64,000 nt of DNA from assembly GCA_963666675.1 (NCBI GenBank), contig OY762929.1, forward strand, positions 2,300,544-2,364,543, in the 5' to 3' direction. The number at the start of each line of letters is the position of its first letter. Position 1 is the first letter of the stretch. A program made the translations under genes and the position numbers. Under the pieces are notes generated by a model, which searched no databases, was not told the origin of the DNA, and saw only the letters and a program-made list of their open reading frames with translations. The stretch is from an uncultured Desulfobacter sp. (GTDB lineage: Bacteria > Desulfobacterota > Desulfobacteria > Desulfobacterales > Desulfobacteraceae). This document shows positions 1 to 64,000 of this stretch, piece after piece.

Positions 1-441
1 TCCTGATCCCGTGGCCCCGGTGACCAGCACCAGGCCCGAGGGCAGCCAGGCCAGATCCCGAAGCTGGGGGGGCAGGCCCAGTTTTTCCAGGGAGGGAAGG
101 TCCTGGGCCAGGTGCCGGATGGTCATGGCGGGCTGTCCCATTTGAAAATAGGTATTGACCCGGAACCGGAAGCCCTGGTCTGTTGAATAGCCTAAATCTA
201 CGGTAAAATGGGTGTCCAGTTCCGCTGTCTGGGCCGGGGTCATGATGCCGTAGGCCATGGCCGTGACCAGGTCGGCGCCCAAAGGGGTCTCCCCCTTTCG
301 GGTCAGGCTGCCGTTGATGCGGAATACGGCTGGTTCCAGAGGGGAGAGATGGATATCCGAGGCACCCAGTTCAACGCACTGATTGCAAAACCGCTCAAAT
401 TGTTTTCTGCCTGTGGCAATGGTATCGGGGTTATGGGTCAT
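1..441 (-). CDS. PilT/GspE-family secretion ATPase, N-terminal 147 aa (gene continues beyond window start)
   Basis: Reverse-strand translation from ATG at 441..439 (RBS aggagacc upstream) gives MTHNPDTIATGRKQFERFCNQCVELGASDIHLSP...GLVLVTGATGSG. The GASDIHL N-terminal motif and Walker A GxxGSGK-type loop are typical of PilT/PilB ATPases. Not in the ORF track because it runs off the window edge. Confidence 0.6.
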   Translation of the reverse strand, partial: MTHNPDTIATGRKQFERFCNQCVELGASDIHLSPLEPAVFRINGSLTRKGETPLGADLVTAMAYGIMTPAQTAELDTHFTVDLGYSTDQGFRFRVNTYFQMGQPAMTIRHLAQDLPSLEKLGLPPQLRDLAWLPSGLVLVTGATGSG

Positions 442-452
442 AATAGGTCTCC

Positions 453-1088
453 TTACATGGACATCTGAAGATAAATATACAGGGCGCCGCCAGGCAGTCT
501 GTCGTCATTGTTGCCCCGGGGGGGATCCGCATACAGTTTCAGGTTCATCACCGAAACATAGAAGGACAGCTCCTTGAGCCCGTTGAGAAAGTCAATCAGG
601 TCCCAGAATTTTGCCTGGGCAGAGATATCCAGTAAAGGCCTTTTGACCTGGGGATCCAGGTAGACCGATGTGCCTTCATCGGTTAACGACACCCCTTTCT
701 GGACCACCGACACCAGGTTGACCCCTGTCCGGTCGGCCAGGGTGGATATCTCGAGCATGAGCTGGCGTTTCACATCCGCAGAATCCACCGGAGCAAATCC
801 CGTATCCAGTTCATCAAAGTCCTGGCTCAGGGCTTTAAACTTTTTCCTGGCCTCGTCTATCTTTTTTTGAATCACCTTGGGGTTCAGGCCTTTGCTGGAT
901 AAATTGTCTATATTGGCCCGCTTGTCTATGCGGTCCTGGCGCCGGTGAAGCATCTGTTCGGCATGGTCCAGTTTCTTTCTGGAAATGGGATAGAATACAA
1001 GCCCGTAAACCCCCAGCATGAGAAAAGCAAAAACGATCTGTGCCCGCAACCGTTCCCCCGGGGACATTTTTCGCCATCGTTCTATCAT
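453..1088 (-). CDS. GspM/PilO-like pilus/secretion assembly protein (single N-terminal TM, periplasmic domain)
   Basis: 211 aa. N-terminal hydrophobic helix (IVFAFLMLGVYGLVFYPI) is followed by a coiled-coil-rich region. Sits between the GspL-like gene and the ATPase in the same operon. Confidence 0.45.
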   Translation of the reverse strand: MIERWRKMSPGERLRAQIVFAFLMLGVYGLVFYPISRKKLDHAEQMLHRRQDRIDKRANIDNLSSKGLNPKVIQKKIDEARKKFKALSQDFDELDTGFAPVDSADVKRQLMLEISTLADRTGVNLVSVVQKGVSLTDEGTSVYLDPQVKRPLLDISAQAKFWDLIDFLNGLKELSFYVSVMNLKLYADPPRGNNDDRLPGGALYIYLQMSM

Positions 1089-3031
1089 CGTTTCCGGCCT
1101 CTCTTATGGGACTTCTTTGAGGTGGCTTCAGCTTTTTGAACCGGCGGCGTGGTGCTTCGGATTTTAATTTTCAGGTTATAACCATCCAGATCCAGCCCCC
1201 CGCCTTTACCTGCAGTGGACTGGAGATCCGCCACCTTATATTTCAAAGGTACCAGCACTTCATTTAGGTTCTTGCCAAACAACTGGCCATCGGTGTCATT
1301 CAAGGCCCAGGCTTCCATATAGAATCCCTGGCGGTCTGTATCCTCTTCGACCAGGTCAATCATCACCTGGTCGGTGACGGCGCTGCCAATGGCGGTTAAA
1401 AAGTCAGGCACCAGGTGCTGGCGGTAACGGATCACCTGGTCCAGGATCACTTTAAGCCTTTGCTGCTCTTTGATCTGGGCTTCCACACCGTCAAGTTCTC
1501 TCATCAACCGGCTGGCCTCGTTTGAGGTGCTCTGGGCCTCTTTTTTAATCTTGATCCGGCGGTCATACTCGATGTCCAGCAGCTCCAGTTCCCACTGTTT
1601 TTGTTCTGTCTGTTTTTTCATGTAGACGGAATTTGCACCGATGCCGGCGGCGATCAAAAAAATAACGGCCCAGGGCAGCAGAGCCTTGTTTTTCCACACA
1701 GGGGGTTTTGGATCCTGGGCCTCGATTCTGACCTGGCGCTGGGCCGTGCACCGTTTCAGGGCGTGCCGGGCCACGCCTTCCATGGACAATGCGGCGGTCA
1801 TGGGTACCCTGGCCTGGGCCGACGCTGTTTCATGATCGGTCCGGGTGTCAGGTTCCGGCAGCACCGTTTCAGCGTCTTGTGCTTCGGACCAGACCGGTTT
1901 GATCCGGATATCGGACCGGCCAAGGGATTGCTCAATCTCCCGGGCAATCGGATCAAACAGGTCCGGTTCACATAAAATGAAAATATGCGTTGTGCCTGGA
2001 TGGATAAACCGTACAACGGAACCGGCCACCTGGGCAGGATCTGCCAGGCCGGACTGGGTGGGAAACGATGAAAAGGATTCCAGCTGTTCATGTACGCCCT
2101 GGAACAGCCCGGCCTGTTCCTGGCAGATATCCAGAAACAGCCAGCCATGGCCGTCGCCACCGGGCAGGTCCGCCATGGGCAGGGCTGCGCCCAGCCTGGG
2201 GTATATAAAGGTAAGAAACAGATCGTTTTTCTTAAATGCCTCGGTCCATCGCTCCCGGATACCCTGGCCGATACCCGCACCGTACCAGATAAAGGGGGCA
2301 TCGCCTTTGGTCTGGGGTGTCCAGCCGGGAACCAGCTCCTCATCCATGCCCATGAGAATTTCCTGGATTTCCAGGCATTGTCCGATCTGTTCGGCCGAGG
2401 CATATTGATCGTAATTGTTAGCCGTAGATGCCGGGCCGGATTCAAACGCCGTTGCCTGCTCCACCGAGAGGCGCTGGCGCCAGGTAATGATCCCGCAGCC
2501 CTGGAGTACCGCCCCCAAAGACCACATATCCCCAAGCTTTAAAAACAGCTCTTCCAGTTCCCAGCGCACCATCTCGGCCATCTGGGGCCGGGGCCTCGGT
2601 TTTTTGGGGTCCACGGGCAAAGAGAGCAGGTCCCCTGCGGCATTGGGGGTGATCAGCACTGCTTTTTTGGGCAGGATTTTATTCTGGGCTTTAAGCTGGT
2701 CCTTGACTTCCTTGACGGCCTTTGAAAAATCTGCAGCAGTTGAGACCACAGGTTCGCCAATCTTGTATGCCCCCATGATTCCGGCCCTGGCAACCCTGGC
2801 ATACAGTTTAAATCCCGTGGTCTCGAATACGATGACCTTGCCGGGCCGTTTCAGCCTTATACGGTCAACTTGGGAAAGGATGTTCCAGTTTAGTTTCTTT
2901 TTCTTGGGCCGCTCAGTGGCGTTCTTTTTTTTTCTTTTGAATTTCATGGATATCAGCGATTGGCCGGAACCCTTCCAGGAACCAATACCCGCAGCCCACC
3001 GGCGTAAATTAATCAAAGTTCTATTCCACAT
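1085..3031 (-). CDS. GspL-like assembly protein: cytoplasmic PilM-like actin-fold domain fused to TM + PilN-like periplasmic coiled-coil domain (true start probably internal Met, MKFKRKKK...)
   Basis: 648-aa ORF. N-terminal half resembles PilM/GspL cytoplasmic domain. A TM segment (LLPWAVIFLIAAGIGANSVY) is followed by a coiled-coil periplasmic region like PilN. 4-bp overlap with the downstream gene. Confidence 0.5.
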   Translation of the reverse strand: MWNRTLINLRRWAAGIGSWKGSGQSLISMKFKRKKKNATERPKKKKLNWNILSQVDRIRLKRPGKVIVFETTGFKLYARVARAGIMGAYKIGEPVVSTAADFSKAVKEVKDQLKAQNKILPKKAVLITPNAAGDLLSLPVDPKKPRPRPQMAEMVRWELEELFLKLGDMWSLGAVLQGCGIITWRQRLSVEQATAFESGPASTANNYDQYASAEQIGQCLEIQEILMGMDEELVPGWTPQTKGDAPFIWYGAGIGQGIRERWTEAFKKNDLFLTFIYPRLGAALPMADLPGGDGHGWLFLDICQEQAGLFQGVHEQLESFSSFPTQSGLADPAQVAGSVVRFIHPGTTHIFILCEPDLFDPIAREIEQSLGRSDIRIKPVWSEAQDAETVLPEPDTRTDHETASAQARVPMTAALSMEGVARHALKRCTAQRQVRIEAQDPKPPVWKNKALLPWAVIFLIAAGIGANSVYMKKQTEQKQWELELLDIEYDRRIKIKKEAQSTSNEASRLMRELDGVEAQIKEQQRLKVILDQVIRYRQHLVPDFLTAIGSAVTDQVMIDLVEEDTDRQGFYMEAWALNDTDGQLFGKNLNEVLVPLKYKVADLQSTAGKGGGLDLDGYNLKIKIRSTTPPVQKAEATSKKSHKRGRKR

Positions 3032-4424
3032 GCCATTTTAACGTTTGAATCGTTGAGCCGGGGACAAGAGAGAAGGTTTTCCAGTCACGCTCATCATGCC
3101 ATATATAGCCAGCAGTTGTGCAATCACTCTCAGTTGTATAACTAGAATTTGAGCAAAAAGGGGATGGATATGTGTCGGTGCTGCAGGTGCCGCTGGTATC
3201 AACTTCAAAAATCTTGTAGGCTACCTGGCCCATTGGTAAATACTGATCTTCATCGTAGTCTTCAGCTATCGAATCTTCAAAAAGAAATACGGCGGTTTGA
3301 TTTGTTGTTCCGTTCCAACTGCCTGTTTTATCGTAGTATTTTTTATTAGTGCCTGAAGAGTTATAAACTCCAGAGGAAGGCATGACTGTGATAACACCTT
3401 TTGTTTTATACGCGATTTTCATGCAAATGCCCGTGATACTCGTATCCGAATCAGGTGTTCCAAAATCTACGGTAAGCCCTCCGATAGCATCATATCGACT
3501 TGTGCTATTTGAATCAGTTAACAGGATTCTGTATTTTTCTTCGGGTATGGTGCCAGAAGCGGTCTGAGGAGGGTAATCTCCGTCATAGGCATCATATTCA
3601 CTATCAGAATCATCTGCAGTTCCGTCCCTTCCAACTGTTCTTATGACCAGATTCCCGTAATCACCGTAAGCCGTATTGGTGCTGAGAATAAAGCTCCACC
3701 CGAAATTGTTGGGATCGGTTATGTCTATGTCGTCGGAAACCTTAGTGGCTTCATCTCCGTTAACGAGGCCGTTATCTGCATCATAAATATTTCCCCAGCC
3801 ATCCCGGAATTTGGAATACCCGGTTAATTCCGCTGCGTTGAGATATGGACCGTTCCAGCCAGCCCAAAGGTTATGTTCACTGTCATAATACCGGTTCCCG
3901 TCTAACCAGATTTCACCATCACTTTCACATGTCGTTTGGGTCGTATAGACATCGTCTGAACATCTCTCATATCCTTGGTCTGTGTTCCAGCTTCCGCCAA
4001 GATCATCGCACCCCTCCTCAACATGTTCATTGGTTCCGGACTTCGAGCAGGGAGGGCGGCCCTGGATATACCAGGTCTCAGAGGCCGTAGTACAATCATC
4101 TTCATTGGTATATTGGGGATCTGAGCAGTAATCTTTTTTAATTAATGCATTAAGGTCCCTGGGCAAGCTCCCCATATCCGCCACATATCCACGGATTTCG
4201 GGCATGCCGTTCAGGGTTCGGGATGTGTCCCCGATAATGGCTCTGCGGATGGCCGATAACCGGTTCCGGGTATCGTCAAATCGCACCTGGTCCGTTTTGT
4301 TTTCAATGGTACCCACCGCCATCCAGGCCACCGCCGACAGGATGGTGATCACCATCAGCAGTTCCAGAAGGGTGAAGCCTTTGGTGTTAAAAAGGGGGTG
4401 GTATGTTGACTTGGGGCTGTTCAT
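3021..4424 (-). CDS. large minor (pseudo)pilin with class III (prepilin) signal: leader MNSPKSTYHPLFNTKG | FTLLELLMVITIL
   Basis: G|FTLLE prepilin peptidase cleavage/N-methylation motif with Glu+5. 467 aa, Cys-rich, Asp/Gly/Thr-rich periplasmic portion. Confidence 0.6.
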   Translation of the reverse strand: MNSPKSTYHPLFNTKGFTLLELLMVITILSAVAWMAVGTIENKTDQVRFDDTRNRLSAIRRAIIGDTSRTLNGMPEIRGYVADMGSLPRDLNALIKKDYCSDPQYTNEDDCTTASETWYIQGRPPCSKSGTNEHVEEGCDDLGGSWNTDQGYERCSDDVYTTQTTCESDGEIWLDGNRYYDSEHNLWAGWNGPYLNAAELTGYSKFRDGWGNIYDADNGLVNGDEATKVSDDIDITDPNNFGWSFILSTNTAYGDYGNLVIRTVGRDGTADDSDSEYDAYDGDYPPQTASGTIPEEKYRILLTDSNSTSRYDAIGGLTVDFGTPDSDTSITGICMKIAYKTKGVITVMPSSGVYNSSGTNKKYYDKTGSWNGTTNQTAVFLFEDSIAEDYDEDQYLPMGQVAYKIFEVDTSGTCSTDTYPSPFCSNSSYTTESDCTTAGYIWHDERDWKTFSLVPGSTIQTLKWHVE

Positions 4425-4438
4425 GGGCGCTACAGGCG

Positions 4439-4963
4439 TTAAGGTTGTTCCGGGGCGGGCAGGAAGTCCACGACCAGGATGGCCGGGCCTTTGGCATAGG
4501 TGTAGACATGATAGCCTAAGAAACTGGCATCCTGTTCAACCTTCAGGCCTTCTTTGAGTTTGGCAGCCGCTTTGTTTTCCACATATACGGGAATGATCCG
4601 GCCCTCTTTGGACTCCACAAACATGCGGAAATTGACTTCGGGCATGGGATTGACGCCGACCACCTGCATGGCCGTGTAGATGTAGGCCATCTCCTTTTCT
4701 TCGGGGAACCGCTTCATTCTGGCGTCAAATTTCACCGGGACCATTTTGCGGATGATCTTTTTCTTGTAGTCTTGGGCTATGCTTTTTTCCTGGTCAATGA
4801 ACCGGTCCAGTTCCACGATCTTGAACTCCTTGTCCCCTGAATTATCCTGGTCTGCAGCAAATCCGAAGGTTGGGAATATAATGCCCAGGATCAAAAACAG
4901 AGTAACAGCTAAGTTTATTAATGATTTTATTTTCTTATTTTGTGTGCTCAATGTTATGCTCAC
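4439..4963 (-). CDS. hypothetical secreted protein (signal peptide), embedded in pilus operon
   Basis: 174 aa, N-terminal signal-like segment (LINLAVTLFLILGIIFPTFGFAADQ). No recognisable motif. Confidence 0.4.
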   Translation of the reverse strand: MSITLSTQNKKIKSLINLAVTLFLILGIIFPTFGFAADQDNSGDKEFKIVELDRFIDQEKSIAQDYKKKIIRKMVPVKFDARMKRFPEEKEMAYIYTAMQVVGVNPMPEVNFRMFVESKEGRIIPVYVENKAAAKLKEGLKVEQDASFLGYHVYTYAKGPAILVVDFLPAPEQP

Positions 4964-4973
4964 CTACGCTTGT

Positions 4974-5939
4974 CTATTTGACGTATAGCAAAATGTCATC
5001 TGTGTTATTGTCAGGATCATATTCCCCGTGGTCGAATTCACCGTTGGGCCCCATGCTGATGATGACAGGCCCCGGATTCTTAGCCCCGCCGATATCCATG
5101 TCGGTCTGGTCCAGGCCGAACACCAGGTAGGGACGGCCCCATCTGGATCTGGTGCCGTTTTCCCGGCCTTCATAATAGTCGTCGTCATCAGGGTCGTCGG
5201 ATTCATCCGACAGGCGCCTGCGGTACAGACTCCAGTCCAGCAGGGTGTCGTCCACACCACTGCCCCCCGCCTCCTTTTCCCCGAACTCAAAGGGGTCTGC
5301 CACGCCGATGACATCGGGAATGTCATAGTCCTCGCTTGAATCGTCCAGGGGAGTGCCCTCAATATCGCCCTGGGCCAGCTCGTCATCATCAGTGCCGTTA
5401 ATGCTGTCTGAGATATCCACATACCCATCCTTAAATCCTTTCAGATACGGTCCTCGCCAGCCCCGGCCGGTTTCCGGGTCCCACGTTTTCAAGGGACTTC
5501 CCGAGCCGGTCAGCGGACTTGTGACGGCGGTGAGCTGATAAAGATTGGCAGGGGAGTAGAACCAGCGGCATTTCTGGTCAACAATGCTGTCGCTGCCTGT
5601 TGCTTCTATTGCCTGGATATACTCCGGCAGCCCATCGTCCACGACCTGTCCTGAATCCACACAGTCAGCCAGGCCAAAGGGACCGGTTTTGGGGTAATAC
5701 CCGGTGTCGGCCTTGAACTGGGCCAGGGCCTTGGCGATCTGCTGCATCTCGGTGCGGGCCAACCGGTCGTTGGAATCGTCAAGCACCTTTGCATATCCCC
5801 CCAGGGAGATAAATGAAATGGAGGCCAGTATGCCGACCACCACCAGCAGCTCCAGCAGGCTGAACCCCCGGCAGTCGGAGAGTATAAAAAAGTTGCGGTA
5901 TCTGAAGTTGTGTCGGGACATATCGGGATAACGATGCAA
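4974..5939 (-). CDS. acidic minor (pseudo)pilin with prepilin signal (RG|FSLLELLVVVGILA)
   Basis: Class III signal peptide motif G|FSLLE. 321 aa with a very acidic C-terminal half (DDSSEDYDIPD...). Confidence 0.6.
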   Translation of the reverse strand: MHRYPDMSRHNFRYRNFFILSDCRGFSLLELLVVVGILASISFISLGGYAKVLDDSNDRLARTEMQQIAKALAQFKADTGYYPKTGPFGLADCVDSGQVVDDGLPEYIQAIEATGSDSIVDQKCRWFYSPANLYQLTAVTSPLTGSGSPLKTWDPETGRGWRGPYLKGFKDGYVDISDSINGTDDDELAQGDIEGTPLDDSSEDYDIPDVIGVADPFEFGEKEAGGSGVDDTLLDWSLYRRRLSDESDDPDDDDYYEGRENGTRSRWGRPYLVFGLDQTDMDIGGAKNPGPVIISMGPNGEFDHGEYDPDNNTDDILLYVK

Positions 5940-5942
5940 GGC

Positions 5943-6254
5943 TTATTGTACGCAGGCTTTTCTGGCTTCTTTGAGCGGCTTCTGGAACTCCGGGCCGTAT
6001 TTTCTTCGGGTCCTGCTTTTGGCCTGGCTTTCCTTTACGCCTTCATTCATAAGCTTAGCCATGTAGTTGTAGGCGTCGCCGTCCACGGTATCCGCCGCTT
6101 TCTGGGCAAAACATTCGGCCTGGGCTGCGGGCATCCCGGAGCGGATCAAGCCGGCTTTCATCTGGTCGGTGTCAGGTGATCCGCAACCGGCCAGAAAAGG
6201 CAGGGCAAAAGCAGTGATGGTAATCAGTTTAAGATTTTTTTTCAGATAGGACAC
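5943..6254 (-). CDS. small lipoprotein (lipobox LAGC)
   Basis: 103 aa. Signal + lipobox FLAGCGSPD. Confidence 0.4.
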   Translation of the reverse strand: MSYLKKNLKLITITAFALPFLAGCGSPDTDQMKAGLIRSGMPAAQAECFAQKAADTVDGDAYNYMAKLMNEGVKESQAKSRTRRKYGPEFQKPLKEARKACVQ

Positions 6255-6444
6255 AGGGACCTCCCCTCTTTTGTGTTAAAGGTATGCTTTGGTGGTTAAA
6301 ACGGTTGGTGCGGGCAAGGAGCCGGGACTGTGACGGGCTCTTCGTAAAAGGCCTTCAATGTCCGTCCCGGCTCTGTTTGTATTTTCAGGATTGACCCCTG
6401 CATTGCCCTTGCGGACCCTGCCGGGATCAAAGGTTCAGCTTATA

Positions 6445-7473
6445 TTAGATGGTGTTACGGGTTCCGTCCCATTCACCAAGTTCTTCCTCTTTGGTGTCGC
6501 CAGCGCCGTCAACAACGGCGATGAAGGCAACCTGATCAGTGGCTTCAACAGTACCCCATGCTGTGCCGGTGGCGTCATAGGTAGATTCGGCAACCTTGAA
6601 CAGGCCGATGAAACGGTTGTACTGGTCTGGATTCACATGGCGGTATACAGGCACGGAAGTCATGCCGCCAAGCTGTTCGGTGTTGAACAGGTTGGAGGAG
6701 GGGCCAAAACCAACGGCTAGAAATACGGGGGCTACTGCGCCGTCTTCGGGAGTAACAGTTGAGGAAACCGTTCCGGCAGTGGCATCAAAGGCTGCATCTT
6801 CATATTCGCCCGGGCCGAGGATACGCTCAATGGCGCCGGTCCAGTATGCAACAGTATCACCATCAGCCAATGTAATGCTCTGGCCGCAGCCATTGCCTTC
6901 TTCACCATTAAAGATATTGCCGGCAACCATGTTATTGGAACGGCTGGCTACAGTTTCCTGCAGAACGCCGCCAACGGGGGTGCAGTCAGCAGCTGTATAA
7001 CCCAAATCAGTAGCGGTAATTACACTGCCTGTGGCATCAATATAGCGAAGATCGGTCATTCCGATATCGGACATGATACCCGCAACATCGGCAATAATAG
7101 TGCCTGCTTCAACGCTGTCTTCAATACCCAGGATATCGCCGTCGGTACCGCTGCCATTGGGCAGCAATACAGCGGTGGTTGCATCATCAGCTGCTGTTAC
7201 ATAGCAAAGAGAATCAAGGTTATTGGGCAGAACGTTACGATTCAGCACACGAAAGGTTCTAACCCCTTTGTTCAACTCATCCATCATGGCAACGTGGGCT
7301 GCAGCGGAAGCACGCATATCCGTATCCTGCAGGGCGATGGTGGCGGTACCGGCAATGGCGGCCATGATGGCGACAACCACCAGGAGCTCAAGAAGGGTGA
7401 AACCTTTTTCGTTGTTGAATTTTTTGCGTTGGGCGATCAATTTTTTAAAAAATTTTTTAAATTTCATTTTCAT
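6445..7473 (-). CDS. large major pilin/pseudopilin, type IVb-like long leader (MKMKFKKFFKKLIAQRKKFNNEKG | FTLLELLVVVAIMAAIA)
   Basis: Prepilin motif G|FTLLE with a 24-aa basic leader. 342 aa. First gene of the minus-strand operon. Confidence 0.6.
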   Translation of the reverse strand: MKMKFKKFFKKLIAQRKKFNNEKGFTLLELLVVVAIMAAIAGTATIALQDTDMRASAAAHVAMMDELNKGVRTFRVLNRNVLPNNLDSLCYVTAADDATTAVLLPNGSGTDGDILGIEDSVEAGTIIADVAGIMSDIGMTDLRYIDATGSVITATDLGYTAADCTPVGGVLQETVASRSNNMVAGNIFNGEEGNGCGQSITLADGDTVAYWTGAIERILGPGEYEDAAFDATAGTVSSTVTPEDGAVAPVFLAVGFGPSSNLFNTEQLGGMTSVPVYRHVNPDQYNRFIGLFKVAESTYDATGTAWGTVEATDQVAFIAVVDGAGDTKEEELGEWDGTRNTI

Positions 7474-7699
7474 AAGATCCTTTATTTTTCATTTAAAAGT
7501 TAAGTAGCTGTTTGATCCCTTGCTGACTTTGGAAACCTCTGTTTCCCCCTTGCAGCGGATCGGACATATGGATTTAACTTTGGAACCTGTGTTGCGCCCC
7601 TCGCGCGAAGGTTCCTGGTGCGTGCAGTTCGGATCGGCCCCACGCCGTCTTCCGGCAGAAAAAAAATCCTCCTTTGGTTTTGATATGGACGGTTTATAC

Positions 7700-8014
7700 T
7701 TACGCATCGAACCCACTTTCGCATGCTTGTTTTATGTCGGTCGGCCCGGACGCCCGCCGGACAGTCTGGGCCGTATTGGCGAAATCAACCACGAAGCGGT
7801 ATTGTTTGCCGCAATAGATAATCACCTCTTTTTGCCCCCGGCGCAGGATTTTCATCTCCACACGGATATTGCCGTGGCCGTCATGGGTAAAAACTTCCTG
7901 GTAAAGTTCGGTCAGCTTTTTAATTACATCCTGATTGGTTGCTGTGCTCAATTCATTGCTCCAGATGGTGTCTATGGTTGTGTTAAGCTCGACAAAACTT
8001 ATACAGCACTTCAA
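7700..8014 (-). CDS. small protein of unknown function, paralog of 18076..18495 (shared LYQEvfTHDG...EV...CG.xYRF core). Annotated ATG start may be too far upstream.
   Basis: 104-aa ORF. Alignment to the paralog: ELYQEVFTHDGHGNIRVEMKILRRGQKEVIIYCGKQYRF vs NLYQEMITHDGYADITVNICLMKRNIKEVRLQCGREYRF. Confidence 0.4.
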   Translation of the reverse strand: MKCCISFVELNTTIDTIWSNELSTATNQDVIKKLTELYQEVFTHDGHGNIRVEMKILRRGQKEVIIYCGKQYRFVVDFANTAQTVRRASGPTDIKQACESGFDA

Positions 8015-8025
8015 AACTTATCTTC

Positions 8026-8041
8026 TGTGACTTTGATCACA
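8026..8041. promoter_or_regulatory. perfect CRP-type palindrome TGTGActttgaTCACA in divergent intergenic region (small ORF/pilin operon vs crp-family gene)
   Basis: Sequence tgtgactttgatcaca read directly. Matches the TGTGA-N6-TCACA consensus in all 10 defined positions. Confidence 0.5.
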
Positions 8042-8227
8042 TTTCTAAAAATAATTTTGGATTATATAATTTTTCACAATTTTTATCATAATGTTAGAAA
8101 TAGCTTATTTTTTTAGATGGTATTGACAAACCCATTTTCATTACTTTACTATCCGCGCTTGTTGTTACGCACAGGGCAACACCCGGGTTGTAAGATATCT
8201 CTAAATGCTTAAGGAAAGATAAATTTT

Positions 8228-9004
8228 ATGGCACAGACTGCGTTAAGAAACAGACTTATCAGTACGGCAGGCAAAAAAATCGATCTTGAACTGACCCCAC
8301 TCCTTGACGGACTGCCCCCTGATCTGCAGCAGGCCCTAATCCGCCAGGGCCGGATAAGGTCTATGAAAAAGGGGCAGCTGCTGTTTATGGCCGGAGATCC
8401 GGTGGATTCTATTTTCTTTGTCGTGTCCGGTAAGCTTAAGGAATACTTTTCTACGAAATCCGGAGATGTGTGTTTGAGAAGTATTTATTTCTCGGGCAGT
8501 TATATATCCTTACATGCTGTTTTCCTGGGCTGGAAAACCTACGCCTATACCTGCGAAGCGATTCGCCCCACCACCTGCGTGGTGTGGCCGGCCAATGCGT
8601 TTATGCAGCTTCTGCAACGGGAACCGGTTCTTGGACTCCGTGTGGCGGCCATACTGGCGGAAAAAATTGAGAATACGTGCAGGCTTCAGTGCCTGTGCCG
8701 TAAAACCCAGGCCCTGTCCCGGGTGGCGGGATTTCTTCTGCGCCACTCAGCCGCTTCTGAAAATCATCCCCGATCCTGGGATACAGGGCTGGGTTGCACC
8801 AAACGCGTCGGCAAAGCGGAATTTACCCTCTTGACCAATATCCGGCCCCTGGAATTGACTGCCAGCAACATCTGCCTGGCCCGGGAGACCTTTTCCAGGG
8901 CCTTATCCATGCTCCAGGAGCAAGGCTATATCCGCACCCGGGGCGGGATGGTTGAGATTCTTGATACTGAAGGGCTGAAACAGATTTGCGGTGCCAGTGA
9001 TTAG
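8228..9004 (+). CDS. Crp/Fnr-family transcriptional regulator (cNMP-binding domain + C-terminal HTH; no Fnr-type Cys cluster)
   Basis: 258 aa. Effector-domain motifs (GQLLFMAGDPVDSIFFVVSGKLKEY). HTH recognition helix ARETFSRAL carries the R-E-x-x-x-R pattern CRP uses to read TGTGA. Confidence 0.75.
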   Translation: MAQTALRNRLISTAGKKIDLELTPLLDGLPPDLQQALIRQGRIRSMKKGQLLFMAGDPVDSIFFVVSGKLKEYFSTKSGDVCLRSIYFSGSYISLHAVFLGWKTYAYTCEAIRPTTCVVWPANAFMQLLQREPVLGLRVAAILAEKIENTCRLQCLCRKTQALSRVAGFLLRHSAASENHPRSWDTGLGCTKRVGKAEFTLLTNIRPLELTASNICLARETFSRALSMLQEQGYIRTRGGMVEILDTEGLKQICGASD

Positions 9005-9140
9005 TGTTTGAAGAAAAAGTCACCCATCTGCGGCGTTGCTGCACAAAACTGCAATCCTCAAGTACTCAAGTACGCTCCGGTTGCAGCTTTGCTTGCGCCT
9101 TGCATATGGGTGACTTTTCCTTCAAACGCTGTTTTTTGTT

Positions 9141-10169
9141 TCAGGCCGGGACAGCGGCTGCCGCTTGCCGGCGCGCGATATTCAGCTTATCGAGCAGGCG
9201 GCCTAGGGCTTTGGGGGTGATGGACTGATGTCCGTCCACCCAGGCATTATCCGGATCATTGTGGACCTCAATTTCAAGGCCGTCGGCCCCGCATGCCATG
9301 GCGGCCAGGGACATGGGTTCAATCAGGCTGCGGCGGCCCGTGGCGTGGGACGGATCCACAACCACCGGCAAGAGGCTGCGCTGCTTAACCAGGGAAACCA
9401 CGCCCAGATCTAAAGTGTTCCGGGTGGCGGTCTCAAAGGTTTTAATTCCCCGTTCACACAGGATCACCCGGCGGTTGCCCCGGCTTAAAATATATTCGGC
9501 CCCCAGAAGCCACTCTTTCATGGCTGCGGCCATGCCGCGCTTGAGCAGCACCGGCGTGTTGCTTTTTCCCAATTCTTCGAGAAAGGCGTAATGAAACATG
9601 TTTCGGGTTCCCACCTGGAGGATGTCGGCCACTTCCGACACCTCGTCAATTTTCCCGGTACTCATCACCTCGGTGACAATTTTAAGGCCGAATTCACGTT
9701 TGATCCGGTTCAAAATTTCCAGTCCGTCCTTTTTAAGCCCCTGGAATCCGTAGGGGCTGGTCCGGGGTTTATAGGCCCCGCCCCGCATATATTTTATGCC
9801 TAATTCGCTCAGATCCTGGGCGATGGCGGCTGTCCGGTCCCAGGTCTCCACGGCACACGGGCCGGCGATGATCAGGGGGGCGCACCCGTCTCCGATGCGT
9901 TCCCCCGCCGGATCATCATCCCGGCCAAGGGCCACCCAGGGGGGGATGGCCATCAATTTTCTGCAACTTAAGGGGTAGGGCGGGACATCATCGACCACTT
10001 CCCGGACAAAATCAAGGGCCAGAAAATCCTGGCCGTGAATGCAATCATTGACCCTGACAAAGCATGTATCCGAGATTCTTTCGGCTTCCGGGCAGATTTT
10101 TTTTAAAATAGTTATTTCATGCTGCTGTTGACTAAGGTCCGGGGTAGCGGAAAGTCTTAGGATATTCAT
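9141..10169 (-). CDS. 3-deoxy-7-phosphoheptulonate (DAHP) synthase, type I-beta (KDO8PS-like) with N-terminal ferredoxin-like regulatory domain
   Basis: 342 aa. Catalytic region AGPCAVE...KPRTSPY.FQG...VDPSH..G is characteristic of Thermotoga/Bacillus-type DAHPS. About 90-aa N-terminal extension. Confidence 0.8.
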   Translation of the reverse strand: MNILRLSATPDLSQQQHEITILKKICPEAERISDTCFVRVNDCIHGQDFLALDFVREVVDDVPPYPLSCRKLMAIPPWVALGRDDDPAGERIGDGCAPLIIAGPCAVETWDRTAAIAQDLSELGIKYMRGGAYKPRTSPYGFQGLKKDGLEILNRIKREFGLKIVTEVMSTGKIDEVSEVADILQVGTRNMFHYAFLEELGKSNTPVLLKRGMAAAMKEWLLGAEYILSRGNRRVILCERGIKTFETATRNTLDLGVVSLVKQRSLLPVVVDPSHATGRRSLIEPMSLAAMACGADGLEIEVHNDPDNAWVDGHQSITPKALGRLLDKLNIARRQAAAAVPA

Positions 10170-10204
10170 TGTGCCTCCATTTCCTTTAAAAATCCGTTTT
10201 TTTG

Positions 10205-11371
10205 TTAAAAATCATTAAACTGGGGATTAGACACCGGCATTACAGCCATGCACTCCATTTCGATCAGCCATTCCGGACGGCATACCGGGGCCAGAACGAT
10301 GATCCGGGGAATATCGGGATAGTGTTCCCGGAAAAATGTATCCACCACCGTACGATCGGACACGTCCCTGAGATACACGATCAGATGACGGACATGCGCC
10401 ATGTCTGCGCCGGCTTCGGCAAGCAGGGCCTGGATATTGTCCAGGGTGCGCCGGGTCTGTTTTGCGACATTGCCCTTGTGAACCACCTGGCCGTAACGGT
10501 CGATGCTGGCGGTGCCGGAAATAAAAATATGGCGGCGGTCCCCGTAATCCACGCTGGTTCCCCGTTCAAACGTGACCCCGTATTCGTGGGTGGGATTGAG
10601 CATGTCAGGGGCCTTCAGGTGCCTGATCTGGCCAGGGTGAAGGCCTGAAATACTGTATGCATCCATTAGAACACTGGTGCCCGGGTCTGCATACCGCCCC
10701 TCAATGCCGGTGCTGGCAATGTAATGGGTCTCGGGCGTCATGCCCAGTGTTTCAAAATATTTTCGCCGGGCATCCACCACCCCCTGGTAATTGAAATCCA
10801 CATCCTTGACAAACAGCCAGGTGCGGATACAGTTCGATTGAAGGCTCATGCCGTCTTTTTCCAGAAGGGTCTGGTAGGATTTGAACACGGTATCGGTTTG
10901 TTCATAGCTGCCATGGGCCCCGTTGGTGTTCATCAATCCGGCAGTCCAGCAGTGCGCGTACCCGTTGCGGGATAACACTGTTGCATCGACGCCGTTGAAC
11001 TGTTTTTTCCCGATACCGGCATCAGAGCATTTGACCAGATAGACCCAGGCCGCAACCTTTTGTCCGGTCAGGGGCGGCTGCTGCACCACAGACAGGGCGC
11101 ATTCGGCCAGACGACCGTTAAATGTCTCCCGCACCGATGGGACCAGGTCTGTCTGGTTGGCGTAGTCACTGACAAAAAAACGTATGAATACGGGCACTGG
11201 CGCAATGCCCCAGGAAGGGGTTATAAAATCATCAAGACCATTGAGCAGTTCAGACAATTGCTGTTTGTATGGCTGCAGGGCCTGGGGGGTAATTAAAAGA
11301 TGAATTTCATCAACACCGTTGTTTGAAAATACGGAATATTCAAGTTGGGTGCTGCCATGGTGGTATTTCAT
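10205..11371 (-). CDS. two-domain protein with C-terminal (and probably internal) RidA/YjgF/chorismate-mutase-like domains
   Basis: 388 aa. C-terminal HIFISGTASIDRYGQVVHKGNVAKQTRRTLDNIQALLAEAGADMAHVRHLIVYLRD is a canonical RidA/YjgF signature. The middle segment (NCIRTWLFVKDVDFNYQGVVDARRKYF) resembles a second YjgF-like domain. Confidence 0.55.
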   Translation of the reverse strand: MKYHHGSTQLEYSVFSNNGVDEIHLLITPQALQPYKQQLSELLNGLDDFITPSWGIAPVPVFIRFFVSDYANQTDLVPSVRETFNGRLAECALSVVQQPPLTGQKVAAWVYLVKCSDAGIGKKQFNGVDATVLSRNGYAHCWTAGLMNTNGAHGSYEQTDTVFKSYQTLLEKDGMSLQSNCIRTWLFVKDVDFNYQGVVDARRKYFETLGMTPETHYIASTGIEGRYADPGTSVLMDAYSISGLHPGQIRHLKAPDMLNPTHEYGVTFERGTSVDYGDRRHIFISGTASIDRYGQVVHKGNVAKQTRRTLDNIQALLAEAGADMAHVRHLIVYLRDVSDRTVVDTFFREHYPDIPRIIVLAPVCRPEWLIEMECMAVMPVSNPQFNDF

Positions 11372-11384
11372 ACTGTCTCCTTTT

Positions 11385-11690
11385 TATATGAAAGTCTCAG
11401 TAAGCCACTGAGTTCTTTCAACCTTCGTTGTGGGCTGTCCTTCAGTGCTGATATGTCAGGTCAGCCCATGGCTGTTTATATGAAAGACTGGGTAAGTTAC
11501 TCAGGTCTTTTAAACTTTGTTTTGGGCTGAGCCTGGCAGTTGATATGTCCTGTCGGCCCATGGCCGTTATTACATCTAAATCTTATAAATAAGTAACGAC
11601 AGGTGGCTCAGGTTACTTTCATATTTTGGTTTGGGCTGACCTGGCAATAGACGTATGCCTGATCAGCCCAGGGCTGTAGTGGTATTAAAC
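11385..11690. repeat. three tandem degenerate copies (~92 bp each) of a dispersed intergenic REP/MITE-like repeat (stem ctcagtaagccactgag; core GTCAGGTCaGCCCATGGC)
   Basis: Direct reading. Units begin at about 11385, 11477 and 11575. The same unit recurs at 27570..27654, and a half-unit at 58490..58545. Confidence 0.6.
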
Positions 11691-11723
11691 CGCACAAATT
11701 ATATCTGTTACATCAACGACTAC

Positions 11724-11739
11724 CGTGACGAGCATCACA
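11724..11739. promoter_or_regulatory. near-perfect CRP-type site cGTGAcgagcaTCACA upstream of VKOR-DsbA gene
   Basis: 9/10 consensus positions. About 95 bp upstream of the ATG at 11828. Confidence 0.35.
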
Positions 11740-11827
11740 TTTTTTAAAAAATATAATGACTATATAAGAATAAAAGCTTAAAGGGCTTAATTTAGTTGGT
11801 AGTAACTTTTAATGGATATTTGAATCG

Positions 11828-13282
11828 TTGAAACAAAACGCAGTTAAAAAAAAAATTGTCGGCATCATTATTATTCTCGGGGCGGTAACCGCCATTTTGT
11901 CTACCCTGGAAACCCGGGTGGCATGGATTTCTTCATTTTGCGGTGTACTGGGAGACGGGTGCAGGGAGACCGTTCAGTACAGCATACTCAATATTGGCGT
12001 TTCGTACTGGGGTGTCGCCTTTTATGCCTTTTTAGGAATGCTTTATCTGTTTCGTCCAACCTGGCTTTTCTTTGCTGTGATGGCCGGGTGCGGCGTGGAA
12101 ACCGTAATGGTGATCCTGTTGATTCAGATGAAACTTGTATGCATTTTGTGTCTTATGAACCTGGCCTGGATGCTGCTGCTTCTATACTGTTTTTTTGATT
12201 TTAAACGATTTTCCCAGATGCTTTGTGTCTGGCTTGTTTTTTATGTGTCCGGCGGCGGCATGGTCAGGCCGCCGGACACCGGGCATGACCCCGGCGGATC
12301 CTGTCATGAATCACCACAAATCATGGCCCGGGTGGGCGGTACCGACATCACACGGCAGCAGGTGGAACAACCCCTGACCACCAAGCTGTACAAGATGCAG
12401 AGTGACATCTACAGGGTCAAACATACGGCGTTGGAAAACCGGATTAACCAGGTGCTGCTTGAAAAAGATGCCCGGGAAAAGGGAATTTCAGTCCAGGCAC
12501 TCAAAGACCGGCTGGTGGCTGAATTGCCGGCCGTGAAGGCGGCTGCTGTTGATTTTTATTTTAAAACCGGGATCTACAAACGCTGGGGAAGTTGGCGGGG
12601 AAGCGAAGCTGAAACCCGGGAAAAGATAAGGCTGTACCTGAGGTTAAGTGCCGAAGAAGAGAAGATTTTGGCCCATTGCCAAACGTTAAGACAGCGATAT
12701 CCTGTCACCGTTTTTCTAGAAAAACCGTCCCTGCCCATGACCCGGGTCTCCATTGACGGATGCCCGTCAACCGGACCTGATCATGCAACGGTCATTGTGG
12801 TGGAGGTGTCAGACTACCTGTGCCCCATGTGCCGTAAGGGGCATGATACACTGGAACGAGTCCGCCAGGCCTACAAGGAAAAAATTAAATGGGTGTTTAA
12901 GGCGAATCCATTGGAGAGCATTCACCCCGGGGCAACCGATGTGGCCCTGGCCGGACGGTGTGCCGGAGAACAGGGCAAATTCTGGGAATTTCACCAGATG
13001 CTTTTCAGCGGTAAAAAGCCTGGCGTAGATGATGCCAGGAAGTATGCAAAACAACTTGGGCTTGATATGGGCACATTCGACGCATGCCTGGCCGATGCCA
13101 ACAAAAAAGAGCAGTTTGGCAATGATAGAGAAAAGCTTCGCAAGGCAGGTGTCACCTCAACGCCGACACTGATCATTAACGGTAAAGTCCAGGTGGGCGT
13201 TCCTTCCTATGAGGCCCTTTGCCAAATGATTGATCAGGCGTTAAATGAAAGCGCAAAGACAACAGGTGGGATACCGCAATAA
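11828..13282 (+). CDS. VKOR (vitamin K epoxide reductase-like) membrane domain fused to periplasmic DsbA-like thioredoxin-fold domain (disulfide bond formation)
   Basis: N-terminal multi-TM region with paired cysteines (CGVLGDGC loop; CILCLM CxxC in a TM helix). C-terminal thioredoxin-like domain with a CPMC active-site motif (VSDYLCPMCRKGHD). Confidence 0.65.
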   Translation: MKQNAVKKKIVGIIIILGAVTAILSTLETRVAWISSFCGVLGDGCRETVQYSILNIGVSYWGVAFYAFLGMLYLFRPTWLFFAVMAGCGVETVMVILLIQMKLVCILCLMNLAWMLLLLYCFFDFKRFSQMLCVWLVFYVSGGGMVRPPDTGHDPGGSCHESPQIMARVGGTDITRQQVEQPLTTKLYKMQSDIYRVKHTALENRINQVLLEKDAREKGISVQALKDRLVAELPAVKAAAVDFYFKTGIYKRWGSWRGSEAETREKIRLYLRLSAEEEKILAHCQTLRQRYPVTVFLEKPSLPMTRVSIDGCPSTGPDHATVIVVEVSDYLCPMCRKGHDTLERVRQAYKEKIKWVFKANPLESIHPGATDVALAGRCAGEQGKFWEFHQMLFSGKKPGVDDARKYAKQLGLDMGTFDACLADANKKEQFGNDREKLRKAGVTSTPTLIINGKVQVGVPSYEALCQMIDQALNESAKTTGGIPQ

Positions 13283-13295
13283 AAAAAGTCTTGTG

Positions 13296-13868
13296 TTATT
13301 CGGCCAGCGGGAGTACCCGGGTGATCTTCATCCGGGTGACCCGGACGCCTTTGGTCTTCTGCTCTTTGGGGGTGGCGGGTTTCAACTGGGACAGGATCAG
13401 GCGCTCTCCAAATTCCCGGCATAATGTCCCGCCTGCTCCAGGCTGCGGTCTGCAGCGCTTTGCGTACACGGTTATAAAAGCCTGGCCGGTCCGGTCAATG
13501 TTTTGACGGGTCTGGTTATGGGCCAGGGCAAACCGGATAATGTTCTCGGATTCCAGAATGGGGTAAATCAGGGTGGCGTGGGGAGATCCATCGGGGTTGA
13601 CGGTTCCCACTACAGCCCCGGTAATATGTTTGCTCAGCCAATTGGCGAGGGTGGCGGAATCAACCGTAACGGTCTTATTATAGCCCAGTTCCGTGGCGCC
13701 GCTGACGGCATCCACTTCATCTGCGGCATAGACCTGGCCGGGTATGGCCATAATGAAAACGCCGGCACATAGACCGGCTGCGACCAGCAGTGGTTTGAGT
13801 ACCAGCACAAATTTGCGTATCAGTATAGATTTGAGTAATTGATAAGAAAGCTTCCAGCGGGCAACCAT
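13296..13868 (-). CDS. hypothetical exported protein
   Basis: 190-aa ORF with hydrophobic signal-like N-terminus (LVAAGLCAGVFIMAIPGQVYAADE). No confident motif. Confidence 0.35.
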   Translation of the reverse strand: MVARWKLSYQLLKSILIRKFVLVLKPLLVAAGLCAGVFIMAIPGQVYAADEVDAVSGATELGYNKTVTVDSATLANWLSKHITGAVVGTVNPDGSPHATLIYPILESENIIRFALAHNQTRQNIDRTGQAFITVYAKRCRPQPGAGGTLCREFGERLILSQLKPATPKEQKTKGVRVTRMKITRVLPLAE

Positions 13869-14013
13869 ATTTTTTTTAACTTTGTTTTGGACCCAAGCCT
13901 GGATGCAAGCACGATAGATATAGCCCGGGCCTGGTGGTTTTTAAAATTTGGATACATCGGGAGGAATGAGGAACAACACCCCGGACACGTCCGGGGTGTT
14001 GTTGTTTTGTTTA

Positions 14014-15525
14014 TCAAATGGCCCTCAGGAATTTGATCACAGCCTCACGGTCCTTTTTAGACAGCTTGCGGAACGCTTCGCGGGACTCTTCACCTTCCCC
14101 GAAGTGCCAGAGAATGGCACCCTCGAAGTCACGTGCCCGCTGGTCATGCCACATGTCGGTATGGTCGGCCACGGTGTGGATCATCTGGCGGGCCCACAGG
14201 GGCATGGTCCTGAATGTTTTGCGAAATCCATGGTTCATCTCACCCATATCGTGCATCAGCAGATCGGTATAGGGCCATATTTTCTGGTTGGCATAGGCCG
14301 GGATATACGGGGATTTTGTGCCGGTGGTCCAGCTGGGCTTATGGCATTCGTTGCAGCCGATTTCATAAAATTTTTGTTTGCCGCGCTGTACCATGGGGTC
14401 ATTGAGATTTCTGGCTGCGGGGACGCCTAACCCACGCATCCATATCATGAGACTGTCCCGGTCCTCGTCAGACACCTCCACGGGCTGGTGGGCGGAGAGC
14501 AGTGCGGTATCAAAGCCGAGTTCCCCTTGTTTATCGATCCACTCCTGGGTGGCGAACAGGGCGGGTTTATCCGTACGGGTCAGGTTGGCCACACTCCAGG
14601 CCCCATTGAATCCGGGTCCGTTCTGCAGGGTAGCGCGGGTGCAGTGTGTGGTGAATTTACCCAGATGTTTTTCCCCGTCATGGGGTTCGACAATCCAGCG
14701 GCCGTGCTGGCCTTTAATGGGGCCCGGCAGTGCCTGCTGGCGGTTATATTCTTCAATGATATCCTCATCCGGAATCACATCAAGCAGCCCTGCGCCGAAA
14801 ATACCGATGGTGCCCTCAAGATCGGCCCTTGTTCCTTCGGGCAGGGGGAAAAGCGACCCCACCACCTCGGTGACCGGATAGATCAGTGTGCCCTCGTAAG
14901 GCTTGCCTTCATTATACGGGGTGCCATCGGGGTATTTATTGCCGTATTGGTCCGTGTAATTTTTCCAGCTGATTTTTATATCCTGGGCCGGGGGCTGGTA
15001 CGGCGGGGTGGCCATGGTCTGGGCCATGAATTTGAACCCATTGATCAGTTTGCCGTCCTTGTGGATCAGCACCAGGTAACCGTTGCCCCACTGCTCGGTC
15101 TTGAACTTGCTGACCCGGCGGGCCCGTGCATAATTGGGATGGCAGTTCTGGCAGGAGGAGTTATTGTACACCGGTCCAAGGCCGCCGAAGGGCGCGTCCG
15201 GATCAGTGACAAAATCGGCTTCAAAGATCGACTCGCCGGCACCAAACTTTTCAGACAGTTCCGGATCTGCGTTAATGGCCGGAGACGGCATTTCAAGACA
15301 TCGGGTGGTGGTGACAAATACCGTCCCCATCCTGCCGCCGGTATAATATTCTTCGGAAACATCGGGGGGATCTCCGCCCACAGCAATATGGGCCCACGCC
15401 CCGGAGGTCAATACGCATATAAAAATACCCGCCGAGCCGAGAAGGCCAAGCCCCCAAAGCATAGTTTTAATCTTTTTTTTATGCACTTTTTTAGAAAAAC
15501 CCTCGTTGTTTATATTCATTTTCAT
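14014..15525 (-). CDS. di-haem cytochrome c, DUF1111/thiol-oxidoreductase-like (start placed at MKMNINNEG...; the longer ORF overlaps the upstream gene)
   Basis: Two CxxCH haem-binding motifs (CQNCH, CNECH) and a signal peptide. Conserved partner of imelysin genes. Confidence 0.6.
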   Translation of the reverse strand: MKMNINNEGFSKKVHKKKIKTMLWGLGLLGSAGIFICVLTSGAWAHIAVGGDPPDVSEEYYTGGRMGTVFVTTTRCLEMPSPAINADPELSEKFGAGESIFEADFVTDPDAPFGGLGPVYNNSSCQNCHPNYARARRVSKFKTEQWGNGYLVLIHKDGKLINGFKFMAQTMATPPYQPPAQDIKISWKNYTDQYGNKYPDGTPYNEGKPYEGTLIYPVTEVVGSLFPLPEGTRADLEGTIGIFGAGLLDVIPDEDIIEEYNRQQALPGPIKGQHGRWIVEPHDGEKHLGKFTTHCTRATLQNGPGFNGAWSVANLTRTDKPALFATQEWIDKQGELGFDTALLSAHQPVEVSDEDRDSLMIWMRGLGVPAARNLNDPMVQRGKQKFYEIGCNECHKPSWTTGTKSPYIPAYANQKIWPYTDLLMHDMGEMNHGFRKTFRTMPLWARQMIHTVADHTDMWHDQRARDFEGAILWHFGEGEESREAFRKLSKKDREAVIKFLRAI

Positions 15526-15571
15526 ATTGTCTTTCCCTGTTATCTGTGAGGAAGTTGGCTGCGGCACAGGT

Positions 15572-16759
15572 TTATTTGTCCACGTATTTAAGATCACTGC
15601 CGTAACATGCAAAGGGCTCAAGGGCCGGATCGATGGCAACCAGTGCCGTAGCAGCAGTCAGTGTTGTTGCAAGCCTGTCTAACTGTTTTATAGCAAGTTT
15701 TATGGTTTGTTTTCTATTTTTCGGTGCTGCCTTTTTTATGGCATCTATGCGCTGGGAAAGGTAAATGATGTTGGTGCGGATATGGTCGGCCAGCACCTTG
15801 TCCTTTCCCGCCACAAGATCATAAAAGCAAGGCTTGGCAGATTCACCGGTGATGCTGCAAGCATAGGCATTGTCAATGCCTTTGAGCATGCCTTGAAGAT
15901 CCTGGCAGGGATCAATGCTTTCCCAATAATTTAAATCCCCTTGTTTTCGATCAATCAGATCTTCTTCAAAAATGGCCAGCATATCCTCAATAACGCTGGA
16001 GTCTTCCTGAAACTGCTCCTGAATGGGAATGGAGATGCTAAAGTAACGGCTCTTTTCAAGGCCCGGGTGGTTGACCTCCCAGGCAAAGGAGCTGCGAAAG
16101 GGTCTCTGGGCGTCGGAGAGCATTTTGCGCTGGTCGGCGGGCATATTATCCGTGCCCACCCAGCTGGCCAGAAAATCCAGTCCGCTTAATTTCATCTCTG
16201 CGGCGATGGCTGATAAATAGGCCAGTTGGGTATCGCTTAAATCATCAGGGCTGCGCGGGATTCCCCGGTTAAAGAGCAGGTACTGGGCCGCATAAAGCCC
16301 CCGGGTTGAGGCCGGCTGATCGCGCAGCGCCTGGGCTGTTGCCTGTTTTTTGCCCTGGTTTATCTCTTCTATGGCATGTTCTAACAAAATTTTATCCACA
16401 GGCCATATGGCCAGTTGTTTGTGAAAGGCAAACAACGCCGCAGGGCCATACATAAATATCTGGGACTGCATATAATCGTCCCGGATGGCTTTCCAGTCCG
16501 CCACGACGTTATCGAACGCCGCCTGGCTCCTGCTTTTATCAAGTTCTCTGGCGGATGTTTCAAAATTATATATATGGCCGCACATCTTTTGAATCGTTTC
16601 GATAACCACCTGGTCTACATAACTTGCCAATGCGTCTTGTGCCTTTTTTTTGAATAGATAGTTATCCAGTTGTGTCTTGTAATTGCCCTTGAAAAATGCA
16701 AGGCCTGAAACGGTCAGCAACACTAGACACATGCCGCCTGCAATAATGATTTTCTTCAT
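15572..16759 (-). CDS. imelysin (peptidase M75)-like lipoprotein/iron-regulated protein
   Basis: 395 aa, signal peptide. Sequence type and the imelysin-DUF1111-imelysin gene order are characteristic. Confidence 0.5.
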   Translation of the reverse strand: MKKIIIAGGMCLVLLTVSGLAFFKGNYKTQLDNYLFKKKAQDALASYVDQVVIETIQKMCGHIYNFETSARELDKSRSQAAFDNVVADWKAIRDDYMQSQIFMYGPAALFAFHKQLAIWPVDKILLEHAIEEINQGKKQATAQALRDQPASTRGLYAAQYLLFNRGIPRSPDDLSDTQLAYLSAIAAEMKLSGLDFLASWVGTDNMPADQRKMLSDAQRPFRSSFAWEVNHPGLEKSRYFSISIPIQEQFQEDSSVIEDMLAIFEEDLIDRKQGDLNYWESIDPCQDLQGMLKGIDNAYACSITGESAKPCFYDLVAGKDKVLADHIRTNIIYLSQRIDAIKKAAPKNRKQTIKLAIKQLDRLATTLTAATALVAIDPALEPFACYGSDLKYVDK

Positions 16760-16840
16760 AGTTTCTCCTGATTGTCTCTACTGTTCTCCGGGGGCATCCT
16801 TAAAAACGGCCGGGTAGGGGGTATTATGAATTCTTAATCC

Positions 16841-17923
16841 CTATTGCCTGAGCATTTGGGCCTCAAGGCCTTTTTTCACATCAAGCTCAAGTGTCATGGC
16901 CGCTTCGGCAATCATATCTTCCAGCTTGGACATATCCTTATAAACTCCCTTCAGGGCAGATGGCTTTTTCTTAATAACGGTATAAAGGGGCTCTTTTTTG
17001 TTTTTGAGCTTTTCAAGGTTTTTATCCAGCCGCTGGATCTGTTTTCGGATATCCTTGGCAAGGCCCGGATCTTTTTCATGGGCAATGCCGTCCCGGGTGG
17101 CCAGAAGGTTTAAAAGGCCATGGGTGCCATCGCCAATCATCACCGAAGCGACGCCTTGGGCTATGGCCTGTAACCCTTCAAGTGAGGTTTTGCTGTATGG
17201 GGCGTCAAGCAGGTCGGGCCGGGCCGGGCCATTGTTGAAATTGGTTGGGAAACCAATGCGCTCTCGAACGGTATCCTCTATGATGTTCATTGTCTGGGCC
17301 ACAACCTGGCTTAATGCCTCGTTGGGATTCAGGTAGGGTTGGCCATTGCCTGCATTGAGAAATGCCTCCCGATAATCCTGGTCCCATTGGGTTTTGGCCC
17401 GGGTCAGGCGGGCTGTGATTTCAGCCGTGATATCGGTCAGATGCAGGCAGCGCTCATTGGCGACCGCTTCCTGGCTGTCCTGGCTGGCAAAAAGAAGATA
17501 CTCCACAGCCGTGTATCCACGGACATCGTTGCCTTGGCGCATTCCGGCAAATTCGTTAGAAGCCACCACGGCCTCAAGTACGGTGGCATTGCATGGTTTA
17601 CCGATACGATCAGCCATATGGCCGGCTGGTCCGATCAGGTATGGCAGCGTTTTATTCCATGCCACCCAGGCATTTTTCCATGACGCTCTGGCCGCAGTCA
17701 GGCTTTGATCTGAGTGCTCACTGCACAAGTGTTTTACAGCCGCTTCAAGGGCCTGGGCTGTTGTAATTGCATCATTCCAGTGACTGTCAATGCCCTGGAT
17801 GGTCATGTTTTCAAGAACCTGGCTGTCACTGGTTTCGGCCAATGCCGCCGGTGCAATGGTGAGAAAGGTGCTAAATGCCATCAGACCGACAGCGGCCATG
17901 GCAATACGAAGTTTAGGTTTCAT
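16841..17923 (-). CDS. imelysin-like (IrpA-like) periplasmic protein
   Basis: 360 aa, signal peptide (AALAETSD). Paralogous organisation with the 15572..16759 gene. Confidence 0.5.
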   Translation of the reverse strand: MKPKLRIAMAAVGLMAFSTFLTIAPAALAETSDSQVLENMTIQGIDSHWNDAITTAQALEAAVKHLCSEHSDQSLTAARASWKNAWVAWNKTLPYLIGPAGHMADRIGKPCNATVLEAVVASNEFAGMRQGNDVRGYTAVEYLLFASQDSQEAVANERCLHLTDITAEITARLTRAKTQWDQDYREAFLNAGNGQPYLNPNEALSQVVAQTMNIIEDTVRERIGFPTNFNNGPARPDLLDAPYSKTSLEGLQAIAQGVASVMIGDGTHGLLNLLATRDGIAHEKDPGLAKDIRKQIQRLDKNLEKLKNKKEPLYTVIKKKPSALKGVYKDMSKLEDMIAEAAMTLELDVKKGLEAQMLRQ

Positions 17924-18023
17924 AATCCCCCTTTGGTTTCAATATTTTTTGATAGAGCTAACTTCTTTTGGGTTGTCTTTCTTCAAAGCGATTTGAATAT
18001 AAAAGGAAACAACCCCGCTTTTC

Positions 18024-18039
18024 TGTGATCAGCGTCACA
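18024..18039. promoter_or_regulatory. perfect CRP-type palindrome TGTGAtcagcgTCACA about 100 bp upstream of imelysin operon start
   Basis: Sequence tgtgatcagcgtcaca read directly. Confidence 0.5.
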
Positions 18040-18075
18040 GTCAGCTAAAATATTGAATAGTGGTGTCACCCTGTG

Positions 18076-18495
18076 TTAACCGGTTCCTTTATCATCCCGG
18101 CGGCGGCCTTTGCCGGTTCTCCTGTCCACAAGGGTCCTGCGTTCCAGTTTAAAGTTCCTGGGAACATACCCTTTGCGCCTTGGGTTGGTATAGTCTCTTC
18201 GGTCTTTACCGCCGCGACGCTCGGGTTGGCCGCTGATCTCTTCCCAGGCGCTGCCTGTGGCCGTATCAATGATTCGGTAGCGATCCTGCGCCCACGCCTT
18301 TTCAGGGCATGGAATATAAAACCGGTATTCCCTGCCACATTGCAGGCGAACCTCCTTGATATTTCTTTTCATCAGACAGATATTCACAGTTATATCTGCA
18401 TATCCGTCATGGGTTATCATTTCCTGGTACAGGTTGATAAATTTGTTTAAAAAAGCCAGATTGGGGTCTGTTCTGTTTTCGGTGTGCTCAGTCAT
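18076..18495 (-). CDS. small protein of unknown function with Arg-rich C-terminal tail; paralog of 7700..8014
   Basis: 139 aa. Conserved LYQEMITHDGY...EVRLQCGREYRF core. C-terminal RRGGKDRRDYTNPRRKGYVPRNFKLERRTLVDRRTGKGRRRDDKG is highly basic. Confidence 0.4.
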   Translation of the reverse strand: MTEHTENRTDPNLAFLNKFINLYQEMITHDGYADITVNICLMKRNIKEVRLQCGREYRFYIPCPEKAWAQDRYRIIDTATGSAWEEISGQPERRGGKDRRDYTNPRRKGYVPRNFKLERRTLVDRRTGKGRRRDDKGTG

Positions 18496-18602
18496 TGTTA
18501 AATGCCGGTTTATAAACGTTAATGGTTTAAAAAAGTTTGCTGTACAATTTTTTTTGTTATTTATTAAAATTTTTTAAGGTTAACTTATTTTGAACTATTT
18601 TT

Positions 18603-18618
18603 TGTGATTCAAATCACA
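18603..18618. promoter_or_regulatory. perfect CRP-type palindrome TGTGAttcaaaTCACA upstream of small paralog gene
   Basis: Sequence tgtgattcaaatcaca read directly. Centre about 115 bp upstream of the ATG at 18495 (minus). Confidence 0.5.
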
Positions 18619-18651
18619 GAAACCTGACCAAGGACAGGGTAAATTTACATA

Positions 18652-19053
18652 GTGAATTGGGAAGATCAGCACACCAAAAGGAAGACCAAATACGTAATGC
18701 AAAATTTACACTGGATTATTTTACTGGTTATGATCGCCTTGACCAGCATTGGGGCATACAGACATCCTGAAACGTTCAGAAAGAAAATAGCATTTCCTTT
18801 ACTTGCATTTCTGGGTTTGGGGATTTTATTTATTTCCGTTTATAATATTGGGGGAATGGGAGCTCATGTTCACAGTCTTGTCAAAGAGGTTGCAAAAACC
18901 CAGGCTGAAACGGCTGTGATTAAATTCTACGCCTTAAGAATAGAGCAGCGCTATGCCCTTCAAGTCAAATCCATTTTGGTGGCCGGAGGGTTGGCTGTTT
19001 ATCTGACAGTTCTTATATTTCTGTTCAAAATTTTTCCAGCCAAAGGAAAATAA
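18652..19053 (+). CDS. small integral membrane protein (3-4 TM)
   Basis: 133 aa with several hydrophobic helices. Followed by a strong terminator. Confidence 0.35.
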   Translation: MNWEDQHTKRKTKYVMQNLHWIILLVMIALTSIGAYRHPETFRKKIAFPLLAFLGLGILFISVYNIGGMGAHVHSLVKEVAKTQAETAVIKFYALRIEQRYALQVKSILVAGGLAVYLTVLIFLFKIFPAKGK

Positions 19054-19158
19054 AATTTGTCCCGACTTTTCGACTATAAGTTGGCAGCCTCCCTATGCCG
19101 TACTGGGCAACATATTGCAAAGAATGACATTGAGCGATGAAATAAACACGCATAAAAA

Positions 19159-19200
19159 AAGGCCCTGGCTGTCATCTTTAACAGCCAGGGCCTTTGTTGT
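19159..19200 (+). terminator. Rho-independent terminator (GGCCCTGGCTG...CAGCCAGGGCC hairpin + T-run)
   Basis: aaaaaaaggccctggctgtcatctttaacagccagggcctttgttgttttc. An A-run upstream makes it potentially bidirectional. Confidence 0.55.
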
Positions 19201-19879
19201 TTTCTTCGTTTTCTCGTCCAAATCTTTATGGGATGTTCTCAAGCACTAAGGCCGTAATTGACCAAAATACCGAAAATTGTATTTATCGATATCAAAGAAA
19301 TTTTGCCCGGGCTTTGTCAAAAGTAAAGGATGTGATCCCTCTCTTGTTTCTCAAGCCTTTAGAGACCGTGACCAAGTTGATATCCGATATTCATGAGATA
19401 GTGGTAAAAACTATTGAGCCTGTAAGGCCGGGTCGTAAATATCCGAGAAATTTTAATAAAAGGGGTAGCCGTTTCCACTATGGATACCAGCCGCTCCGTT
19501 AAGTTAATGACATTGGTTGCTGCCTGACAATTTCACTTTAATGCACTCCACGGTGTTTCCGGTTGAAGATACGACGTCCAGGCTGGAAGCTGTCACACTT
19601 TTACGTCTGGCAAGAATTTTAAATTTTCTCAAATCCTGTGTGGAGCCAAATGGGGTTCTGCACGACGCCTTAAGTGCCGGTGACATTTTAGACATTGAAA
19701 ACAGCTGCCATGAAAACATGGACTGATACAAAGCCAGCCCCATTTTGATCCGAATGTTTTTAACCGACGCCATTCCCAGGGGATGGATCATGAGGGTCTC
19801 ATCTGCCATCATCCCCATAGTATGGATTTATGCCAAAAGTTCATTCAAGGCTTTTGTCCGCTTCCTACAGGCGTTTGAA

Positions 19880-20476
19880 TTACGGCTTGACGGTAATCTG
19901 GGTTATGCCCACTGCGATATCCCTGACCAGATTTTCCAATGCCCGAACCTGACCCCTGATATAGGCGGTGACATCCTTACCGCGTACGGGCAGGGCCGAG
20001 GAGAATCTCTGGGAGATCAGCAATTTTTCCGTTTCGACCTCCCGCACATACCAGAGCGCATCCATAACCGCCTGACTGCCCTTTAGCTCAAACCGGAGAA
20101 GGGTTACGTCCACCTGATATTCAGGACTCAGGGCCCGTTCCCAGGGAGAAAGCACCACCCGGGCAGTGCCGAGCAGGGCAGACAGGTCCATCATAAGTTT
20201 CTCTCTGATCTGGTGCGCCAGGGGAGCGCCCCATCGCTGAAATTCATTCACGGTCATGGCATTGCCCGGCTTACGGGTCACGATCTCGGACCGATCCAGG
20301 TATGTGGGCAGGTTCACAAAGCCGATCCCCACGGATAGGTCCGGTCCGGCCTGATCCAGTGGGGTCAAAGGGGCGGCTCCCTCTAACAGATAAAACGAGG
20401 ACTGGGGCGATAAGCCACACCCCAAAACCATCATCAGCCCTGAAATTAACAGGATATGCCATCCAAAGCGTTTCAT
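19880..20476 (-). CDS. PqiC/YmbA-like ABC-transport auxiliary lipoprotein
   Basis: 198 aa, lipobox VLGCG. Immediately downstream of the MCE gene, overlapping it by 1 bp. Confidence 0.55.
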   Translation of the reverse strand: MKRFGWHILLISGLMMVLGCGLSPQSSFYLLEGAAPLTPLDQAGPDLSVGIGFVNLPTYLDRSEIVTRKPGNAMTVNEFQRWGAPLAHQIREKLMMDLSALLGTARVVLSPWERALSPEYQVDVTLLRFELKGSQAVMDALWYVREVETEKLLISQRFSSALPVRGKDVTAYIRGQVRALENLVRDIAVGITQITVKP

Positions 20477-22128
20477 TATTTTTTTTCCTTTCCCCGCAAC
20501 AGGGATTCGGGGTGCTGCTCAAGTTCATCTGCAAGCGCTTGGACCGCTTTAGCCGCCTGGCTCAGTTCGTCAAGGGTCCGGCGTAGTTCCACCACTACAG
20601 CAGCATCCCGGGACAAGACCCCACCTGCATCTTTCAGGGTCTGCCTGGCTTGGTCCACGGTGGGGGGAAGTGTGGAGGAAAGTTTGTCTGCCAGAATCTG
20701 AACCTTTTCAATAATCTGACCAAATCCTTTAACCGCCTCTGCCACCTCTCCAGATTCAGCCAGGGCTTTTACTGCATTTCCGGCGGTTTTAAAGCTTTGA
20801 ACCGCATCTTTAAGTCCTGTACCAATATCTTCAAAGGGAAGTTTCTGAATTTTTCCTAGAATTGTAACCAATTTGTTGGTTAGGGCCTCCAAGGGTGTTG
20901 GAATGGTGGGGATCTCTATGATATCCCCATGGTCAATGACCTTGGCCGGAGCCTGGGACTTAAAAAAATCCAAGGCCACAAACAGCTTGCCCGTAAGCAG
21001 GTTGCCGGTGCTCAACTGCCCCCGCATGCCCTTGGACATTAGCTGATCCATGGTGATCTTCTCTTTCCCGCTGCTGGAATTATAGGATACACAATTAAGA
21101 CGCTCCTCTTCAATTTCAATGCGTACCGGGACAAGAATCTTATCTGCCATGCTGTCATATTCCAAACCGATCTGCACCACCCTGCCCAGTTCAAACCCCC
21201 TAAATTCAACCGGCGCGCCAATATCAAGCCCCCGGACAGACTGGGAAAATTTGAGAAGATAAGACTTTTTCCGAGTAAAAGATTTTGCCATTTCAGTTTC
21301 CTGGGAATCATACAATGTAAAAAATTGATCTTCTTCAACCGGATTTTGATCCGGAGCTCCCTGGGGGGTGAACAACACAATGCCTCCCATAAGGATGCTG
21401 ACAAGGGACTGCGTATTGACCTGAAGACCGTCGGTACCAACATTCATATTGATGCCCGAGACCGCCCAGAATTTGGATACATTTTTCACCATCTTATCAT
21501 GGGGAGCGTCAATAAAAATCCGGATATCCACACCCTGTCCGCCTTTTTCAAGGCCATACCCCGTAACCTGTCCAACCTTTACCCCCCGAAAATAGACCGG
21601 AGATCCGTAATCCAGGGATTGAAGTTCCCCGGCCTTCAGGGTAAAGAGCCTCCCCTTACTGTCCCTGGTCACGAGGGGGGGGATCTCAAGCCCCTTGAAT
21701 TTCGACCGTGCGGCGCCCTCCCGGCCCGGTTCAATAGCAATATAGGCTCCGGATAAAAGGGTGTCCATCCCGCTCACCGTACTGCCGGTCAATCGGGGGC
21801 GCACCACCCAGAACCGGGTCTGTTCCGTGAGATACCCCTTAGCCTCCCTGGCCAGTGCCGCAGTAACCTTCACCCCCTTAAGATCAGGGGTGAGGATGAC
21901 ATCTTTTACCTTGCCGATATCCACATCCTTGTACTTTATTTTGGTTTTACCGGCTTCAAGTCCTTCTGCCGATTCAAAAAGGATCTCAATCGCCGGTCCT
22001 TTCTCCGTAATGGTCTTGTACATCAGTCCCGCCCCGACCACCAGGGCCACAATGGGTACGATCCACACCAGGGAAATCCCCTTTTTCCGGCTGATATCGG
22101 CCTGGGGAATTGGGGTCTGCGCATTCAT
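20476..22128 (-). CDS. PqiB-like multi-MCE-domain protein (MlaD/MCE family)
   Basis: 550 aa. N-terminal TM then repeated MCE-type beta-barrel segments. C-terminal helical region. Confidence 0.7.
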   Translation of the reverse strand: MNAQTPIPQADISRKKGISLVWIVPIVALVVGAGLMYKTITEKGPAIEILFESAEGLEAGKTKIKYKDVDIGKVKDVILTPDLKGVKVTAALAREAKGYLTEQTRFWVVRPRLTGSTVSGMDTLLSGAYIAIEPGREGAARSKFKGLEIPPLVTRDSKGRLFTLKAGELQSLDYGSPVYFRGVKVGQVTGYGLEKGGQGVDIRIFIDAPHDKMVKNVSKFWAVSGINMNVGTDGLQVNTQSLVSILMGGIVLFTPQGAPDQNPVEEDQFFTLYDSQETEMAKSFTRKKSYLLKFSQSVRGLDIGAPVEFRGFELGRVVQIGLEYDSMADKILVPVRIEIEEERLNCVSYNSSSGKEKITMDQLMSKGMRGQLSTGNLLTGKLFVALDFFKSQAPAKVIDHGDIIEIPTIPTPLEALTNKLVTILGKIQKLPFEDIGTGLKDAVQSFKTAGNAVKALAESGEVAEAVKGFGQIIEKVQILADKLSSTLPPTVDQARQTLKDAGGVLSRDAAVVVELRRTLDELSQAAKAVQALADELEQHPESLLRGKEKK

Positions 22129-22302
22129 ATATTAATCCTCATAGTCCCAGATCATCCGGGAATCAAAACTCTGGGCCGCAAACATCGTGGTCACCACCAC
22201 AGCGGCAAAATAGGGCGCGCCGGGACCAGCCTCAATTTCGGCCAGAGATCCGATTTTGACCAGGGCCACCAGCACAGTAATCACATAAACATCTACCATT
22301 GA

Positions 22303-23373
22303 CTACCGGCCAACCGCCTCAGTAAATCGGTATAGCCGGGTTCTGTCGATATTTTTCCACTTAGAACGAAACTGAACCGACACCAGAAGAAAAATCAAAA
22401 CGCCAAGTTTCACCAGAGGAATCAGAATACTGGCCACAAAGATAACCAGGGAAATATGCCATGAACCGGAGAGCATAAAATATATAACCCCGCTCATGAT
22501 GGTATCGGCCTGCTTGGCGCCAAGCATTCCTGTAATGGTCACCGGCAGAAGATTAGCCGGCACATAGAAAATAATGGCAGCAATGACAAGGGCCCAGGTC
22601 CGTTGAATGCTGACAGGCTTACGAAAATGAAGCCGCCCACCGCATCTGGGACAGATTCCTTCAGTCTTTCCCAAGGTTAGCCGGCTGGTCATCCCACAGT
22701 TGTGGCAGACGGTCAAGGGACCCTGCTCTTTTCCGAAGTTCTTGGCAGACTGCCTTGGTACCCGCGTCCAGATATCCTCGGGATTGAGCCCTGCAAATGC
22801 CGCTACCATGACAAAAATCAACACCAAAAAAGCCCATATAGCCGGACCTGCAATGATGTCAGCCATATGGGCCAGCTTAATCATGGCCACAAGAATGGCC
22901 AGCATAAAGACCTCGGTCATGCTCCAGGGACGCAGGTGACCCAGCATCCTGAACACCCATGCAGAATGGCGGGCCCCGCCCCGGTCGGCCCAAATGGGTA
23001 CCAAAAGGTAAACAAGCCCCAGAAGCTGAACCAGGGGAATAGCAATACTGGTCAAAAAGACCAATATTGCCAAAGGATACATTCCCTGTTCGAAGAGACC
23101 GAGAATACCGGTAACCAGGAGGGTTTCCCGGGCCTGGCCCTCAAGGCTCAGGGAAAGAAAGGGGTAGGTATTGGCAATGACAAAAAGGATCAAGCCGGCC
23201 AAGGTCAGGGCCAGGGTCGGCTGTACCGTGTCACGGGTATACCGTCGCAACACCGCATTACACTGGTTGCACACGGCAATGTGCCCCAAAACCGGATCAG
23301 GCAGGGTCTGGGGCTGGCCGCATTCGGGACAAAGAGTAACGGCGGCCGTTTCATCCATGGCGATATTCTCCAA
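22303..23373 (-). CDS. PqiA-like integral membrane protein (two zinc-ribbon CxxC pairs + duplicated TM modules)
   Basis: 356 aa. CPECGQP...CNQC and CHNCG...CPRCG motifs, each followed by a multi-TM block, the typical PqiA duplication. Confidence 0.7.
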   Translation of the reverse strand: MENIAMDETAAVTLCPECGQPQTLPDPVLGHIAVCNQCNAVLRRYTRDTVQPTLALTLAGLILFVIANTYPFLSLSLEGQARETLLVTGILGLFEQGMYPLAILVFLTSIAIPLVQLLGLVYLLVPIWADRGGARHSAWVFRMLGHLRPWSMTEVFMLAILVAMIKLAHMADIIAGPAIWAFLVLIFVMVAAFAGLNPEDIWTRVPRQSAKNFGKEQGPLTVCHNCGMTSRLTLGKTEGICPRCGGRLHFRKPVSIQRTWALVIAAIIFYVPANLLPVTITGMLGAKQADTIMSGVIYFMLSGSWHISLVIFVASILIPLVKLGVLIFLLVSVQFRSKWKNIDRTRLYRFTEAVGR

Positions 23374-24213
23374 CCGCCCGACTCACAAACCTGCAACCGA
23401 CCTGCTTTCGATTACATAAGGACTTCAAATTTGTGACGCACCACAATAGACGGATGAATTTTCGTTCGAGCGCTATGACAAGTAGACACATCATTAAGCA
23501 GCGACTATATCTGAAATAAATATCGTTTCGCAATTAAAAATTGATAAATTCGTTATTTATAGATTCACCTGAAGCGTACATAGACTTACAGCAACGCAAA
23601 CCGGAATCAACGGTTCTTTTTTAACCCTGTCTCAACGTGCCTTGGTTACTGAAATTTTCGCATTGCTGTCTTCAATAAAGATTGCACCCAGCTCAGGACC
23701 GAATTTTGATCTGTTATTGCTGACCTGAGATATAGAATGGGCAGATCAAACTGAGGTGTTTGAGGTGAAGACTACTTCCAAAACAAGGTTCGTTTTTTGT
23801 TTGGAAGACCACCCCAGACTATCTGTTACTCCAGAGTATTTCCAACACTAAAGCTTACCCTCCAGATCGTGAGTGGCCTGAGCACTGGAAAAAGAAGTTA
23901 ATGCCTTTATTGATAGGCCTGTTTACGACAATTTTTAAAAACATCATGGTTGCATTTTTATGTTTTAACTGATATTTATGCCACTGAATTTCAACCCATC
24001 TTTAAAAAGGATCAGAAAGGAGGTCATTATGATGAATGAATCAACTAAAATCAAAATGATGTTCCTCTGCCTGGTCGGCTAATCTCTTCAATCAGCCTGG
24101 CCTGGCTGGGATATCAATTAATTTTTCCCATTTAGAATCACACTTAAACCCTTAGTGCGTTTTTTAAGCTGCATTTCGTGTTTTTATTAACATTTTAGGT
24201 GTGGAGGTGCGTC

Positions 24214-24454
24214 ATGACTACAAAGAATAATACCTATTACCAGGAGAAATTTTGAGGTTACGAGCAAGCGGAGAAAAGGATATCCATCAGAAACCAGAGT
24301 TAAAAGAGGTATACGGATCGTCCACGGATCAAAAGAGCTATATGAAAAGCTTGGAAGAAACGATTTGTGCCCCTGCGGCTCATTCAGAAAATTTAAAAAC
24401 TGTTGTTTGAAATCTAAAAAATACGATGGATCGCTCCGTGACTATTACTTTTAG
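24214..24454 (+). pseudogene. small SEC-C-motif (CPCGS...KNCC) gene, apparently frameshifted ([13 protein letters not shown] then +1 frame ...[32 protein letters not shown])
   Basis: ATG at 24214 terminates after 13 codons. The SEC-C-like metal-binding motif continues in the +1 frame (24218..24454) without an in-frame start codon. Confidence 0.3.
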
Positions 24455-24482
24455 GGACTCTAACCTCTCTTAATTAGTAATC

Positions 24483-25670
24483 ATGCCGGGTGGTTTTGTT
24501 TTTAAAATCATCCGGCTTATTGAAAAGAGTATAATTTTGAATACGATTTTTAAAAATAAAACAGATGTAAGGATTATTGCCTCAAAAAACAGTTGGATAG
24601 AAGGGAAGGCGGAACGTCAGTTGCTGAAGACATCAGGACTTGATGGGGTTGAATGCAGTGTTGGTTTTCCGGATATTCATCCAGGCCGGGGCATTCCCAT
24701 TGGTGCCGCATATTTAATTCGCGGGATCATTTACCCCTATTTAATCGGGAACGATGTGGGATGCGGAATCGGTCTTTTCAGGACTGGTATCAGAAAAAAT
24801 AAAATTAAAATTGATAAGTGGATCAGAACACTGGGTGATCTTAATGATCCTCATGGGGTCGACATTTCCTATTGGATGGATCAATTGGGGCTGAAGACAC
24901 CTTTGACAGATACTGCTTTAGGGACCATTGGTTCAGGAAACCATTTTGCCGAATTGCAAACAATAGAAAAAGTTTTTAACGAAGAATTGTTTTTCGGCAT
25001 GGGGCTGGATAAGAATCTGCTTACCCTGGTTGTTCACAGTGGTTCACGAGGTATTGGAGAGGCCCTGCTTCGCAGACATGTAGATAAATATGGTACCCGA
25101 GGGCTCCAGTCGGATAGTCAGGAGGGTAAGGAATATTTAGTCCGGCACGACCAGGCTTTAAAATGGGCAGGTTGTAACCGGGCAGCCATAGCTGAGAAGT
25201 TTGCATCCAGAATTGGAACAGACTGCTGGCCCATCATTGACACATATCACAATCAGATCTCATACGTGAATTCCGATAATGAGGGCTTCTGGCTGCATCG
25301 AAAAGGCGCCGTTGGTTCTGATTTCGGCCCTGTTTTAATACCAGGATCAAGAGGTAGTTTAAGTTATCTTGTCAGGCCCAAAGGGGATCAGCGCAAAAAT
25401 TTATTGTCCCTGCCCCATGGGGCTGGGCGGAAGTGGGATCGGGCCGGTTGCAAGGAGAGGCTGAGAAGTCGATATGATATTAATTCCCTTAAAAGAACAG
25501 GGTTTGGCGGTCATGTGATTTGTGATGACAGGGAGCTTTTATATGAAGAAGCCCCTCATGCCTATAAAAATATCGATCAGGTGATTCAGGATCTTCTTGA
25601 TGAAAATTGGGTTGACGTTATTGCCACATTTAAACCGCTGGTAACATACAAAAAAAGGAAAAATAAATGA
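24483..25670 (+). CDS. release-factor-H-coupled RtcB-family RNA ligase (RtcB2)
   Basis: 395 aa. RtcB-family motifs (metal-binding His/Cys, GSGNHFAELQ, PHGAGR). Translationally coupled to prfH by an ATGA overlap. Confidence 0.75.
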   Translation: MPGGFVFKIIRLIEKSIILNTIFKNKTDVRIIASKNSWIEGKAERQLLKTSGLDGVECSVGFPDIHPGRGIPIGAAYLIRGIIYPYLIGNDVGCGIGLFRTGIRKNKIKIDKWIRTLGDLNDPHGVDISYWMDQLGLKTPLTDTALGTIGSGNHFAELQTIEKVFNEELFFGMGLDKNLLTLVVHSGSRGIGEALLRRHVDKYGTRGLQSDSQEGKEYLVRHDQALKWAGCNRAAIAEKFASRIGTDCWPIIDTYHNQISYVNSDNEGFWLHRKGAVGSDFGPVLIPGSRGSLSYLVRPKGDQRKNLLSLPHGAGRKWDRAGCKERLRSRYDINSLKRTGFGGHVICDDRELLYEEAPHAYKNIDQVIQDLLDENWVDVIATFKPLVTYKKRKNK

Positions 25671-26296
25671 TAAACTGGTTACAGATAACATCCGGGCGCG
25701 GCCCGGAAGAGTGTTGCTGGGTTGTGGCAAGGCTATCGGAATGCATTGTCAAAGAGGCGGAAATCAAAGGGATTTCATACAAAATTATTGAAAGGATTTC
25801 CGATGTTAAATCAAACTTGCCCAAATCGGTATTGATTTCACTTGAAGGGGATGCCGTTGATACCTTTGCAACCTCTTTTGAAGGGACGGTCCAATGGATT
25901 GGCAAAAGCATGTTCAGGCCGCATCATAAGCGGAAAAACTGGTATGTTGGCGTGAATCTCTTTTCACCCCTGAAAGAAAATAAGTGGTCTTTTGATCAAT
26001 TGAAAATCGAAAAGATGAGAGCATCCGGGCCTGGCGGACAGAATGTCAATAAAAGAGAGACAGCTGTCAGGATTACACATAAACGAACCGGTTTGAGTGT
26101 GACAGCCCAGGAGGAGCGTTCTCAGTATCTGAACAAAAAGCTGGCGTTAAGCCGGTTAAATGAATTGCTGAAAAAAAAAGAAAGTAAAACCGAGATGAAA
26201 AGTCAGAATCGTCGATGGAATGGCCATAATCGGCTTGAACGGGGCAACCCTGTCCGGGTTTATAAAAACGAAGAATTCAGTTTGACTATAGTTTGA
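25667..26296 (+). CDS. prfH: peptide chain release factor H (PrfH; GGQ-containing RF lacking domain 1)
   Basis: 209 aa. SGPGGQNVNKRETAVRITH release-factor catalytic motif. Short length and pairing with an RtcB paralog define the PrfH family. Confidence 0.75.
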   Translation: MINWLQITSGRGPEECCWVVARLSECIVKEAEIKGISYKIIERISDVKSNLPKSVLISLEGDAVDTFATSFEGTVQWIGKSMFRPHHKRKNWYVGVNLFSPLKENKWSFDQLKIEKMRASGPGGQNVNKRETAVRITHKRTGLSVTAQEERSQYLNKKLALSRLNELLKKKESKTEMKSQNRRWNGHNRLERGNPVRVYKNEEFSLTIV

Positions 26297-26339
26297 TGGT
26301 GTCCCGGGGAATCACGGGTGGTGATTTCCCGGGATTGTT

Positions 26340-27542
26340 TTACCCTTTCACAACCCCGAGAGGGCGAAGTTTGTTCAGGGGCTTGATCAAATCAAGCTGG
26401 TCTTCAATTACGGTTTCAATATTTTTATATGCCTGGGGTGCTTCCCCAAGGTCGTACATGCCCTTGGCTTTGCCGCGCCTGACCTTACTCCAGCGGTCGA
26501 AAACGATGCCTTGCATGGCCTGGTCGCAGTTTTCGGGTGTAAGTTCTCTGGTTGCCTGTAGCCGTCCCAGGACCCGCCCTGCACCATGGGAACAGGACAT
26601 GAACGACTCAGGATTACCCAGGCCTTCGACGATGAAGGAAGGGGTTCCCATTGAACCAGGAATAATTCCGGTCTCTCCTTGTTTGGCTGAGGTTGCCCCT
26701 TTTCTATGAACCCACACATTCTTATTAAAATGGTTTTCCAGGGCTGCATAATTATGGTGAATATTAACTTCATCGGCAAATTCAGTCCCGGGGAAAACTT
26801 GCGTAAAAGCATCCTTGAACCGGGTCATTATTTTTCTGCGGTTTTCACGGGCATAAGAGAGTGCAAAATTCATATCATTGATATAATTTTGCCCTTCCGC
26901 TGTCTCTGCCGGCAAAAATGCCAGGTCTTTTCCTGGTGTGTCTGCATGCCACTTTTGATTCAGTTTAACCGCAATGTCATTATAAAAGCGTGCTATCACA
27001 TTGCCCAGATGCCGGGAACCGGAGTGGATCATCAGCCAGATCCGGTCATCATCGCCTGCCTGGATTTCTATAAAATGATTGCCGCCGCCAAGGCTGCCTA
27101 AATTTTTATAGGCAAGTTTTTTAACATGGGACGAGTACCACCCTCTCTCTTCATACGCTTCAATGTCATCAAGGTTTTCCCATATCTGGGGCTCTTTATG
27201 GGCGTTACCTTCTCCACAGGGAATATATTTTTTGACCAATGTAACAGCCTCTCGTAGGTTGTGCCGGCTAGTTTCGGACACTGGGAGGTTGGTTCTGACA
27301 GATCCCATGCCACAACCGATATCCACACCCACGGCATTAGGGATAACAGCATTGTCCGCGGCAATTACGCCACCGATGGGCATACCGTAGCCCGGATGAC
27401 AGTCCGGCATCAGGGCTACGTGGTGGAAAACAACAGGGTGCATGGCCAGATCCTCGGCTTGCGCCATGGCAAGTCCTTCGAGGTTTGAACACCAGGATTT
27501 TATAGGGACTTTATATTTATCTTCTTTTTTTACCCACTCCAT
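26340..27542 (-). CDS. rtcB: RNA-splicing ligase RtcB (canonical, 3'-phosphate/5'-OH RNA ligase)
   Basis: 400 aa. Hallmark motifs DCHPGYGMPIGGV, GGGNHFIEIQ, HSGSR, SCSHGAGR. Confidence 0.85.
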   Translation of the reverse strand: MEWVKKEDKYKVPIKSWCSNLEGLAMAQAEDLAMHPVVFHHVALMPDCHPGYGMPIGGVIAADNAVIPNAVGVDIGCGMGSVRTNLPVSETSRHNLREAVTLVKKYIPCGEGNAHKEPQIWENLDDIEAYEERGWYSSHVKKLAYKNLGSLGGGNHFIEIQAGDDDRIWLMIHSGSRHLGNVIARFYNDIAVKLNQKWHADTPGKDLAFLPAETAEGQNYINDMNFALSYARENRRKIMTRFKDAFTQVFPGTEFADEVNIHHNYAALENHFNKNVWVHRKGATSAKQGETGIIPGSMGTPSFIVEGLGNPESFMSCSHGAGRVLGRLQATRELTPENCDQAMQGIVFDRWSKVRRGKAKGMYDLGEAPQAYKNIETVIEDQLDLIKPLNKLRPLGVVKG

Positions 27543-27569
27543 TTTTTATTCCTCTTTATTTTATAAGAA

Positions 27570-27654
27570 AGTCTCAGTAAGCCACTGAGTTCTTTAAACC
27601 TTTGTTGTGGGTCGAGCCTGGGTGTCGATAGATCAGGTCGGCCCATGGCTGTTA
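27570..27654. repeat. single copy of the REP/MITE-like repeat in the rtcA-rtcB spacer
   Basis: aagaaagtctcagtaagccactgagttctttaaacctttgttgtgggtcgagcctgggtgtcgatagatcaggtcggcccatggctgtt. Same unit as at 11385..11690. Confidence 0.55.
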
Positions 27655-28698
27655 TTTTTCAACTGATATCTGCCAACGGCGGTCATCAATTTTTGTACAG
27701 TTTATATTCAGGTCTAAAAATTGTTTTACGACTTCAATATTTGTCATTGTATGACGGCTGGGCGGTTGGGTGACAAATGACCCTCCACCGGCCATGGCCA
27801 AAGGGATTAACAATTGATCCGCAAGATATTTTCCCACGGGGGCATCAGAAGCCAGATAGCTTTTCACCTGACCCACACATCTTTTGGCAACCTTTTCAGC
27901 GGTAACCCCTTTGACCCCGAATCCGGTAAACACCTCTGTAAGATTTTCGCTTTCCACGCAGAGCGTCAACACGTTCCCCGGTCCATGGGAATCAAGGATG
28001 TTCACAATTTCACAGTTTTCCCAGCCCAACAGCTTTTTGACTGTTTTAATCTCTCTTGCTGCAATGTTTTCAGCCAGGTTTGCTACAAACGCCTTTGCTG
28101 TTTTATTTAATACGTCACCCCGCTGGGTGAGATCTATTTTTCCAAGAGGGGCAGGGGCAATCTCTACTTTTATCTTTCCCCCGCCAGCCGGATAAAAACC
28201 GGGGCGAATCAAAGCTGCTGACACGGTTGGGCCCATCTTGTTGATGAGCCCAATAAATGTCTGATCGAGAAAATCAAAAGGCGGGGCATATGGATTGTGG
28301 GTGCCGCCTTCCAGTATGACCTCGGACGGTCCGTCTGCCGCCAGCAATGCCGGTAATATTGTTTGAAGGACCAATGTGCAGCTTCCTGCTGTTCCGATGG
28401 CAAAATTATAATTGCCGGTGATTATATTGCTTGGTTCAAATTTAATGGACTGTGAACCGATGTTCGCACCTTCTGCCTTTGCATTGCCCACTTTGAGGGC
28501 CGCATTGACGCAGGTCAGGTGCTGCCGCATCAGTCCCGGCTTTTTTCTCCCTGCCCGGATCTTGTTTATTGTGAAAGGTTTGCCTGTAACCAGGGACAGG
28601 GCAAGGGAGGTCCTCAAAATTTGTCCGCCACCTTCTCCAAGCATTCCGTCAATCTCCAACATGATATTATCCTTTTGCTTTAACTGCGCTAAGTTCAC
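27652..28698 (-). CDS. rtcA: RNA 3'-terminal phosphate cyclase RtcA
   Basis: 348 aa. [22 protein letters not shown]...RAGR.KPGL.RQHL matches the RtcA nucleotidylation-site region (a downstream Met is a possible start). Confidence 0.8.
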
Positions 28699-29046
28699 AG
28701 CAGGTTCACAACACGATCCGCAAGCCCTTTTTCTCCGAGCACAACACTCATTTTTGAATTTGATACCACCCTTTCAAGGATATCAAGTTCACGCAGCCTC
28801 ATCAGTGTTGGATTGTTGTCCAGAAGCTTGGCTGTGTTTGCCTGGCTTCTCATGGCTGCAGTCTCTTCTCTTCTCATGATCAGGTTGGATTCTGCAGCCT
28901 TTTTGGCTTCAATGACCTTGTTCATCAGGTCTTTCATATCGCCCGGCAATATAATATCTCTGATGCCGAAGCTTCTTACCTGAATGCCTAAAGCTTGAGC
29001 GCTGTCTTGGATCGCCGCAATCAAATCATTTGATACGTTTTCTTTT
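28695..29046 (-). pseudogene. SPFH/band-7 (stomatin/HflC-like) gene, C-terminal fragment, severed by IS66 insertion
   Basis: Reading frame continuous from the IS boundary (29046) to the stop at 28695. Coiled-coil C-terminal region typical of SPFH proteins. The N-terminal half lies at 31645..32401 beyond the IS. Confidence 0.55.
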
Positions 29047-29196
29047 GTGTCCTTTCGGCAAGCCTGTGTAAATCAAAAAAATTAAGATAACATTCAAAAC
29101 AGACCCGATCCAAAAAAACAGTGTGTAAGGCGATGAGGGATAGTTTGCAGTGCAAAAATGTGTCTCAAAACATACTGGATTGGCTAAAAGGTCGTT

Positions 29197-30759
29197 TTAC
29201 AGATTATCAGCTGTTTCCCCTGATTTTTTAGCGATTGTGTTTTCAAATGACCACGGCAACCAGTCAGAAGGGTTTTGGAAGATCTCGGAAGAGTGCTTCT
29301 GTAGTGCGGTCAGGTATTCAAAGGGATTTATATTTTGCAGGTTGCAGGTATGTATCAGGCTCATGAACAGGTCGCCAATATAGGCACCGTGTTCGGTTTT
29401 ATAAAATAATGAATTTTTTCGGTGCAGAATCGACTTTTTCAGCAATTGTTCGCAAAGATTATTATCCAGCGGTGCTCCAGGGATCTCCAGGAAACGGGTC
29501 AATTCCTGCCAGTGATTCAACATATATGATATGGCCTTGCCCAGACTGGAGTTGGGTTCTACTTCTTTGTTTTCAAACTTGTCTTCCAGCCATACTTTAA
29601 GCGCCCGCATCAGTGGACCGCTGTGGGTTTGATGATATTGAAGGCGTTGAGCATCGTCCAGGCCTTGCTCCCTTACCTTATGATCGTGCTCATAAATTTT
29701 AGCCACTGTATCAATTACATGGTCACACTCCTCAGGGAAATCGTCCATGACGTCGACAAAGTTACGGCGTCCATGCACGAGACAATTGCATAATATCGAT
29801 TCAAAACCTTTTGGCAGATTCCTGGACAGAGCATCACACATCTGTATTGGCCGATCTTCTCTGGATCCCCGTTCTTTCAGAATCCTGGATAAATTTTCTC
29901 CAGCATGATTGTGGCCGGTAAAAAACAGGGCAATCTTTCCTACGTCACATTCTGACAGGATTCCGGAAGTGAACATCCCTTTTCGCTTGGCTGCCTTGTC
30001 TGTTTCTTTTATCAAGGATAAAATTTTCATTGTCGTGTCGTCATTGTACAACACCTTGCCTTGTGCAGCCTGACGGACTAACTCTGTATATACCGGATGA
30101 ATCTTGTCTGCTACGCTTTCGATGATTTCCCATTGGGTCGATGGGGGCAGCGGCATCCCCAGGCTAGCCTGAAGTTTGCCCAAGCGGTATAAAGGGACTC
30201 CTCTGCCATATTTTAGAAGGGCCAGCATGGCACCGGATTTGGCATCATATTTTTCTTTGCCCACATTGTCGGGCGCCTGGGCAGTAAAAATCTGCCCACA
30301 AAGGTTACACCGCAATCTCTGCAGTTCATATACTGTCGCCTGGAAGGGAGCACCGCCTGTTATCCGGACGATCTTGGCAGGTGGTTTTTCACCATACAAT
30401 TTACCTTTTTCACAGGCAGGGCAATCATTACCTGACTTAAGGCTTTGATGACAGATCTTGATCTTCTTGGCACCTTTATAGGCGTTTGCACCATTTTTGC
30501 CGTGACCTTTTTTCTTCTTTTTTCGTTTCGGCCGGTTCTGCGGATTCGACGTTTTCTTCTTTTCGGTCTTATCGCCGAATACCATTTTTAATAACCGTTT
30601 AATGGATGCTGCTTTTTCATTGGACAACGTATTCAAATAAGCAACGGTTTCAACCAATGCTTTGATCAACTCATAATCGCCGTCCTGCAGTTCATTTGAT
30701 CTTACCCGCTCAAGGAGCGCGTCAAGTTCGTCCTGCTTTATGTCCATCGTTTTTGACAT
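29197..30759 (-). CDS. IS66 transposase TnpC (zinc-finger + DDE)
   Basis: 520 aa. CPACEKGKL...CNLCGQ zinc-ribbon, leucine-zipper-like N-terminus. Typical IS66 Orf3 architecture. Confidence 0.8.
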   Translation of the reverse strand: MSKTMDIKQDELDALLERVRSNELQDGDYELIKALVETVAYLNTLSNEKAASIKRLLKMVFGDKTEKKKTSNPQNRPKRKKKKKGHGKNGANAYKGAKKIKICHQSLKSGNDCPACEKGKLYGEKPPAKIVRITGGAPFQATVYELQRLRCNLCGQIFTAQAPDNVGKEKYDAKSGAMLALLKYGRGVPLYRLGKLQASLGMPLPPSTQWEIIESVADKIHPVYTELVRQAAQGKVLYNDDTTMKILSLIKETDKAAKRKGMFTSGILSECDVGKIALFFTGHNHAGENLSRILKERGSREDRPIQMCDALSRNLPKGFESILCNCLVHGRRNFVDVMDDFPEECDHVIDTVAKIYEHDHKVREQGLDDAQRLQYHQTHSGPLMRALKVWLEDKFENKEVEPNSSLGKAISYMLNHWQELTRFLEIPGAPLDNNLCEQLLKKSILHRKNSLFYKTEHGAYIGDLFMSLIHTCNLQNINPFEYLTALQKHSSEIFQNPSDWLPWSFENTIAKKSGETADNL

Positions 30760-30792
30760 GAAATGTGTGCTATCACATTTAAACTCTAATGT

Positions 30793-31140
30793 CTAGATTT
30801 TTTTCCACAAAAGTACATTATTTTTTTGAGGATTTCCGTTCCATATCAACATCTGTAATTCATGTGCAGCCAATGGGTGAATTTCATCTCCTCCCTTTTT
30901 AGGCCACCATTTAAAACGCCCCTTGCTCAATCTTTTTTGACAAAGCCAGAAGCCCTGGCCATCATATATTAGTATCTTCAGGGCAGTCCCCGGTTTGTTT
31001 CTGAAAACAAAAACATATCCGGAAAAAGGATTTTGTTTTAACACCCTGCGACAAACAGCTGCCAGGCCGTCGATCCCCTTTCGAAAATCAGCAGGAGTTA
31101 CCGCCAGCATTATCCGCATTTGCGGTGTGATTTGGATCAT
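30793..31140 (-). CDS. IS66 Orf2 (TnpB)
   Basis: 115 aa MIQITPQMRIMLAVTPADFRKGIDGLAAVCRRVL... is the characteristic IS66 TnpB. Confidence 0.8.
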   Translation of the reverse strand: MIQITPQMRIMLAVTPADFRKGIDGLAAVCRRVLKQNPFSGYVFVFRNKPGTALKILIYDGQGFWLCQKRLSKGRFKWWPKKGGDEIHPLAAHELQMLIWNGNPQKNNVLLWKKI

Positions 31141-31577
31141 GGAACACCAGCCAGTAAATATTTACCAAGGCTGATCACTGCCGGGTCTGCACGACCTTTA
31201 AAACACATACGCATCTTAAAACCGGCCTGATTCTCCATTTCTATTATACAGTTGGTATCTTCCGGCGCTGGAGTGATCTCTATAAACAGGGGGGAGTCAT
31301 CGTCTTCTTCAGGAGAATCGACTGTAGTACAATGAATGGCATTATAAATTTTTTGTTTTAATGTGGTATGATTAAGCCGTAAACTGTGGGCAATCTTATT
31401 TATGCTCAGCCCTTGAGCATGGTGAAGGTCTGCTGCCGCCTGCCATAAATTATCCGGTATTCTTGACCTTCCGGTTCTGTTATTTCGCCAGTCTGCAAAA
31501 AGCTGCTGGACTTTTTCTAATGCGATTGATTGTTCTGCTGTCAATAATTGTTTATTCATCGGTCCCTCCATTAGCAA
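31137..31577 (-). CDS. IS66 Orf1 (TnpA, HTH)
   Basis: 146 aa. Position and overlap (ATGA) with Orf2 match the IS66 three-ORF layout. Confidence 0.7.
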   Translation of the reverse strand: MLMEGPMNKQLLTAEQSIALEKVQQLFADWRNNRTGRSRIPDNLWQAAADLHHAQGLSINKIAHSLRLNHTTLKQKIYNAIHCTTVDSPEEDDDSPLFIEITPAPEDTNCIIEMENQAGFKMRMCFKGRADPAVISLGKYLLAGVP

Positions 31578-31644
31578 TGTTCAAGTTGGAACCGATAATA
31601 TCACCCGGTACTGGGTATTTCACGCAGGCTTACCGGAAGGACAC

Positions 31645-32401
31645 TTTCTTTTTCGTTCAGCACTGAATCAAGTTCCAATGCACCAATCACGGATCGTAAT
31701 GCAAGTTGCGCCTCCCTGTACAAGACTTGTTGGCTGTCTTCGGACAATGATACTGATTTCAGCGCATCTGTGATGCCAAAGCTCAGCATGGCATTCATTC
31801 TCAGAGTCACTTTATCAGATGTCATGATCTCCTGGCCTGACACATTCAGGAGTTTTTCTCTCAGATCAACCGGAAAGAACCTGTTTACAGCTGTTCCGGT
31901 CCAGAAAAGATGGCGGCCTGCGGGAAGGGTCTCAACATATTTTCCATCTTTAAAGTGCACACATTTATGCCCTTCCTGGACATCAACAATATAGAAAAAT
32001 TGAGCCGCATCTTCATTTTTTGCGATCTGGGCCACAGCCTCGTGCATGAAACGAACCTGTCTTGCATCAATTATCTCAACCCTTAGTTTTTTAAAGTCTT
32101 TCCAAAGGGCGTAAAGGCCGGGGCCGAGGATTTTGGCAAACCTTCCTTCAACCCATACAAGTGCACGCTGATAATCCTCTAAGTCAATGACCTGCACGTG
32201 ATTGTCCAGCATACCAGACTTAATCATTAAATCTAAATTCTCATGAATCAGCCATGGATTTTTCATTGAGGCAATGTCTACTCTGACGCTGAAAAAGGGA
32301 TCCGCAAACCAGTGGCGGCCTTTTTCCAGGATACCTTTAAATTCTCTATCTTTGAAGTATAACCCTTTTTCGTAAGAACGGATTTTTTTTGTTCTAATCA
32401 T
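31645..32401 (-). pseudogene. SPFH/band-7 gene, N-terminal fragment (first gene of SPFH-rtcA-rtcB operon), truncated by IS66 copy 1
   Basis: ATG at 32401. SPFH-type core (KVTLRMNAMLSFGITD...). The ORF runs 43 nt into the IS before stopping. Confidence 0.55.
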
Positions 32402-32460
32402 TTTTTTTCCTTTTCGTTTTCAAGCCGTTCTCAGTCCGGCCAATGTAATGGTTTAAGAAG

Positions 32461-32476
32461 AGCAATCCGTCATCCG
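32461..32476 (-). promoter_or_regulatory. weak candidate sigma54 (-24 GG / -12 TTGCT) promoter element upstream of SPFH-rtcAB
   Basis: Minus-strand sequence cGGatgacggaTTGCt has the GG-N10-GC spacing. Only a partial match to TGGCAC-N5-TTGCW. Expected because RtcR is a sigma54 activator. Confidence 0.2.
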
Positions 32477-32731
32477 GCGACACCTGGATCTGCGGAGCAG
32501 TATTTAAGTATATGAATCATGCTTGCTTCGTTTGGCGGATACTCTGTCAAACCAAACCATAAGCTCAACATTTTTTCTTCATTCGTTGTGAACAGTTCAT
32601 ATACGGTATCCATATGCTTCATGGCGAATCCGTGGGTGTTGTTTTCTCCATCTGCCTGATAAAATTTCAGCGTTTGGGAAAACCTGCCGGATCACTTCAT
32701 GCCCTCCTTAAACCTTTTTAAGATAAACCAA

Positions 32732-32804
32732 TTACCGGAGCAGGAATCGAACCTGCAACTCTCGTGTCCTTTGCACGATGCTCTACCCATTGAGCTATCC
32801 ATTA
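32732..32804 (-). pseudogene. tRNA-like element, apparently degenerate (class I cloverleaf, A at position 33, acceptor-stem mismatch, no encoded CCA)
   Basis: Minus-strand TAATGGA-TA-GCTC-AATGGGTA-GAGC-A-TCGTG-CAAAGGA-CACGA-GAGTT-GCAGG-TTCGATT-CCTGC-TCCGGTA-A. Good D-arm (GG18-19) and T-arm (TTCGATT). The anticodon loop lacks U33, and the 5' acceptor strand has 2 changes that break pairing. Confidence 0.4.
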
Positions 32805-33046
32805 AGATGCCGTTCCTTTGTTAGAATCCATGTCCGGAACACCCAGTATTTACAGCTTTAGTTGAATACTGTGTGCCGCTGGCCCGGTGGCATCTGCCTT
32901 TGCTATAAAGCAACGGGTGTGCCAGTTGCTAAAAGAAATATTTATAAAATTATAACTATTTAAAAAAATAGTGATTATGACGAGTTTTGGGGCATTAGAA
33001 GCTTGACATGTGATATTTGCGTTTTGTAAAATATAGAAATATTGAT

Positions 33047-34651
33047 ATGAAAAAAACGGTTGTAATCGGGATTTTAGGGCCTGTACTTGATAGAGGGGAA
33101 AATGCATCACGGTGGGAACACTGGCGGCCAACTGTGGCGATATGTCAGCACAGCGAGCTTTTGGTAGATCGCTTTGAGCTCCTTTATGAGAAAAATTATA
33201 CTCGTCTGATGAAGCGGGTAAGAGAGGATATCCGGGATGTCTCTCCGGAAACGCAAGTGGTTCCTGTTGAAACCGATTTTTCTGATCCGTGGGATTTTGA
33301 AGAGGTATATGGCGTATTGCTCGATTTTGCCAAAGGATACCACTTTGATATTGAAAATGAAGATTATTTGATTCATATCACCACAGGGACCCATGTTGCC
33401 CAGATATGCCTTTTCCTTCTCATCGAATCAAACTATTTGCCGGGTCGGTTATTGCAGACAAGTCCTCCCCATAGAAAAAGGAACCATGATCTGAGCGGGG
33501 AATATAGAATTATTGATTTGGATCTTTCCCGATATGATCAGATTGCCATGCGATTCGAGCAGGAGATGAAAGATGATATTTCTTTTCTAAAATCCGGCAT
33601 AGAAACACGGAACCCATCGTTTAATAATTTGATTGAACAAATTGAGCGTGTTGCCATCAACTCGGTTGACCCTGTTTTGATAACAGGCCCCACCGGCGCT
33701 GGTAAATCCCGTTTGACCAGAAGGGTGTATGAATTGAAAAAAGCCAGACGCCAGTTAAAAGGGCGTTTTGTGGAAGTCAATTGTGCGACCTTGAGAGGTG
33801 ATGGGGCAATGTCTGCTCTTTTCGGGCATAAAAAAGGGTCATTTACAGGGGCGACCAGCGACAGGGACGGCCTTTTAAAAACAGCAGATAACGGCATGCT
33901 GTTTTTAGACGAGGTGGGCGAACTTGGCCTGGACGAGCAGTCCATGCTGCTTAGGGCAGTTGAGGAAAAGCAGTTCCTGCCTGTGGGTTCCGATACCGAG
34001 GCCCATAGTGACTTCCAACTGATTTGTGGTACCAACCGGAACCTGTTTCAAGATGTCATGGAAAAAAGATTCCGGGAGGATCTTCTTGCCAGAATAAATC
34101 TATGGACGTTTGAAATGCCGGGATTGAATAAGCGGCCTGAAGATATTGAGCCGAATTTGAACTACGAACTTGACCGTTTCACCGAAAGAACCAAACGGCA
34201 TATCACATTCAATAAGGAGGCTCGGAATCGATTTTTAAAATTTGCAACCTCCCCCGAAGCGCTCTGGCCTGCAAATTTTCGAGATCTTAACGGCGCCATT
34301 ACAAGAATGGCAACACTTGCACCTGGTGGCAGGATCACGGACCAGGTTGTCAAAGATGAAATCCATAGACTATCCCTTAGATGGGGCTCCTTTCCAAAGC
34401 AAAGAGATGATGGAATATTAGTGGAACTGATCGGTGAAGAACGAACTGCAGCTCTTGATCGATTTGAAAAAATACAGCTTGCAGATGTTATTAGAATCTG
34501 TCGCACTTCCAAAAATATTGCACAGGCAGGCAGAACTCTTTTTGCAGCATCAAGAAAAAGAAAGACACGTTCAAATGATTCGGACCGACTGAGAAAATAT
34601 CTTTCTAGATATCAAATAAGCTTTCAAACTCTCCGATTACTTCAAAAGTAA
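33047..34651 (+). CDS. rtcR: RtcR: sigma54-dependent transcriptional activator with N-terminal CARF domain, AAA+ sigma54-interaction domain and C-terminal HTH
   Basis: N-terminal region MKKTVVIGILGPVLDRG...WRPT..ICQ...LIHITTGTHVAQICLFLL is the RtcR CARF signature. Central GPTGAGKS Walker A and GAFTGA-like FGHKKGSFTGA region. Divergent from the rtc operon. The ORF-track start 33017 is probably too early. Confidence 0.8.
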   Translation: MKKTVVIGILGPVLDRGENASRWEHWRPTVAICQHSELLVDRFELLYEKNYTRLMKRVREDIRDVSPETQVVPVETDFSDPWDFEEVYGVLLDFAKGYHFDIENEDYLIHITTGTHVAQICLFLLIESNYLPGRLLQTSPPHRKRNHDLSGEYRIIDLDLSRYDQIAMRFEQEMKDDISFLKSGIETRNPSFNNLIEQIERVAINSVDPVLITGPTGAGKSRLTRRVYELKKARRQLKGRFVEVNCATLRGDGAMSALFGHKKGSFTGATSDRDGLLKTADNGMLFLDEVGELGLDEQSMLLRAVEEKQFLPVGSDTEAHSDFQLICGTNRNLFQDVMEKRFREDLLARINLWTFEMPGLNKRPEDIEPNLNYELDRFTERTKRHITFNKEARNRFLKFATSPEALWPANFRDLNGAITRMATLAPGGRITDQVVKDEIHRLSLRWGSFPKQRDDGILVELIGEERTAALDRFEKIQLADVIRICRTSKNIAQAGRTLFAASRKRKTRSNDSDRLRKYLSRYQISFQTLRLLQK

Positions 34652-35045
34652 TTTCACCACAAAGGCAAGAGCCTTTATATTTCATGCACCTTCTCCTAAA
34701 TTTTAATTAGTTTAGTGCGTTGCTATAGAATCAGATCTGAAGCGTTTTCCATTTATCCTCTAAACAGCAGGAGAATATCCCGACTGCCACTGTAGGGCAA
34801 TGGAGAATTTGAATCTTGGAAATCAGATTTGACCAATCGACATTTTAAGTTGTGGCGAGGACTATTCGTCTGAGAAACTCAGTATCTCAGACGAATCAAC
34901 ACAATAGATTATCCCTGTCAATCATGTTGTTTAAATTCTTGCTTGTTGACTTATTTTAATCTGCAGGGTGCCCGACCGGGTCTTTCTGGCTGTTGTTGTA
35001 TTTGATGGGGAAGTATACTCTTTTTTTGCCTTTTTTTAATAGTAT

Positions 35046-35447
35046 TCACAACACTCGAATTCCTGATGAGTTGTTCAGCAGAATCCACAAAAAAAGCAGA
35101 CCTGGAAAGCCCCTGGCTTTTGCAACCCTGTCAATCTTGATAAGTTTATACTCAGGAACCGTAATATTTATCCTCTGGGTCTTGGGAGCGATGAAGGTAA
35201 AATCAATATCAGAAAGGTACAAAAAACTGTCTCTGGTATACAAATCTGAATCTAAAAGGTCGTCCATTTTAGAGGGAGTCGGGGGTTCAGAGATGTCTTC
35301 GCCGTTATAATATAATTCTACCGCTTCTTGTATGTTAAGGATGGCTTCCTCCTGGGTATCACCATATGCAAAACATCCAGGGATATCAGGTATAGTCACC
35401 CCGTAACCGGTGTTATCGTCCTTATGAATAATTACCGGATATTTCAT
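35046..35447 (-). CDS. hicB: HicB-family antitoxin
   Basis: 133 aa. N-terminal MKYPVIIHKDDNTGYGVTIPDIPGCFAYGDTQEEAILNIQEAVELY is typical of HicB. Directly downstream of hicA with a 1-bp gap. Confidence 0.65.
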   Translation of the reverse strand: MKYPVIIHKDDNTGYGVTIPDIPGCFAYGDTQEEAILNIQEAVELYYNGEDISEPPTPSKMDDLLDSDLYTRDSFLYLSDIDFTFIAPKTQRINITVPEYKLIKIDRVAKARGFPGLLFLWILLNNSSGIRVL

Positions 35448-35448
35448 T

Positions 35449-35649
35449 TCACTTTCTCCATTTTAATCCTGCCATTCTATAAATATTTCTGGCTGTCCCA
35501 ATAGGTAGATCTTTTTGTAGATGAGGTACAATTACAATTTTACAATTTTCATGCTTGAATTTGTGATGATCACCAGACACTTTAACCAATACGAATCCAG
35601 CATTTTTAAGTTCTTTTATGATCTGCCTGCTGTTTATATCTATAAACAC
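35449..35649 (-). CDS. hicA: HicA-family mRNA-interferase toxin
   Basis: 66 aa. ELKNAGFVLVKVSGDHHKFKHENCKIVIVPHLQKDLPIGTARNIYRMAGL matches the HicA dsRBD-like fold signature. Confidence 0.7.
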   Translation of the reverse strand: MFIDINSRQIIKELKNAGFVLVKVSGDHHKFKHENCKIVIVPHLQKDLPIGTARNIYRMAGLKWRK

Positions 35650-35984
35650 ACACTATACACACAAAAATCAACTAATAGGTATCGATTCAAAAGAAATTTT
35701 TGGGGGTATGTCCATTTCAAAACAGGCGTGGCTGGTATCTTTGTTGCCCTTTTATTCGATTTTCTAAAATTGAAAAATAATTTAATAGCGTGGACTACTA
35801 TTAGGCTATGGAGCCCTTTTCAGGCAAATTGGCACCTCAGACTTTCCCTGTTTGTCCTGGTTTAGAAAATTAAAAACTGTTTTGATTTAATTGAAGATCT
35901 GACAGATCAACCTGAAAAAGTTGAAGTGAAAAATGATTTCCGGCCGGGAAAACCTGTTTGCTAAGTTTCAGTAGATTTTCAAAC

Positions 35985-36652
35985 TCAAGACGAACAGCTA
36001 TAGTGTGAAACGCCGCCAACGTTAAAAAATGCCTCAGGTTTTAGACGATAATATTTATCTTCTACCCTCTGCGATTGCTCATCATATGGAGAGCTAAGAA
36101 CGTCTTGCAACTCCCTTACTAAGGTGTAGTCACCCAGCATGGCTTGTTGATAGGCGGGGGCAATCAACCACTCTCGCCATGCGTATTTGGGATTTGTTTG
36201 TTTCATTTTTGTCGATATCTCAGCCAAATTTCCGCCTTTGATAACAAGGTCGCGCCAGCTTTTCAGCCAAGATTGCCATTGCTCATCAAGTTGCTGAGAG
36301 TTCTTGTTATAGAAGCTCTTTTTCAAGGCGGAAATAGTCTCTGGTACATGGGATAATTCACGGAAGAAAATGGTGTAATCCACCTCTGATTTGGTCAGTA
36401 ACTGCATTAATCCCTGCACTATATTTGGTTGATAGTCTGTCAAGCCAAGCTTGGCGGCCCACATGTTTTGCATTTGTTTTTCCATTGCCGCTGCAAAACC
36501 ATGACGTATTTGATCCAATTGTTCCAAAGCTTGGGCATCTTTTGCAAGCAGCGGTCTCACTGTAGTCCAAAACATGTGGTAATTGGCTTCTGCTGCGGTT
36601 GGCTGATTGAAGAAGGAAAAGTGTTCTCCGCCCCCGGTCCATGGCTGAAACC
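35985..36652 (-). pseudogene. selO: selO (YdiU/UPF0061 protein adenylyltransferase) C-terminal fragment, split by IS66 copy 2
   Basis: Continues the SelO sequence after ...[17 protein letters not shown] with FNQPTAAEANYHMFWTTVRPLL.... The 5' part of the annotated ORF (to 36761) is IS-derived. Confidence 0.6.
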
Positions 36653-36802
36653 GTGTCCTTTCGGCAAGCCTGTGTAAATCAAAAAAATTAAGATAACATT
36701 CAAAACAGACCCGATCCAAAAAAACAGTGTGTAAGGCGATGAGGGATAGTTTGCAGTGCAAAAATGTGTCTCAAAACATACTGGATTGGCTAAAAGGTCG
36801 TT

Positions 36803-38365
36803 TTACAGATTATCAGCTGTTTCCCCTGATTTTTTAGCGATTGTGTTTTCAAATGACCACGGCAACCAGTCAGAAGGGTTTTGGAAGATCTCGGAAGAGT
36901 GCTTCTGTAGTGCGGTCAGGTATTCAAAGGGATTTATATTTTGCAGGTTGCAGGTATGTATCAGGCTCATGAACAGGTCGCCAATATAGGCACCGTGTTC
37001 GGTTTTATAAAATAATGAATTTTTTCGGTGCAGAATCGACTTTTTCAGCAATTGTTCGCAAAGATTATTATCCAGCGGTGCTCCAGGGATCTCCAGGAAA
37101 CGGGTCAATTCCTGCCAGTGATTCAACATATATGATATGGCCTTGCCCAGACTGGAGTTGGGTTCTACTTCTTTGTTTTCAAACTTGTCTTCCAGCCATA
37201 CTTTAAGCGCCCGCATCAGTGGACCGCTGTGGGTTTGATGATATTGAAGGCGTTGAGCATCGTCCAGGCCTTGCTCCCTTACCTTATGATCGTGCTCATA
37301 AATTTTAGCCACTGTATCAATTACATGGTCACACTCCTCAGGGAAATCGTCCATGACGTCGACAAAGTTACGGCGTCCATGCACGAGACAATTGCATAAT
37401 ATCGATTCAAAACCTTTTGGCAGATTCCTGGACAGAGCATCACACATCTGTATTGGCCGATCTTCTCTGGATCCCCGTTCTTTCAGAACCCTGGATAAAT
37501 TTTCTCCAGCATGATTGTGGCCGGTAAAAAACAGGGCAATCTTTCCTACGTCACATTCTGACAGGATTCCGGAAGTGAACATCCCTTTTCGCTTGGCTGC
37601 CTTGTCTGTTTCTTTTATCAAGGATAAAATTTTCATTGTCGTGTCGTCATTGTACAACACCTTGCCTTGTGCAGCCTGACGGACTAACTCTGTATATACC
37701 GGATGAATCTTGTCTGCTACGCTTTCGATGATTTCCCATTGGGTCGATGGGGGCAGCGGCATCCCCAGGCTAGCCTGAAGTTTGCCCAAGCGGTATAAAG
37801 GGACTCCGCTGCCATATTTTAGAAGGGCCAGCATGGCACCGGATTTGGCATCATATTTTTCTTTGCCCACATTGTCGGGCGCCTGGGCAGTAAAAATCTG
37901 CCCACAAAGGTTACACCGCAATCTCTGCAGTTCATATACTGTCGCCTGGAAGGGAGCACCGCCTGTTATCCGGACGATCTTGGCAGGTGGTTTTTCACCA
38001 TACAATTTACCTTTTTCACAGGCAGGGCAATCATTACCTGACTTAAGGCTTTGATGACAGATCTTGATCTTCTTGGCACCTTTATAGGCGTTTGCACCAT
38101 TTTTGCCGTGACCTTTTTTCTTCTTTTTTCGTTTCGGCCGGTTCTGCGGATTCGACGTTTTCTTCTTTTCGGTCTTATCGCCGAATACCATTTTTAATAA
38201 CCGTTTAATGGATGCTGCTTTTTCATTGGACAACGTATTCAAATAAGCAACGGTTTCAACCAATGCTTTGATCAACTCATAATCGCCGTCCTGCAGTTCA
38301 TTTGATCTTACCCGCTCAAGGAGCGCGTCAAGTTCGTCCTGCTTTATGTCCATCGTTTTTGACAT
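36803..38365 (-). CDS. IS66 transposase TnpC (copy 2; 2 aa differences from copy 1)
   Basis: Identical 520-aa translation except R/S and I/V substitutions. Confidence 0.8.
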   Translation of the reverse strand: MSKTMDIKQDELDALLERVRSNELQDGDYELIKALVETVAYLNTLSNEKAASIKRLLKMVFGDKTEKKKTSNPQNRPKRKKKKKGHGKNGANAYKGAKKIKICHQSLKSGNDCPACEKGKLYGEKPPAKIVRITGGAPFQATVYELQRLRCNLCGQIFTAQAPDNVGKEKYDAKSGAMLALLKYGSGVPLYRLGKLQASLGMPLPPSTQWEIIESVADKIHPVYTELVRQAAQGKVLYNDDTTMKILSLIKETDKAAKRKGMFTSGILSECDVGKIALFFTGHNHAGENLSRVLKERGSREDRPIQMCDALSRNLPKGFESILCNCLVHGRRNFVDVMDDFPEECDHVIDTVAKIYEHDHKVREQGLDDAQRLQYHQTHSGPLMRALKVWLEDKFENKEVEPNSSLGKAISYMLNHWQELTRFLEIPGAPLDNNLCEQLLKKSILHRKNSLFYKTEHGAYIGDLFMSLIHTCNLQNINPFEYLTALQKHSSEIFQNPSDWLPWSFENTIAKKSGETADNL

Positions 38366-38398
38366 GAAATGTGTGCTATCACATTTAAACTCTAATGT

Positions 38399-38746
38399 CT
38401 AGATTTTTTTCCACAAAAGTACATTATTTTTTTGAGGATTTCCGTTCCATATCAACATCTGTAATTCATGTGCAGCCAATGGGTGAATTTCATCTCCTCC
38501 CTTTTTAGGCCACCATTTAAAACGCCCCTTGCTCAATCTTTTTTGACAAAGCCAGAAGCCCTGGCCATCATATATTAGTATCTTCAGGGCAGTCCCCGGT
38601 TTGTTTCTGAAAACAAAAACATATCCGGAAAAAGGATTTTGTTTTAACACCCTGCGACAAACAGCTGCCAGGCCGTCGATCCCCTTTCGAAAATCAGCAG
38701 GAGTTACCGCCAGCATTATCCGCATTTGCGGTGTGATTTGGATCAT
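38399..38746 (-). CDS. IS66 Orf2 (TnpB), copy 2
   Basis: Identical to the 30793..31140 product. Confidence 0.8.
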   Translation of the reverse strand: MIQITPQMRIMLAVTPADFRKGIDGLAAVCRRVLKQNPFSGYVFVFRNKPGTALKILIYDGQGFWLCQKRLSKGRFKWWPKKGGDEIHPLAAHELQMLIWNGNPQKNNVLLWKKI

Positions 38747-39183
38747 GGAACACCAGCCAGTAAATATTTACCAAGGCTGATCACTGCCGGGTCTGCACGA
38801 CCTTTAAAACACATACGCATCTTAAAACCGGCCTGATTCTCCATTTCTATTATACAGTTGGTATCTTCCGGCGCTGGAGTGATCTCTATAAACAGGGGGG
38901 AGTCATCGTCTTCTTCAGGAGAATCGACTGTAGTACAATGAATGGCATTATAAATTTTTTGTTTTAATGTGGTATGATTAAGCCGTAAACTGTGGGCAAT
39001 CTTATTTATGCTCAGCCCTTGAGCATGGTGAAGGTCTGCTGCCGCCTGCCATAAATTATCCGGTATTCTTGACCTTCCGGTTCTGTTATTTCGCCAGTCT
39101 GCAAAAAGCTGCTGGACTTTTTCTAATGCGATTGATTGTTCTGCTGTCAATAATTGTTTATTCATCGGTCCCTCCATTAGCAA
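38743..39183 (-). CDS. IS66 Orf1 (TnpA), copy 2
   Basis: Identical to the 31137..31577 product. Confidence 0.7.
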   Translation of the reverse strand: MLMEGPMNKQLLTAEQSIALEKVQQLFADWRNNRTGRSRIPDNLWQAAADLHHAQGLSINKIAHSLRLNHTTLKQKIYNAIHCTTVDSPEEDDDSPLFIEITPAPEDTNCIIEMENQAGFKMRMCFKGRADPAVISLGKYLLAGVP

Positions 39184-39250
39184 TGTTCAAGTTGGAACCG
39201 ATAATATCACCCGGTACTGGGTATTTCACGCAGGCTTACCGGAAGGACAC

Positions 39251-40324
39251 GAAGGAAAAGTGTTCTCCGCCCCCGGTCCATGGCTGAAACCCGGGGTCGA
39301 AAATTTCACAGAATCCAAATGGTCCATAGTCGAGGGTAAAGCCGCCGGCAGCGCAGTTGTCACTATTAAAATTACCCTGGCAGTACCCAATACGCTGCCA
39401 ATTGGCCACTAATGACGTTAGCCGCCTGCGAAAAACCTTTGCCAACTCAACCACTTGATCCGTAAAAAAAAGGTCTTGATTGATATCGTTTTGGTATTCC
39501 CGGTCAATTAAATGCGATACAATCATGCGCAACTCTTCCAAGGCGCCTGGATGGGCATTGCCGCGAACCCGGCGGGCAAATAACTCTAACTGGCCAACGC
39601 GCAAAAAAGAGGGTGCAACGCGGGTTGAAATAGCCACAGGATTATCCATCATAATGTCAGGATCGGTGGAATGGGAGTCTTGGGCGTACCAGGGCCGGGC
39701 AACGCGCTCAGATTTTGATACATACAGGGTTAAAGATCGTGTTGTGGGAACCCCCAGGGCGTGCATATACTCTTGGGCGAGGAACTCACGCACACTTGAA
39801 CGAAGTACTGCACGCCCGTCGGCGCCACGGCAATAAGGCGTTGGACCACCGCCCTTTAGCTGCATTTCCCAACGCTGTCCTTTGAATACCCCTTCAAATA
39901 CTGATATCGCCCGACCATCGCCATAACCATTACCGGTTCCAAATGGACATTGTTGGGTATATTCGGTGCCGTAGATTGACAGGGCATAGCCAACGGACCA
40001 GCCAATTTTACGCATAGGCTTTTGCGCGGCTGAAATATCACCGGAAAATACCCGGCAAAATTTCGGATCATTTACCAACGCGTCGTTCAACCCAAGTTCA
40101 TTAAAAAAAGTCCTGCTATGGATTACATATTCCGGGTCCGGAAGCGGCGTGGGCCTGACCGGTACGAAGTGACCGGAAAATACCTGGCGGGCACGGTGGT
40201 CATCCCCATCTCCTGTGGCATCAGGATCGGCCTTTAAGGTGTCCATCAAAGAATAATCGGCTAATCTCACAAACTCGTCGAAAGTCGATATGCGCTCCTG
40301 AGCAGATGGCTTAGATAATGTCAT
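39251..40324 (-). pseudogene. selO: selO N-terminal fragment (kinase-fold adenylyltransferase domain)
   Basis: 358 aa ...[43 protein letters not shown]...[12 protein letters not shown] match conserved SelO/YdiU motifs. The last 4 codons of the ORF are IS-derived. Confidence 0.6.
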
Positions 40325-40352
40325 TGTTGCAAATACCTCATAACGGCTATCA

Positions 40353-41411
40353 TTAACTTACATGTACAAACGGATAATCGGTATACCCTTTATCTGCACC
40401 GGTGTAGAATGTCGATGTATCCGGTACATTAAGCGGTTCACCTGTTTTAAATCGATAAGGCAGGTCAGGATTGGCAATAAACAGCTGACCAAAGGCTACG
40501 GCATCTGCTTTTTCTTTTACAATAACATCCTCAGCAGTTTCTTTTGTAAACCCTTCATTGGCGATGTAAACACCGCCGAAGGATTTCTTTAATACGGGTG
40601 CAAACCAGTCATCACGCATCGCTTCCCGCGCGCAGATAAAAGCGATATTCCGTTTTTTCAGCTGTTCGGCAACATATGTAAACGTAGCAAGCAGGTTGGA
40701 ATCTCCCATATCATGGGCATCTGCCCGGGGAGCTAAATGCATGCCAACACGATCAGCACCCCAAACCGAGATAACGGCATCGGTTACTTCAAGCATAAAC
40801 CTGGCACGGTTTTCCAGGCTTCCACCATATTCATCGGTTCTCTTGTTGGTACTATCCTGCAAGAATTGATCGAGCAGATAACCGTTGGCTCCGTGTATCT
40901 CAACTCCGTCGAATCCAGCCTTTTTAGCATTTTCAGCGCCGATCCGGAACGCTTCAACAATACTGCATATTTCATCTGTTTGCAGGGCCCGTGGCGTAAC
41001 ATAAGGTTTTTCCGGACGAACCAAGCTGACATGTCCTTCGGGTCGAACCGCGCTTGGGGCAACAGGAATTTCACCATCGAGGAACATGGGGTCGGAAATC
41101 CGTCCCACATGCCACAATTGCAAAAATATACGGCCCTTGGCTTTGTGGACTCCGTTGGTAATTTTCTTCCAGCCCTCTACCTGCTTCTCGGACCAGATTC
41201 CAGGTGTATCAGCATAGCCGACACCCATTGGCATCACAGCAGTTGCCTCGCTTATGATTAGGCCGGCGCTACTTCGCTGGGTATAATATTCTACCATTAA
41301 ATCATTTGGTGTACGTTCCGAGCCTGCACGACTGCGTGTCAACGGGGACATGATAATACGATTGGGCAGCTCTAAGGCACCAATGGTTAAAGGACTGAAC
41401 AAACTATTCAT
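40353..41411 (-). CDS. Old Yellow Enzyme family NADH:flavin oxidoreductase / alkene reductase (NemA-like)
   Basis: 352 aa. OYE signature region [22 protein letters not shown]...QLWHVGR...HGANGYLL. Confidence 0.75.
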
Positions 41412-41642
41412 ATTTCATCTCCTAATCATATATCGAAATAGTTCATATCAAAAAGTAACGAACTATCGAGGTTTGTCAATGTTGCACATACCTGCTAAAA
41501 TTTTATCTTCGGCGTTATTAAGATTTTGTGGTAGATTACGACAGCTTCAGCCCTGATGCCTTGCATCCGACATCCCTATGACGTCTTAATCATAAATTTC
41601 AAGGATGGTTTCCGCCGGTTTAAAAGGAATTAAACAAGACAG

Positions 41643-43523
41643 ATGAATATTGAATTACAGGAAATACGCAGCTTTCTGGCAAACATTCATCCATTTGACC
41701 TATTGCCGGAAAAAACGTTGTCCGACTTGCCGGAAAAGCTACAGACACGTTATTTTCGAAGAGGTTCCGAAATACCCGATACCGGAACCCTGTTTGATCA
41801 CCTTTACCTGATCCGTACCGGAACGGTGGAACTTAATACTTCAGACGGTGAGCTACAGGCCCGCCTCGGTGAAAATGATATGTTTGGATATCGTTCATCC
41901 CACGTCGGTGGCCGGGACAAACTCAAAGCATTTGCCATGGAGGACACCCTGGTATATCAGCTCCGCGCTGCTGATCTATACAGGATTTGCCATGAAAATG
42001 TCCAGCGCCACAGGTTCTTCGATACCTCCGATGACGTGCAAAGTAGACGGCAGCGTGAAACCACAAGCCTGTTCAGTCAAAGTGATCGGACCCAGCTCAA
42101 TTTGATGCTTACACCGGTCAGGGAACTGTTGCGCCGCACCCCGGTCAAATTACCGGTTACTGCCACTATAGATGAGACTGTCAAGGTAATGCGCCAAAAG
42201 CGTGTCTCTTCAGTCCTGATATACCACGAACCAGAACGCCGCCAAAAAAAACTGGTCGGGATTGTTACCGACCGTGACCTGCGCAACCGGGTTATTGCCA
42301 AGGACCTGGATCTTGACGACAGAGTAAGTGAAATCATGACCGAGAACCCGGTTACGATTAACAGCAGCGATTTTGTTTTTAAAGCCCAGCTTCAAATGGT
42401 CCGCTACAACGTCCATCATATGCCGGTAATGGCCGACAACCGCCCGGCGGGCATGATTACCACCACGGATCTCACCAGAGCGCACACCTGCCCTACGGTC
42501 TCTATTATTGGTGATATCTACAAACACACTGATATTGATAGAATAAAGGAGGTAACGGCAAAGATTCCCGAGCTGCTGGTCAATTTGATTGCCTCCGGAG
42601 CAGCAGCCATGAGCATAGGGCGCCTGATTACGTCTATCACAGATGCAGTCACTATCCGCCTGCTTGAGTTGGCAGAAAAAAGGCTGGGGCCTGCTCCCGT
42701 GGCCTACGCCTGGGTTGCCGCAGGTTCCCAGGCCCGGGAGGAACAGATAGCCAAGACGGATCAGGATAATATCCTGATCCTGGCGGATGATTACATTCCA
42801 AAAGCGCATAGCAAATACTTCAGTCTGCTGGCCGGACATGTCTGTGATGGACTCAACGCCTGTGGCTACATTTACTGTCCCGGCGACATGATGGCAACCA
42901 ACTATGATTGGCGCCAGCCCCTGAAAATCTGGAAAAAAAATTTCAATCAGTGGATTGACCGGCCTGAGCCCGAAGCCCTGATGCTGACCAGTGTGTTTTT
43001 TGATTTACGTTGCATATACGGCAACCGCAGCCTGTTTCAAGACCTGCGTGATCATGTATTAGGTAAGACCCGCGACAATCAAATATTCCTGGCCCATATG
43101 ACAATGAACGCGCTTTCTCACCAACCACCGCTGGGCTTTTTCCGTAATTTTATATTAATCAAAGGCGGAGAACACGACCAAACATTTGATATCAAGCTCA
43201 ACGGCATTATCCCCATTGTGGACCTTGTCCGCGTCTACGCCCTTGCCCGGTGCAGCACCGCAACTAATACCCTGGATCGCCTTGATCTGATGAAAAGCAG
43301 CAATGCGATCTCTACCGAGACTGCCGGGGATCTGCACGATGCGCTTGAGTTTATCAGCAATCTGCGCATTCAGCACCAGGCAGGGCAGGTCAGGGCCGGC
43401 AAGAAAATGGACAACTTTGTGTCACCGGACACCCTTTCTCACGCTGATCGCAACCGCCTTAAAGAAGCATTCCTGGTGATTCGTAACATGCAGTCAGTGA
43501 TGAAGTATCGATACCAGCGGTAG
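41643..43523 (+). CDS. cNMP-binding + tandem CBS + DUF294 putative nucleotidyltransferase signalling protein
   Basis: 626 aa. N-terminal cNMP-binding-like region, two CBS motifs (VSSVLIYHE.../HHMPVMADN...), C-terminal DUF294/DUF294_C architecture. Confidence 0.6.
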   Translation: MNIELQEIRSFLANIHPFDLLPEKTLSDLPEKLQTRYFRRGSEIPDTGTLFDHLYLIRTGTVELNTSDGELQARLGENDMFGYRSSHVGGRDKLKAFAMEDTLVYQLRAADLYRICHENVQRHRFFDTSDDVQSRRQRETTSLFSQSDRTQLNLMLTPVRELLRRTPVKLPVTATIDETVKVMRQKRVSSVLIYHEPERRQKKLVGIVTDRDLRNRVIAKDLDLDDRVSEIMTENPVTINSSDFVFKAQLQMVRYNVHHMPVMADNRPAGMITTTDLTRAHTCPTVSIIGDIYKHTDIDRIKEVTAKIPELLVNLIASGAAAMSIGRLITSITDAVTIRLLELAEKRLGPAPVAYAWVAAGSQAREEQIAKTDQDNILILADDYIPKAHSKYFSLLAGHVCDGLNACGYIYCPGDMMATNYDWRQPLKIWKKNFNQWIDRPEPEALMLTSVFFDLRCIYGNRSLFQDLRDHVLGKTRDNQIFLAHMTMNALSHQPPLGFFRNFILIKGGEHDQTFDIKLNGIIPIVDLVRVYALARCSTATNTLDRLDLMKSSNAISTETAGDLHDALEFISNLRIQHQAGQVRAGKKMDNFVSPDTLSHADRNRLKEAFLVIRNMQSVMKYRYQR

Positions 43524-44562
43524 ACCAGGAATTATGTCAATCTGACACTATCTGTTCAGCCTTGACAATTGTCCAGATCACCTTGCCTTGGAATTAATGC
43601 TACTCGGCATTACCTGTCTTCCCTTTTGCCGTCTGTATATTGGGAAACCGGCCCTGTTCCGCCCACAGCATGGTGTAATGGAGGGCGACAAATTTTTTTT
43701 CCGGGGCAGGTTCAGCCAGATCTGAAACAGCTCAAGTGGGTTGGGTTTGTCCTTCTGCATGTTTTTGCTCTGCATTAATATTCGAATCACTTTCTGAGTG
43801 CTCCTACATATACTCTGTTACTATTACCGGTTCCATCATGGCTACGGCGGTGATCAGGAAAGAGTCCATGAAGATATCAAAAACATTTCCTGGCAGGCCT
43901 TGTTTTTTAATATCGAAATAGATTAGCGGGCTTCCTTTTTTTAATATTTTAGGGGTTCTCACAACGGTTCAGTGGTTTCATCTTTTAAGAATACGGAAAG
44001 CAGAAACGAATGGCCTTGTAGGCTGGTAATGAATGTGAATCTTAATTTTGAGTTTTGGATTCGGTTTCCGGGCTCCATCCAATATGTTACAAAATGATTA
44101 AAAGTAAGCTACCCAAACCATCTTACTTGACAAAAATTAAAATTTATTGATACGCCCTTTTTAGAGTGCTCCAAAAGTATATATTGATCTTTTCCAATCT
44201 GTTGCGCCGCCTCTGCAGCTGAGCCAGAACTCCAATTACCAAAGCCGCTTGCCCTAAATGAAGCATTTTGACGTTTCCACAGAGAAGGCAATGGCTTTAA
44301 AGTTTTTAAAATAGAATCCTTTGCTACTGTTATACGTAGCTGATATTGGAATGATGGTTTAATACTTTGAAACTGCCATATTTTGTTCAAATTTCGCAAT
44401 ATTGTTAATATTAGCCCTATGTTTGATAAATTAACTTCAGCCTGCCCATTCCCGACGAGTTGTATTCATGGCCACGGACTGCCAAAGCATTCCGCTGAAA
44501 CACTCGATCGGTTTTATAGATTCGGCACATTAAACAGCTTAAAAAAATCAAAGGAAAAGTAA

Positions 44563-45110
44563 ATGAAAAAGGGAAAAGTCTTATCGTGTATTTTTATTAT
44601 TATTTTTTCTGTTTGCATAAAAATAAATCCTATCTTAGCATCGGATTCTCCAATTTTTGAGGATAATTTCGACGTTACAAACAATTGGTCTGCAGATAAT
44701 GGAGTATGGGAAGTTGGTATACCGACCAGCGGACCGGGAAGCGCCAATAGCAGCACAAATTGTGCTGGGACAATTTTAAATGGTAATTATCCTGATAATA
44801 CGGACAGCCGTCTTATTGGACCCTTTCGTTCCCCTTGGGATCAAGGTATTGAGCTTCCCGAGGTGACTGGAGATGAAGAGATCCGCCTGCGTTTTTGGCA
44901 CTGGTTTTCCTATTCCAACTATAATTACCCCAACCATTATGACCGGTATGACAAAGGACATGTCCAAGTCGATGTTTTTGACGAAGATACAGGCAGTTGG
45001 CCGGGAAACTGGCAGACTTTGGGCAGTGTTCAGGCGTATTCACCTGTATGGTCTTTGATGAGTGTGGATCTCACCGCTTTTGCCGGTCAGAAAATCAGGA
45101 TTGCATTCTA
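44563..45110 (+). pseudogene. 5' fragment (signal peptide + first ~175-aa beta-sandwich repeat) of secreted repeat protein, truncated by transposon insertion
   Basis: MKKGKVLSCIFIIIFSVCIKINPILA signal. Repeat sequence identical to units in 48103..50160. Diverges from the repeat consensus after ...QKIRIAFY at about 45109. Confidence 0.6.
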
Positions 45111-45355
45111 TTGTTAATTCTTTCCCTACAGTACCTCTATATCATCTAAAAATCCCACCTATCGTTACATTTTCTGAGAAAATAATGAGCTTGTTAAATA
45201 AGATTTTTTAAAAAAGAAAAGGCACATCGGTAGACAGCAGGAACCGCCCGATGCCTTGGCATCCTCCTCCCCCCCTTTGGGGGGGATAAGAGGGGGGGAT
45301 TGTGGTATAGATTAAGTTCGCCAAAACCATCACCACCACAACCCCGACCCTGCTT

Positions 45356-45853
45356 ATGAAAGAAAGCATAATAAGAAATCAGTCATCTGCCAAGGAAAAA
45401 CAACAGGTTCGTTGCTGCCATTGTTCGAGTTCTTTGACCATCCGTAACGGAACCTATCCGCGAAATCATCCCCAAGACGACACAGAAATAAGGGTTCAGC
45501 GCTATTTGTGCAAATCGCCCCTGTGTCCATGGAAAAGTTTTTCTGTTCTTCCTGAATCCATCATGCCGGTCGTCCGTCACACCCTTGAGGCGATATGCTG
45601 CTGCGCAGCCATGGTCAGTGCCGGAATGAACCAGGCACAGACGGCAAGATTCTTTGGGTGCACCCGGGGTGTTGCTAAACGGCTCAGGATCTTTTCTCAA
45701 AAATTCATGCCCTGGTTTTCCCGGGAAAAGACTGTTGCCGAATGGGGGCCGGATCCGCCCTCCTTCTGGCCGGACTTTACCAGGGATGTTTCCCAGAGTT
45801 TTTTCCCTGGAAGATGGGTTAAATTACCATCAACACAAAACATACATTGTTAA
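45356..45853 (+). CDS. Cys-rich zinc-ribbon protein (transposon accessory)
   Basis: 165 aa with CCHCSSS...CKSPLCPW cysteine clusters. Confidence 0.35.
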   Translation: MKESIIRNQSSAKEKQQVRCCHCSSSLTIRNGTYPRNHPQDDTEIRVQRYLCKSPLCPWKSFSVLPESIMPVVRHTLEAICCCAAMVSAGMNQAQTARFFGCTRGVAKRLRIFSQKFMPWFSREKTVAEWGPDPPSFWPDFTRDVSQSFFPGRWVKLPSTQNIHC

Positions 45854-45911
45854 ATTACAGTCGGTTATGTTGATATGCCACCAATTCCAACTATCAATTA
45901 AGGAGGTGGTC

Positions 45912-47117
45912 ATGCCAATACCTGACCCAGCCGATCTCGCTGTCTGGCGATACGGCATTATCAGCAGTCTTCTTCATCGAAATGAAGAGGTAGAGACCAT
46001 GGAGGAGGCACTGATCAGAATTGCCGGAGTTCAGTATCGCCGGCCTGACGGTCAATTTGTGTCCTTTTCTCCGGAAACCTTAAGAAAATGGTTTTATCGT
46101 TATCGGAACGGCGGCCTGCCGGCGTTAAACGATGCCCAAAGAAAAAACACCGGCACCCACCATGCCGTACCCAGGGCGATCTCGGACCGATTGTTTCAAC
46201 TGCGGCAGGAACATCCCAGATGGACTTTTGCCCGTTTGATCGAACAGCTGGTTCAGGATAAAGTCTGGGATATGCAGTCTCCGGCCCGTTCCACGCTTTA
46301 TCGCTTTGCCCGGACATGCAACCTTCAACGAGATCCCCATTTGACGGTGCATGATCCGGCTCGACCCTTTCAATATCAGTTCTTTGGTCAAATGTGGACT
46401 GCAGACTTTCTTCACGGCCCAAAGATCAGAGTGAACAGCCAAAAACGCAAAACCTATCTGCATGCCATTATTGACGATGCCACAAGATATGTGGTTCATG
46501 CCGGTTTTTTTACCAGTGAGGGCACCGAGGTAATGATGATGGCACTGATGGCCACCGTTCGAACCCATGGCAAGCCGCGTCGGTTCTATACGGACAACGG
46601 GGCCTGTTACGCAAGCAAGCATCTTAAATTTGTTTGTGCCAACCTGGGTATCCATCTGATCCATACGCCGCCGGGCCAACCCAGGGGAAGGGGTAAAGTG
46701 GAACGATTCTTCCGGACCGTCCGGGATCAGTTCCTTGAGGGCAAAAATGCCCCGGCCCATACTCTGGACGGGTTGAACAAGGCCTTTTCACAATGGCTGT
46801 CGACTTATCATCGGCGTATTCACAGCAGCCTGGGCATGACCCCTTTGCAGAAACGGCTTGGGCATCAAAGTGCCTGCATCCCTCTACCGGAAACGATTGA
46901 TATCGAGCCTTTATTTAGAATGAAGCGCCGGTGCAAAGTTTACCTGAATAATACCGTCAGGCTTAAAAAGCGGTCCTATGAGGTGGCAGACGCCTTACCC
47001 GGCCAGCGCCTCGACATCTGGTTTATGCCATGGAACCTTGACCGAATCTGGTACGGACCGGAAATGAAACCGGCCAAACCAATTGATCCCATCCAAAACG
47101 CATATAGAGGGAGGTAA
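45912..47117 (+). CDS. DDE (rve/Mu-like) transposase, IS21 IstA / TniA-like (start at MPIPDPADL after RBS aaggagg)
   Basis: N-terminal HTH, central integrase-core region (...WTADF...IDDATRY...YTDNG...), C-terminal Mu-transposase-C-like segment (RSYEVADALPGQRLDIWF...RIWY). Confidence 0.6.
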   Translation: MPIPDPADLAVWRYGIISSLLHRNEEVETMEEALIRIAGVQYRRPDGQFVSFSPETLRKWFYRYRNGGLPALNDAQRKNTGTHHAVPRAISDRLFQLRQEHPRWTFARLIEQLVQDKVWDMQSPARSTLYRFARTCNLQRDPHLTVHDPARPFQYQFFGQMWTADFLHGPKIRVNSQKRKTYLHAIIDDATRYVVHAGFFTSEGTEVMMMALMATVRTHGKPRRFYTDNGACYASKHLKFVCANLGIHLIHTPPGQPRGRGKVERFFRTVRDQFLEGKNAPAHTLDGLNKAFSQWLSTYHRRIHSSLGMTPLQKRLGHQSACIPLPETIDIEPLFRMKRRCKVYLNNTVRLKKRSYEVADALPGQRLDIWFMPWNLDRIWYGPEMKPAKPIDPIQNAYRGR

Positions 47118-47119
47118 TC

Positions 47120-47956
47120 ATGCAAGACACCCATACCATAGAACAGGCGCCCATGGCCGATTTTTTTGGCTGGAAGTACCATCCCTTTGCCGACACCTAT
47201 GAACAGCGCAAACTCTGGCTACCCAAAGAGGACCTGCGCAAACTCGATACCATAAAACGTTTGCTGCACCATGGCAAAAGCACCGCACTGTGCGGCCCTT
47301 CAGGGACCGGAAAAACCACCTTGATTCATGCATTGGTATCGGATCTGGATCGAAATGCATACCTCCCGGTTATGCTGCCCTATGCCGGTCATCCAAGAAA
47401 CGGACTGACACGCATTCTTGCCCAGACCCTCGGGGGGGATATCAAAAGCCGGGGAATGCCTTTGATTACAAGGGTTCAGCAGCATATTGAATCCTTATCC
47501 AACCAGGCCAACTCACGTCATCCGGTGCTGATCGTCGATGATGCCCAGCGCATCGAATCCGACTCCCTCTGGGATCTTTGCTCTCTTCTGGTCCAAACCT
47601 CTAAACAGAGAAGCGCAGCCTCCCTTATCCTTGTCGGGGACGACTCTCTGTTCAGGCAACTTCGACTTTATGCAATGGCACCGATACGATCCCGGCTCAC
47701 CGGCATTATGAAAATTAATGCCATGAACGAGTATGAAACCCAGCATTTTATCGAAATCCGTCTTAAAAATGCACAAGCTCCATCGGACCTGTTTACCAAA
47801 GAAGCAATGGATTTGATCGCAAGTTCCACCCGGGGAAACAGACGGGGCGTAATGAATATGGCGACGATCTGTCTTGAGGAGGCCTATTATCACAATGAAA
47901 AAAATGTGACCGCCGAGCTCATTTACAACTCGGAATGGTTCAACGAATCTGAGTGA
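47120..47956 (+). CDS. AAA+ ATPase partner of transposase (TniB/IstB/ExeA-like)
   Basis: 278 aa. Walker A GPSGTGKTT, Walker B ILIVDDAQ. Immediately downstream of the transposase. Confidence 0.6.
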   Translation: MQDTHTIEQAPMADFFGWKYHPFADTYEQRKLWLPKEDLRKLDTIKRLLHHGKSTALCGPSGTGKTTLIHALVSDLDRNAYLPVMLPYAGHPRNGLTRILAQTLGGDIKSRGMPLITRVQQHIESLSNQANSRHPVLIVDDAQRIESDSLWDLCSLLVQTSKQRSAASLILVGDDSLFRQLRLYAMAPIRSRLTGIMKINAMNEYETQHFIEIRLKNAQAPSDLFTKEAMDLIASSTRGNRRGVMNMATICLEEAYYHNEKNVTAELIYNSEWFNESE

Positions 47957-48027
47957 AACGGAAGCGCTTGAGAGGGGACTCCGGCGCCAGGGATAACTCA
48001 GTGCGGTAGACTGCTGTCTACATGATT

Positions 48028-48060
48028 AAAGCCGGGAGGGCAAAAGCTCTCCCGGCTTTT
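48028..48060 (+). terminator. Rho-independent terminator after transposon ATPase gene
   Basis: gccgggagggcaaaagctctcccggc hairpin followed by ttttctg. Confidence 0.45.
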
Positions 48061-48128
48061 CTGTAATCAATTGCCAGCCGGGTAATCAAACCTGAGATTT
48101 TTATGGGATTAGCTCGTCGGAATCTACA

Positions 48129-50160
48129 CTATCACACTGAAAGCAGGAACAGTAATTATCCGTCAACCAGTACCGGCTGGTATATTGATGACATCCAAAT
48201 TATAAAAATGGAGCCGGAATTCAGTGGTGACTTTGAGATGGGATGGGAAGACTGGTCGGCAGATAACGGCGTGTGGGGGGGTGGAACACCCACTGGGGGG
48301 CCCGAAGGATGTTATAGTGGCGATCAATGTGCCGGAACTATTTTGGATGATAAGTACCCTTCATTTACCGATAGCCGTTTAGTAAGCCCGACTTTGGCTC
48401 TTCCCAAAACTGTAGCAAATGAAGAGATCCGCCTGCGTTTTTGGCACTGGTTTTCCTATTCCAATTATAATTACCCCAACCATTATGACCGGTATGACAA
48501 AGGACATGTCCAAGTCGATGTTTTTGACGAAGATACAGGCAGTTGGCCGGGAAACTGGCAGACTTTGGGCAGTATTCAGGAGTATTCACCTGTATGGTCT
48601 TTGATGAGTGTGGATCTCACCGCTTTTGCCGGCCAAAAAATCAGGATTGCATTTTATCATACCGAAGGTAGGCATTATAACTATTCTTCCGTTAAGGCCG
48701 GCTGGTATATTGATGACATCCAAATTATAAAAATGGAGCCGGAATTCAGTGGTGACTTTGAGATGGGATGGGAAGACTGGTCGGCAGATAACGGCGTGTG
48801 GGGGATTGGAACACCCGCTGGGGGGCCCGAAGGATGTTATGGTGGCGATCAATGTGCCGGAACTATTTTGGATGGTAAGTACCCTTCATTTACCGATAGC
48901 CGTTTAGTAAGCCCGACTTTGGCTCTTCCCGAAGCTCTAGCAAATGAAGAGATCCGCCTGCGTTTTTGGCACTGGTTTTCCTATTCCAATTATAATTACC
49001 CCAACCATTATGACCGGTATGACAAAGGACATGTCCAAGTCGATGTTTTTGACGAAGATACAGGCAGTTGGCCGGGAAACTGGCAGACTTTGGGCAGTGT
49101 TCAGGAGTATTCACCTGTATGGTCTTTGATGAGTGTGGATCTCACCGCTTTTGCCGGCCAAAAAATCAGGATTGCATTTTATCATACCGAAGGCAGGCAT
49201 TATAACTATTCTTCCGTTAAGGCCGGCTGGTATGTTGATGACATCCAAATTATAAAAATTGAGCCGGAATTTAGTGGCGACTTTGAGATGGGATGGTTAG
49301 GCTGGCTGGCAGATAACGGCGTGTGGGAGATTGGAACACCCGCTGGGGGGCCTGAAGGATGTTATGGTGGCGATCAATGTGCCGGAACTATTTTGGGTGG
49401 GAATTATCCCAATTATACCGACAGCAGGCTTGTCAGCTCCCCCATTGACCTGACTGAATGTTCGCAGCAAGTAGTCTATCTGCAGCTTAATGAATGGTTC
49501 TCTTCTCCCGATGACTTTGGAGAAATCCAGATATCCACTTGGGATTTTGAAACTAGACAGTGGTCTACCTGGAACACTGAGAGTACCAGTTCAGGCCTAT
49601 CTCCAGTATGGACATTAAAATATGTTGATCTATCCGCTTATTCAGGAAAACTTTTCAAAATTGGTTTTCATCATGTAGCGAACAGTTCATCCACGAGCCA
49701 TGGCTGGTTTGTTGATAACATTGAACTTGTAGGCCCTGAGCAGATAATGCCAACAATTAAATCTATCTCTTTTTCTTCTTACATACCGGATTGCACATCG
49801 CTGATAGATATTTTTGCCAGCGATCCCTGCGGTGGAGGGTTAACCTATACATGGCAGCTTCCCGACGGAGGAACCCTTGAAGGAACAGAAGGGAATATGG
49901 AATTTATTCCCCCAGAGTTTAGGGTTGAACCATATAGAGTCCGTGTTGCCGCTTCATCAAACTCTACACAAATTAACTCGTATACGAAAACTCTTAAAAT
50001 ATTCACCCAAGTAGTATACGACCTTGATAGCGATGATGATATTGATGGATCTGATCTATCAACGTTCCTAACAAACGAAGAAGTTAATGCAACAACGATT
50101 TCACGATTTGCCGAGGAGTTCGGCATGATAGCCTGTGAGCATTATAGCAGAAATCTTTAA
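48129..50160 (+). pseudogene. 3' portion of secreted tandem-repeat protein (3 more ~175-aa units, a divergent 4th beta-sandwich unit, Cys-containing segment and dockerin-like C-terminus)
   Basis: In-frame continuation of the repeat (HTESRNSNYPSTSTGWYIDDIQ...). C-terminal VVYDLDSDDDIDGSDLSTF is a dockerin/EF-hand-like Ca-binding motif. ORF track 48103..50160. Confidence 0.6.
48175..49750 (+). repeat. 525-bp tandem direct repeats x3 (units 1 and 2 >95% identical at DNA level) within repeat-protein gene
   Basis: ggctggtatattgatgacatccaaattataaaaatggagccggaattcagtgg recurs at 48175, 48700, 49225. The antisense ORF artefacts are also duplicated. Confidence 0.8.
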
Positions 50161-50575
50161 ACTCACAGGGAAGGTCAGGGAGGGCTCTGCCTCGCCCTTC
50201 CTGAGCCATTAAAACCGTGTGTCTCGCATTTCGTCTTGACCCTTAATGCAAATCACATCGCCAGAAGAGACGTGAGTAATGCCAAGGTCCACAAATGGTA
50301 TTTAAGGACTCCCAAGCCAATTATTTTGCTTTTTCTCGGCAAGAATTCTATTATAACAATCAATTTTTAAATAGGATAGACGAATTTGAACAACAACAGG
50401 CTTGTCCAATTTTGCGTCTGATGGTGAAATGTTAATGAAAGTCCCCAAACCCTCATATTAGCATTATGAATTTTTCGGCCGACACAAATAAAAAGGGCGG
50501 TATAACTGCCTGTTTTTTAAGGAACTGCGCAAAAAACCGGTCCAATTAAATCTGGATTTTGCCGGCGTAACACTG

Positions 50576-51168
50576 TTGTCCGGATTTATCCTCGGTTTTT
50601 TAATTTTGATTATGGTGGGTGGGCGTAAATTTGCCTGGGTTTCATTTCCCATGATATATTGCCGGACGAAAAATGCATTGGATCGGGCAGAAAAAAGCAA
50701 CGTTTACGGTGTGATTTTCATGGTGATCGGCACCGGTCTGACATTGGGGTTTTCACGCACAACAACCTAGCCCAGTGTTTCCTTGCTTTCCAGGTCGTTG
50801 GGTTGGGCATGGGATTTACAACCCTGTCCACATTACTTATTGTGCAGAACAGCGTAGAGACCAAAAAACAGGGTGTGGCGCCTCTTTTCATCAATTTGCC
50901 CGGACCATGGGCGGGGGCTATCGGGGGCGGTCTGTGCGGCGGCATTGTAACGGCACGGCTTATCAACTGCCTAAAGACTGCCGGGCATCGTCTGCCGGAA
51001 CCGTTGATTGCACGATTGCAGGAGAGTCTGGCGATCCTTTTCCAGAAAGAATTTCAGTCCCAGATCCCGGAATCAATGACAGGCATTCTTCAGGATGCGG
51101 TTTTAAACGGTGTTTCTCTGGCTTGTGTCTATTATCAGTGTCGGGCTGATATCTTTGCTTCCCCGTAA
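50576..51168 (+). pseudogene. possible remnants of an MFS (DHA2-like) transporter gene, frameshifted
   Basis: Two overlapping frames encode TM-like segments (GFILGFLILIMVGG...; VVGLGMGFTTLSTLLIVQNS...GAIGGGLCGGIVTARL). No intact long ORF. Confidence 0.25.
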
Positions 51169-51371
51169 TTAAGGGGGAGGGGCGTATTTTTGTAGGAGAT
51201 GGAAATAATTTTGAAAAAAGCCGAATGGAAATGTTCGTGACAATATGAAACAAACGAGCCGATTTTATACCTTACTATTTTTAAAGGGGAGGAAAGATAC
51301 TGATTGCGAATCTTAAATGTTTAATCCTTCTTTGGGGAATCAACCTGACACCGGTCCTTTTAGCCTATCTT

Positions 51372-52691
51372 TTGGAAGGAAAATGGAATGCCCCGGTTGA
51401 CAGAAGGATGAAATGGCGTGATGGTCGGCCTTTTCTTGGCAACCACAAAACCATCCGGGGTGTGGTCGGGGGGATTTTAGCCGGCGGTGCCGGCGCTCTG
51501 ATCCTAAACCTGCCCCTGCCGATTGGACTGTGGACCGGGGTGCTTAGTATGGCCGGGGATCTTTTGAACAGCTTTATTAAGCGTCGTCTGGGCAAAACAG
51601 AGGGGCAGGAATTCCTTGTCATGGATCAATTCCTGGAAGGGGCATTGCCTTTGGTCGCCTTGGTCTTGTCGGCCCGGATATCCCTGGTTGGCGGCATACT
51701 TCTTCTTTTGATTTTTGTTGTAACGGCCCATGCAGGGGCCAAGTTTTTGAACCAGGTGCTTAGAGCCGAACCCTTTGCCGGATACACCCGCCGACTGAGG
51801 TCCAGGACCCGGTTCAGGGAATGGCGTGGGTGTCAGACCATCGAGTATCCCTTTCATCCCGTCATTAACCTCGAGCGGACCCTGTATTACCACGCCTTTA
51901 TGAAAACGGTGTTTAAAGGGTTGGGGCTTTATGAACGCGGAAAGCACAATGCCTTGGATATCCATTGCCGGGAACTTGCGTTTGTTTTCCCCGATCTTCC
52001 CCCTGTCTTTGATCAATATACGATTTTATTCATATCCGACCTTCATCTGGACTGTATGGCGGGGATTACTGAAAAGGCAAAGGATATTGTATCTGAATTG
52101 AGTCCGGATCTCTGTATCCTTGGCGGGGATTACCGGACCGAAGTTTGGGGGTCTTATGCCATGGCTTTAGATAATATTGAAAATCTTCTTACCGATATCC
52201 GTCCCAAAGACGGCATTTTTGCGGTCCTGGGCAATCATGACTGTCTGGAAATGGTCACCCCGCTTCGCAAAAAAGGGGTGCAGTTTTTGGTGAATGACAA
52301 TGCTGCCATTGAGAGGTCCGGAGAACGGATCTGGATCGCAGGGGTGGATGATCCGTTCTATTTTGAAGGCCATGACCTTGATCAAGCCTTTAACGGCATT
52401 CCGGAAAACGGGTTTTCCATTTTAGCTGCCCATACCCCGGCAATTTTTAAGGCTGCGGCAGGTTTTGGACCCAATCTCTACCTTTGCGGCCACACCCATG
52501 CCGGACAGGTACAGATTCCAGGAATCGGACCGGTGATCACCCATGCTAAGGTTCCCCGGAAAATGGTCCATGGCCAATGGCAATTCGGGGCCATGAAAGG
52601 GTATACTAGTTCTGGATTAGGCACCTCCGGGATTCCGGTCCGGTTCGGTTGCCGGGGAGAGGTGACGCTGATTAGTCTGAAAAGATCCTAA
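51372..52691 (+). CDS. membrane-anchored metallophosphoesterase with N-terminal CdsA/CTP-transferase-1-like TM domain
   Basis: N-terminus: KTIRGVVGGILAG and TM helices like CdsA family C-terminal region. C-terminus: calcineurin-like motifs (ISDLHLD, GGDY, LGNHD, GHTH). Confidence 0.55.
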   Translation: MEGKWNAPVDRRMKWRDGRPFLGNHKTIRGVVGGILAGGAGALILNLPLPIGLWTGVLSMAGDLLNSFIKRRLGKTEGQEFLVMDQFLEGALPLVALVLSARISLVGGILLLLIFVVTAHAGAKFLNQVLRAEPFAGYTRRLRSRTRFREWRGCQTIEYPFHPVINLERTLYYHAFMKTVFKGLGLYERGKHNALDIHCRELAFVFPDLPPVFDQYTILFISDLHLDCMAGITEKAKDIVSELSPDLCILGGDYRTEVWGSYAMALDNIENLLTDIRPKDGIFAVLGNHDCLEMVTPLRKKGVQFLVNDNAAIERSGERIWIAGVDDPFYFEGHDLDQAFNGIPENGFSILAAHTPAIFKAAAGFGPNLYLCGHTHAGQVQIPGIGPVITHAKVPRKMVHGQWQFGAMKGYTSSGLGTSGIPVRFGCRGEVTLISLKRS

Positions 52692-52723
52692 GCCGTCGGC
52701 GTATCCCGGCGAAAAACACGGTG

Positions 52724-53155
52724 TTAAAACCCTTCTTCTGTCTGCTGCTTTAATGCCTCTACGGTTTTGCGTAATGCTTCGTTTTCGGCGATCATGTTGC
52801 GCATTTTGGTGAAGGTTCGCATGATCTGGATGTTTACTTGAATGGCCCGGTCACTTCGCAATATACTGGAAAGCATGGCAACGCCTTGTTCCGTGAAGAC
52901 CATGGGTGAATATCTTAGACTCCTTTTATCGGACTTTGAGATTTGTGATTTTAAATCTTCAAATTCCTCTTTTGACAATTCAAACATGAAATCATCGGGG
53001 AAACGGTTCATATTTCTTCTGACGGACTGTTTTAAATATTTTGTTTCAACTCTGTAAAGGGATGCAAGATCTCTGTCCAACATAACTTTGGTGCCCCGGA
53101 GAAGATAAATTTTTTCTGTGATTTGTTCTGTGGCAACAAGTTCTATTCCAGTCAC
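52724..53155 (-). CDS. ORF6N (KilA-N-like) domain DNA-binding protein
   Basis: 143 aa. ...KIYLLRGTKVMLDRDLASLYRVETKYLKQSVRRNMNRFPDDFMFEL... is the conserved ORF6N domain sequence. Confidence 0.6.
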   Translation of the reverse strand: MTGIELVATEQITEKIYLLRGTKVMLDRDLASLYRVETKYLKQSVRRNMNRFPDDFMFELSKEEFEDLKSQISKSDKRSLRYSPMVFTEQGVAMLSSILRSDRAIQVNIQIMRTFTKMRNMIAENEALRKTVEALKQQTEEGF

Positions 53156-53205
53156 TTTGTCTCCTATCTTAAGGTTACAGGTCGTGATATTAAGATTTTT
53201 TGGGC

Positions 53206-53316
53206 TTGGTTCTACCGTCGGCCATTGTAGGGGCAGGTCTCTGTGCCTGCCCTAACGGGGGCAACCACAGGGGGATTGCCCCTACAGAAGGTGGCCGATC
53301 TTAAGATCAAGCCCAG
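53206..53316. repeat. nested imperfect palindrome (~38-bp arms gggcttg..cggcca..tgtaggggca separated by ~35 bp containing a second GGGGCAGG/CCTGCCCC palindrome)
   Basis: Direct reading of 53190..53330 both strands. Confidence 0.5.
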
Positions 53317-53527
53317 ATTTTGTTTGATGCGTCAAATTGTGAATCCCATTTTATTCGTCTGGCCGGATGTTTACAACCTTTCCTTGGGATTTTTTAAATG
53401 GTTCGCGTCATAAAAGGGATGGGAAATGTCTGGGAATAACCTGGAAAGCACTACATGCGTAGCGCTTTCCGGGTCTTTATGTTTTTCTTTAGGGAAAGAA
53501 ATCTGCGAAATTAAGAATCAGAAATAT

Positions 53528-55294
53528 TTAATTCCAGTTTCGAAGTTTCTGGTAGTCATTGAGCATAAAATCCATTTCGTCTTGGGTCAGGGTGGCCCCG
53601 GAGTCTTCAAGGGGCTTGAAAAACGCAGGCGTCAGGGTCTCGTCGCTCGGGGTCATGCCTTCCCGCAGGTTGAATTCCCGGGCCTTGGTTGCTACGTTCA
53701 GGGCGATGGCGGACAGGTTCTCCTTTGATCCATCGATACCTGTTGCCGCCGTGATCATCTCTCCAAGCAGTTCCCAGGGGTACAGATCCCGGTAAAACTT
53801 GCATAAAATCAAGGTGTCAAACAAGGTGAGTCTGTCTTCAAAATCAATAAAGAGTTTTGCCTTGCCCTCGGTCTGTTTGGGATCAATCATGCCTGCCAGT
53901 TCCGGTTTGTAAAACGTCGCCCGCAGATGGCATGCGCCCCGGTCGGAAGATGCATAGGCCAGGCCCATGCCCTTAAGCACCCTGGGCTCGTAGCCCGCTG
54001 GCTCCATGCCCTTGACATGAATGGCTTCGTCCTCCAGCCCATAAACCTCTGCCGCATGGCGAATGCCCTGGGCCAGGGTTTGGCCGATACCCGGTTCATT
54101 GGTCACAATTTTAACCAGCAGGTCTTCGATGGCCTGGGCATCACCAAATTGGATGGCATAGTCGGATTTTCCCTGTTCATATGCCATCATGGCAAAGGAG
54201 GCCATATTCCCGGCCGTAATCGTGTCGATGCCTAAACTGTCACAGACATGGTTGAGGCGGACAATCTCTTCAATTTCTTCTATCATGCACAAGCCGCCAA
54301 AGGTGTACAGGGTTTCGTACTCCGGCCCCTCCAACACCAGTCCCTTGTGGGGGCCCTGCATGACCTTGGTCATCCGGCCGCAGGAAAGATAGCATTTGGC
54401 GCAGGCGTGCGGGGTGACATCACATTGGCTGTGCAGGGCGTCTGCCGATATTTTTTCCCAATGGGGGGCGTACCCTTTGGTCCAGTACCGGGTGGGAAAG
54501 GCACCGGCATTGTTCATGACCTTGACCATCTGGGAGGTTCCCATGGATTTATAGGCCTGTACCACCGGATGATCTTTGGCCGCTGCGGCCATCTCCTTGG
54601 CCAGTTGAATCAGCCCTTTTTTATCAAAGACCTCCCGTTTTTTGTTGCCGGAAAAAACAATGGCCTTAAGGTTTTTTGATCCCATGACCGTCCCGGTACC
54701 GGCACGACCTGCACACCGCCATCCATCGTTTTTGATGATGGAAAATTTGACACCGGCCTCGGCCGCAGGGCCGATCACGCTGATTCCGGTTTTCCAGCCT
54801 TTGGAATATTTCCCGCTGAATTCGGCCTTAACGGCGGATTCGGTCTCAAAGGTATCTTTGCCGGCAAGGTGGCCGGCGTCGTGAAAAAAGGCACCTTCCG
54901 GGGTGATCTCCATCAGGGTCGGGCCATCTGCCCGGCCATGGACGACAATGGCGTCAAAACCTGCCGCGGCAATGGCTTCAGGGACCTTGCCGCCCGAATA
55001 GGACTCGGCATAAAGACCGGTCAACGGGGACTTTGTAAAAACACCGTACCTGGAACTGCCCCAGGTGGCGGTGCCGGTCACGGCGCCCGTGGCAAATATC
55101 AGCCGGTTCTCCGGTGAAAGGGGATCAACACCCGGCGGGTTCAGTTCCGTCAGCAGCCAGGTGGCAAGCCCCTTTCCGCCTAAAAATTTTTCATAAACCG
55201 ATTGATCTACGGTATTGATCTCAGCTTTCTGATTAGACAGATCCACATAAAGGATCCGATTAAAAAAACCTTTCATATATGTCTCCCACAGCAA
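53528..55294 (-). CDS. tungsten-type aldehyde:ferredoxin oxidoreductase (AOR family)
   Basis: 588 aa. N-terminal MKGFFNRILYVDLS...KFLGGKGLATWLL and overall AOR-family length/organisation. Confidence 0.8.
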   Translation of the reverse strand: MLWETYMKGFFNRILYVDLSNQKAEINTVDQSVYEKFLGGKGLATWLLTELNPPGVDPLSPENRLIFATGAVTGTATWGSSRYGVFTKSPLTGLYAESYSGGKVPEAIAAAGFDAIVVHGRADGPTLMEITPEGAFFHDAGHLAGKDTFETESAVKAEFSGKYSKGWKTGISVIGPAAEAGVKFSIIKNDGWRCAGRAGTGTVMGSKNLKAIVFSGNKKREVFDKKGLIQLAKEMAAAAKDHPVVQAYKSMGTSQMVKVMNNAGAFPTRYWTKGYAPHWEKISADALHSQCDVTPHACAKCYLSCGRMTKVMQGPHKGLVLEGPEYETLYTFGGLCMIEEIEEIVRLNHVCDSLGIDTITAGNMASFAMMAYEQGKSDYAIQFGDAQAIEDLLVKIVTNEPGIGQTLAQGIRHAAEVYGLEDEAIHVKGMEPAGYEPRVLKGMGLAYASSDRGACHLRATFYKPELAGMIDPKQTEGKAKLFIDFEDRLTLFDTLILCKFYRDLYPWELLGEMITAATGIDGSKENLSAIALNVATKAREFNLREGMTPSDETLTPAFFKPLEDSGATLTQDEMDFMLNDYQKLRNWN

Positions 55295-55690
55295 TGATTT
55301 TTTATTATGGGTCGGCGCTGACCAATACGTTAAATCTCAAACGTATCCTGACAGAAAATGCCGACTAACATGGGCTATCTAAATGTTATTATCCAGTTAA
55401 TCAAGTAATTATTGACTGAACAGTGCATAAAAATAAAATTTTTTCGTTAAAAATAGGCATTTAGACGCTGTTGTACAGGTTGTTTCACGACTTTTATTTT
55501 ATATTGGGGAAACCTAAGGGGGGGGGGCCGGTAAAATTGGGATTACATAGATCCGGTCGGCTGAAAGGCACTATTAAACCCTGTTATGGTTTGAAAATGG
55601 TTGCAGGTGCCCACCAATGAATTAAGCGATGGGAGGCACCACTATCCTTTTTTAAATTTTATGGGCGTCAAGGTTTTTTACCACACCGGA

Positions 55691-56458
55691 TTAATCCGCC
55701 AGACCAAATTTTTTAAATATGCTGTGGCCTTTTTCAGATGCGGCAGCTGCCAGAAACGCCTTTGCCTGCGCCAAATTCTTTGAATCTTTTAAAACAGCCA
55801 GAACCAGTTTTTTCTTTTTGGCAAAGGTCTCATCGATTCGCAGCCCGTCCACAAATTTTTCATTTTCCTGCCAGGTTGAGACCGCATACCAGTTAATACT
55901 TACATCGGCTTTATCCGCTTTAATCGCATTTACCAGACTTTGTGAATGAAGCGTGATTGTGGCCCGGGCTTTAACCTGGTCAAAATTACCATAATTTATG
56001 AGGATTTTTTTGGTTTCTTTGCCGATACTTCCCCTTTCAGCAGACCCGATGATTACTTTAAATTGTTCATTTGTCAGTGCCGAAAGATCTGACGAAATAC
56101 CTTTGGGATTCCCCTTTTTTACAAAAATAGCGGCCTGGTTATATCCAACTTCCGATTTTTCAACGACCAGGCCCGGATGATCGGCCTCAATTTTTTTGAC
56201 ATAGGAGTCGGAGCCCGGTAAGAAAAGGTCGCCGTTTTTATTTTTTAAAAGCAGATCCATCAATTTGCCGGAGCCCCCTTTGACAAATTGCACGGTGCAC
56301 CCTGTTTTTTTTTCAAAATCTTTTGAAATTTCAACCATGGGTTTGACCATGGTGATGCCGCAGTAAATGACCAGTTTGCAGGGGGTGTCTGCGGCCCATA
56401 AAAGAGACGGCATAACGATAAAAAGAAACACGATTGAACAGGTGATTTTTTTAATCAT
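55691..56458 (-). CDS. ModA-like periplasmic molybdate/tungstate-binding protein (orphan SBP next to AOR)
   Basis: 255 aa with signal peptide. PBP2 ModA-like sequence incl. C-terminal AKAFLAAAASEKGHSIFKKFGL. Confidence 0.55.
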   Translation of the reverse strand: MIKKITCSIVFLFIVMPSLLWAADTPCKLVIYCGITMVKPMVEISKDFEKKTGCTVQFVKGGSGKLMDLLLKNKNGDLFLPGSDSYVKKIEADHPGLVVEKSEVGYNQAAIFVKKGNPKGISSDLSALTNEQFKVIIGSAERGSIGKETKKILINYGNFDQVKARATITLHSQSLVNAIKADKADVSINWYAVSTWQENEKFVDGLRIDETFAKKKKLVLAVLKDSKNLAQAKAFLAAAASEKGHSIFKKFGLAD

Positions 56459-56496
56459 TTTTTTTCCTTTTTAAAAGTTTCAATTGGGTTGAGAAT

Positions 56497-58278
56497 TTAT
56501 AGTTGAAACTGTTCTACGGTATGAAACAGTTTTGATGCGATCTCATTTAATTCATCACTTTTGCCTTTCACATTGAGGCTCTCCCGGGAGGTTACGGCCG
56601 ATCCCTGGGTCAGCATCCCGCTTTGCTCGGTGATTCTGGTTGAAAAAACGGTATTTTCCGTTATGCGATCCGTTATCTCTTTGATGCCCACCAATACCGA
56701 TGAAATATTATCGGAAATTTCGTTTGTTTTGCCCGATTGCACCCCCAGTGACTCAACCATGCTCTCTGCACGTTTATCTACATTGTCAATCAACTGGGTG
56801 ATTTCAGAGATCTCTTCCAGAACCTGTTTCGTGGAGTTTTGAATACCTTGTACATGTTGTTTAATCTCCATGGTCGCTTCGGTGGTTTTCTGGGCCAGAT
56901 CTTTGATCTCATTGGCAACCACGGCAAACCCTTTGCCCGCCTCACCGGCTCTGGCCGATTCAATGGTGGCATTGAGTGCAAGCAGATTTGTGCTCTCGGA
57001 AATGTCGGTAATGGTTTCCGTTATTTGGGTGATGCTCTTTGCGCTTTCTCCAAGGGTATTTGTTGTCTGTAAAACGGTTTGCCCGCATCCGAATGCATGG
57101 GAACTGATTTCTTTCATACCTTCCGACGCTTTAACCGAGGTGGCAATGATCGTGTTCATTTCATCGGTGGAATTGACGATAACGTCAATATTCGTGGCTG
57201 CCAGTTGTGTCGCTTTTTTAACATCATCAATGTTGGCATTCATGGTTTGGGCCGCATCGTAAACGCTTTTCGCGTTGGTGTCGGTCTTTTTTGAAACCGA
57301 GGACAGGTTATCGGATACTTCTGATAAATTTTTTGAAGAACTGGATAACAGCATGGCATTTTCTTTTAGTTCATTGAAAATTTTGCTTAAACTTGAGACC
57401 ATTTCATTCAACGACCGTGTCAGTATGCCCAGTTCATCTTTCCTGTCACTTTTAATCGTTTCAGAAAAATTCCCCTTTGCAATTTGTTCGGCGAATTGAA
57501 CACTGCGCAGAATGGGTTTGACAATGGAACCGGCGATGAAAAATACAAGGCCTGCCACAATGATGAATGTAAAAGACATGATGGCAATCAATTTGACATT
57601 CATTATTTTTTGGGCCTTTAAAGAAAGGGATGACGATGATCGATTTATCTCGTCAATCGAGTTCTTTTGTTGTGAAGTTATACCCGTGACCACTTCATTG
57701 TTTTTTGAAATGATTTCGGAAAACATCTCCTCTATTCTGGAAATTGCTTCCATACTTTCAAGGTTTACCTGAAGGGTAACAGTCAAATAATTAAAATCGT
57801 CCTTGATGGTGTGCGAAAATTCTTTTTGCATGTTTCCGGAGAGGTGGTTTCCCCGGGAAAATATTTCATCGTCAGACGGATTTTCAGATGTGACAAATTC
57901 TATCCATGAAATCGCAGGGTTCTCCGCGAGCAGGGTTTCAATATTCTTTTTCGCTTTTTCTATTTCAAAATTGATTAAAAGCGGAAAAATCTGGTTGGCG
58001 ATTGATTTGGTCAGGGTTCCATACGATGAAATATAGAGGCTTGTAACGATATTCTGGGTTGTTTCAGTTGCGTGGTTGAGTTTTTGCTGTATATCCTGAA
58101 AATTTTTGGAAAGGGATGCAATCAACCGCTCGTCCTCTTTGATAACGTTTTGGATAATGGCAGTGGTCAGGTGGGCGTCTTTTTGCTTAACTTCGTAATT
58201 CACCATTATCAGAAGGCCTAAAAAAGCTATGAACAGAAGAATTAACAAATTATAATTGAGTTTTGCGCGAATTCCCAT
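56497..58278 (-). CDS. methyl-accepting chemotaxis protein (periplasmic sensor, HAMP, MCP signalling domain)
   Basis: 593 aa. Two TM segments flanking a ~190-aa sensor region. Highly conserved MCP hairpin region (...[35 protein letters not shown]...). Confidence 0.75.
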
Positions 58279-58489
58279 AATTTTCAGTCCTTTTTAAGAT
58301 TGGGCAAAATTGGGGAGAATGTTTTAGCGATGTAATAAAATAACAAAATATTTTTGTTTTTGCAAAGGGCAATCTGTAGTTTTAAATGTGCCGCGTCCTT
58401 TTGGTGTAAGTAGTGCTGACCGGTATATGCAGTCCTTTGCCGTTTTATAGGAAGGAACCGATAGGTTGCTGAATTACTATCATGTTTTC

Positions 58490-58545
58490 TTGTGGGCTAT
58501 GCCGGCAGATGGTGTGTCAGGTCGGCCCATGGCCATTGCCCGGCA
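58490..58545. repeat. half-copy of the REP/MITE-like repeat (ttgtgggct...gtgtcaggtcggcccatggcc)
   Basis: Matches the 3' half of the units at 11385..11690 and 27570..27654. Confidence 0.45.
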
Positions 58546-58752
58546 AAGCGGATAAACAAAATGCGGCTATGCAGGCCTGATAATTTTCTGGTAATAATGC
58601 GATCATAACTGTCCCCCCAAGGTTGCATAAAAATTTTAACCCTTCGGGGAATCCACATGACTTCTGCAACAATGGGGTGTACATTAAAAATAATGTGACC
58701 GAACTTGCCCCAAAAAGACATTTGACCAAGACGAAACAATCAGGGATTCTCA

Positions 58753-60474
58753 ATGCCTTTAATCAAAGAGGACAATATAGGTATAATCAGCTTTATCAGT
58801 TCGACAATCCTTATTGTTCTGCTGACATCTATTCTCGGGGGCATTTTTCTTCGTGATCAGCACCGTCATTTTCAGGAGGATCTGCAAAAGGTTGGAACCA
58901 ATTTTTTCCATATGCAAAAAGAACGGCTGCGGTCAGAGGTCAAAATGCAGATTAGAAGCATTAATGCGTGGCACGAAAATGCCAGACAAAGATTGAGGTC
59001 CACCATTAAGGCCCGCACGAATGAGGCCTATGCCGTTGCAGAGAACCTTTACGAACAGAACAAAGAGAAACGACCCGAGGAAGTACAGGCGCTCATCAGG
59101 GAAGCGCTCAGACCTATCAGGTTTAATGGCGGCCGTGGCTATTTTTTTATCAGAGACACCCAGGGTCCTTTTGTCCTTTACCCGCCGAATACTAAAATTG
59201 AAGGGCCGCATGCCAAGTTGTTACCCCACCAGGACAGGAAAGAATTGTCCCAAAAAATTAATGCGCTGATTCTTACAAAAGGCGAGGGGTTTATCGAATA
59301 TCAATGGCCCAAACCCGGGGGCAATGAACATGAACTTTTTGAAAAAATGACCTTTGTAAAACATTTTAAGCCGTTTGGGTGGAGCATTGGTACCGGCGAA
59401 TATCTTTTTAATTTTGAATCATTAGTACAAAAATCCATCATCGACACACTTAACAGCATTCTTCCATCCGATACCGCCCCTGAGTACATTTTTATTTACA
59501 AGCTTCATGACATGAATGGCGGCAATGCATTTGCAACAATGCTGGTTAACCCCAATCGCCCCGATCTTATTGGCAAGAAAGTTTCTGATAACTATACGGA
59601 CACACATGGCAAAATGTTCCGAAGAGAGATGCTTAAAGGTATCCGTGACTCAGGAGAGGCGTTTGTCTCTTACTGGTATAAAAAGCCGGGGTATGAGGAA
59701 CCGGGCTCGAAATTGAGCTATTTTAAATATTATCCCCAATGGCAATGGATTGTGGCAAAAGGCATTTCCCTTGATGATATGAATAAACGCATCAACAAAA
59801 TGCAAAAAAATCTTAATCAGGAGAGAAGAAATACGATTCGTAATTTTATATATTTTATTGTTATATCTTCAGTAAGTTTTCTGATTTTGGGTTACATTTT
59901 TTCCAAGGGCATCCACAGACTCTTTTGGGGGTACAAAGCGATAATGGAAGACCAGCAGGACGAATTGAAGCGTGTTAATGCCGAATTAAAGAGTCAATCC
60001 ATTACCGATCCGTTGACATCGTTGTACAACAAAGGATATTTCAACGACCATCTTGACATCGAGATTGCCCGTTCCTTACGCCATGGTTCTGCGCTCTCCC
60101 TTATTGTGTTTGATATTGATAAATTCAAAATAATTAATGATAGTTACGGCCATCTTGTCGGAGATGATGTCCTTAAAGCGTTGGCCGATCTGTGTCAAAT
60201 AAATATTCGGGCGTCGGACATCTTTGCCCGTTGGGGCGGCGAGGAGTTCGTGGTTCTTTCGCCTGAAAGCGACAAAGAAAACACGATTGTTTTTGCAGAG
60301 AAATTGCGAAGATTGATAGAAGGATATTCTTTTTTGATCCCATTGCAAGTGACCTGTAGTTTCGGCGTCACGGAATATAAAGAAGGCGACAGTGCTGATT
60401 CTATCATACATAGAGCAGACCAGGCACTTTATACGGCAAAGCAAGAAGGCAGAAACAAGGTCGTTTTTTTGTAA
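58753..60474 (+). CDS. diguanylate cyclase (GGDEF) with N-terminal TM + Cache-like periplasmic sensor domain
   Basis: 573 aa. RWGGEEF active-site motif, I-site RxxD present, double-Cache-like repeats (YFFIRD..., FVSYWY...). Confidence 0.75.
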   Translation: MPLIKEDNIGIISFISSTILIVLLTSILGGIFLRDQHRHFQEDLQKVGTNFFHMQKERLRSEVKMQIRSINAWHENARQRLRSTIKARTNEAYAVAENLYEQNKEKRPEEVQALIREALRPIRFNGGRGYFFIRDTQGPFVLYPPNTKIEGPHAKLLPHQDRKELSQKINALILTKGEGFIEYQWPKPGGNEHELFEKMTFVKHFKPFGWSIGTGEYLFNFESLVQKSIIDTLNSILPSDTAPEYIFIYKLHDMNGGNAFATMLVNPNRPDLIGKKVSDNYTDTHGKMFRREMLKGIRDSGEAFVSYWYKKPGYEEPGSKLSYFKYYPQWQWIVAKGISLDDMNKRINKMQKNLNQERRNTIRNFIYFIVISSVSFLILGYIFSKGIHRLFWGYKAIMEDQQDELKRVNAELKSQSITDPLTSLYNKGYFNDHLDIEIARSLRHGSALSLIVFDIDKFKIINDSYGHLVGDDVLKALADLCQINIRASDIFARWGGEEFVVLSPESDKENTIVFAEKLRRLIEGYSFLIPLQVTCSFGVTEYKEGDSADSIIHRADQALYTAKQEGRNKVVFL

Positions 60475-60587
60475 CACCGTTAATACGAATTGGGTCCCGT
60501 TCTTTTGGTGGTAAAGGTTAAAAGTTCAGAATTCCCTGGTTGAGGCCGATAATAAAAAGAAACACCAAACAGGGGGGGGGATGGACA

Positions 60588-61121
60588 ATGACAAATGTGC
60601 CTGGCGGTCTAAATTCCTTTACGGGAATGGATTTTACATTATTTCAGTCACGCAACAGGGTCACAGGAAATAATTCGGGTTCAAACGTATCAATGGAGGC
60701 TGAGATTATACAATTCAGTCTGGAAGTCAGAACAGGTACCCGGCAAAATTTTGGTACCCAGGATGCCCTTGCTCGGTTTAACCAGCTTGATCCGGCGCTC
60801 AAATCATCTTTGACCTATAACGGTAAACCCATTGCCGAATTATCCCCGGAGCAGGCCGGCGAACTTGTCAGTGAAGATGGATATTTCGGCGTGAATCAGA
60901 CATCCCAGCGCATCGCTGATTTTGTCATCATGGGGGCCGGCGATGATATGGAACGGTTGAAAGCCGGACGGGAAGGGGTCCTTCAAGGGTTTGAAGAGGC
61001 GGAAAAAGCCTGGGGAAGCAAATTGCCGGACATTTCATATGAAACCCTGGCAAGAACCCTGGAAACCATTGACGAAAAAATCCGGGAGAATGGCGGCTCA
61101 GTTGTAGACGTGAGTGTTTAA
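60588..61121 (+). CDS. hypothetical protein (start uncertain; ORF track 60540)
   Basis: ORF with reasonable codon usage, preceded by a G8 run. No motif recognised. Confidence 0.3.
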   Translation: MTNVPGGLNSFTGMDFTLFQSRNRVTGNNSGSNVSMEAEIIQFSLEVRTGTRQNFGTQDALARFNQLDPALKSSLTYNGKPIAELSPEQAGELVSEDGYFGVNQTSQRIADFVIMGAGDDMERLKAGREGVLQGFEEAEKAWGSKLPDISYETLARTLETIDEKIRENGGSVVDVSV

Positions 61122-61206
61122 GCACTCGCAATTGTATAAAATGATGGAACGAATAAATGCCAAGCCCTCACCCTCATGCGTCCGGATCAAGGCCCGGCAT
61201 ATTCTA

Positions 61207-62085
61207 TCATTTCAAACCCGGGCCACCGTCCATGGTGCGTATTGTTCCATACTCTGCCGGACGCCGGTCCCGGAACAGGCCCCAGCCCGCCCGCATGTTT
61301 TCAATTTCCTTAAAATCAAACGAGACGATTTTAATATCTTGGGTTTCACGGTCACACTGGGCAAGTATCTCTCCGGTGTTGCCGGTGATAAACGAGGTGC
61401 CGTAAAAGGTGATTTTAACATCCTGGTCGTTTTCAGTGCCGATTCTGTTGGATGCACACACCGGCATCACATTGGCCGCTGAATGGCCCTGCATGGTTCG
61501 TTGCCAGTGGGGCTGGGAATCATATCCGGGCATTTTGGGTTCAGACCCGATGGCCGTGGGGTACATCAAAATATCCGCCCCCATCAGTGCCATGCTGCGG
61601 GCCGTTTCCGGAAACCACTGGTCCCAGCAGATGCCGACCCCTACCTTGCCGAACCGGGTGCGCCACACCTTGAAGCCTGTATCGCCCGGGCTGAAATAAA
61701 ATTTCTCTTCATAGCCCGGCCCCTGGGGAATGTGAGTTTTGCGATAGATCCCCAGGACAGCGCCGTCGGCATCAATCATGGCCACACTGTTGAAATAGGC
61801 CTGGCCGGCCCGTTCAAAAAAGCTGATGGGCAGCACCACGCCAAGATCCTTGGCCAAACGGCTGAACCGTTTGATCAGGTCACTGTCTTCTGCGTTCTGG
61901 GCCAGGGAAAAATAGCTGAAATCCTGCACCTTGCAAAAATAGGGGCCCGAAAACAGCTCCTGGAGCAGGATGATGTTGGCGCCTTGGGCAGCCGCATCCC
62001 GTACAATCGTTTCCGCCTTTTGAGCATTGGTTTCATAAGTGTTGCTGCAGGTCATCTGGGTGACTGCGACGTTGACTTTTTCCAT
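61207..62085 (-). CDS. aguB: N-carbamoylputrescine amidase (carbon-nitrogen hydrolase family)
   Basis: 292 aa. CN-hydrolase catalytic triad context (E...K...GVGICWD C) and synteny with agmatine deiminase. Confidence 0.75.
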   Translation of the reverse strand: MEKVNVAVTQMTCSNTYETNAQKAETIVRDAAAQGANIILLQELFSGPYFCKVQDFSYFSLAQNAEDSDLIKRFSRLAKDLGVVLPISFFERAGQAYFNSVAMIDADGAVLGIYRKTHIPQGPGYEEKFYFSPGDTGFKVWRTRFGKVGVGICWDQWFPETARSMALMGADILMYPTAIGSEPKMPGYDSQPHWQRTMQGHSAANVMPVCASNRIGTENDQDVKITFYGTSFITGNTGEILAQCDRETQDIKIVSFDFKEIENMRAGWGLFRDRRPAEYGTIRTMDGGPGLK

Positions 62086-62096
62086 GTTCCCTTCCT

Positions 62097-63203
62097 TTAA
62101 AACGGTGGCAGAGCAGTGCCCGAGGGCTGCTGCTGGGTGATACAGTGTATCCCGCCGCCGCCGGCAAAAAGCGGCAGGCTCGGTATCTGGATAACAGTGC
62201 GGTCCGGGAAAATGGCCTGCATCATCTCTTTTGCCTGGTCATCTGCCGGGTCATTAAATGCGGACATGATAATGGCGCCATTGGGCATATAAAAATTAAT
62301 ATATGAGAGATCCATGCGTTCTCCGTTCCATTTTTGAATCGCAGGTTGGGGAATATCTATGATTTCCAAGGTATTGCCTGGGGCGTCAACAGCGCCTGCA
62401 AGCCTTTGTTCGGCATCCCGGGTCACAGCAAAGTTGGGGTCATCCGGATCAATGCATTTATGTAGCAGCATCTGCCCCGGACGTGCAAATGTAGCCAGGA
62501 TATCCACATGGCCTGTGGTCTCATCCCCGTCAAGACCATTGGCCAGCCACAACACCTTATCAATGCCTAGATAGGTCTTAAAAAGGGCTTCAAAGTCGGC
62601 TTTTGTAAATCCCACGTTGCGCTTGGGGTCCAGCAGACACTGCTCGGTAGTGATCAGGGTGCCCTGACCGTCCACATGGATGGAACCGCCTTCCAGGATA
62701 AAGGGGGCGGTGTACCGGCGCATGGACAAGGTGCGCAATACGTCAATGGCCATGGCCTCATCGCAGGGGCCGGTGATGGGATAGTGTCCCCATCCGGTAA
62801 AGACCCAGTCGATCCCGGCGACGTTTCCTTTTTTATCCCGTACAAAGGTCGGTGCACTGTCCCTGGCCCAGGAGTCAAAGCATGTGGCATCGACCAGGGT
62901 AACGCAGTTGCCAAGAAGGTTTTGCGCCTCATCCCGCTGTGCCGGGTTGACCAGCATGTAGACGGGCTCAAAATCGGCAATGGCCCGGGCCACCTTTGCA
63001 TATGTTTGCTTGGCCTCGGCCAGCACCCCCTTGAAACATTCTTCAGAGCAGGGCCAAGCCATCCAGCAGGCATCATGCTGTTCCCATTCAGCCGGCATGG
63101 TCAGGCCGTCACTTTGGGGGGTGCGCACCGGAATAGAGAAAAAACCGTTTGCCGGGGGGCCTGCCAGGGGGTGGTCCCCCTGGATCTGTATAAGTTGTGT
63201 CAT
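62097..63203 (-). CDS. aguA: agmatine deiminase
   Basis: 368 aa. AguA/PAD-family motifs (MPAEWEQHDACWMAWP; C-terminal ...GGGIHCITQQQP catalytic Cys). Confidence 0.75.
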   Translation of the reverse strand: MTQLIQIQGDHPLAGPPANGFFSIPVRTPQSDGLTMPAEWEQHDACWMAWPCSEECFKGVLAEAKQTYAKVARAIADFEPVYMLVNPAQRDEAQNLLGNCVTLVDATCFDSWARDSAPTFVRDKKGNVAGIDWVFTGWGHYPITGPCDEAMAIDVLRTLSMRRYTAPFILEGGSIHVDGQGTLITTEQCLLDPKRNVGFTKADFEALFKTYLGIDKVLWLANGLDGDETTGHVDILATFARPGQMLLHKCIDPDDPNFAVTRDAEQRLAGAVDAPGNTLEIIDIPQPAIQKWNGERMDLSYINFYMPNGAIIMSAFNDPADDQAKEMMQAIFPDRTVIQIPSLPLFAGGGGIHCITQQQPSGTALPPF

Positions 63204-63227
63204 ATATCTTCTTTTATCCTGACTGGT

Positions 63228-64000
63228 TTAGATGGTTGTGTTTACCATGACATGTTTGGTCACCAAGTAATCGCCAACAGCTTCTGCGGAGAGATCCTTG
63301 CCGAAACCCGACTGCTTGAACCCGCCATGGGGCGCTTCGGATACCAGGGGCAGGTGGTCGTTCACCCACACGCATCCAAATTCCAGGGCCTTGGCCATCC
63401 GCATGGAACGTGCCACATCATGGGTAAATATAGAAGATGCCAGGCCAAATACCGTATCGTTGGCCATGGCCAAGGCTTCTGATTCCTCTTTAAAGGTCTG
63501 GATGGTGATCACAGGTCCGAATACCTCTTTTTGCACGATTTCAGAGGTTTGCGCAACATTATTGATCACAGTGGGCGCATAAAAGTAACCCGGTCCGTCA
63601 AGGATTTTGCCGCCGCAAAGGATGCCTGCACCCGCTGCCTTGGCCCGCTGTACAAATCCGTCTACCGATTTCAAATGGGCTTTGGAAATCATGGAACCCA
63701 TTTCCGTGGCGCTGTCAAAGGGATTACCCACCTTCACGGCGTTCATGGCTGCCACAAGGGCCTCAGTCACCTGATCCACGCAGGATTCGTGGCAGATGAT
63801 CCGGGTGGCTGCGGTGCAGTCCTGGCCGGAATTGCAAAAGGCGCCTAAAGAGACCTTTTCTGCCACAAGTTCGGGTTTGGCGTCTTCAAATACTACCACC
63901 GGGGCCTTGCCGCCCAGTTCCAGGTGAACGCGCTTGATGGATTCGGCGGAACTTTGCATGATGGCAGCCCCGGTGCTGGTGGCACCGGTCACCGAAATCA
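63228..64000 (-). CDS. NAD(P)-dependent aldehyde dehydrogenase (C-terminal 257 aa; gene continues beyond window end)
   Basis: ALDH catalytic region ...ELGGKAP.VVF.DA... and FCNSGQDCTAATR (catalytic Cys). Likely aminobutyraldehyde DH completing the agmatine-to-GABA route. Confidence 0.7.
   Translation of the reverse strand, partial: ISVTGATSTGAAIMQSSAESIKRVHLELGGKAPVVVFEDAKPELVAEKVSLGAFCNSGQDCTAATRIICHESCVDQVTEALVAAMNAVKVGNPFDSATEMGSMISKAHLKSVDGFVQRAKAAGAGILCGGKILDGPGYFYAPTVINNVAQTSEIVQKEVFGPVITIQTFKEESEALAMANDTVFGLASSIFTHDVARSMRMAKALEFGCVWVNDHLPLVSEAPHGGFKQSGFGKDLSAEAVGDYLVTKHVMVNTTI

What the first reader, a model, noticed from the sequence alone, without database searches (positions are those of the whole stretch)
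44563..50160. Secreted protein built from near-identical 525-bp tandem repeats with a dockerin-like C-terminus, interrupted by a transposon
Each roughly 175-aa unit (GWYIDDIQI...FSGDFEMGWEDW...CAGTILDGKYP...EIRLRFWHWFSYSNYNYPNHYDRYDKGHVQVDVF...) looks like a galactose-binding-like/MAM-like beta-sandwich carbohydrate or ligand-binding module. Units 1-2 are >95% identical in DNA, implying recent expansion or concerted evolution. The tail has a DLDSDDDIDGSDL Ca-binding dockerin-type motif, which is unusual for a non-cellulolytic deltaproteobacterium. A 3-kb transposon split the gene after the first repeat, leaving a signal-peptide fragment and a promoterless remainder.
Basis: partly seen in the sequence, partly recalled or inferred. 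Interest (0 to 1): 0.6.

Follow-up and report, generated by a model that had tools for sequence, protein, structure and literature searches.

The report
Repeat surface protein gene split by IS
This is a gene for a secreted protein made of four MAM-like "choice-of-anchor J" binding modules with a calcium-loop tail, recently knocked out by a 3-kb insertion sequence; it belongs to a protein family that is widespread in environmental bacteria, so it is a well-described example, not a new kind of system.

Summary
ORFs 44563-45117 and 48103-50160 are two halves of one gene. Removing 45112-48128 and one copy of the 4-bp duplication CTAT restores an uninterrupted 858-aa protein. Its parts are a Sec-type signal peptide, four about 175-aa units, a PKD/Ig-like domain and a 51-aa tail.

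The units pass the curated thresholds of NCBIfam choice-of-anchor J and Pfam InhA-like MAM. A confident model (pLDDT 93) is closest to MAM domains, reelin repeats and carbohydrate-binding modules.

About 2.9 copies of a 525-bp period are 95-98% identical, offset from the domain borders. Orthologues have 2-4 units with similar within-protein similarity of interior units, which fits lineage-specific unequal recombination.

The tail has a conserved EF-hand/dockerin-type calcium loop. It sits where family members P0031 and P0033 carry true two-repeat dockerins. But it has only one loop, misses Pfam Dockerin_1, and matches a Cys-bracketed "DxDGDVDGxDL..F..FGR..C" module instead.

The insertion is an IS481-like element with three genes. 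A second copy (99.5% identical, same ends, 5-bp duplication) lies on an unrelated contig.

Verdict: a new member of a known kind, of low to moderate interest.

The parts
44563..45111 (+). 5' fragment of the disrupted gene. It encodes a signal peptide (44563-44640, MKKGKVLSCIFIIIFSVCIKINPILA|SD) and unit 1 up to residue 183. The frame stops two codons into the insertion, giving the 184-aa ORF 44563-45117.
   Evidence: ORF list. Reconstruction. Hydrophobic core after a KKGK n-region. Orthologues have similar N-termini.
45108..45111 (.). Left copy of the 4-bp target-site duplication, CTAT.
   Evidence: Read directly from the sequence.
45112..48128 (+). 3017-bp insertion sequence with ends TGTTAATTC... 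and ...GAATCTACA.
   Evidence: Homology to an independent copy on L005 (ENA ERZ21831251:ctg3386l) starts exactly at 45112 and ends at the same terminal ...TCTACA (BLASTN runs 3 nt further, to 48131, because both duplications start with CTA); 99.5% identity over 3021 aligned columns. That copy is flanked by CTAAC.
45356..45853 (+). Small Cys-rich ORF of the element (165 aa), DUF6431-like.
   Evidence: BLASTP E 5e-6 to the DUF6431 protein upstream of the IS481-family transposase on Geobacillus plasmid pGS18. Weak IS1/IS1595 zinc-finger hit.
45912..47117 (+). DDE transposase (401 aa from the ATG at 45912; the mechanical ORF starts at 45654).
   Evidence: Pfam rve 54 bits, HTH_32, rve_3, weak Mu-transpos_C. 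NCBIfam IS481 193.6 bits, below the 224 cut-off. tblastn matches start at residue ~95 of the long ORF. The 401-aa product is on record on two contigs.
47120..47956 (+). AAA_22 (ExeA/TniB-like) ATPase of the element.
   Evidence: Pfam AAA_22 64.8 bits. 30% identity, E 1e-24, to the ATPase that follows the pGS18 transposase.
48030..48062 (+). Strong hairpin followed by UUUUCUG near the right end of the element. It looks like an intrinsic terminator.
   Evidence: Fold of 48020-48075 gives -29.2 kcal/mol, z -7.3 against shuffles.
48129..48132 (.). Right copy of the target-site duplication, CTAT.
48133..48207 (+). End of unit 1: the linker and last strand ...GWYIDDIQIIK, now separated from the rest of unit 1.
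   Evidence: Unit borders from an HMM of the four units.
48211..48732 (+). Unit 2, a choice-of-anchor J / MAM-like domain.
48736..49257 (+). Unit 3, a choice-of-anchor J / MAM-like domain. This is the unit that was modelled.
49261..49734 (+). Unit 4. Its N-terminal half belongs to the near-identical tract. Its C-terminal half is divergent but orthologous across relatives.
49753..50004 (+). PKD/Ig-like seven-strand domain.
   Evidence: AlphaFold2 strands E19-E102 of the 153-aa C-terminal model, pLDDT about 90. Foldseek hits to PKD domains at E about 5e-3. Sub-threshold Pfam PKD hits in 11 of 22 orthologues.
50005..50157 (+). C-terminal tail: calcium-loop motif DLDSDDDIDGSD (50020-50055), two helices, then FAEEFGMIAC (50107-50136). 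The stop codon is at 50158-50160.
   Evidence: The invariant columns match EF-hand positions 1, 5, 7, 8, 9, 10 and 12, and A.EFG..AC is also invariant. Helices at 117-126 and 131-140 of the model. hhalign probability 96% to Cys-bracketed DGDVDG..DL..F..FGR..C modules.

Best explanation
**What it is.** The locus held a single gene for an exported, probably cell-surface or matrix-associated, binding protein of an uncultured Desulfobacter.

**Domain order.**
- A Sec signal peptide.
- Four tandem choice-of-anchor J domains (MAM-like jelly-roll beta-sandwiches).
- One PKD/Ig-like spacer domain.
- A 51-residue tail: one EF-hand/dockerin-type calcium loop, two helices, and an invariant FA.EFG..AC end.

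**How it most likely works (inferred).** The four sandwich domains give multivalent binding to a polymer or a protein partner. The calcium-loop tail holds the protein to a partner in the envelope or exopolysaccharide matrix. It occupies the slot where two family members (P0031, P0033) carry a true dockerin.

**The repeats (shown).** The interior of the array is about 2.9 copies of a 525-bp segment, offset by roughly 0.6 of a domain from the unit borders. This pattern fits unequal recombination or gene conversion. The first N-terminal part and the last C-terminal part remain the conserved, orthologous edges.

**The disruption (shown).** A 3017-bp IS481-like element inserted 25 codons before the end of unit 1 and duplicated CTAT. 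It carries a DUF6431-like gene, a DDE transposase and an AAA ATPase.

**Consequence (inferred).** The gene is now dead for its original role. The 5' piece encodes a signal peptide plus an incomplete domain. The 3' piece has no signal peptide and lies behind a terminator-like hairpin inside the element.
For: - **One gene, split.** In-frame restoration to 858 aa, with the junction matching the other unit borders.
- **A real, mobile element.** An independent copy on L005 shares the exact left end and the same terminal ...TCTACA at the right end, and has its own 5-bp duplication. All three genes are homologous to a three-gene unit on plasmid pGS18.
- **Repeat dynamics.** The identity profile is. 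Synonymous differences are 0.05-0.16 per site, with pN/pS about 0.4-0.5. In 22 orthologues, the nearest neighbour of 19/22 first-unit N-halves is another first unit. For 20/22 last-unit C-halves it is another last unit. Most interior and first-unit C-halves (16/21 and 13/22), and about half of interior N-halves (11/21), are nearest to a unit of the same protein. Unit number is 2-4 in the orthologues and 2-6 across the family.
- **Tail.** The invariant residues fit an EF-hand loop with Asp at position 12 and Ile at position 8. The predicted helix starts at loop position 10. P0031 and P0033 have the same PKD-like domain followed by a Pfam-positive dockerin at the same junction. Tail-like modules end unrelated passengers, always at the extreme C-terminus.
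- **Surface or matrix context in relatives.** Two of three orthologous loci lie in exopolysaccharide/PEP-CTERM neighbourhoods with dockerin-bearing and similar-tailed proteins.
- **Source.** WP_319393903.1 from an uncultured Desulfobacter sp.; the longest contig on record for the 685-aa ORF product is 6.48 Mb.
Against: - No ligand or partner is known. No cohesin was detected in the window or next to the orthologues.
- The tail fails every dockerin model that was tested.
- The window locus lacks the exopolysaccharide neighbourhood seen around the orthologues. The protein may therefore act alone.
- The signal peptide was judged by eye and hydropathy only.
- Loss of function is inferred. Transcription was not measured. 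The promoter and terminator scans were no better than shuffles.
Confidence: 0.75

Rival explanations
1. The C-terminal tail is not a docking module. It is instead a sorting or processing signal, or simply a calcium-stabilised structural cap on the PKD-like domain, perhaps pinned by a disulfide between the invariant terminal Cys and the invariant Cys at the start of the PKD-like domain.
For: - The tail always sits at the extreme C-terminus, and the protein ends 1-7 residues after the invariant AC.
- Other family members carry genuine sorting signals at the C-terminus, for example the type IX secretion domain PF18962.
- The two invariant Cys residues are compatible with a disulfide.
- No cohesin was found.
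Against: - There is no hydrophobic helix or basic tail of the kind seen in the PEP-CTERM neighbours.
- Family members P0031 and P0033 carry real dockerins at the same junction.
- The loop fits a calcium-binding consensus.
Confidence: 0.25
2. The units are carbohydrate-binding modules. The intact protein was a non-catalytic polysaccharide-binding protein, for capturing or organising exopolysaccharide, and not a protein-protein adhesin.
Against: The top hits are reelin repeats and MAM domains (several of them in cell-surface receptors), and the curated family is MAM-like. No glycoside hydrolase or lyase lies nearby.
Confidence: 0.35
3. The split gene still works. The 184-aa signal-peptide fragment, or a protein started at the ATG inside the element's right end (48103), would keep some function.
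For: Both halves are free of further stops or frameshifts. ORF 48103-50160 starts inside the element.
Against: - The 5' product lacks the last strand of its only domain.
- The 3' product has no signal peptide.
- A hairpin at 48030-48062 with z -7.3 precedes it.
- Intact halves are expected after a recent insertion, and the two copies of the element are 99.5% identical.
Confidence: 0.07
4. The insertion or the repeat array is an assembly artefact.
For: The source is an uncultured, metagenome-derived genome. Exact-match scans found neither the empty site nor other copies in two collections.
Against: - The insertion has a target-site duplication and restores the frame precisely.
- Another assembly holds a copy with the same element ends.
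- The repeats differ by 2-5%, so they can be resolved.
- The longest contig on record for the 3' ORF product is 6.48 Mb.
- Orthologues show the same repeat architecture.
Confidence: 0.03

Closest known systems
Choice-of-anchor J domain proteins (NCBIfam NF038128) / InhA-like MAM domain (Pfam PF20773)
   Same: All four units match above the curated cut-offs. Like other members, the protein is secreted, carries several tandem units, and ends in a variable C-terminal module. Relatives end in dockerins, type IX secretion domains, Cys-bracketed calcium-loop modules and others.
   Different: This subfamily has its own fixed C-terminal cassette of a PKD-like domain plus a single-loop tail. Here the gene is interrupted. 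The domain family has no experimentally defined ligand. In the paper library the name appears in only 5 papers, and I judged these from their titles and abstracts only.
Eukaryotic MAM domains (PTPmu/PTPRK, neuropilin-1, enteropeptidase, scavenger receptor C) and reelin subrepeats
   Different: Sequence identity is only 10-20%. These are bacterial tandem arrays, and homophilic adhesion was not tested.
Type I dockerin (Pfam PF00404) of cellulosomal and non-cellulosomal proteins
   Same: A 12-residue loop D-x-D-x-D-x-D-I-D-G-x-D followed by a helix, with Asp at position 12 as in dockerin F-hands. It is C-terminal. It occupies the position of true dockerins in P0031 and P0033.
   Different: There is one loop instead of two. 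No Pfam hit at E<=1 in any of 22 members. hhalign probability is 5%. It has an extra FA.EFG..AC motif. No cohesin is known.
Cys-bracketed 'C.GDFD.DGDVDG.DL..F...FGR..C' C-terminal modules of environmental secreted proteins; I know of no curated model for them
   Same: hhalign probability 96%, E 1.8e-9, over the loop and first helix. They share the FG...C ending and are also C-terminal.
   Different: The tail here has a 7-17 residue spacer that splits the helix in two. It lacks the leading Cys and is present once, not twice. These double modules themselves reach only 15 bits on Dockerin_1.
IS481-family insertion sequences; three-gene unit on Geobacillus stearothermophilus plasmid pGS18 (DUF6431 protein, IS481-family transposase, AAA ATPase)
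   Same: An rve-type DDE transposase whose best match is the IS481 model. TGT...ACA ends. Short duplications starting with CTA. Same gene order and homology for all three genes.
   Different: It scores below the IS481 equivalog cut-off (193.6 bits against 224). It carries two accessory genes that classic single-gene IS481 elements lack (that comparison is from my own knowledge).

Membership tests
Choice-of-anchor J domain (NCBIfam NF038128) | Score at or above the curated cut-off of the domain model | tested here: met
   85.4 bits against a cut-off of 30, E 4.6e-24, four matched stretches.
InhA-like MAM domain (Pfam PF20773) | Score at or above Pfam's gathering threshold | tested here: met
   49.2 bits against 26.9, four stretches. 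Most homologues carry the precomputed PF20773 hit.
MAM / carbohydrate-binding jelly-roll fold | Beta-sandwich fold that superposes on solved MAM domains | tested here: met
Type I dockerin (Pfam PF00404) | Score at or above the gathering threshold of Dockerin_1 | tested here: not met
   No hit at E<=1 for the whole protein or for any of 22 orthologous C-termini. No hit at E<=10 for the tail alone.
Type I dockerin (Pfam PF00404) | Two tandem ~22-residue calcium-binding F-hand repeats | tested here: not met
   Only one loop is present (residues 813-824). The second helix region has no acidic loop. hhalign against 9 true dockerins of the same protein family and its neighbourhood gives 5% probability.
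Type I dockerin (Pfam PF00404) | Calcium-loop consensus D-x-[DN]-x-D-x-x-[IV]-[DN]-x-x-D followed by a helix | tested here: met
   In the 153-aa C-terminal numbering, D108, D112, D114 and I115 are invariant. D116, G117 and D119 are conserved in at least 90% of sequences. A helix is predicted at 117-126.
Type I dockerin (Pfam PF00404) | A cognate cohesin partner | tested here: inconclusive
   No cohesin hit in the immediate window flanks or the small proteins of L002, and no window homologue of the L002/L003 neighbours. The 235-aa neighbour in L002 has a real dockerin but an unassigned N-domain. The rest of the genome could not be searched.
IS481 family insertion sequence | Transposase reaches the NCBIfam equivalog cut-off (NF033577) | tested here: not met
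   193.6 bits against a cut-off of 224. IS481 is still the best-scoring IS family.
IS481 family insertion sequence | DDE (rve) transposase, defined ends (TGT...ACA here), and short target-site duplication | tested here: met
   rve 54.3 bits. Ends TGT...ACA. Duplications CTAT (window) and CTAAC (L005). The ends are fixed by two copies in different contexts.
PKD domain | Score at or above Pfam's gathering threshold, or a PKD-like fold | tested here: inconclusive
   Pfam PKD 15-16 bits, below the 23.5-27 cut-offs. The model is a seven-strand sandwich with Foldseek E about 5e-3 to PKD domains 4xed, 6aem and 2yrl.

The most novel reading that the evidence does not exclude
The conserved C-terminal cassette is a PKD-like domain plus a single calcium loop, a split helix and FA.EFG..AC. 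It could be an undescribed 'half-dockerin' anchoring module.

- **It is rare.** Among 1.84 billion representative proteins, 217 match the tail profile at E<=0.001. About 24 of the 150 listed match nearly its whole length (profile positions 1-3 to 45-46), all of them ending within about 3 residues of the C-terminus.
- **It ends several unrelated passenger domains.**
- **It has a suggestive context.** In orthologous loci it co-occurs with PEP-CTERM proteins, exopolysaccharide export genes, a small true-dockerin protein and subtilases with related tails.

If it binds a dedicated receptor in a calcium-dependent way, it would define a non-cellulosomal matrix-assembly system in sulfate-reducing Desulfobacterota.
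Probability: 0.2. Interest if true: 0.5.

Novelty: new member of a known kind. Interest (0 to 1): 0.22.

Why it matters
The case is mainly useful as a clean, fully resolved example.

- **Repeat evolution.** A tandem-domain surface protein has a repeat array that grows and shrinks by recombination offset from the domain borders. Its edges stay orthologous.
- **Recent knockout.** The gene was knocked out recently by an insertion sequence that is still mobile.
- **Annotation.** The public record lists only a 650-aa 'hypothetical protein' for the 3' piece (WP_319393903.1). It should be treated as part of an IS-disrupted pseudogene.
- **Open questions.** The binding target of choice-of-anchor J domains is unknown. 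So is the role of single-loop calcium tails in non-cellulolytic anaerobes. This locus offers well-defined constructs for testing both.

Tried and rejected
- **Tandem Repeats Finder.** It found nothing because the 525-bp period exceeds its limit. The repeat finder and BLASTN replaced it.
- **Exact-match scans.** The left end of the element in genome contigs gave nothing. The reconstructed empty site in metagenome contigs gave nothing.
- **Relatives in species-representative genomes.** The search for related loci with the 858-aa protein in genome contigs found none.
- **Exact protein look-ups.** The ATPase, P0001 and the 685-aa ORF were not on record. The empty-site allele and repeat-number variants within the species therefore remain untested.
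- **Tail-profile word search.** It returned only five short fragments. The exhaustive representative search was more useful.
- **Sequence search of the C-terminal profile against PDB.** It gave only sub-threshold hits: an Ig domain at E 0.048, calmodulin at 0.3, a dockerin at 0.88.
- **Foldseek on the C-terminal model.** The Ig part dominated, so the tail could not be judged.
- **Rfam scan of 43400-51400.** It found no riboswitch or other RNA: one chance-level hit at E 0.49.
- **Promoter and terminator consensus scans.** The counts matched those of shuffled sequence.
- **Divergent linker next to the insertion.** I considered whether HTESRNSNYPSTST (against HTEGRHYNYSSVKA) resulted from the insertion. 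I rejected this because a close orthologue, P0013 (69% identical), has the same type of linker (HTESRDSNTSSVST).

Full report

Yes. The ORF list shows a 184-aa ORF (44563-45117) and a 685-aa ORF (48103-50160) on the + strand. Both contain the quoted motifs.

The repeat finder reports two direct-repeat families with 525-bp spacing: 48130/48655/49180 and 44854/48400/48925. Tandem Repeats Finder missed them only because its longest period is 500.

The measured identities are:
- In domain register, units 2 and 3 are 94.9% identical in DNA and 91.4% in protein.
- BLASTN of the window against itself gives 95.9% over 729 nt (48173-48900 vs 48698-49425).
- The last 239 nt of the upstream fragment are 97.5-97.9% identical to both downstream copies.

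A sliding comparison at lag 525 shows that the near-identical tract runs from about 44875 to about 49400, leaving out the insertion. That is roughly 2.9 copies.

**2. One gene, split by a mobile element**

The left fragment ends ...ATTGCATTCTAT|TGTTAATTC. The right junction reads ...GAATCTACA|CTATCACACTGAAAG. Joining 44563-45111 to 48133-50160 gives an uninterrupted 858-aa protein. Its junction (AFY|HTE) matches the other unit borders.

The inserted 3017 bp (45112-48128) starts TGT, ends ACA, and is flanked by a CTAT duplication. It encodes three proteins:
- **A small Cys-rich protein** (45356-45853).
- **An rve-type DDE transposase.** Its best family match is IS481, at 193.6 bits, below the 224 cut-off. 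It also has a weak Mu-transposase C-terminal hit.
- **An AAA_22 ATPase**.

tblastn against plasmids shows that the transposase homology starts near residue 95 of the long ORF. The 401-aa product that starts at 45912 is on record elsewhere.

That other record is a 5.8-kb ENA contig (L005). It holds a copy that is 99.5% identical. The similarity starts exactly at window position 45112 and ends at the same terminal ...TCTACA (BLASTN runs 3 nt further, to 48131, because both duplications start with CTA). This copy is flanked by a different duplication, CTAAC, in an unrelated context next to a TPR gene. This fixes the ends of the element independently and shows that it moved recently.

The same three-gene layout occurs on Geobacillus plasmid pGS18: a DUF6431 protein, an IS481-family transposase and an AAA ATPase. 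All three proteins are homologous to those of the window element.

A 13-bp-stem hairpin followed by UUUUCUG lies at 48030-48062 (-29.2 kcal/mol, z -7.3). Read-through from the element into the 3' fragment is therefore unlikely.

**3. What the protein is**

The reconstructed protein matches NCBIfam choice-of-anchor J (85.4 bits, cut-off 30) and Pfam InhA-like MAM (49.2 bits, cut-off 26.9). Each model matches four stretches. An HMM built from the four units delimits them at residues 29-208, 210-383, 385-558 and 560-717.

The fold alone cannot say whether the ligand is a glycan or a protein.

The N-terminus (MKKGKVLSCIFIIIFSVCIKINPILA|SD) has the charge, hydrophobic-core and small-residue pattern of a Sec signal peptide. 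This is read from the sequence and a hydropathy calculation. No dedicated predictor was available.

**4. The family and the repeat dynamics**

A database search found 439 relatives.
- The identical 650-aa C-terminal piece is WP_319393903.1, a 'hypothetical protein' of an uncultured Desulfobacter sp. The 685-aa version is on record with a longest contig of 6.48 Mb.
- Relatives have 2-6 units.
- Their C-terminal ends vary widely: canonical dockerins, type IX secretion domains, double Cys-bracketed calcium-loop modules and others. This variety is what the name 'choice-of-anchor' refers to.

Twenty-two proteins share the whole architecture of the window protein, including the tail. I cut their units (2-4 per protein) into N- and C-halves.
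- For 19 of 22 first-unit N-halves, the nearest neighbour is another protein's first unit.
- For 20 of 22 last-unit C-halves, the nearest neighbour is another protein's last unit.
- The C-halves of interior and first units are mostly nearest to a unit of the same protein (16/21 and 13/22). Interior N-halves are so in about half the cases (11/21).

The edges of the array are thus orthologous. Its interior tends to be amplified or homogenised separately in each lineage, in a register offset by roughly 0.6 of a domain from the unit borders.

In the window gene the three copies differ by 0.05-0.16 per synonymous site, with pN/pS about 0.4-0.5. This fits recent unequal recombination or gene conversion under continued, somewhat relaxed, constraint.

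The linker next to the insertion differs from the other two linkers. It resembles the linker of a close orthologue, P0013 (69% identical). It is therefore an older variant and not damage from the insertion.

**5. The C-terminal region**

The last 153 residues were modelled with 21 orthologues (pLDDT 82). The model has three parts:
- a seven-strand sandwich, with weak PKD/Ig matches (Foldseek E about 5e-3, Pfam PKD sub-threshold);
- a loop;
- two helices.

In the orthologue alignment the invariant or nearly invariant tail residues are D108, D112, D114, I115, D116, G117 and D119. These are positions 1, 5, 7, 8, 9, 10 and 12 of an EF-hand loop. Asp at position 12 and a helix starting at position 10 are as in dockerin F-hands. 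A.EFG..AC near the end is also invariant, and the proteins stop 1-7 residues later.

Two family members (P0031, P0033) have the same PKD-like domain followed, at the same junction, by a Pfam-positive two-repeat dockerin. The tail therefore occupies a dockerin slot.

Membership in the dockerin family fails, however:
- There is only one loop.
- No Dockerin_1 hit appears at E<=1 in any of the 22 proteins.
- Profile-profile comparison with nine true dockerins, taken from the family members and their neighbours, gives only 5% probability.

The tail does match the Cys-bracketed module C.GDFD.DGDVDG.DL..F..FGR..C at 96% probability, E 1.8e-9. These modules end other family members and the subtilases in orthologous loci. 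They reach only 15 bits on Dockerin_1 themselves.

An exhaustive profile search of 1.84 billion representative proteins found 217 matches at E<=0.001.
- About 24 of the 150 listed match nearly the full profile (positions 1-3 to 45-46), and each of these ends within about 3 residues of the C-terminus.
- Most of the others match only the loop-plus-helix part, often twice.
- Some matches end unrelated passengers: Cys-rich repeats in P0192, and other domains in P0176, P0203, P0160 and P0145.

The tail therefore behaves as a portable C-terminal module. It has no curated model in Pfam or NCBIfam.

**6. Context**

In the window the gene stands alone. A cNMP/CBS/DUF294 nucleotidyltransferase gene lies upstream and a CarS-like metallophosphoesterase gene lies downstream. 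There is no homologue of the orthologues' neighbours anywhere in the 64 kb. No Rfam element lies in the 1-kb AT-rich leader.

Two of three orthologous loci (L002, L003) sit in an exopolysaccharide/PEP-CTERM neighbourhood. It contains:
- Wzz/GNVR and a CbiA-type kinase, plus polysaccharide-export and outer-membrane barrel genes in L003;
- small PEP-CTERM-type proteins;
- a 235-aa protein with a true dockerin (Pfam 25.5 bits; PDB 2y3n_B E 0.001);
- S8 peptidases, a CarboxypepD_reg-repeat protein (L002) and an FG-GAP protein (L003), several with related tails.

No cohesin was detected. A surface or matrix role for the family is therefore plausible but inferred.

**7. Mechanism and rivals**

*Shown:*
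- the domain architecture;
- the recent amplification or homogenisation of the repeats;
- the insertion, with its duplication and independently confirmed ends.

*Inferred:*
- export by the Sec pathway;
- multivalent binding by the four sandwiches;
- calcium-dependent attachment through the tail;
- loss of function after the insertion.

*Rivals:*
- The tail is a sorting signal or a structural cap (0.25).
- The units bind carbohydrate instead of protein (0.35; this is compatible with the main account).
- The fragments keep some function (0.07).
- The arrangement is an assembly artefact (0.03).

**8. Comparison, novelty and score**

This is a member of the choice-of-anchor J / InhA-like MAM family. 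It resembles a dockerin-bearing protein but does not qualify as one. It is interrupted by an IS481-like element.

Dockerin-type modules outside cellulosomes are well documented (Peer et al. 2009, cited in PMC5244752). The window also carries two IS66 copies, one of which splits selO. Gene disruption by insertion sequences is therefore routine in this genome.

- **Novelty:** new member of a known kind.
- **Interest:** about 0.2.
- **Most novel reading not excluded:** the single-loop tail cassette is an undescribed calcium-dependent anchoring module tied to PEP-CTERM/exopolysaccharide loci. I give it a probability of about 0.2 and an interest of about 0.5 if true.

Noticed in passing
window 29047-31644 and 36653-39250: Two direct copies of a 2598-bp IS66-family element, 99.9% identical, each with a 520-aa DDE_Tnp_IS66 transposase. 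They bracket about 5 kb that includes an RtcR-type sigma-54 activator gene (33017-34651). The arrangement could be a composite transposon.
   Followed up: partly
window 35985-36761 (-) and 39236-40324 (-): A selO (protein adenylyltransferase) gene appears to be split by the second IS66 copy. One ORF matches SelO profile positions 18-276 and the other matches 284-462. This would be a second IS-disrupted gene in the same window.
   Followed up: partly
window 45112-48128; L005 1467-4482; L004 (pGS18) 1775-4523: The element has a three-gene layout: a DUF6431-like zinc-finger protein, an IS481-like DDE transposase and an AAA_22 ATPase. The layout is conserved between a Desulfobacter genome and a Geobacillus plasmid. 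tblastn also gave transposase hits of about 34-35% identity on Streptomyces and Mycobacterium plasmids. Both duplications seen (CTAT, CTAAC) start with CTA. Whether this is a named IS subgroup was not checked.
   Followed up: partly
L002 5538-8663 and L003 4935-6879: Orthologous loci hold a conserved cluster of small secreted proteins. Several end in PEP-CTERM-like signals (IPIP/VPIP...LLLGGGLLG..RR). A 235-aa protein has an unassigned beta-rich N-domain and a true type I dockerin. An IS200-like Y1 transposase homologue is conserved next to them in both loci.
   Followed up: partly
P0192, P0176, P0203, P0160, P0145 (protein ids): Unrelated secreted proteins end in the same kind of module: a calcium loop, a spacer and FA.EFG...C at the extreme C-terminus. 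Neither Pfam nor NCBIfam has a model that reports it.
   Followed up: partly
window 43524-44562: About 1 kb of AT-rich (36-43% GC) non-coding DNA lies upstream of the gene. It has no Rfam match and no convincing ORF.
   Followed up: partly
window 50138-50157: The window protein continues 7 residues (EHYSRNL) past the invariant terminal Cys. The 21 orthologues stop 1-4 residues after it. The significance is unknown.
   Followed up: no
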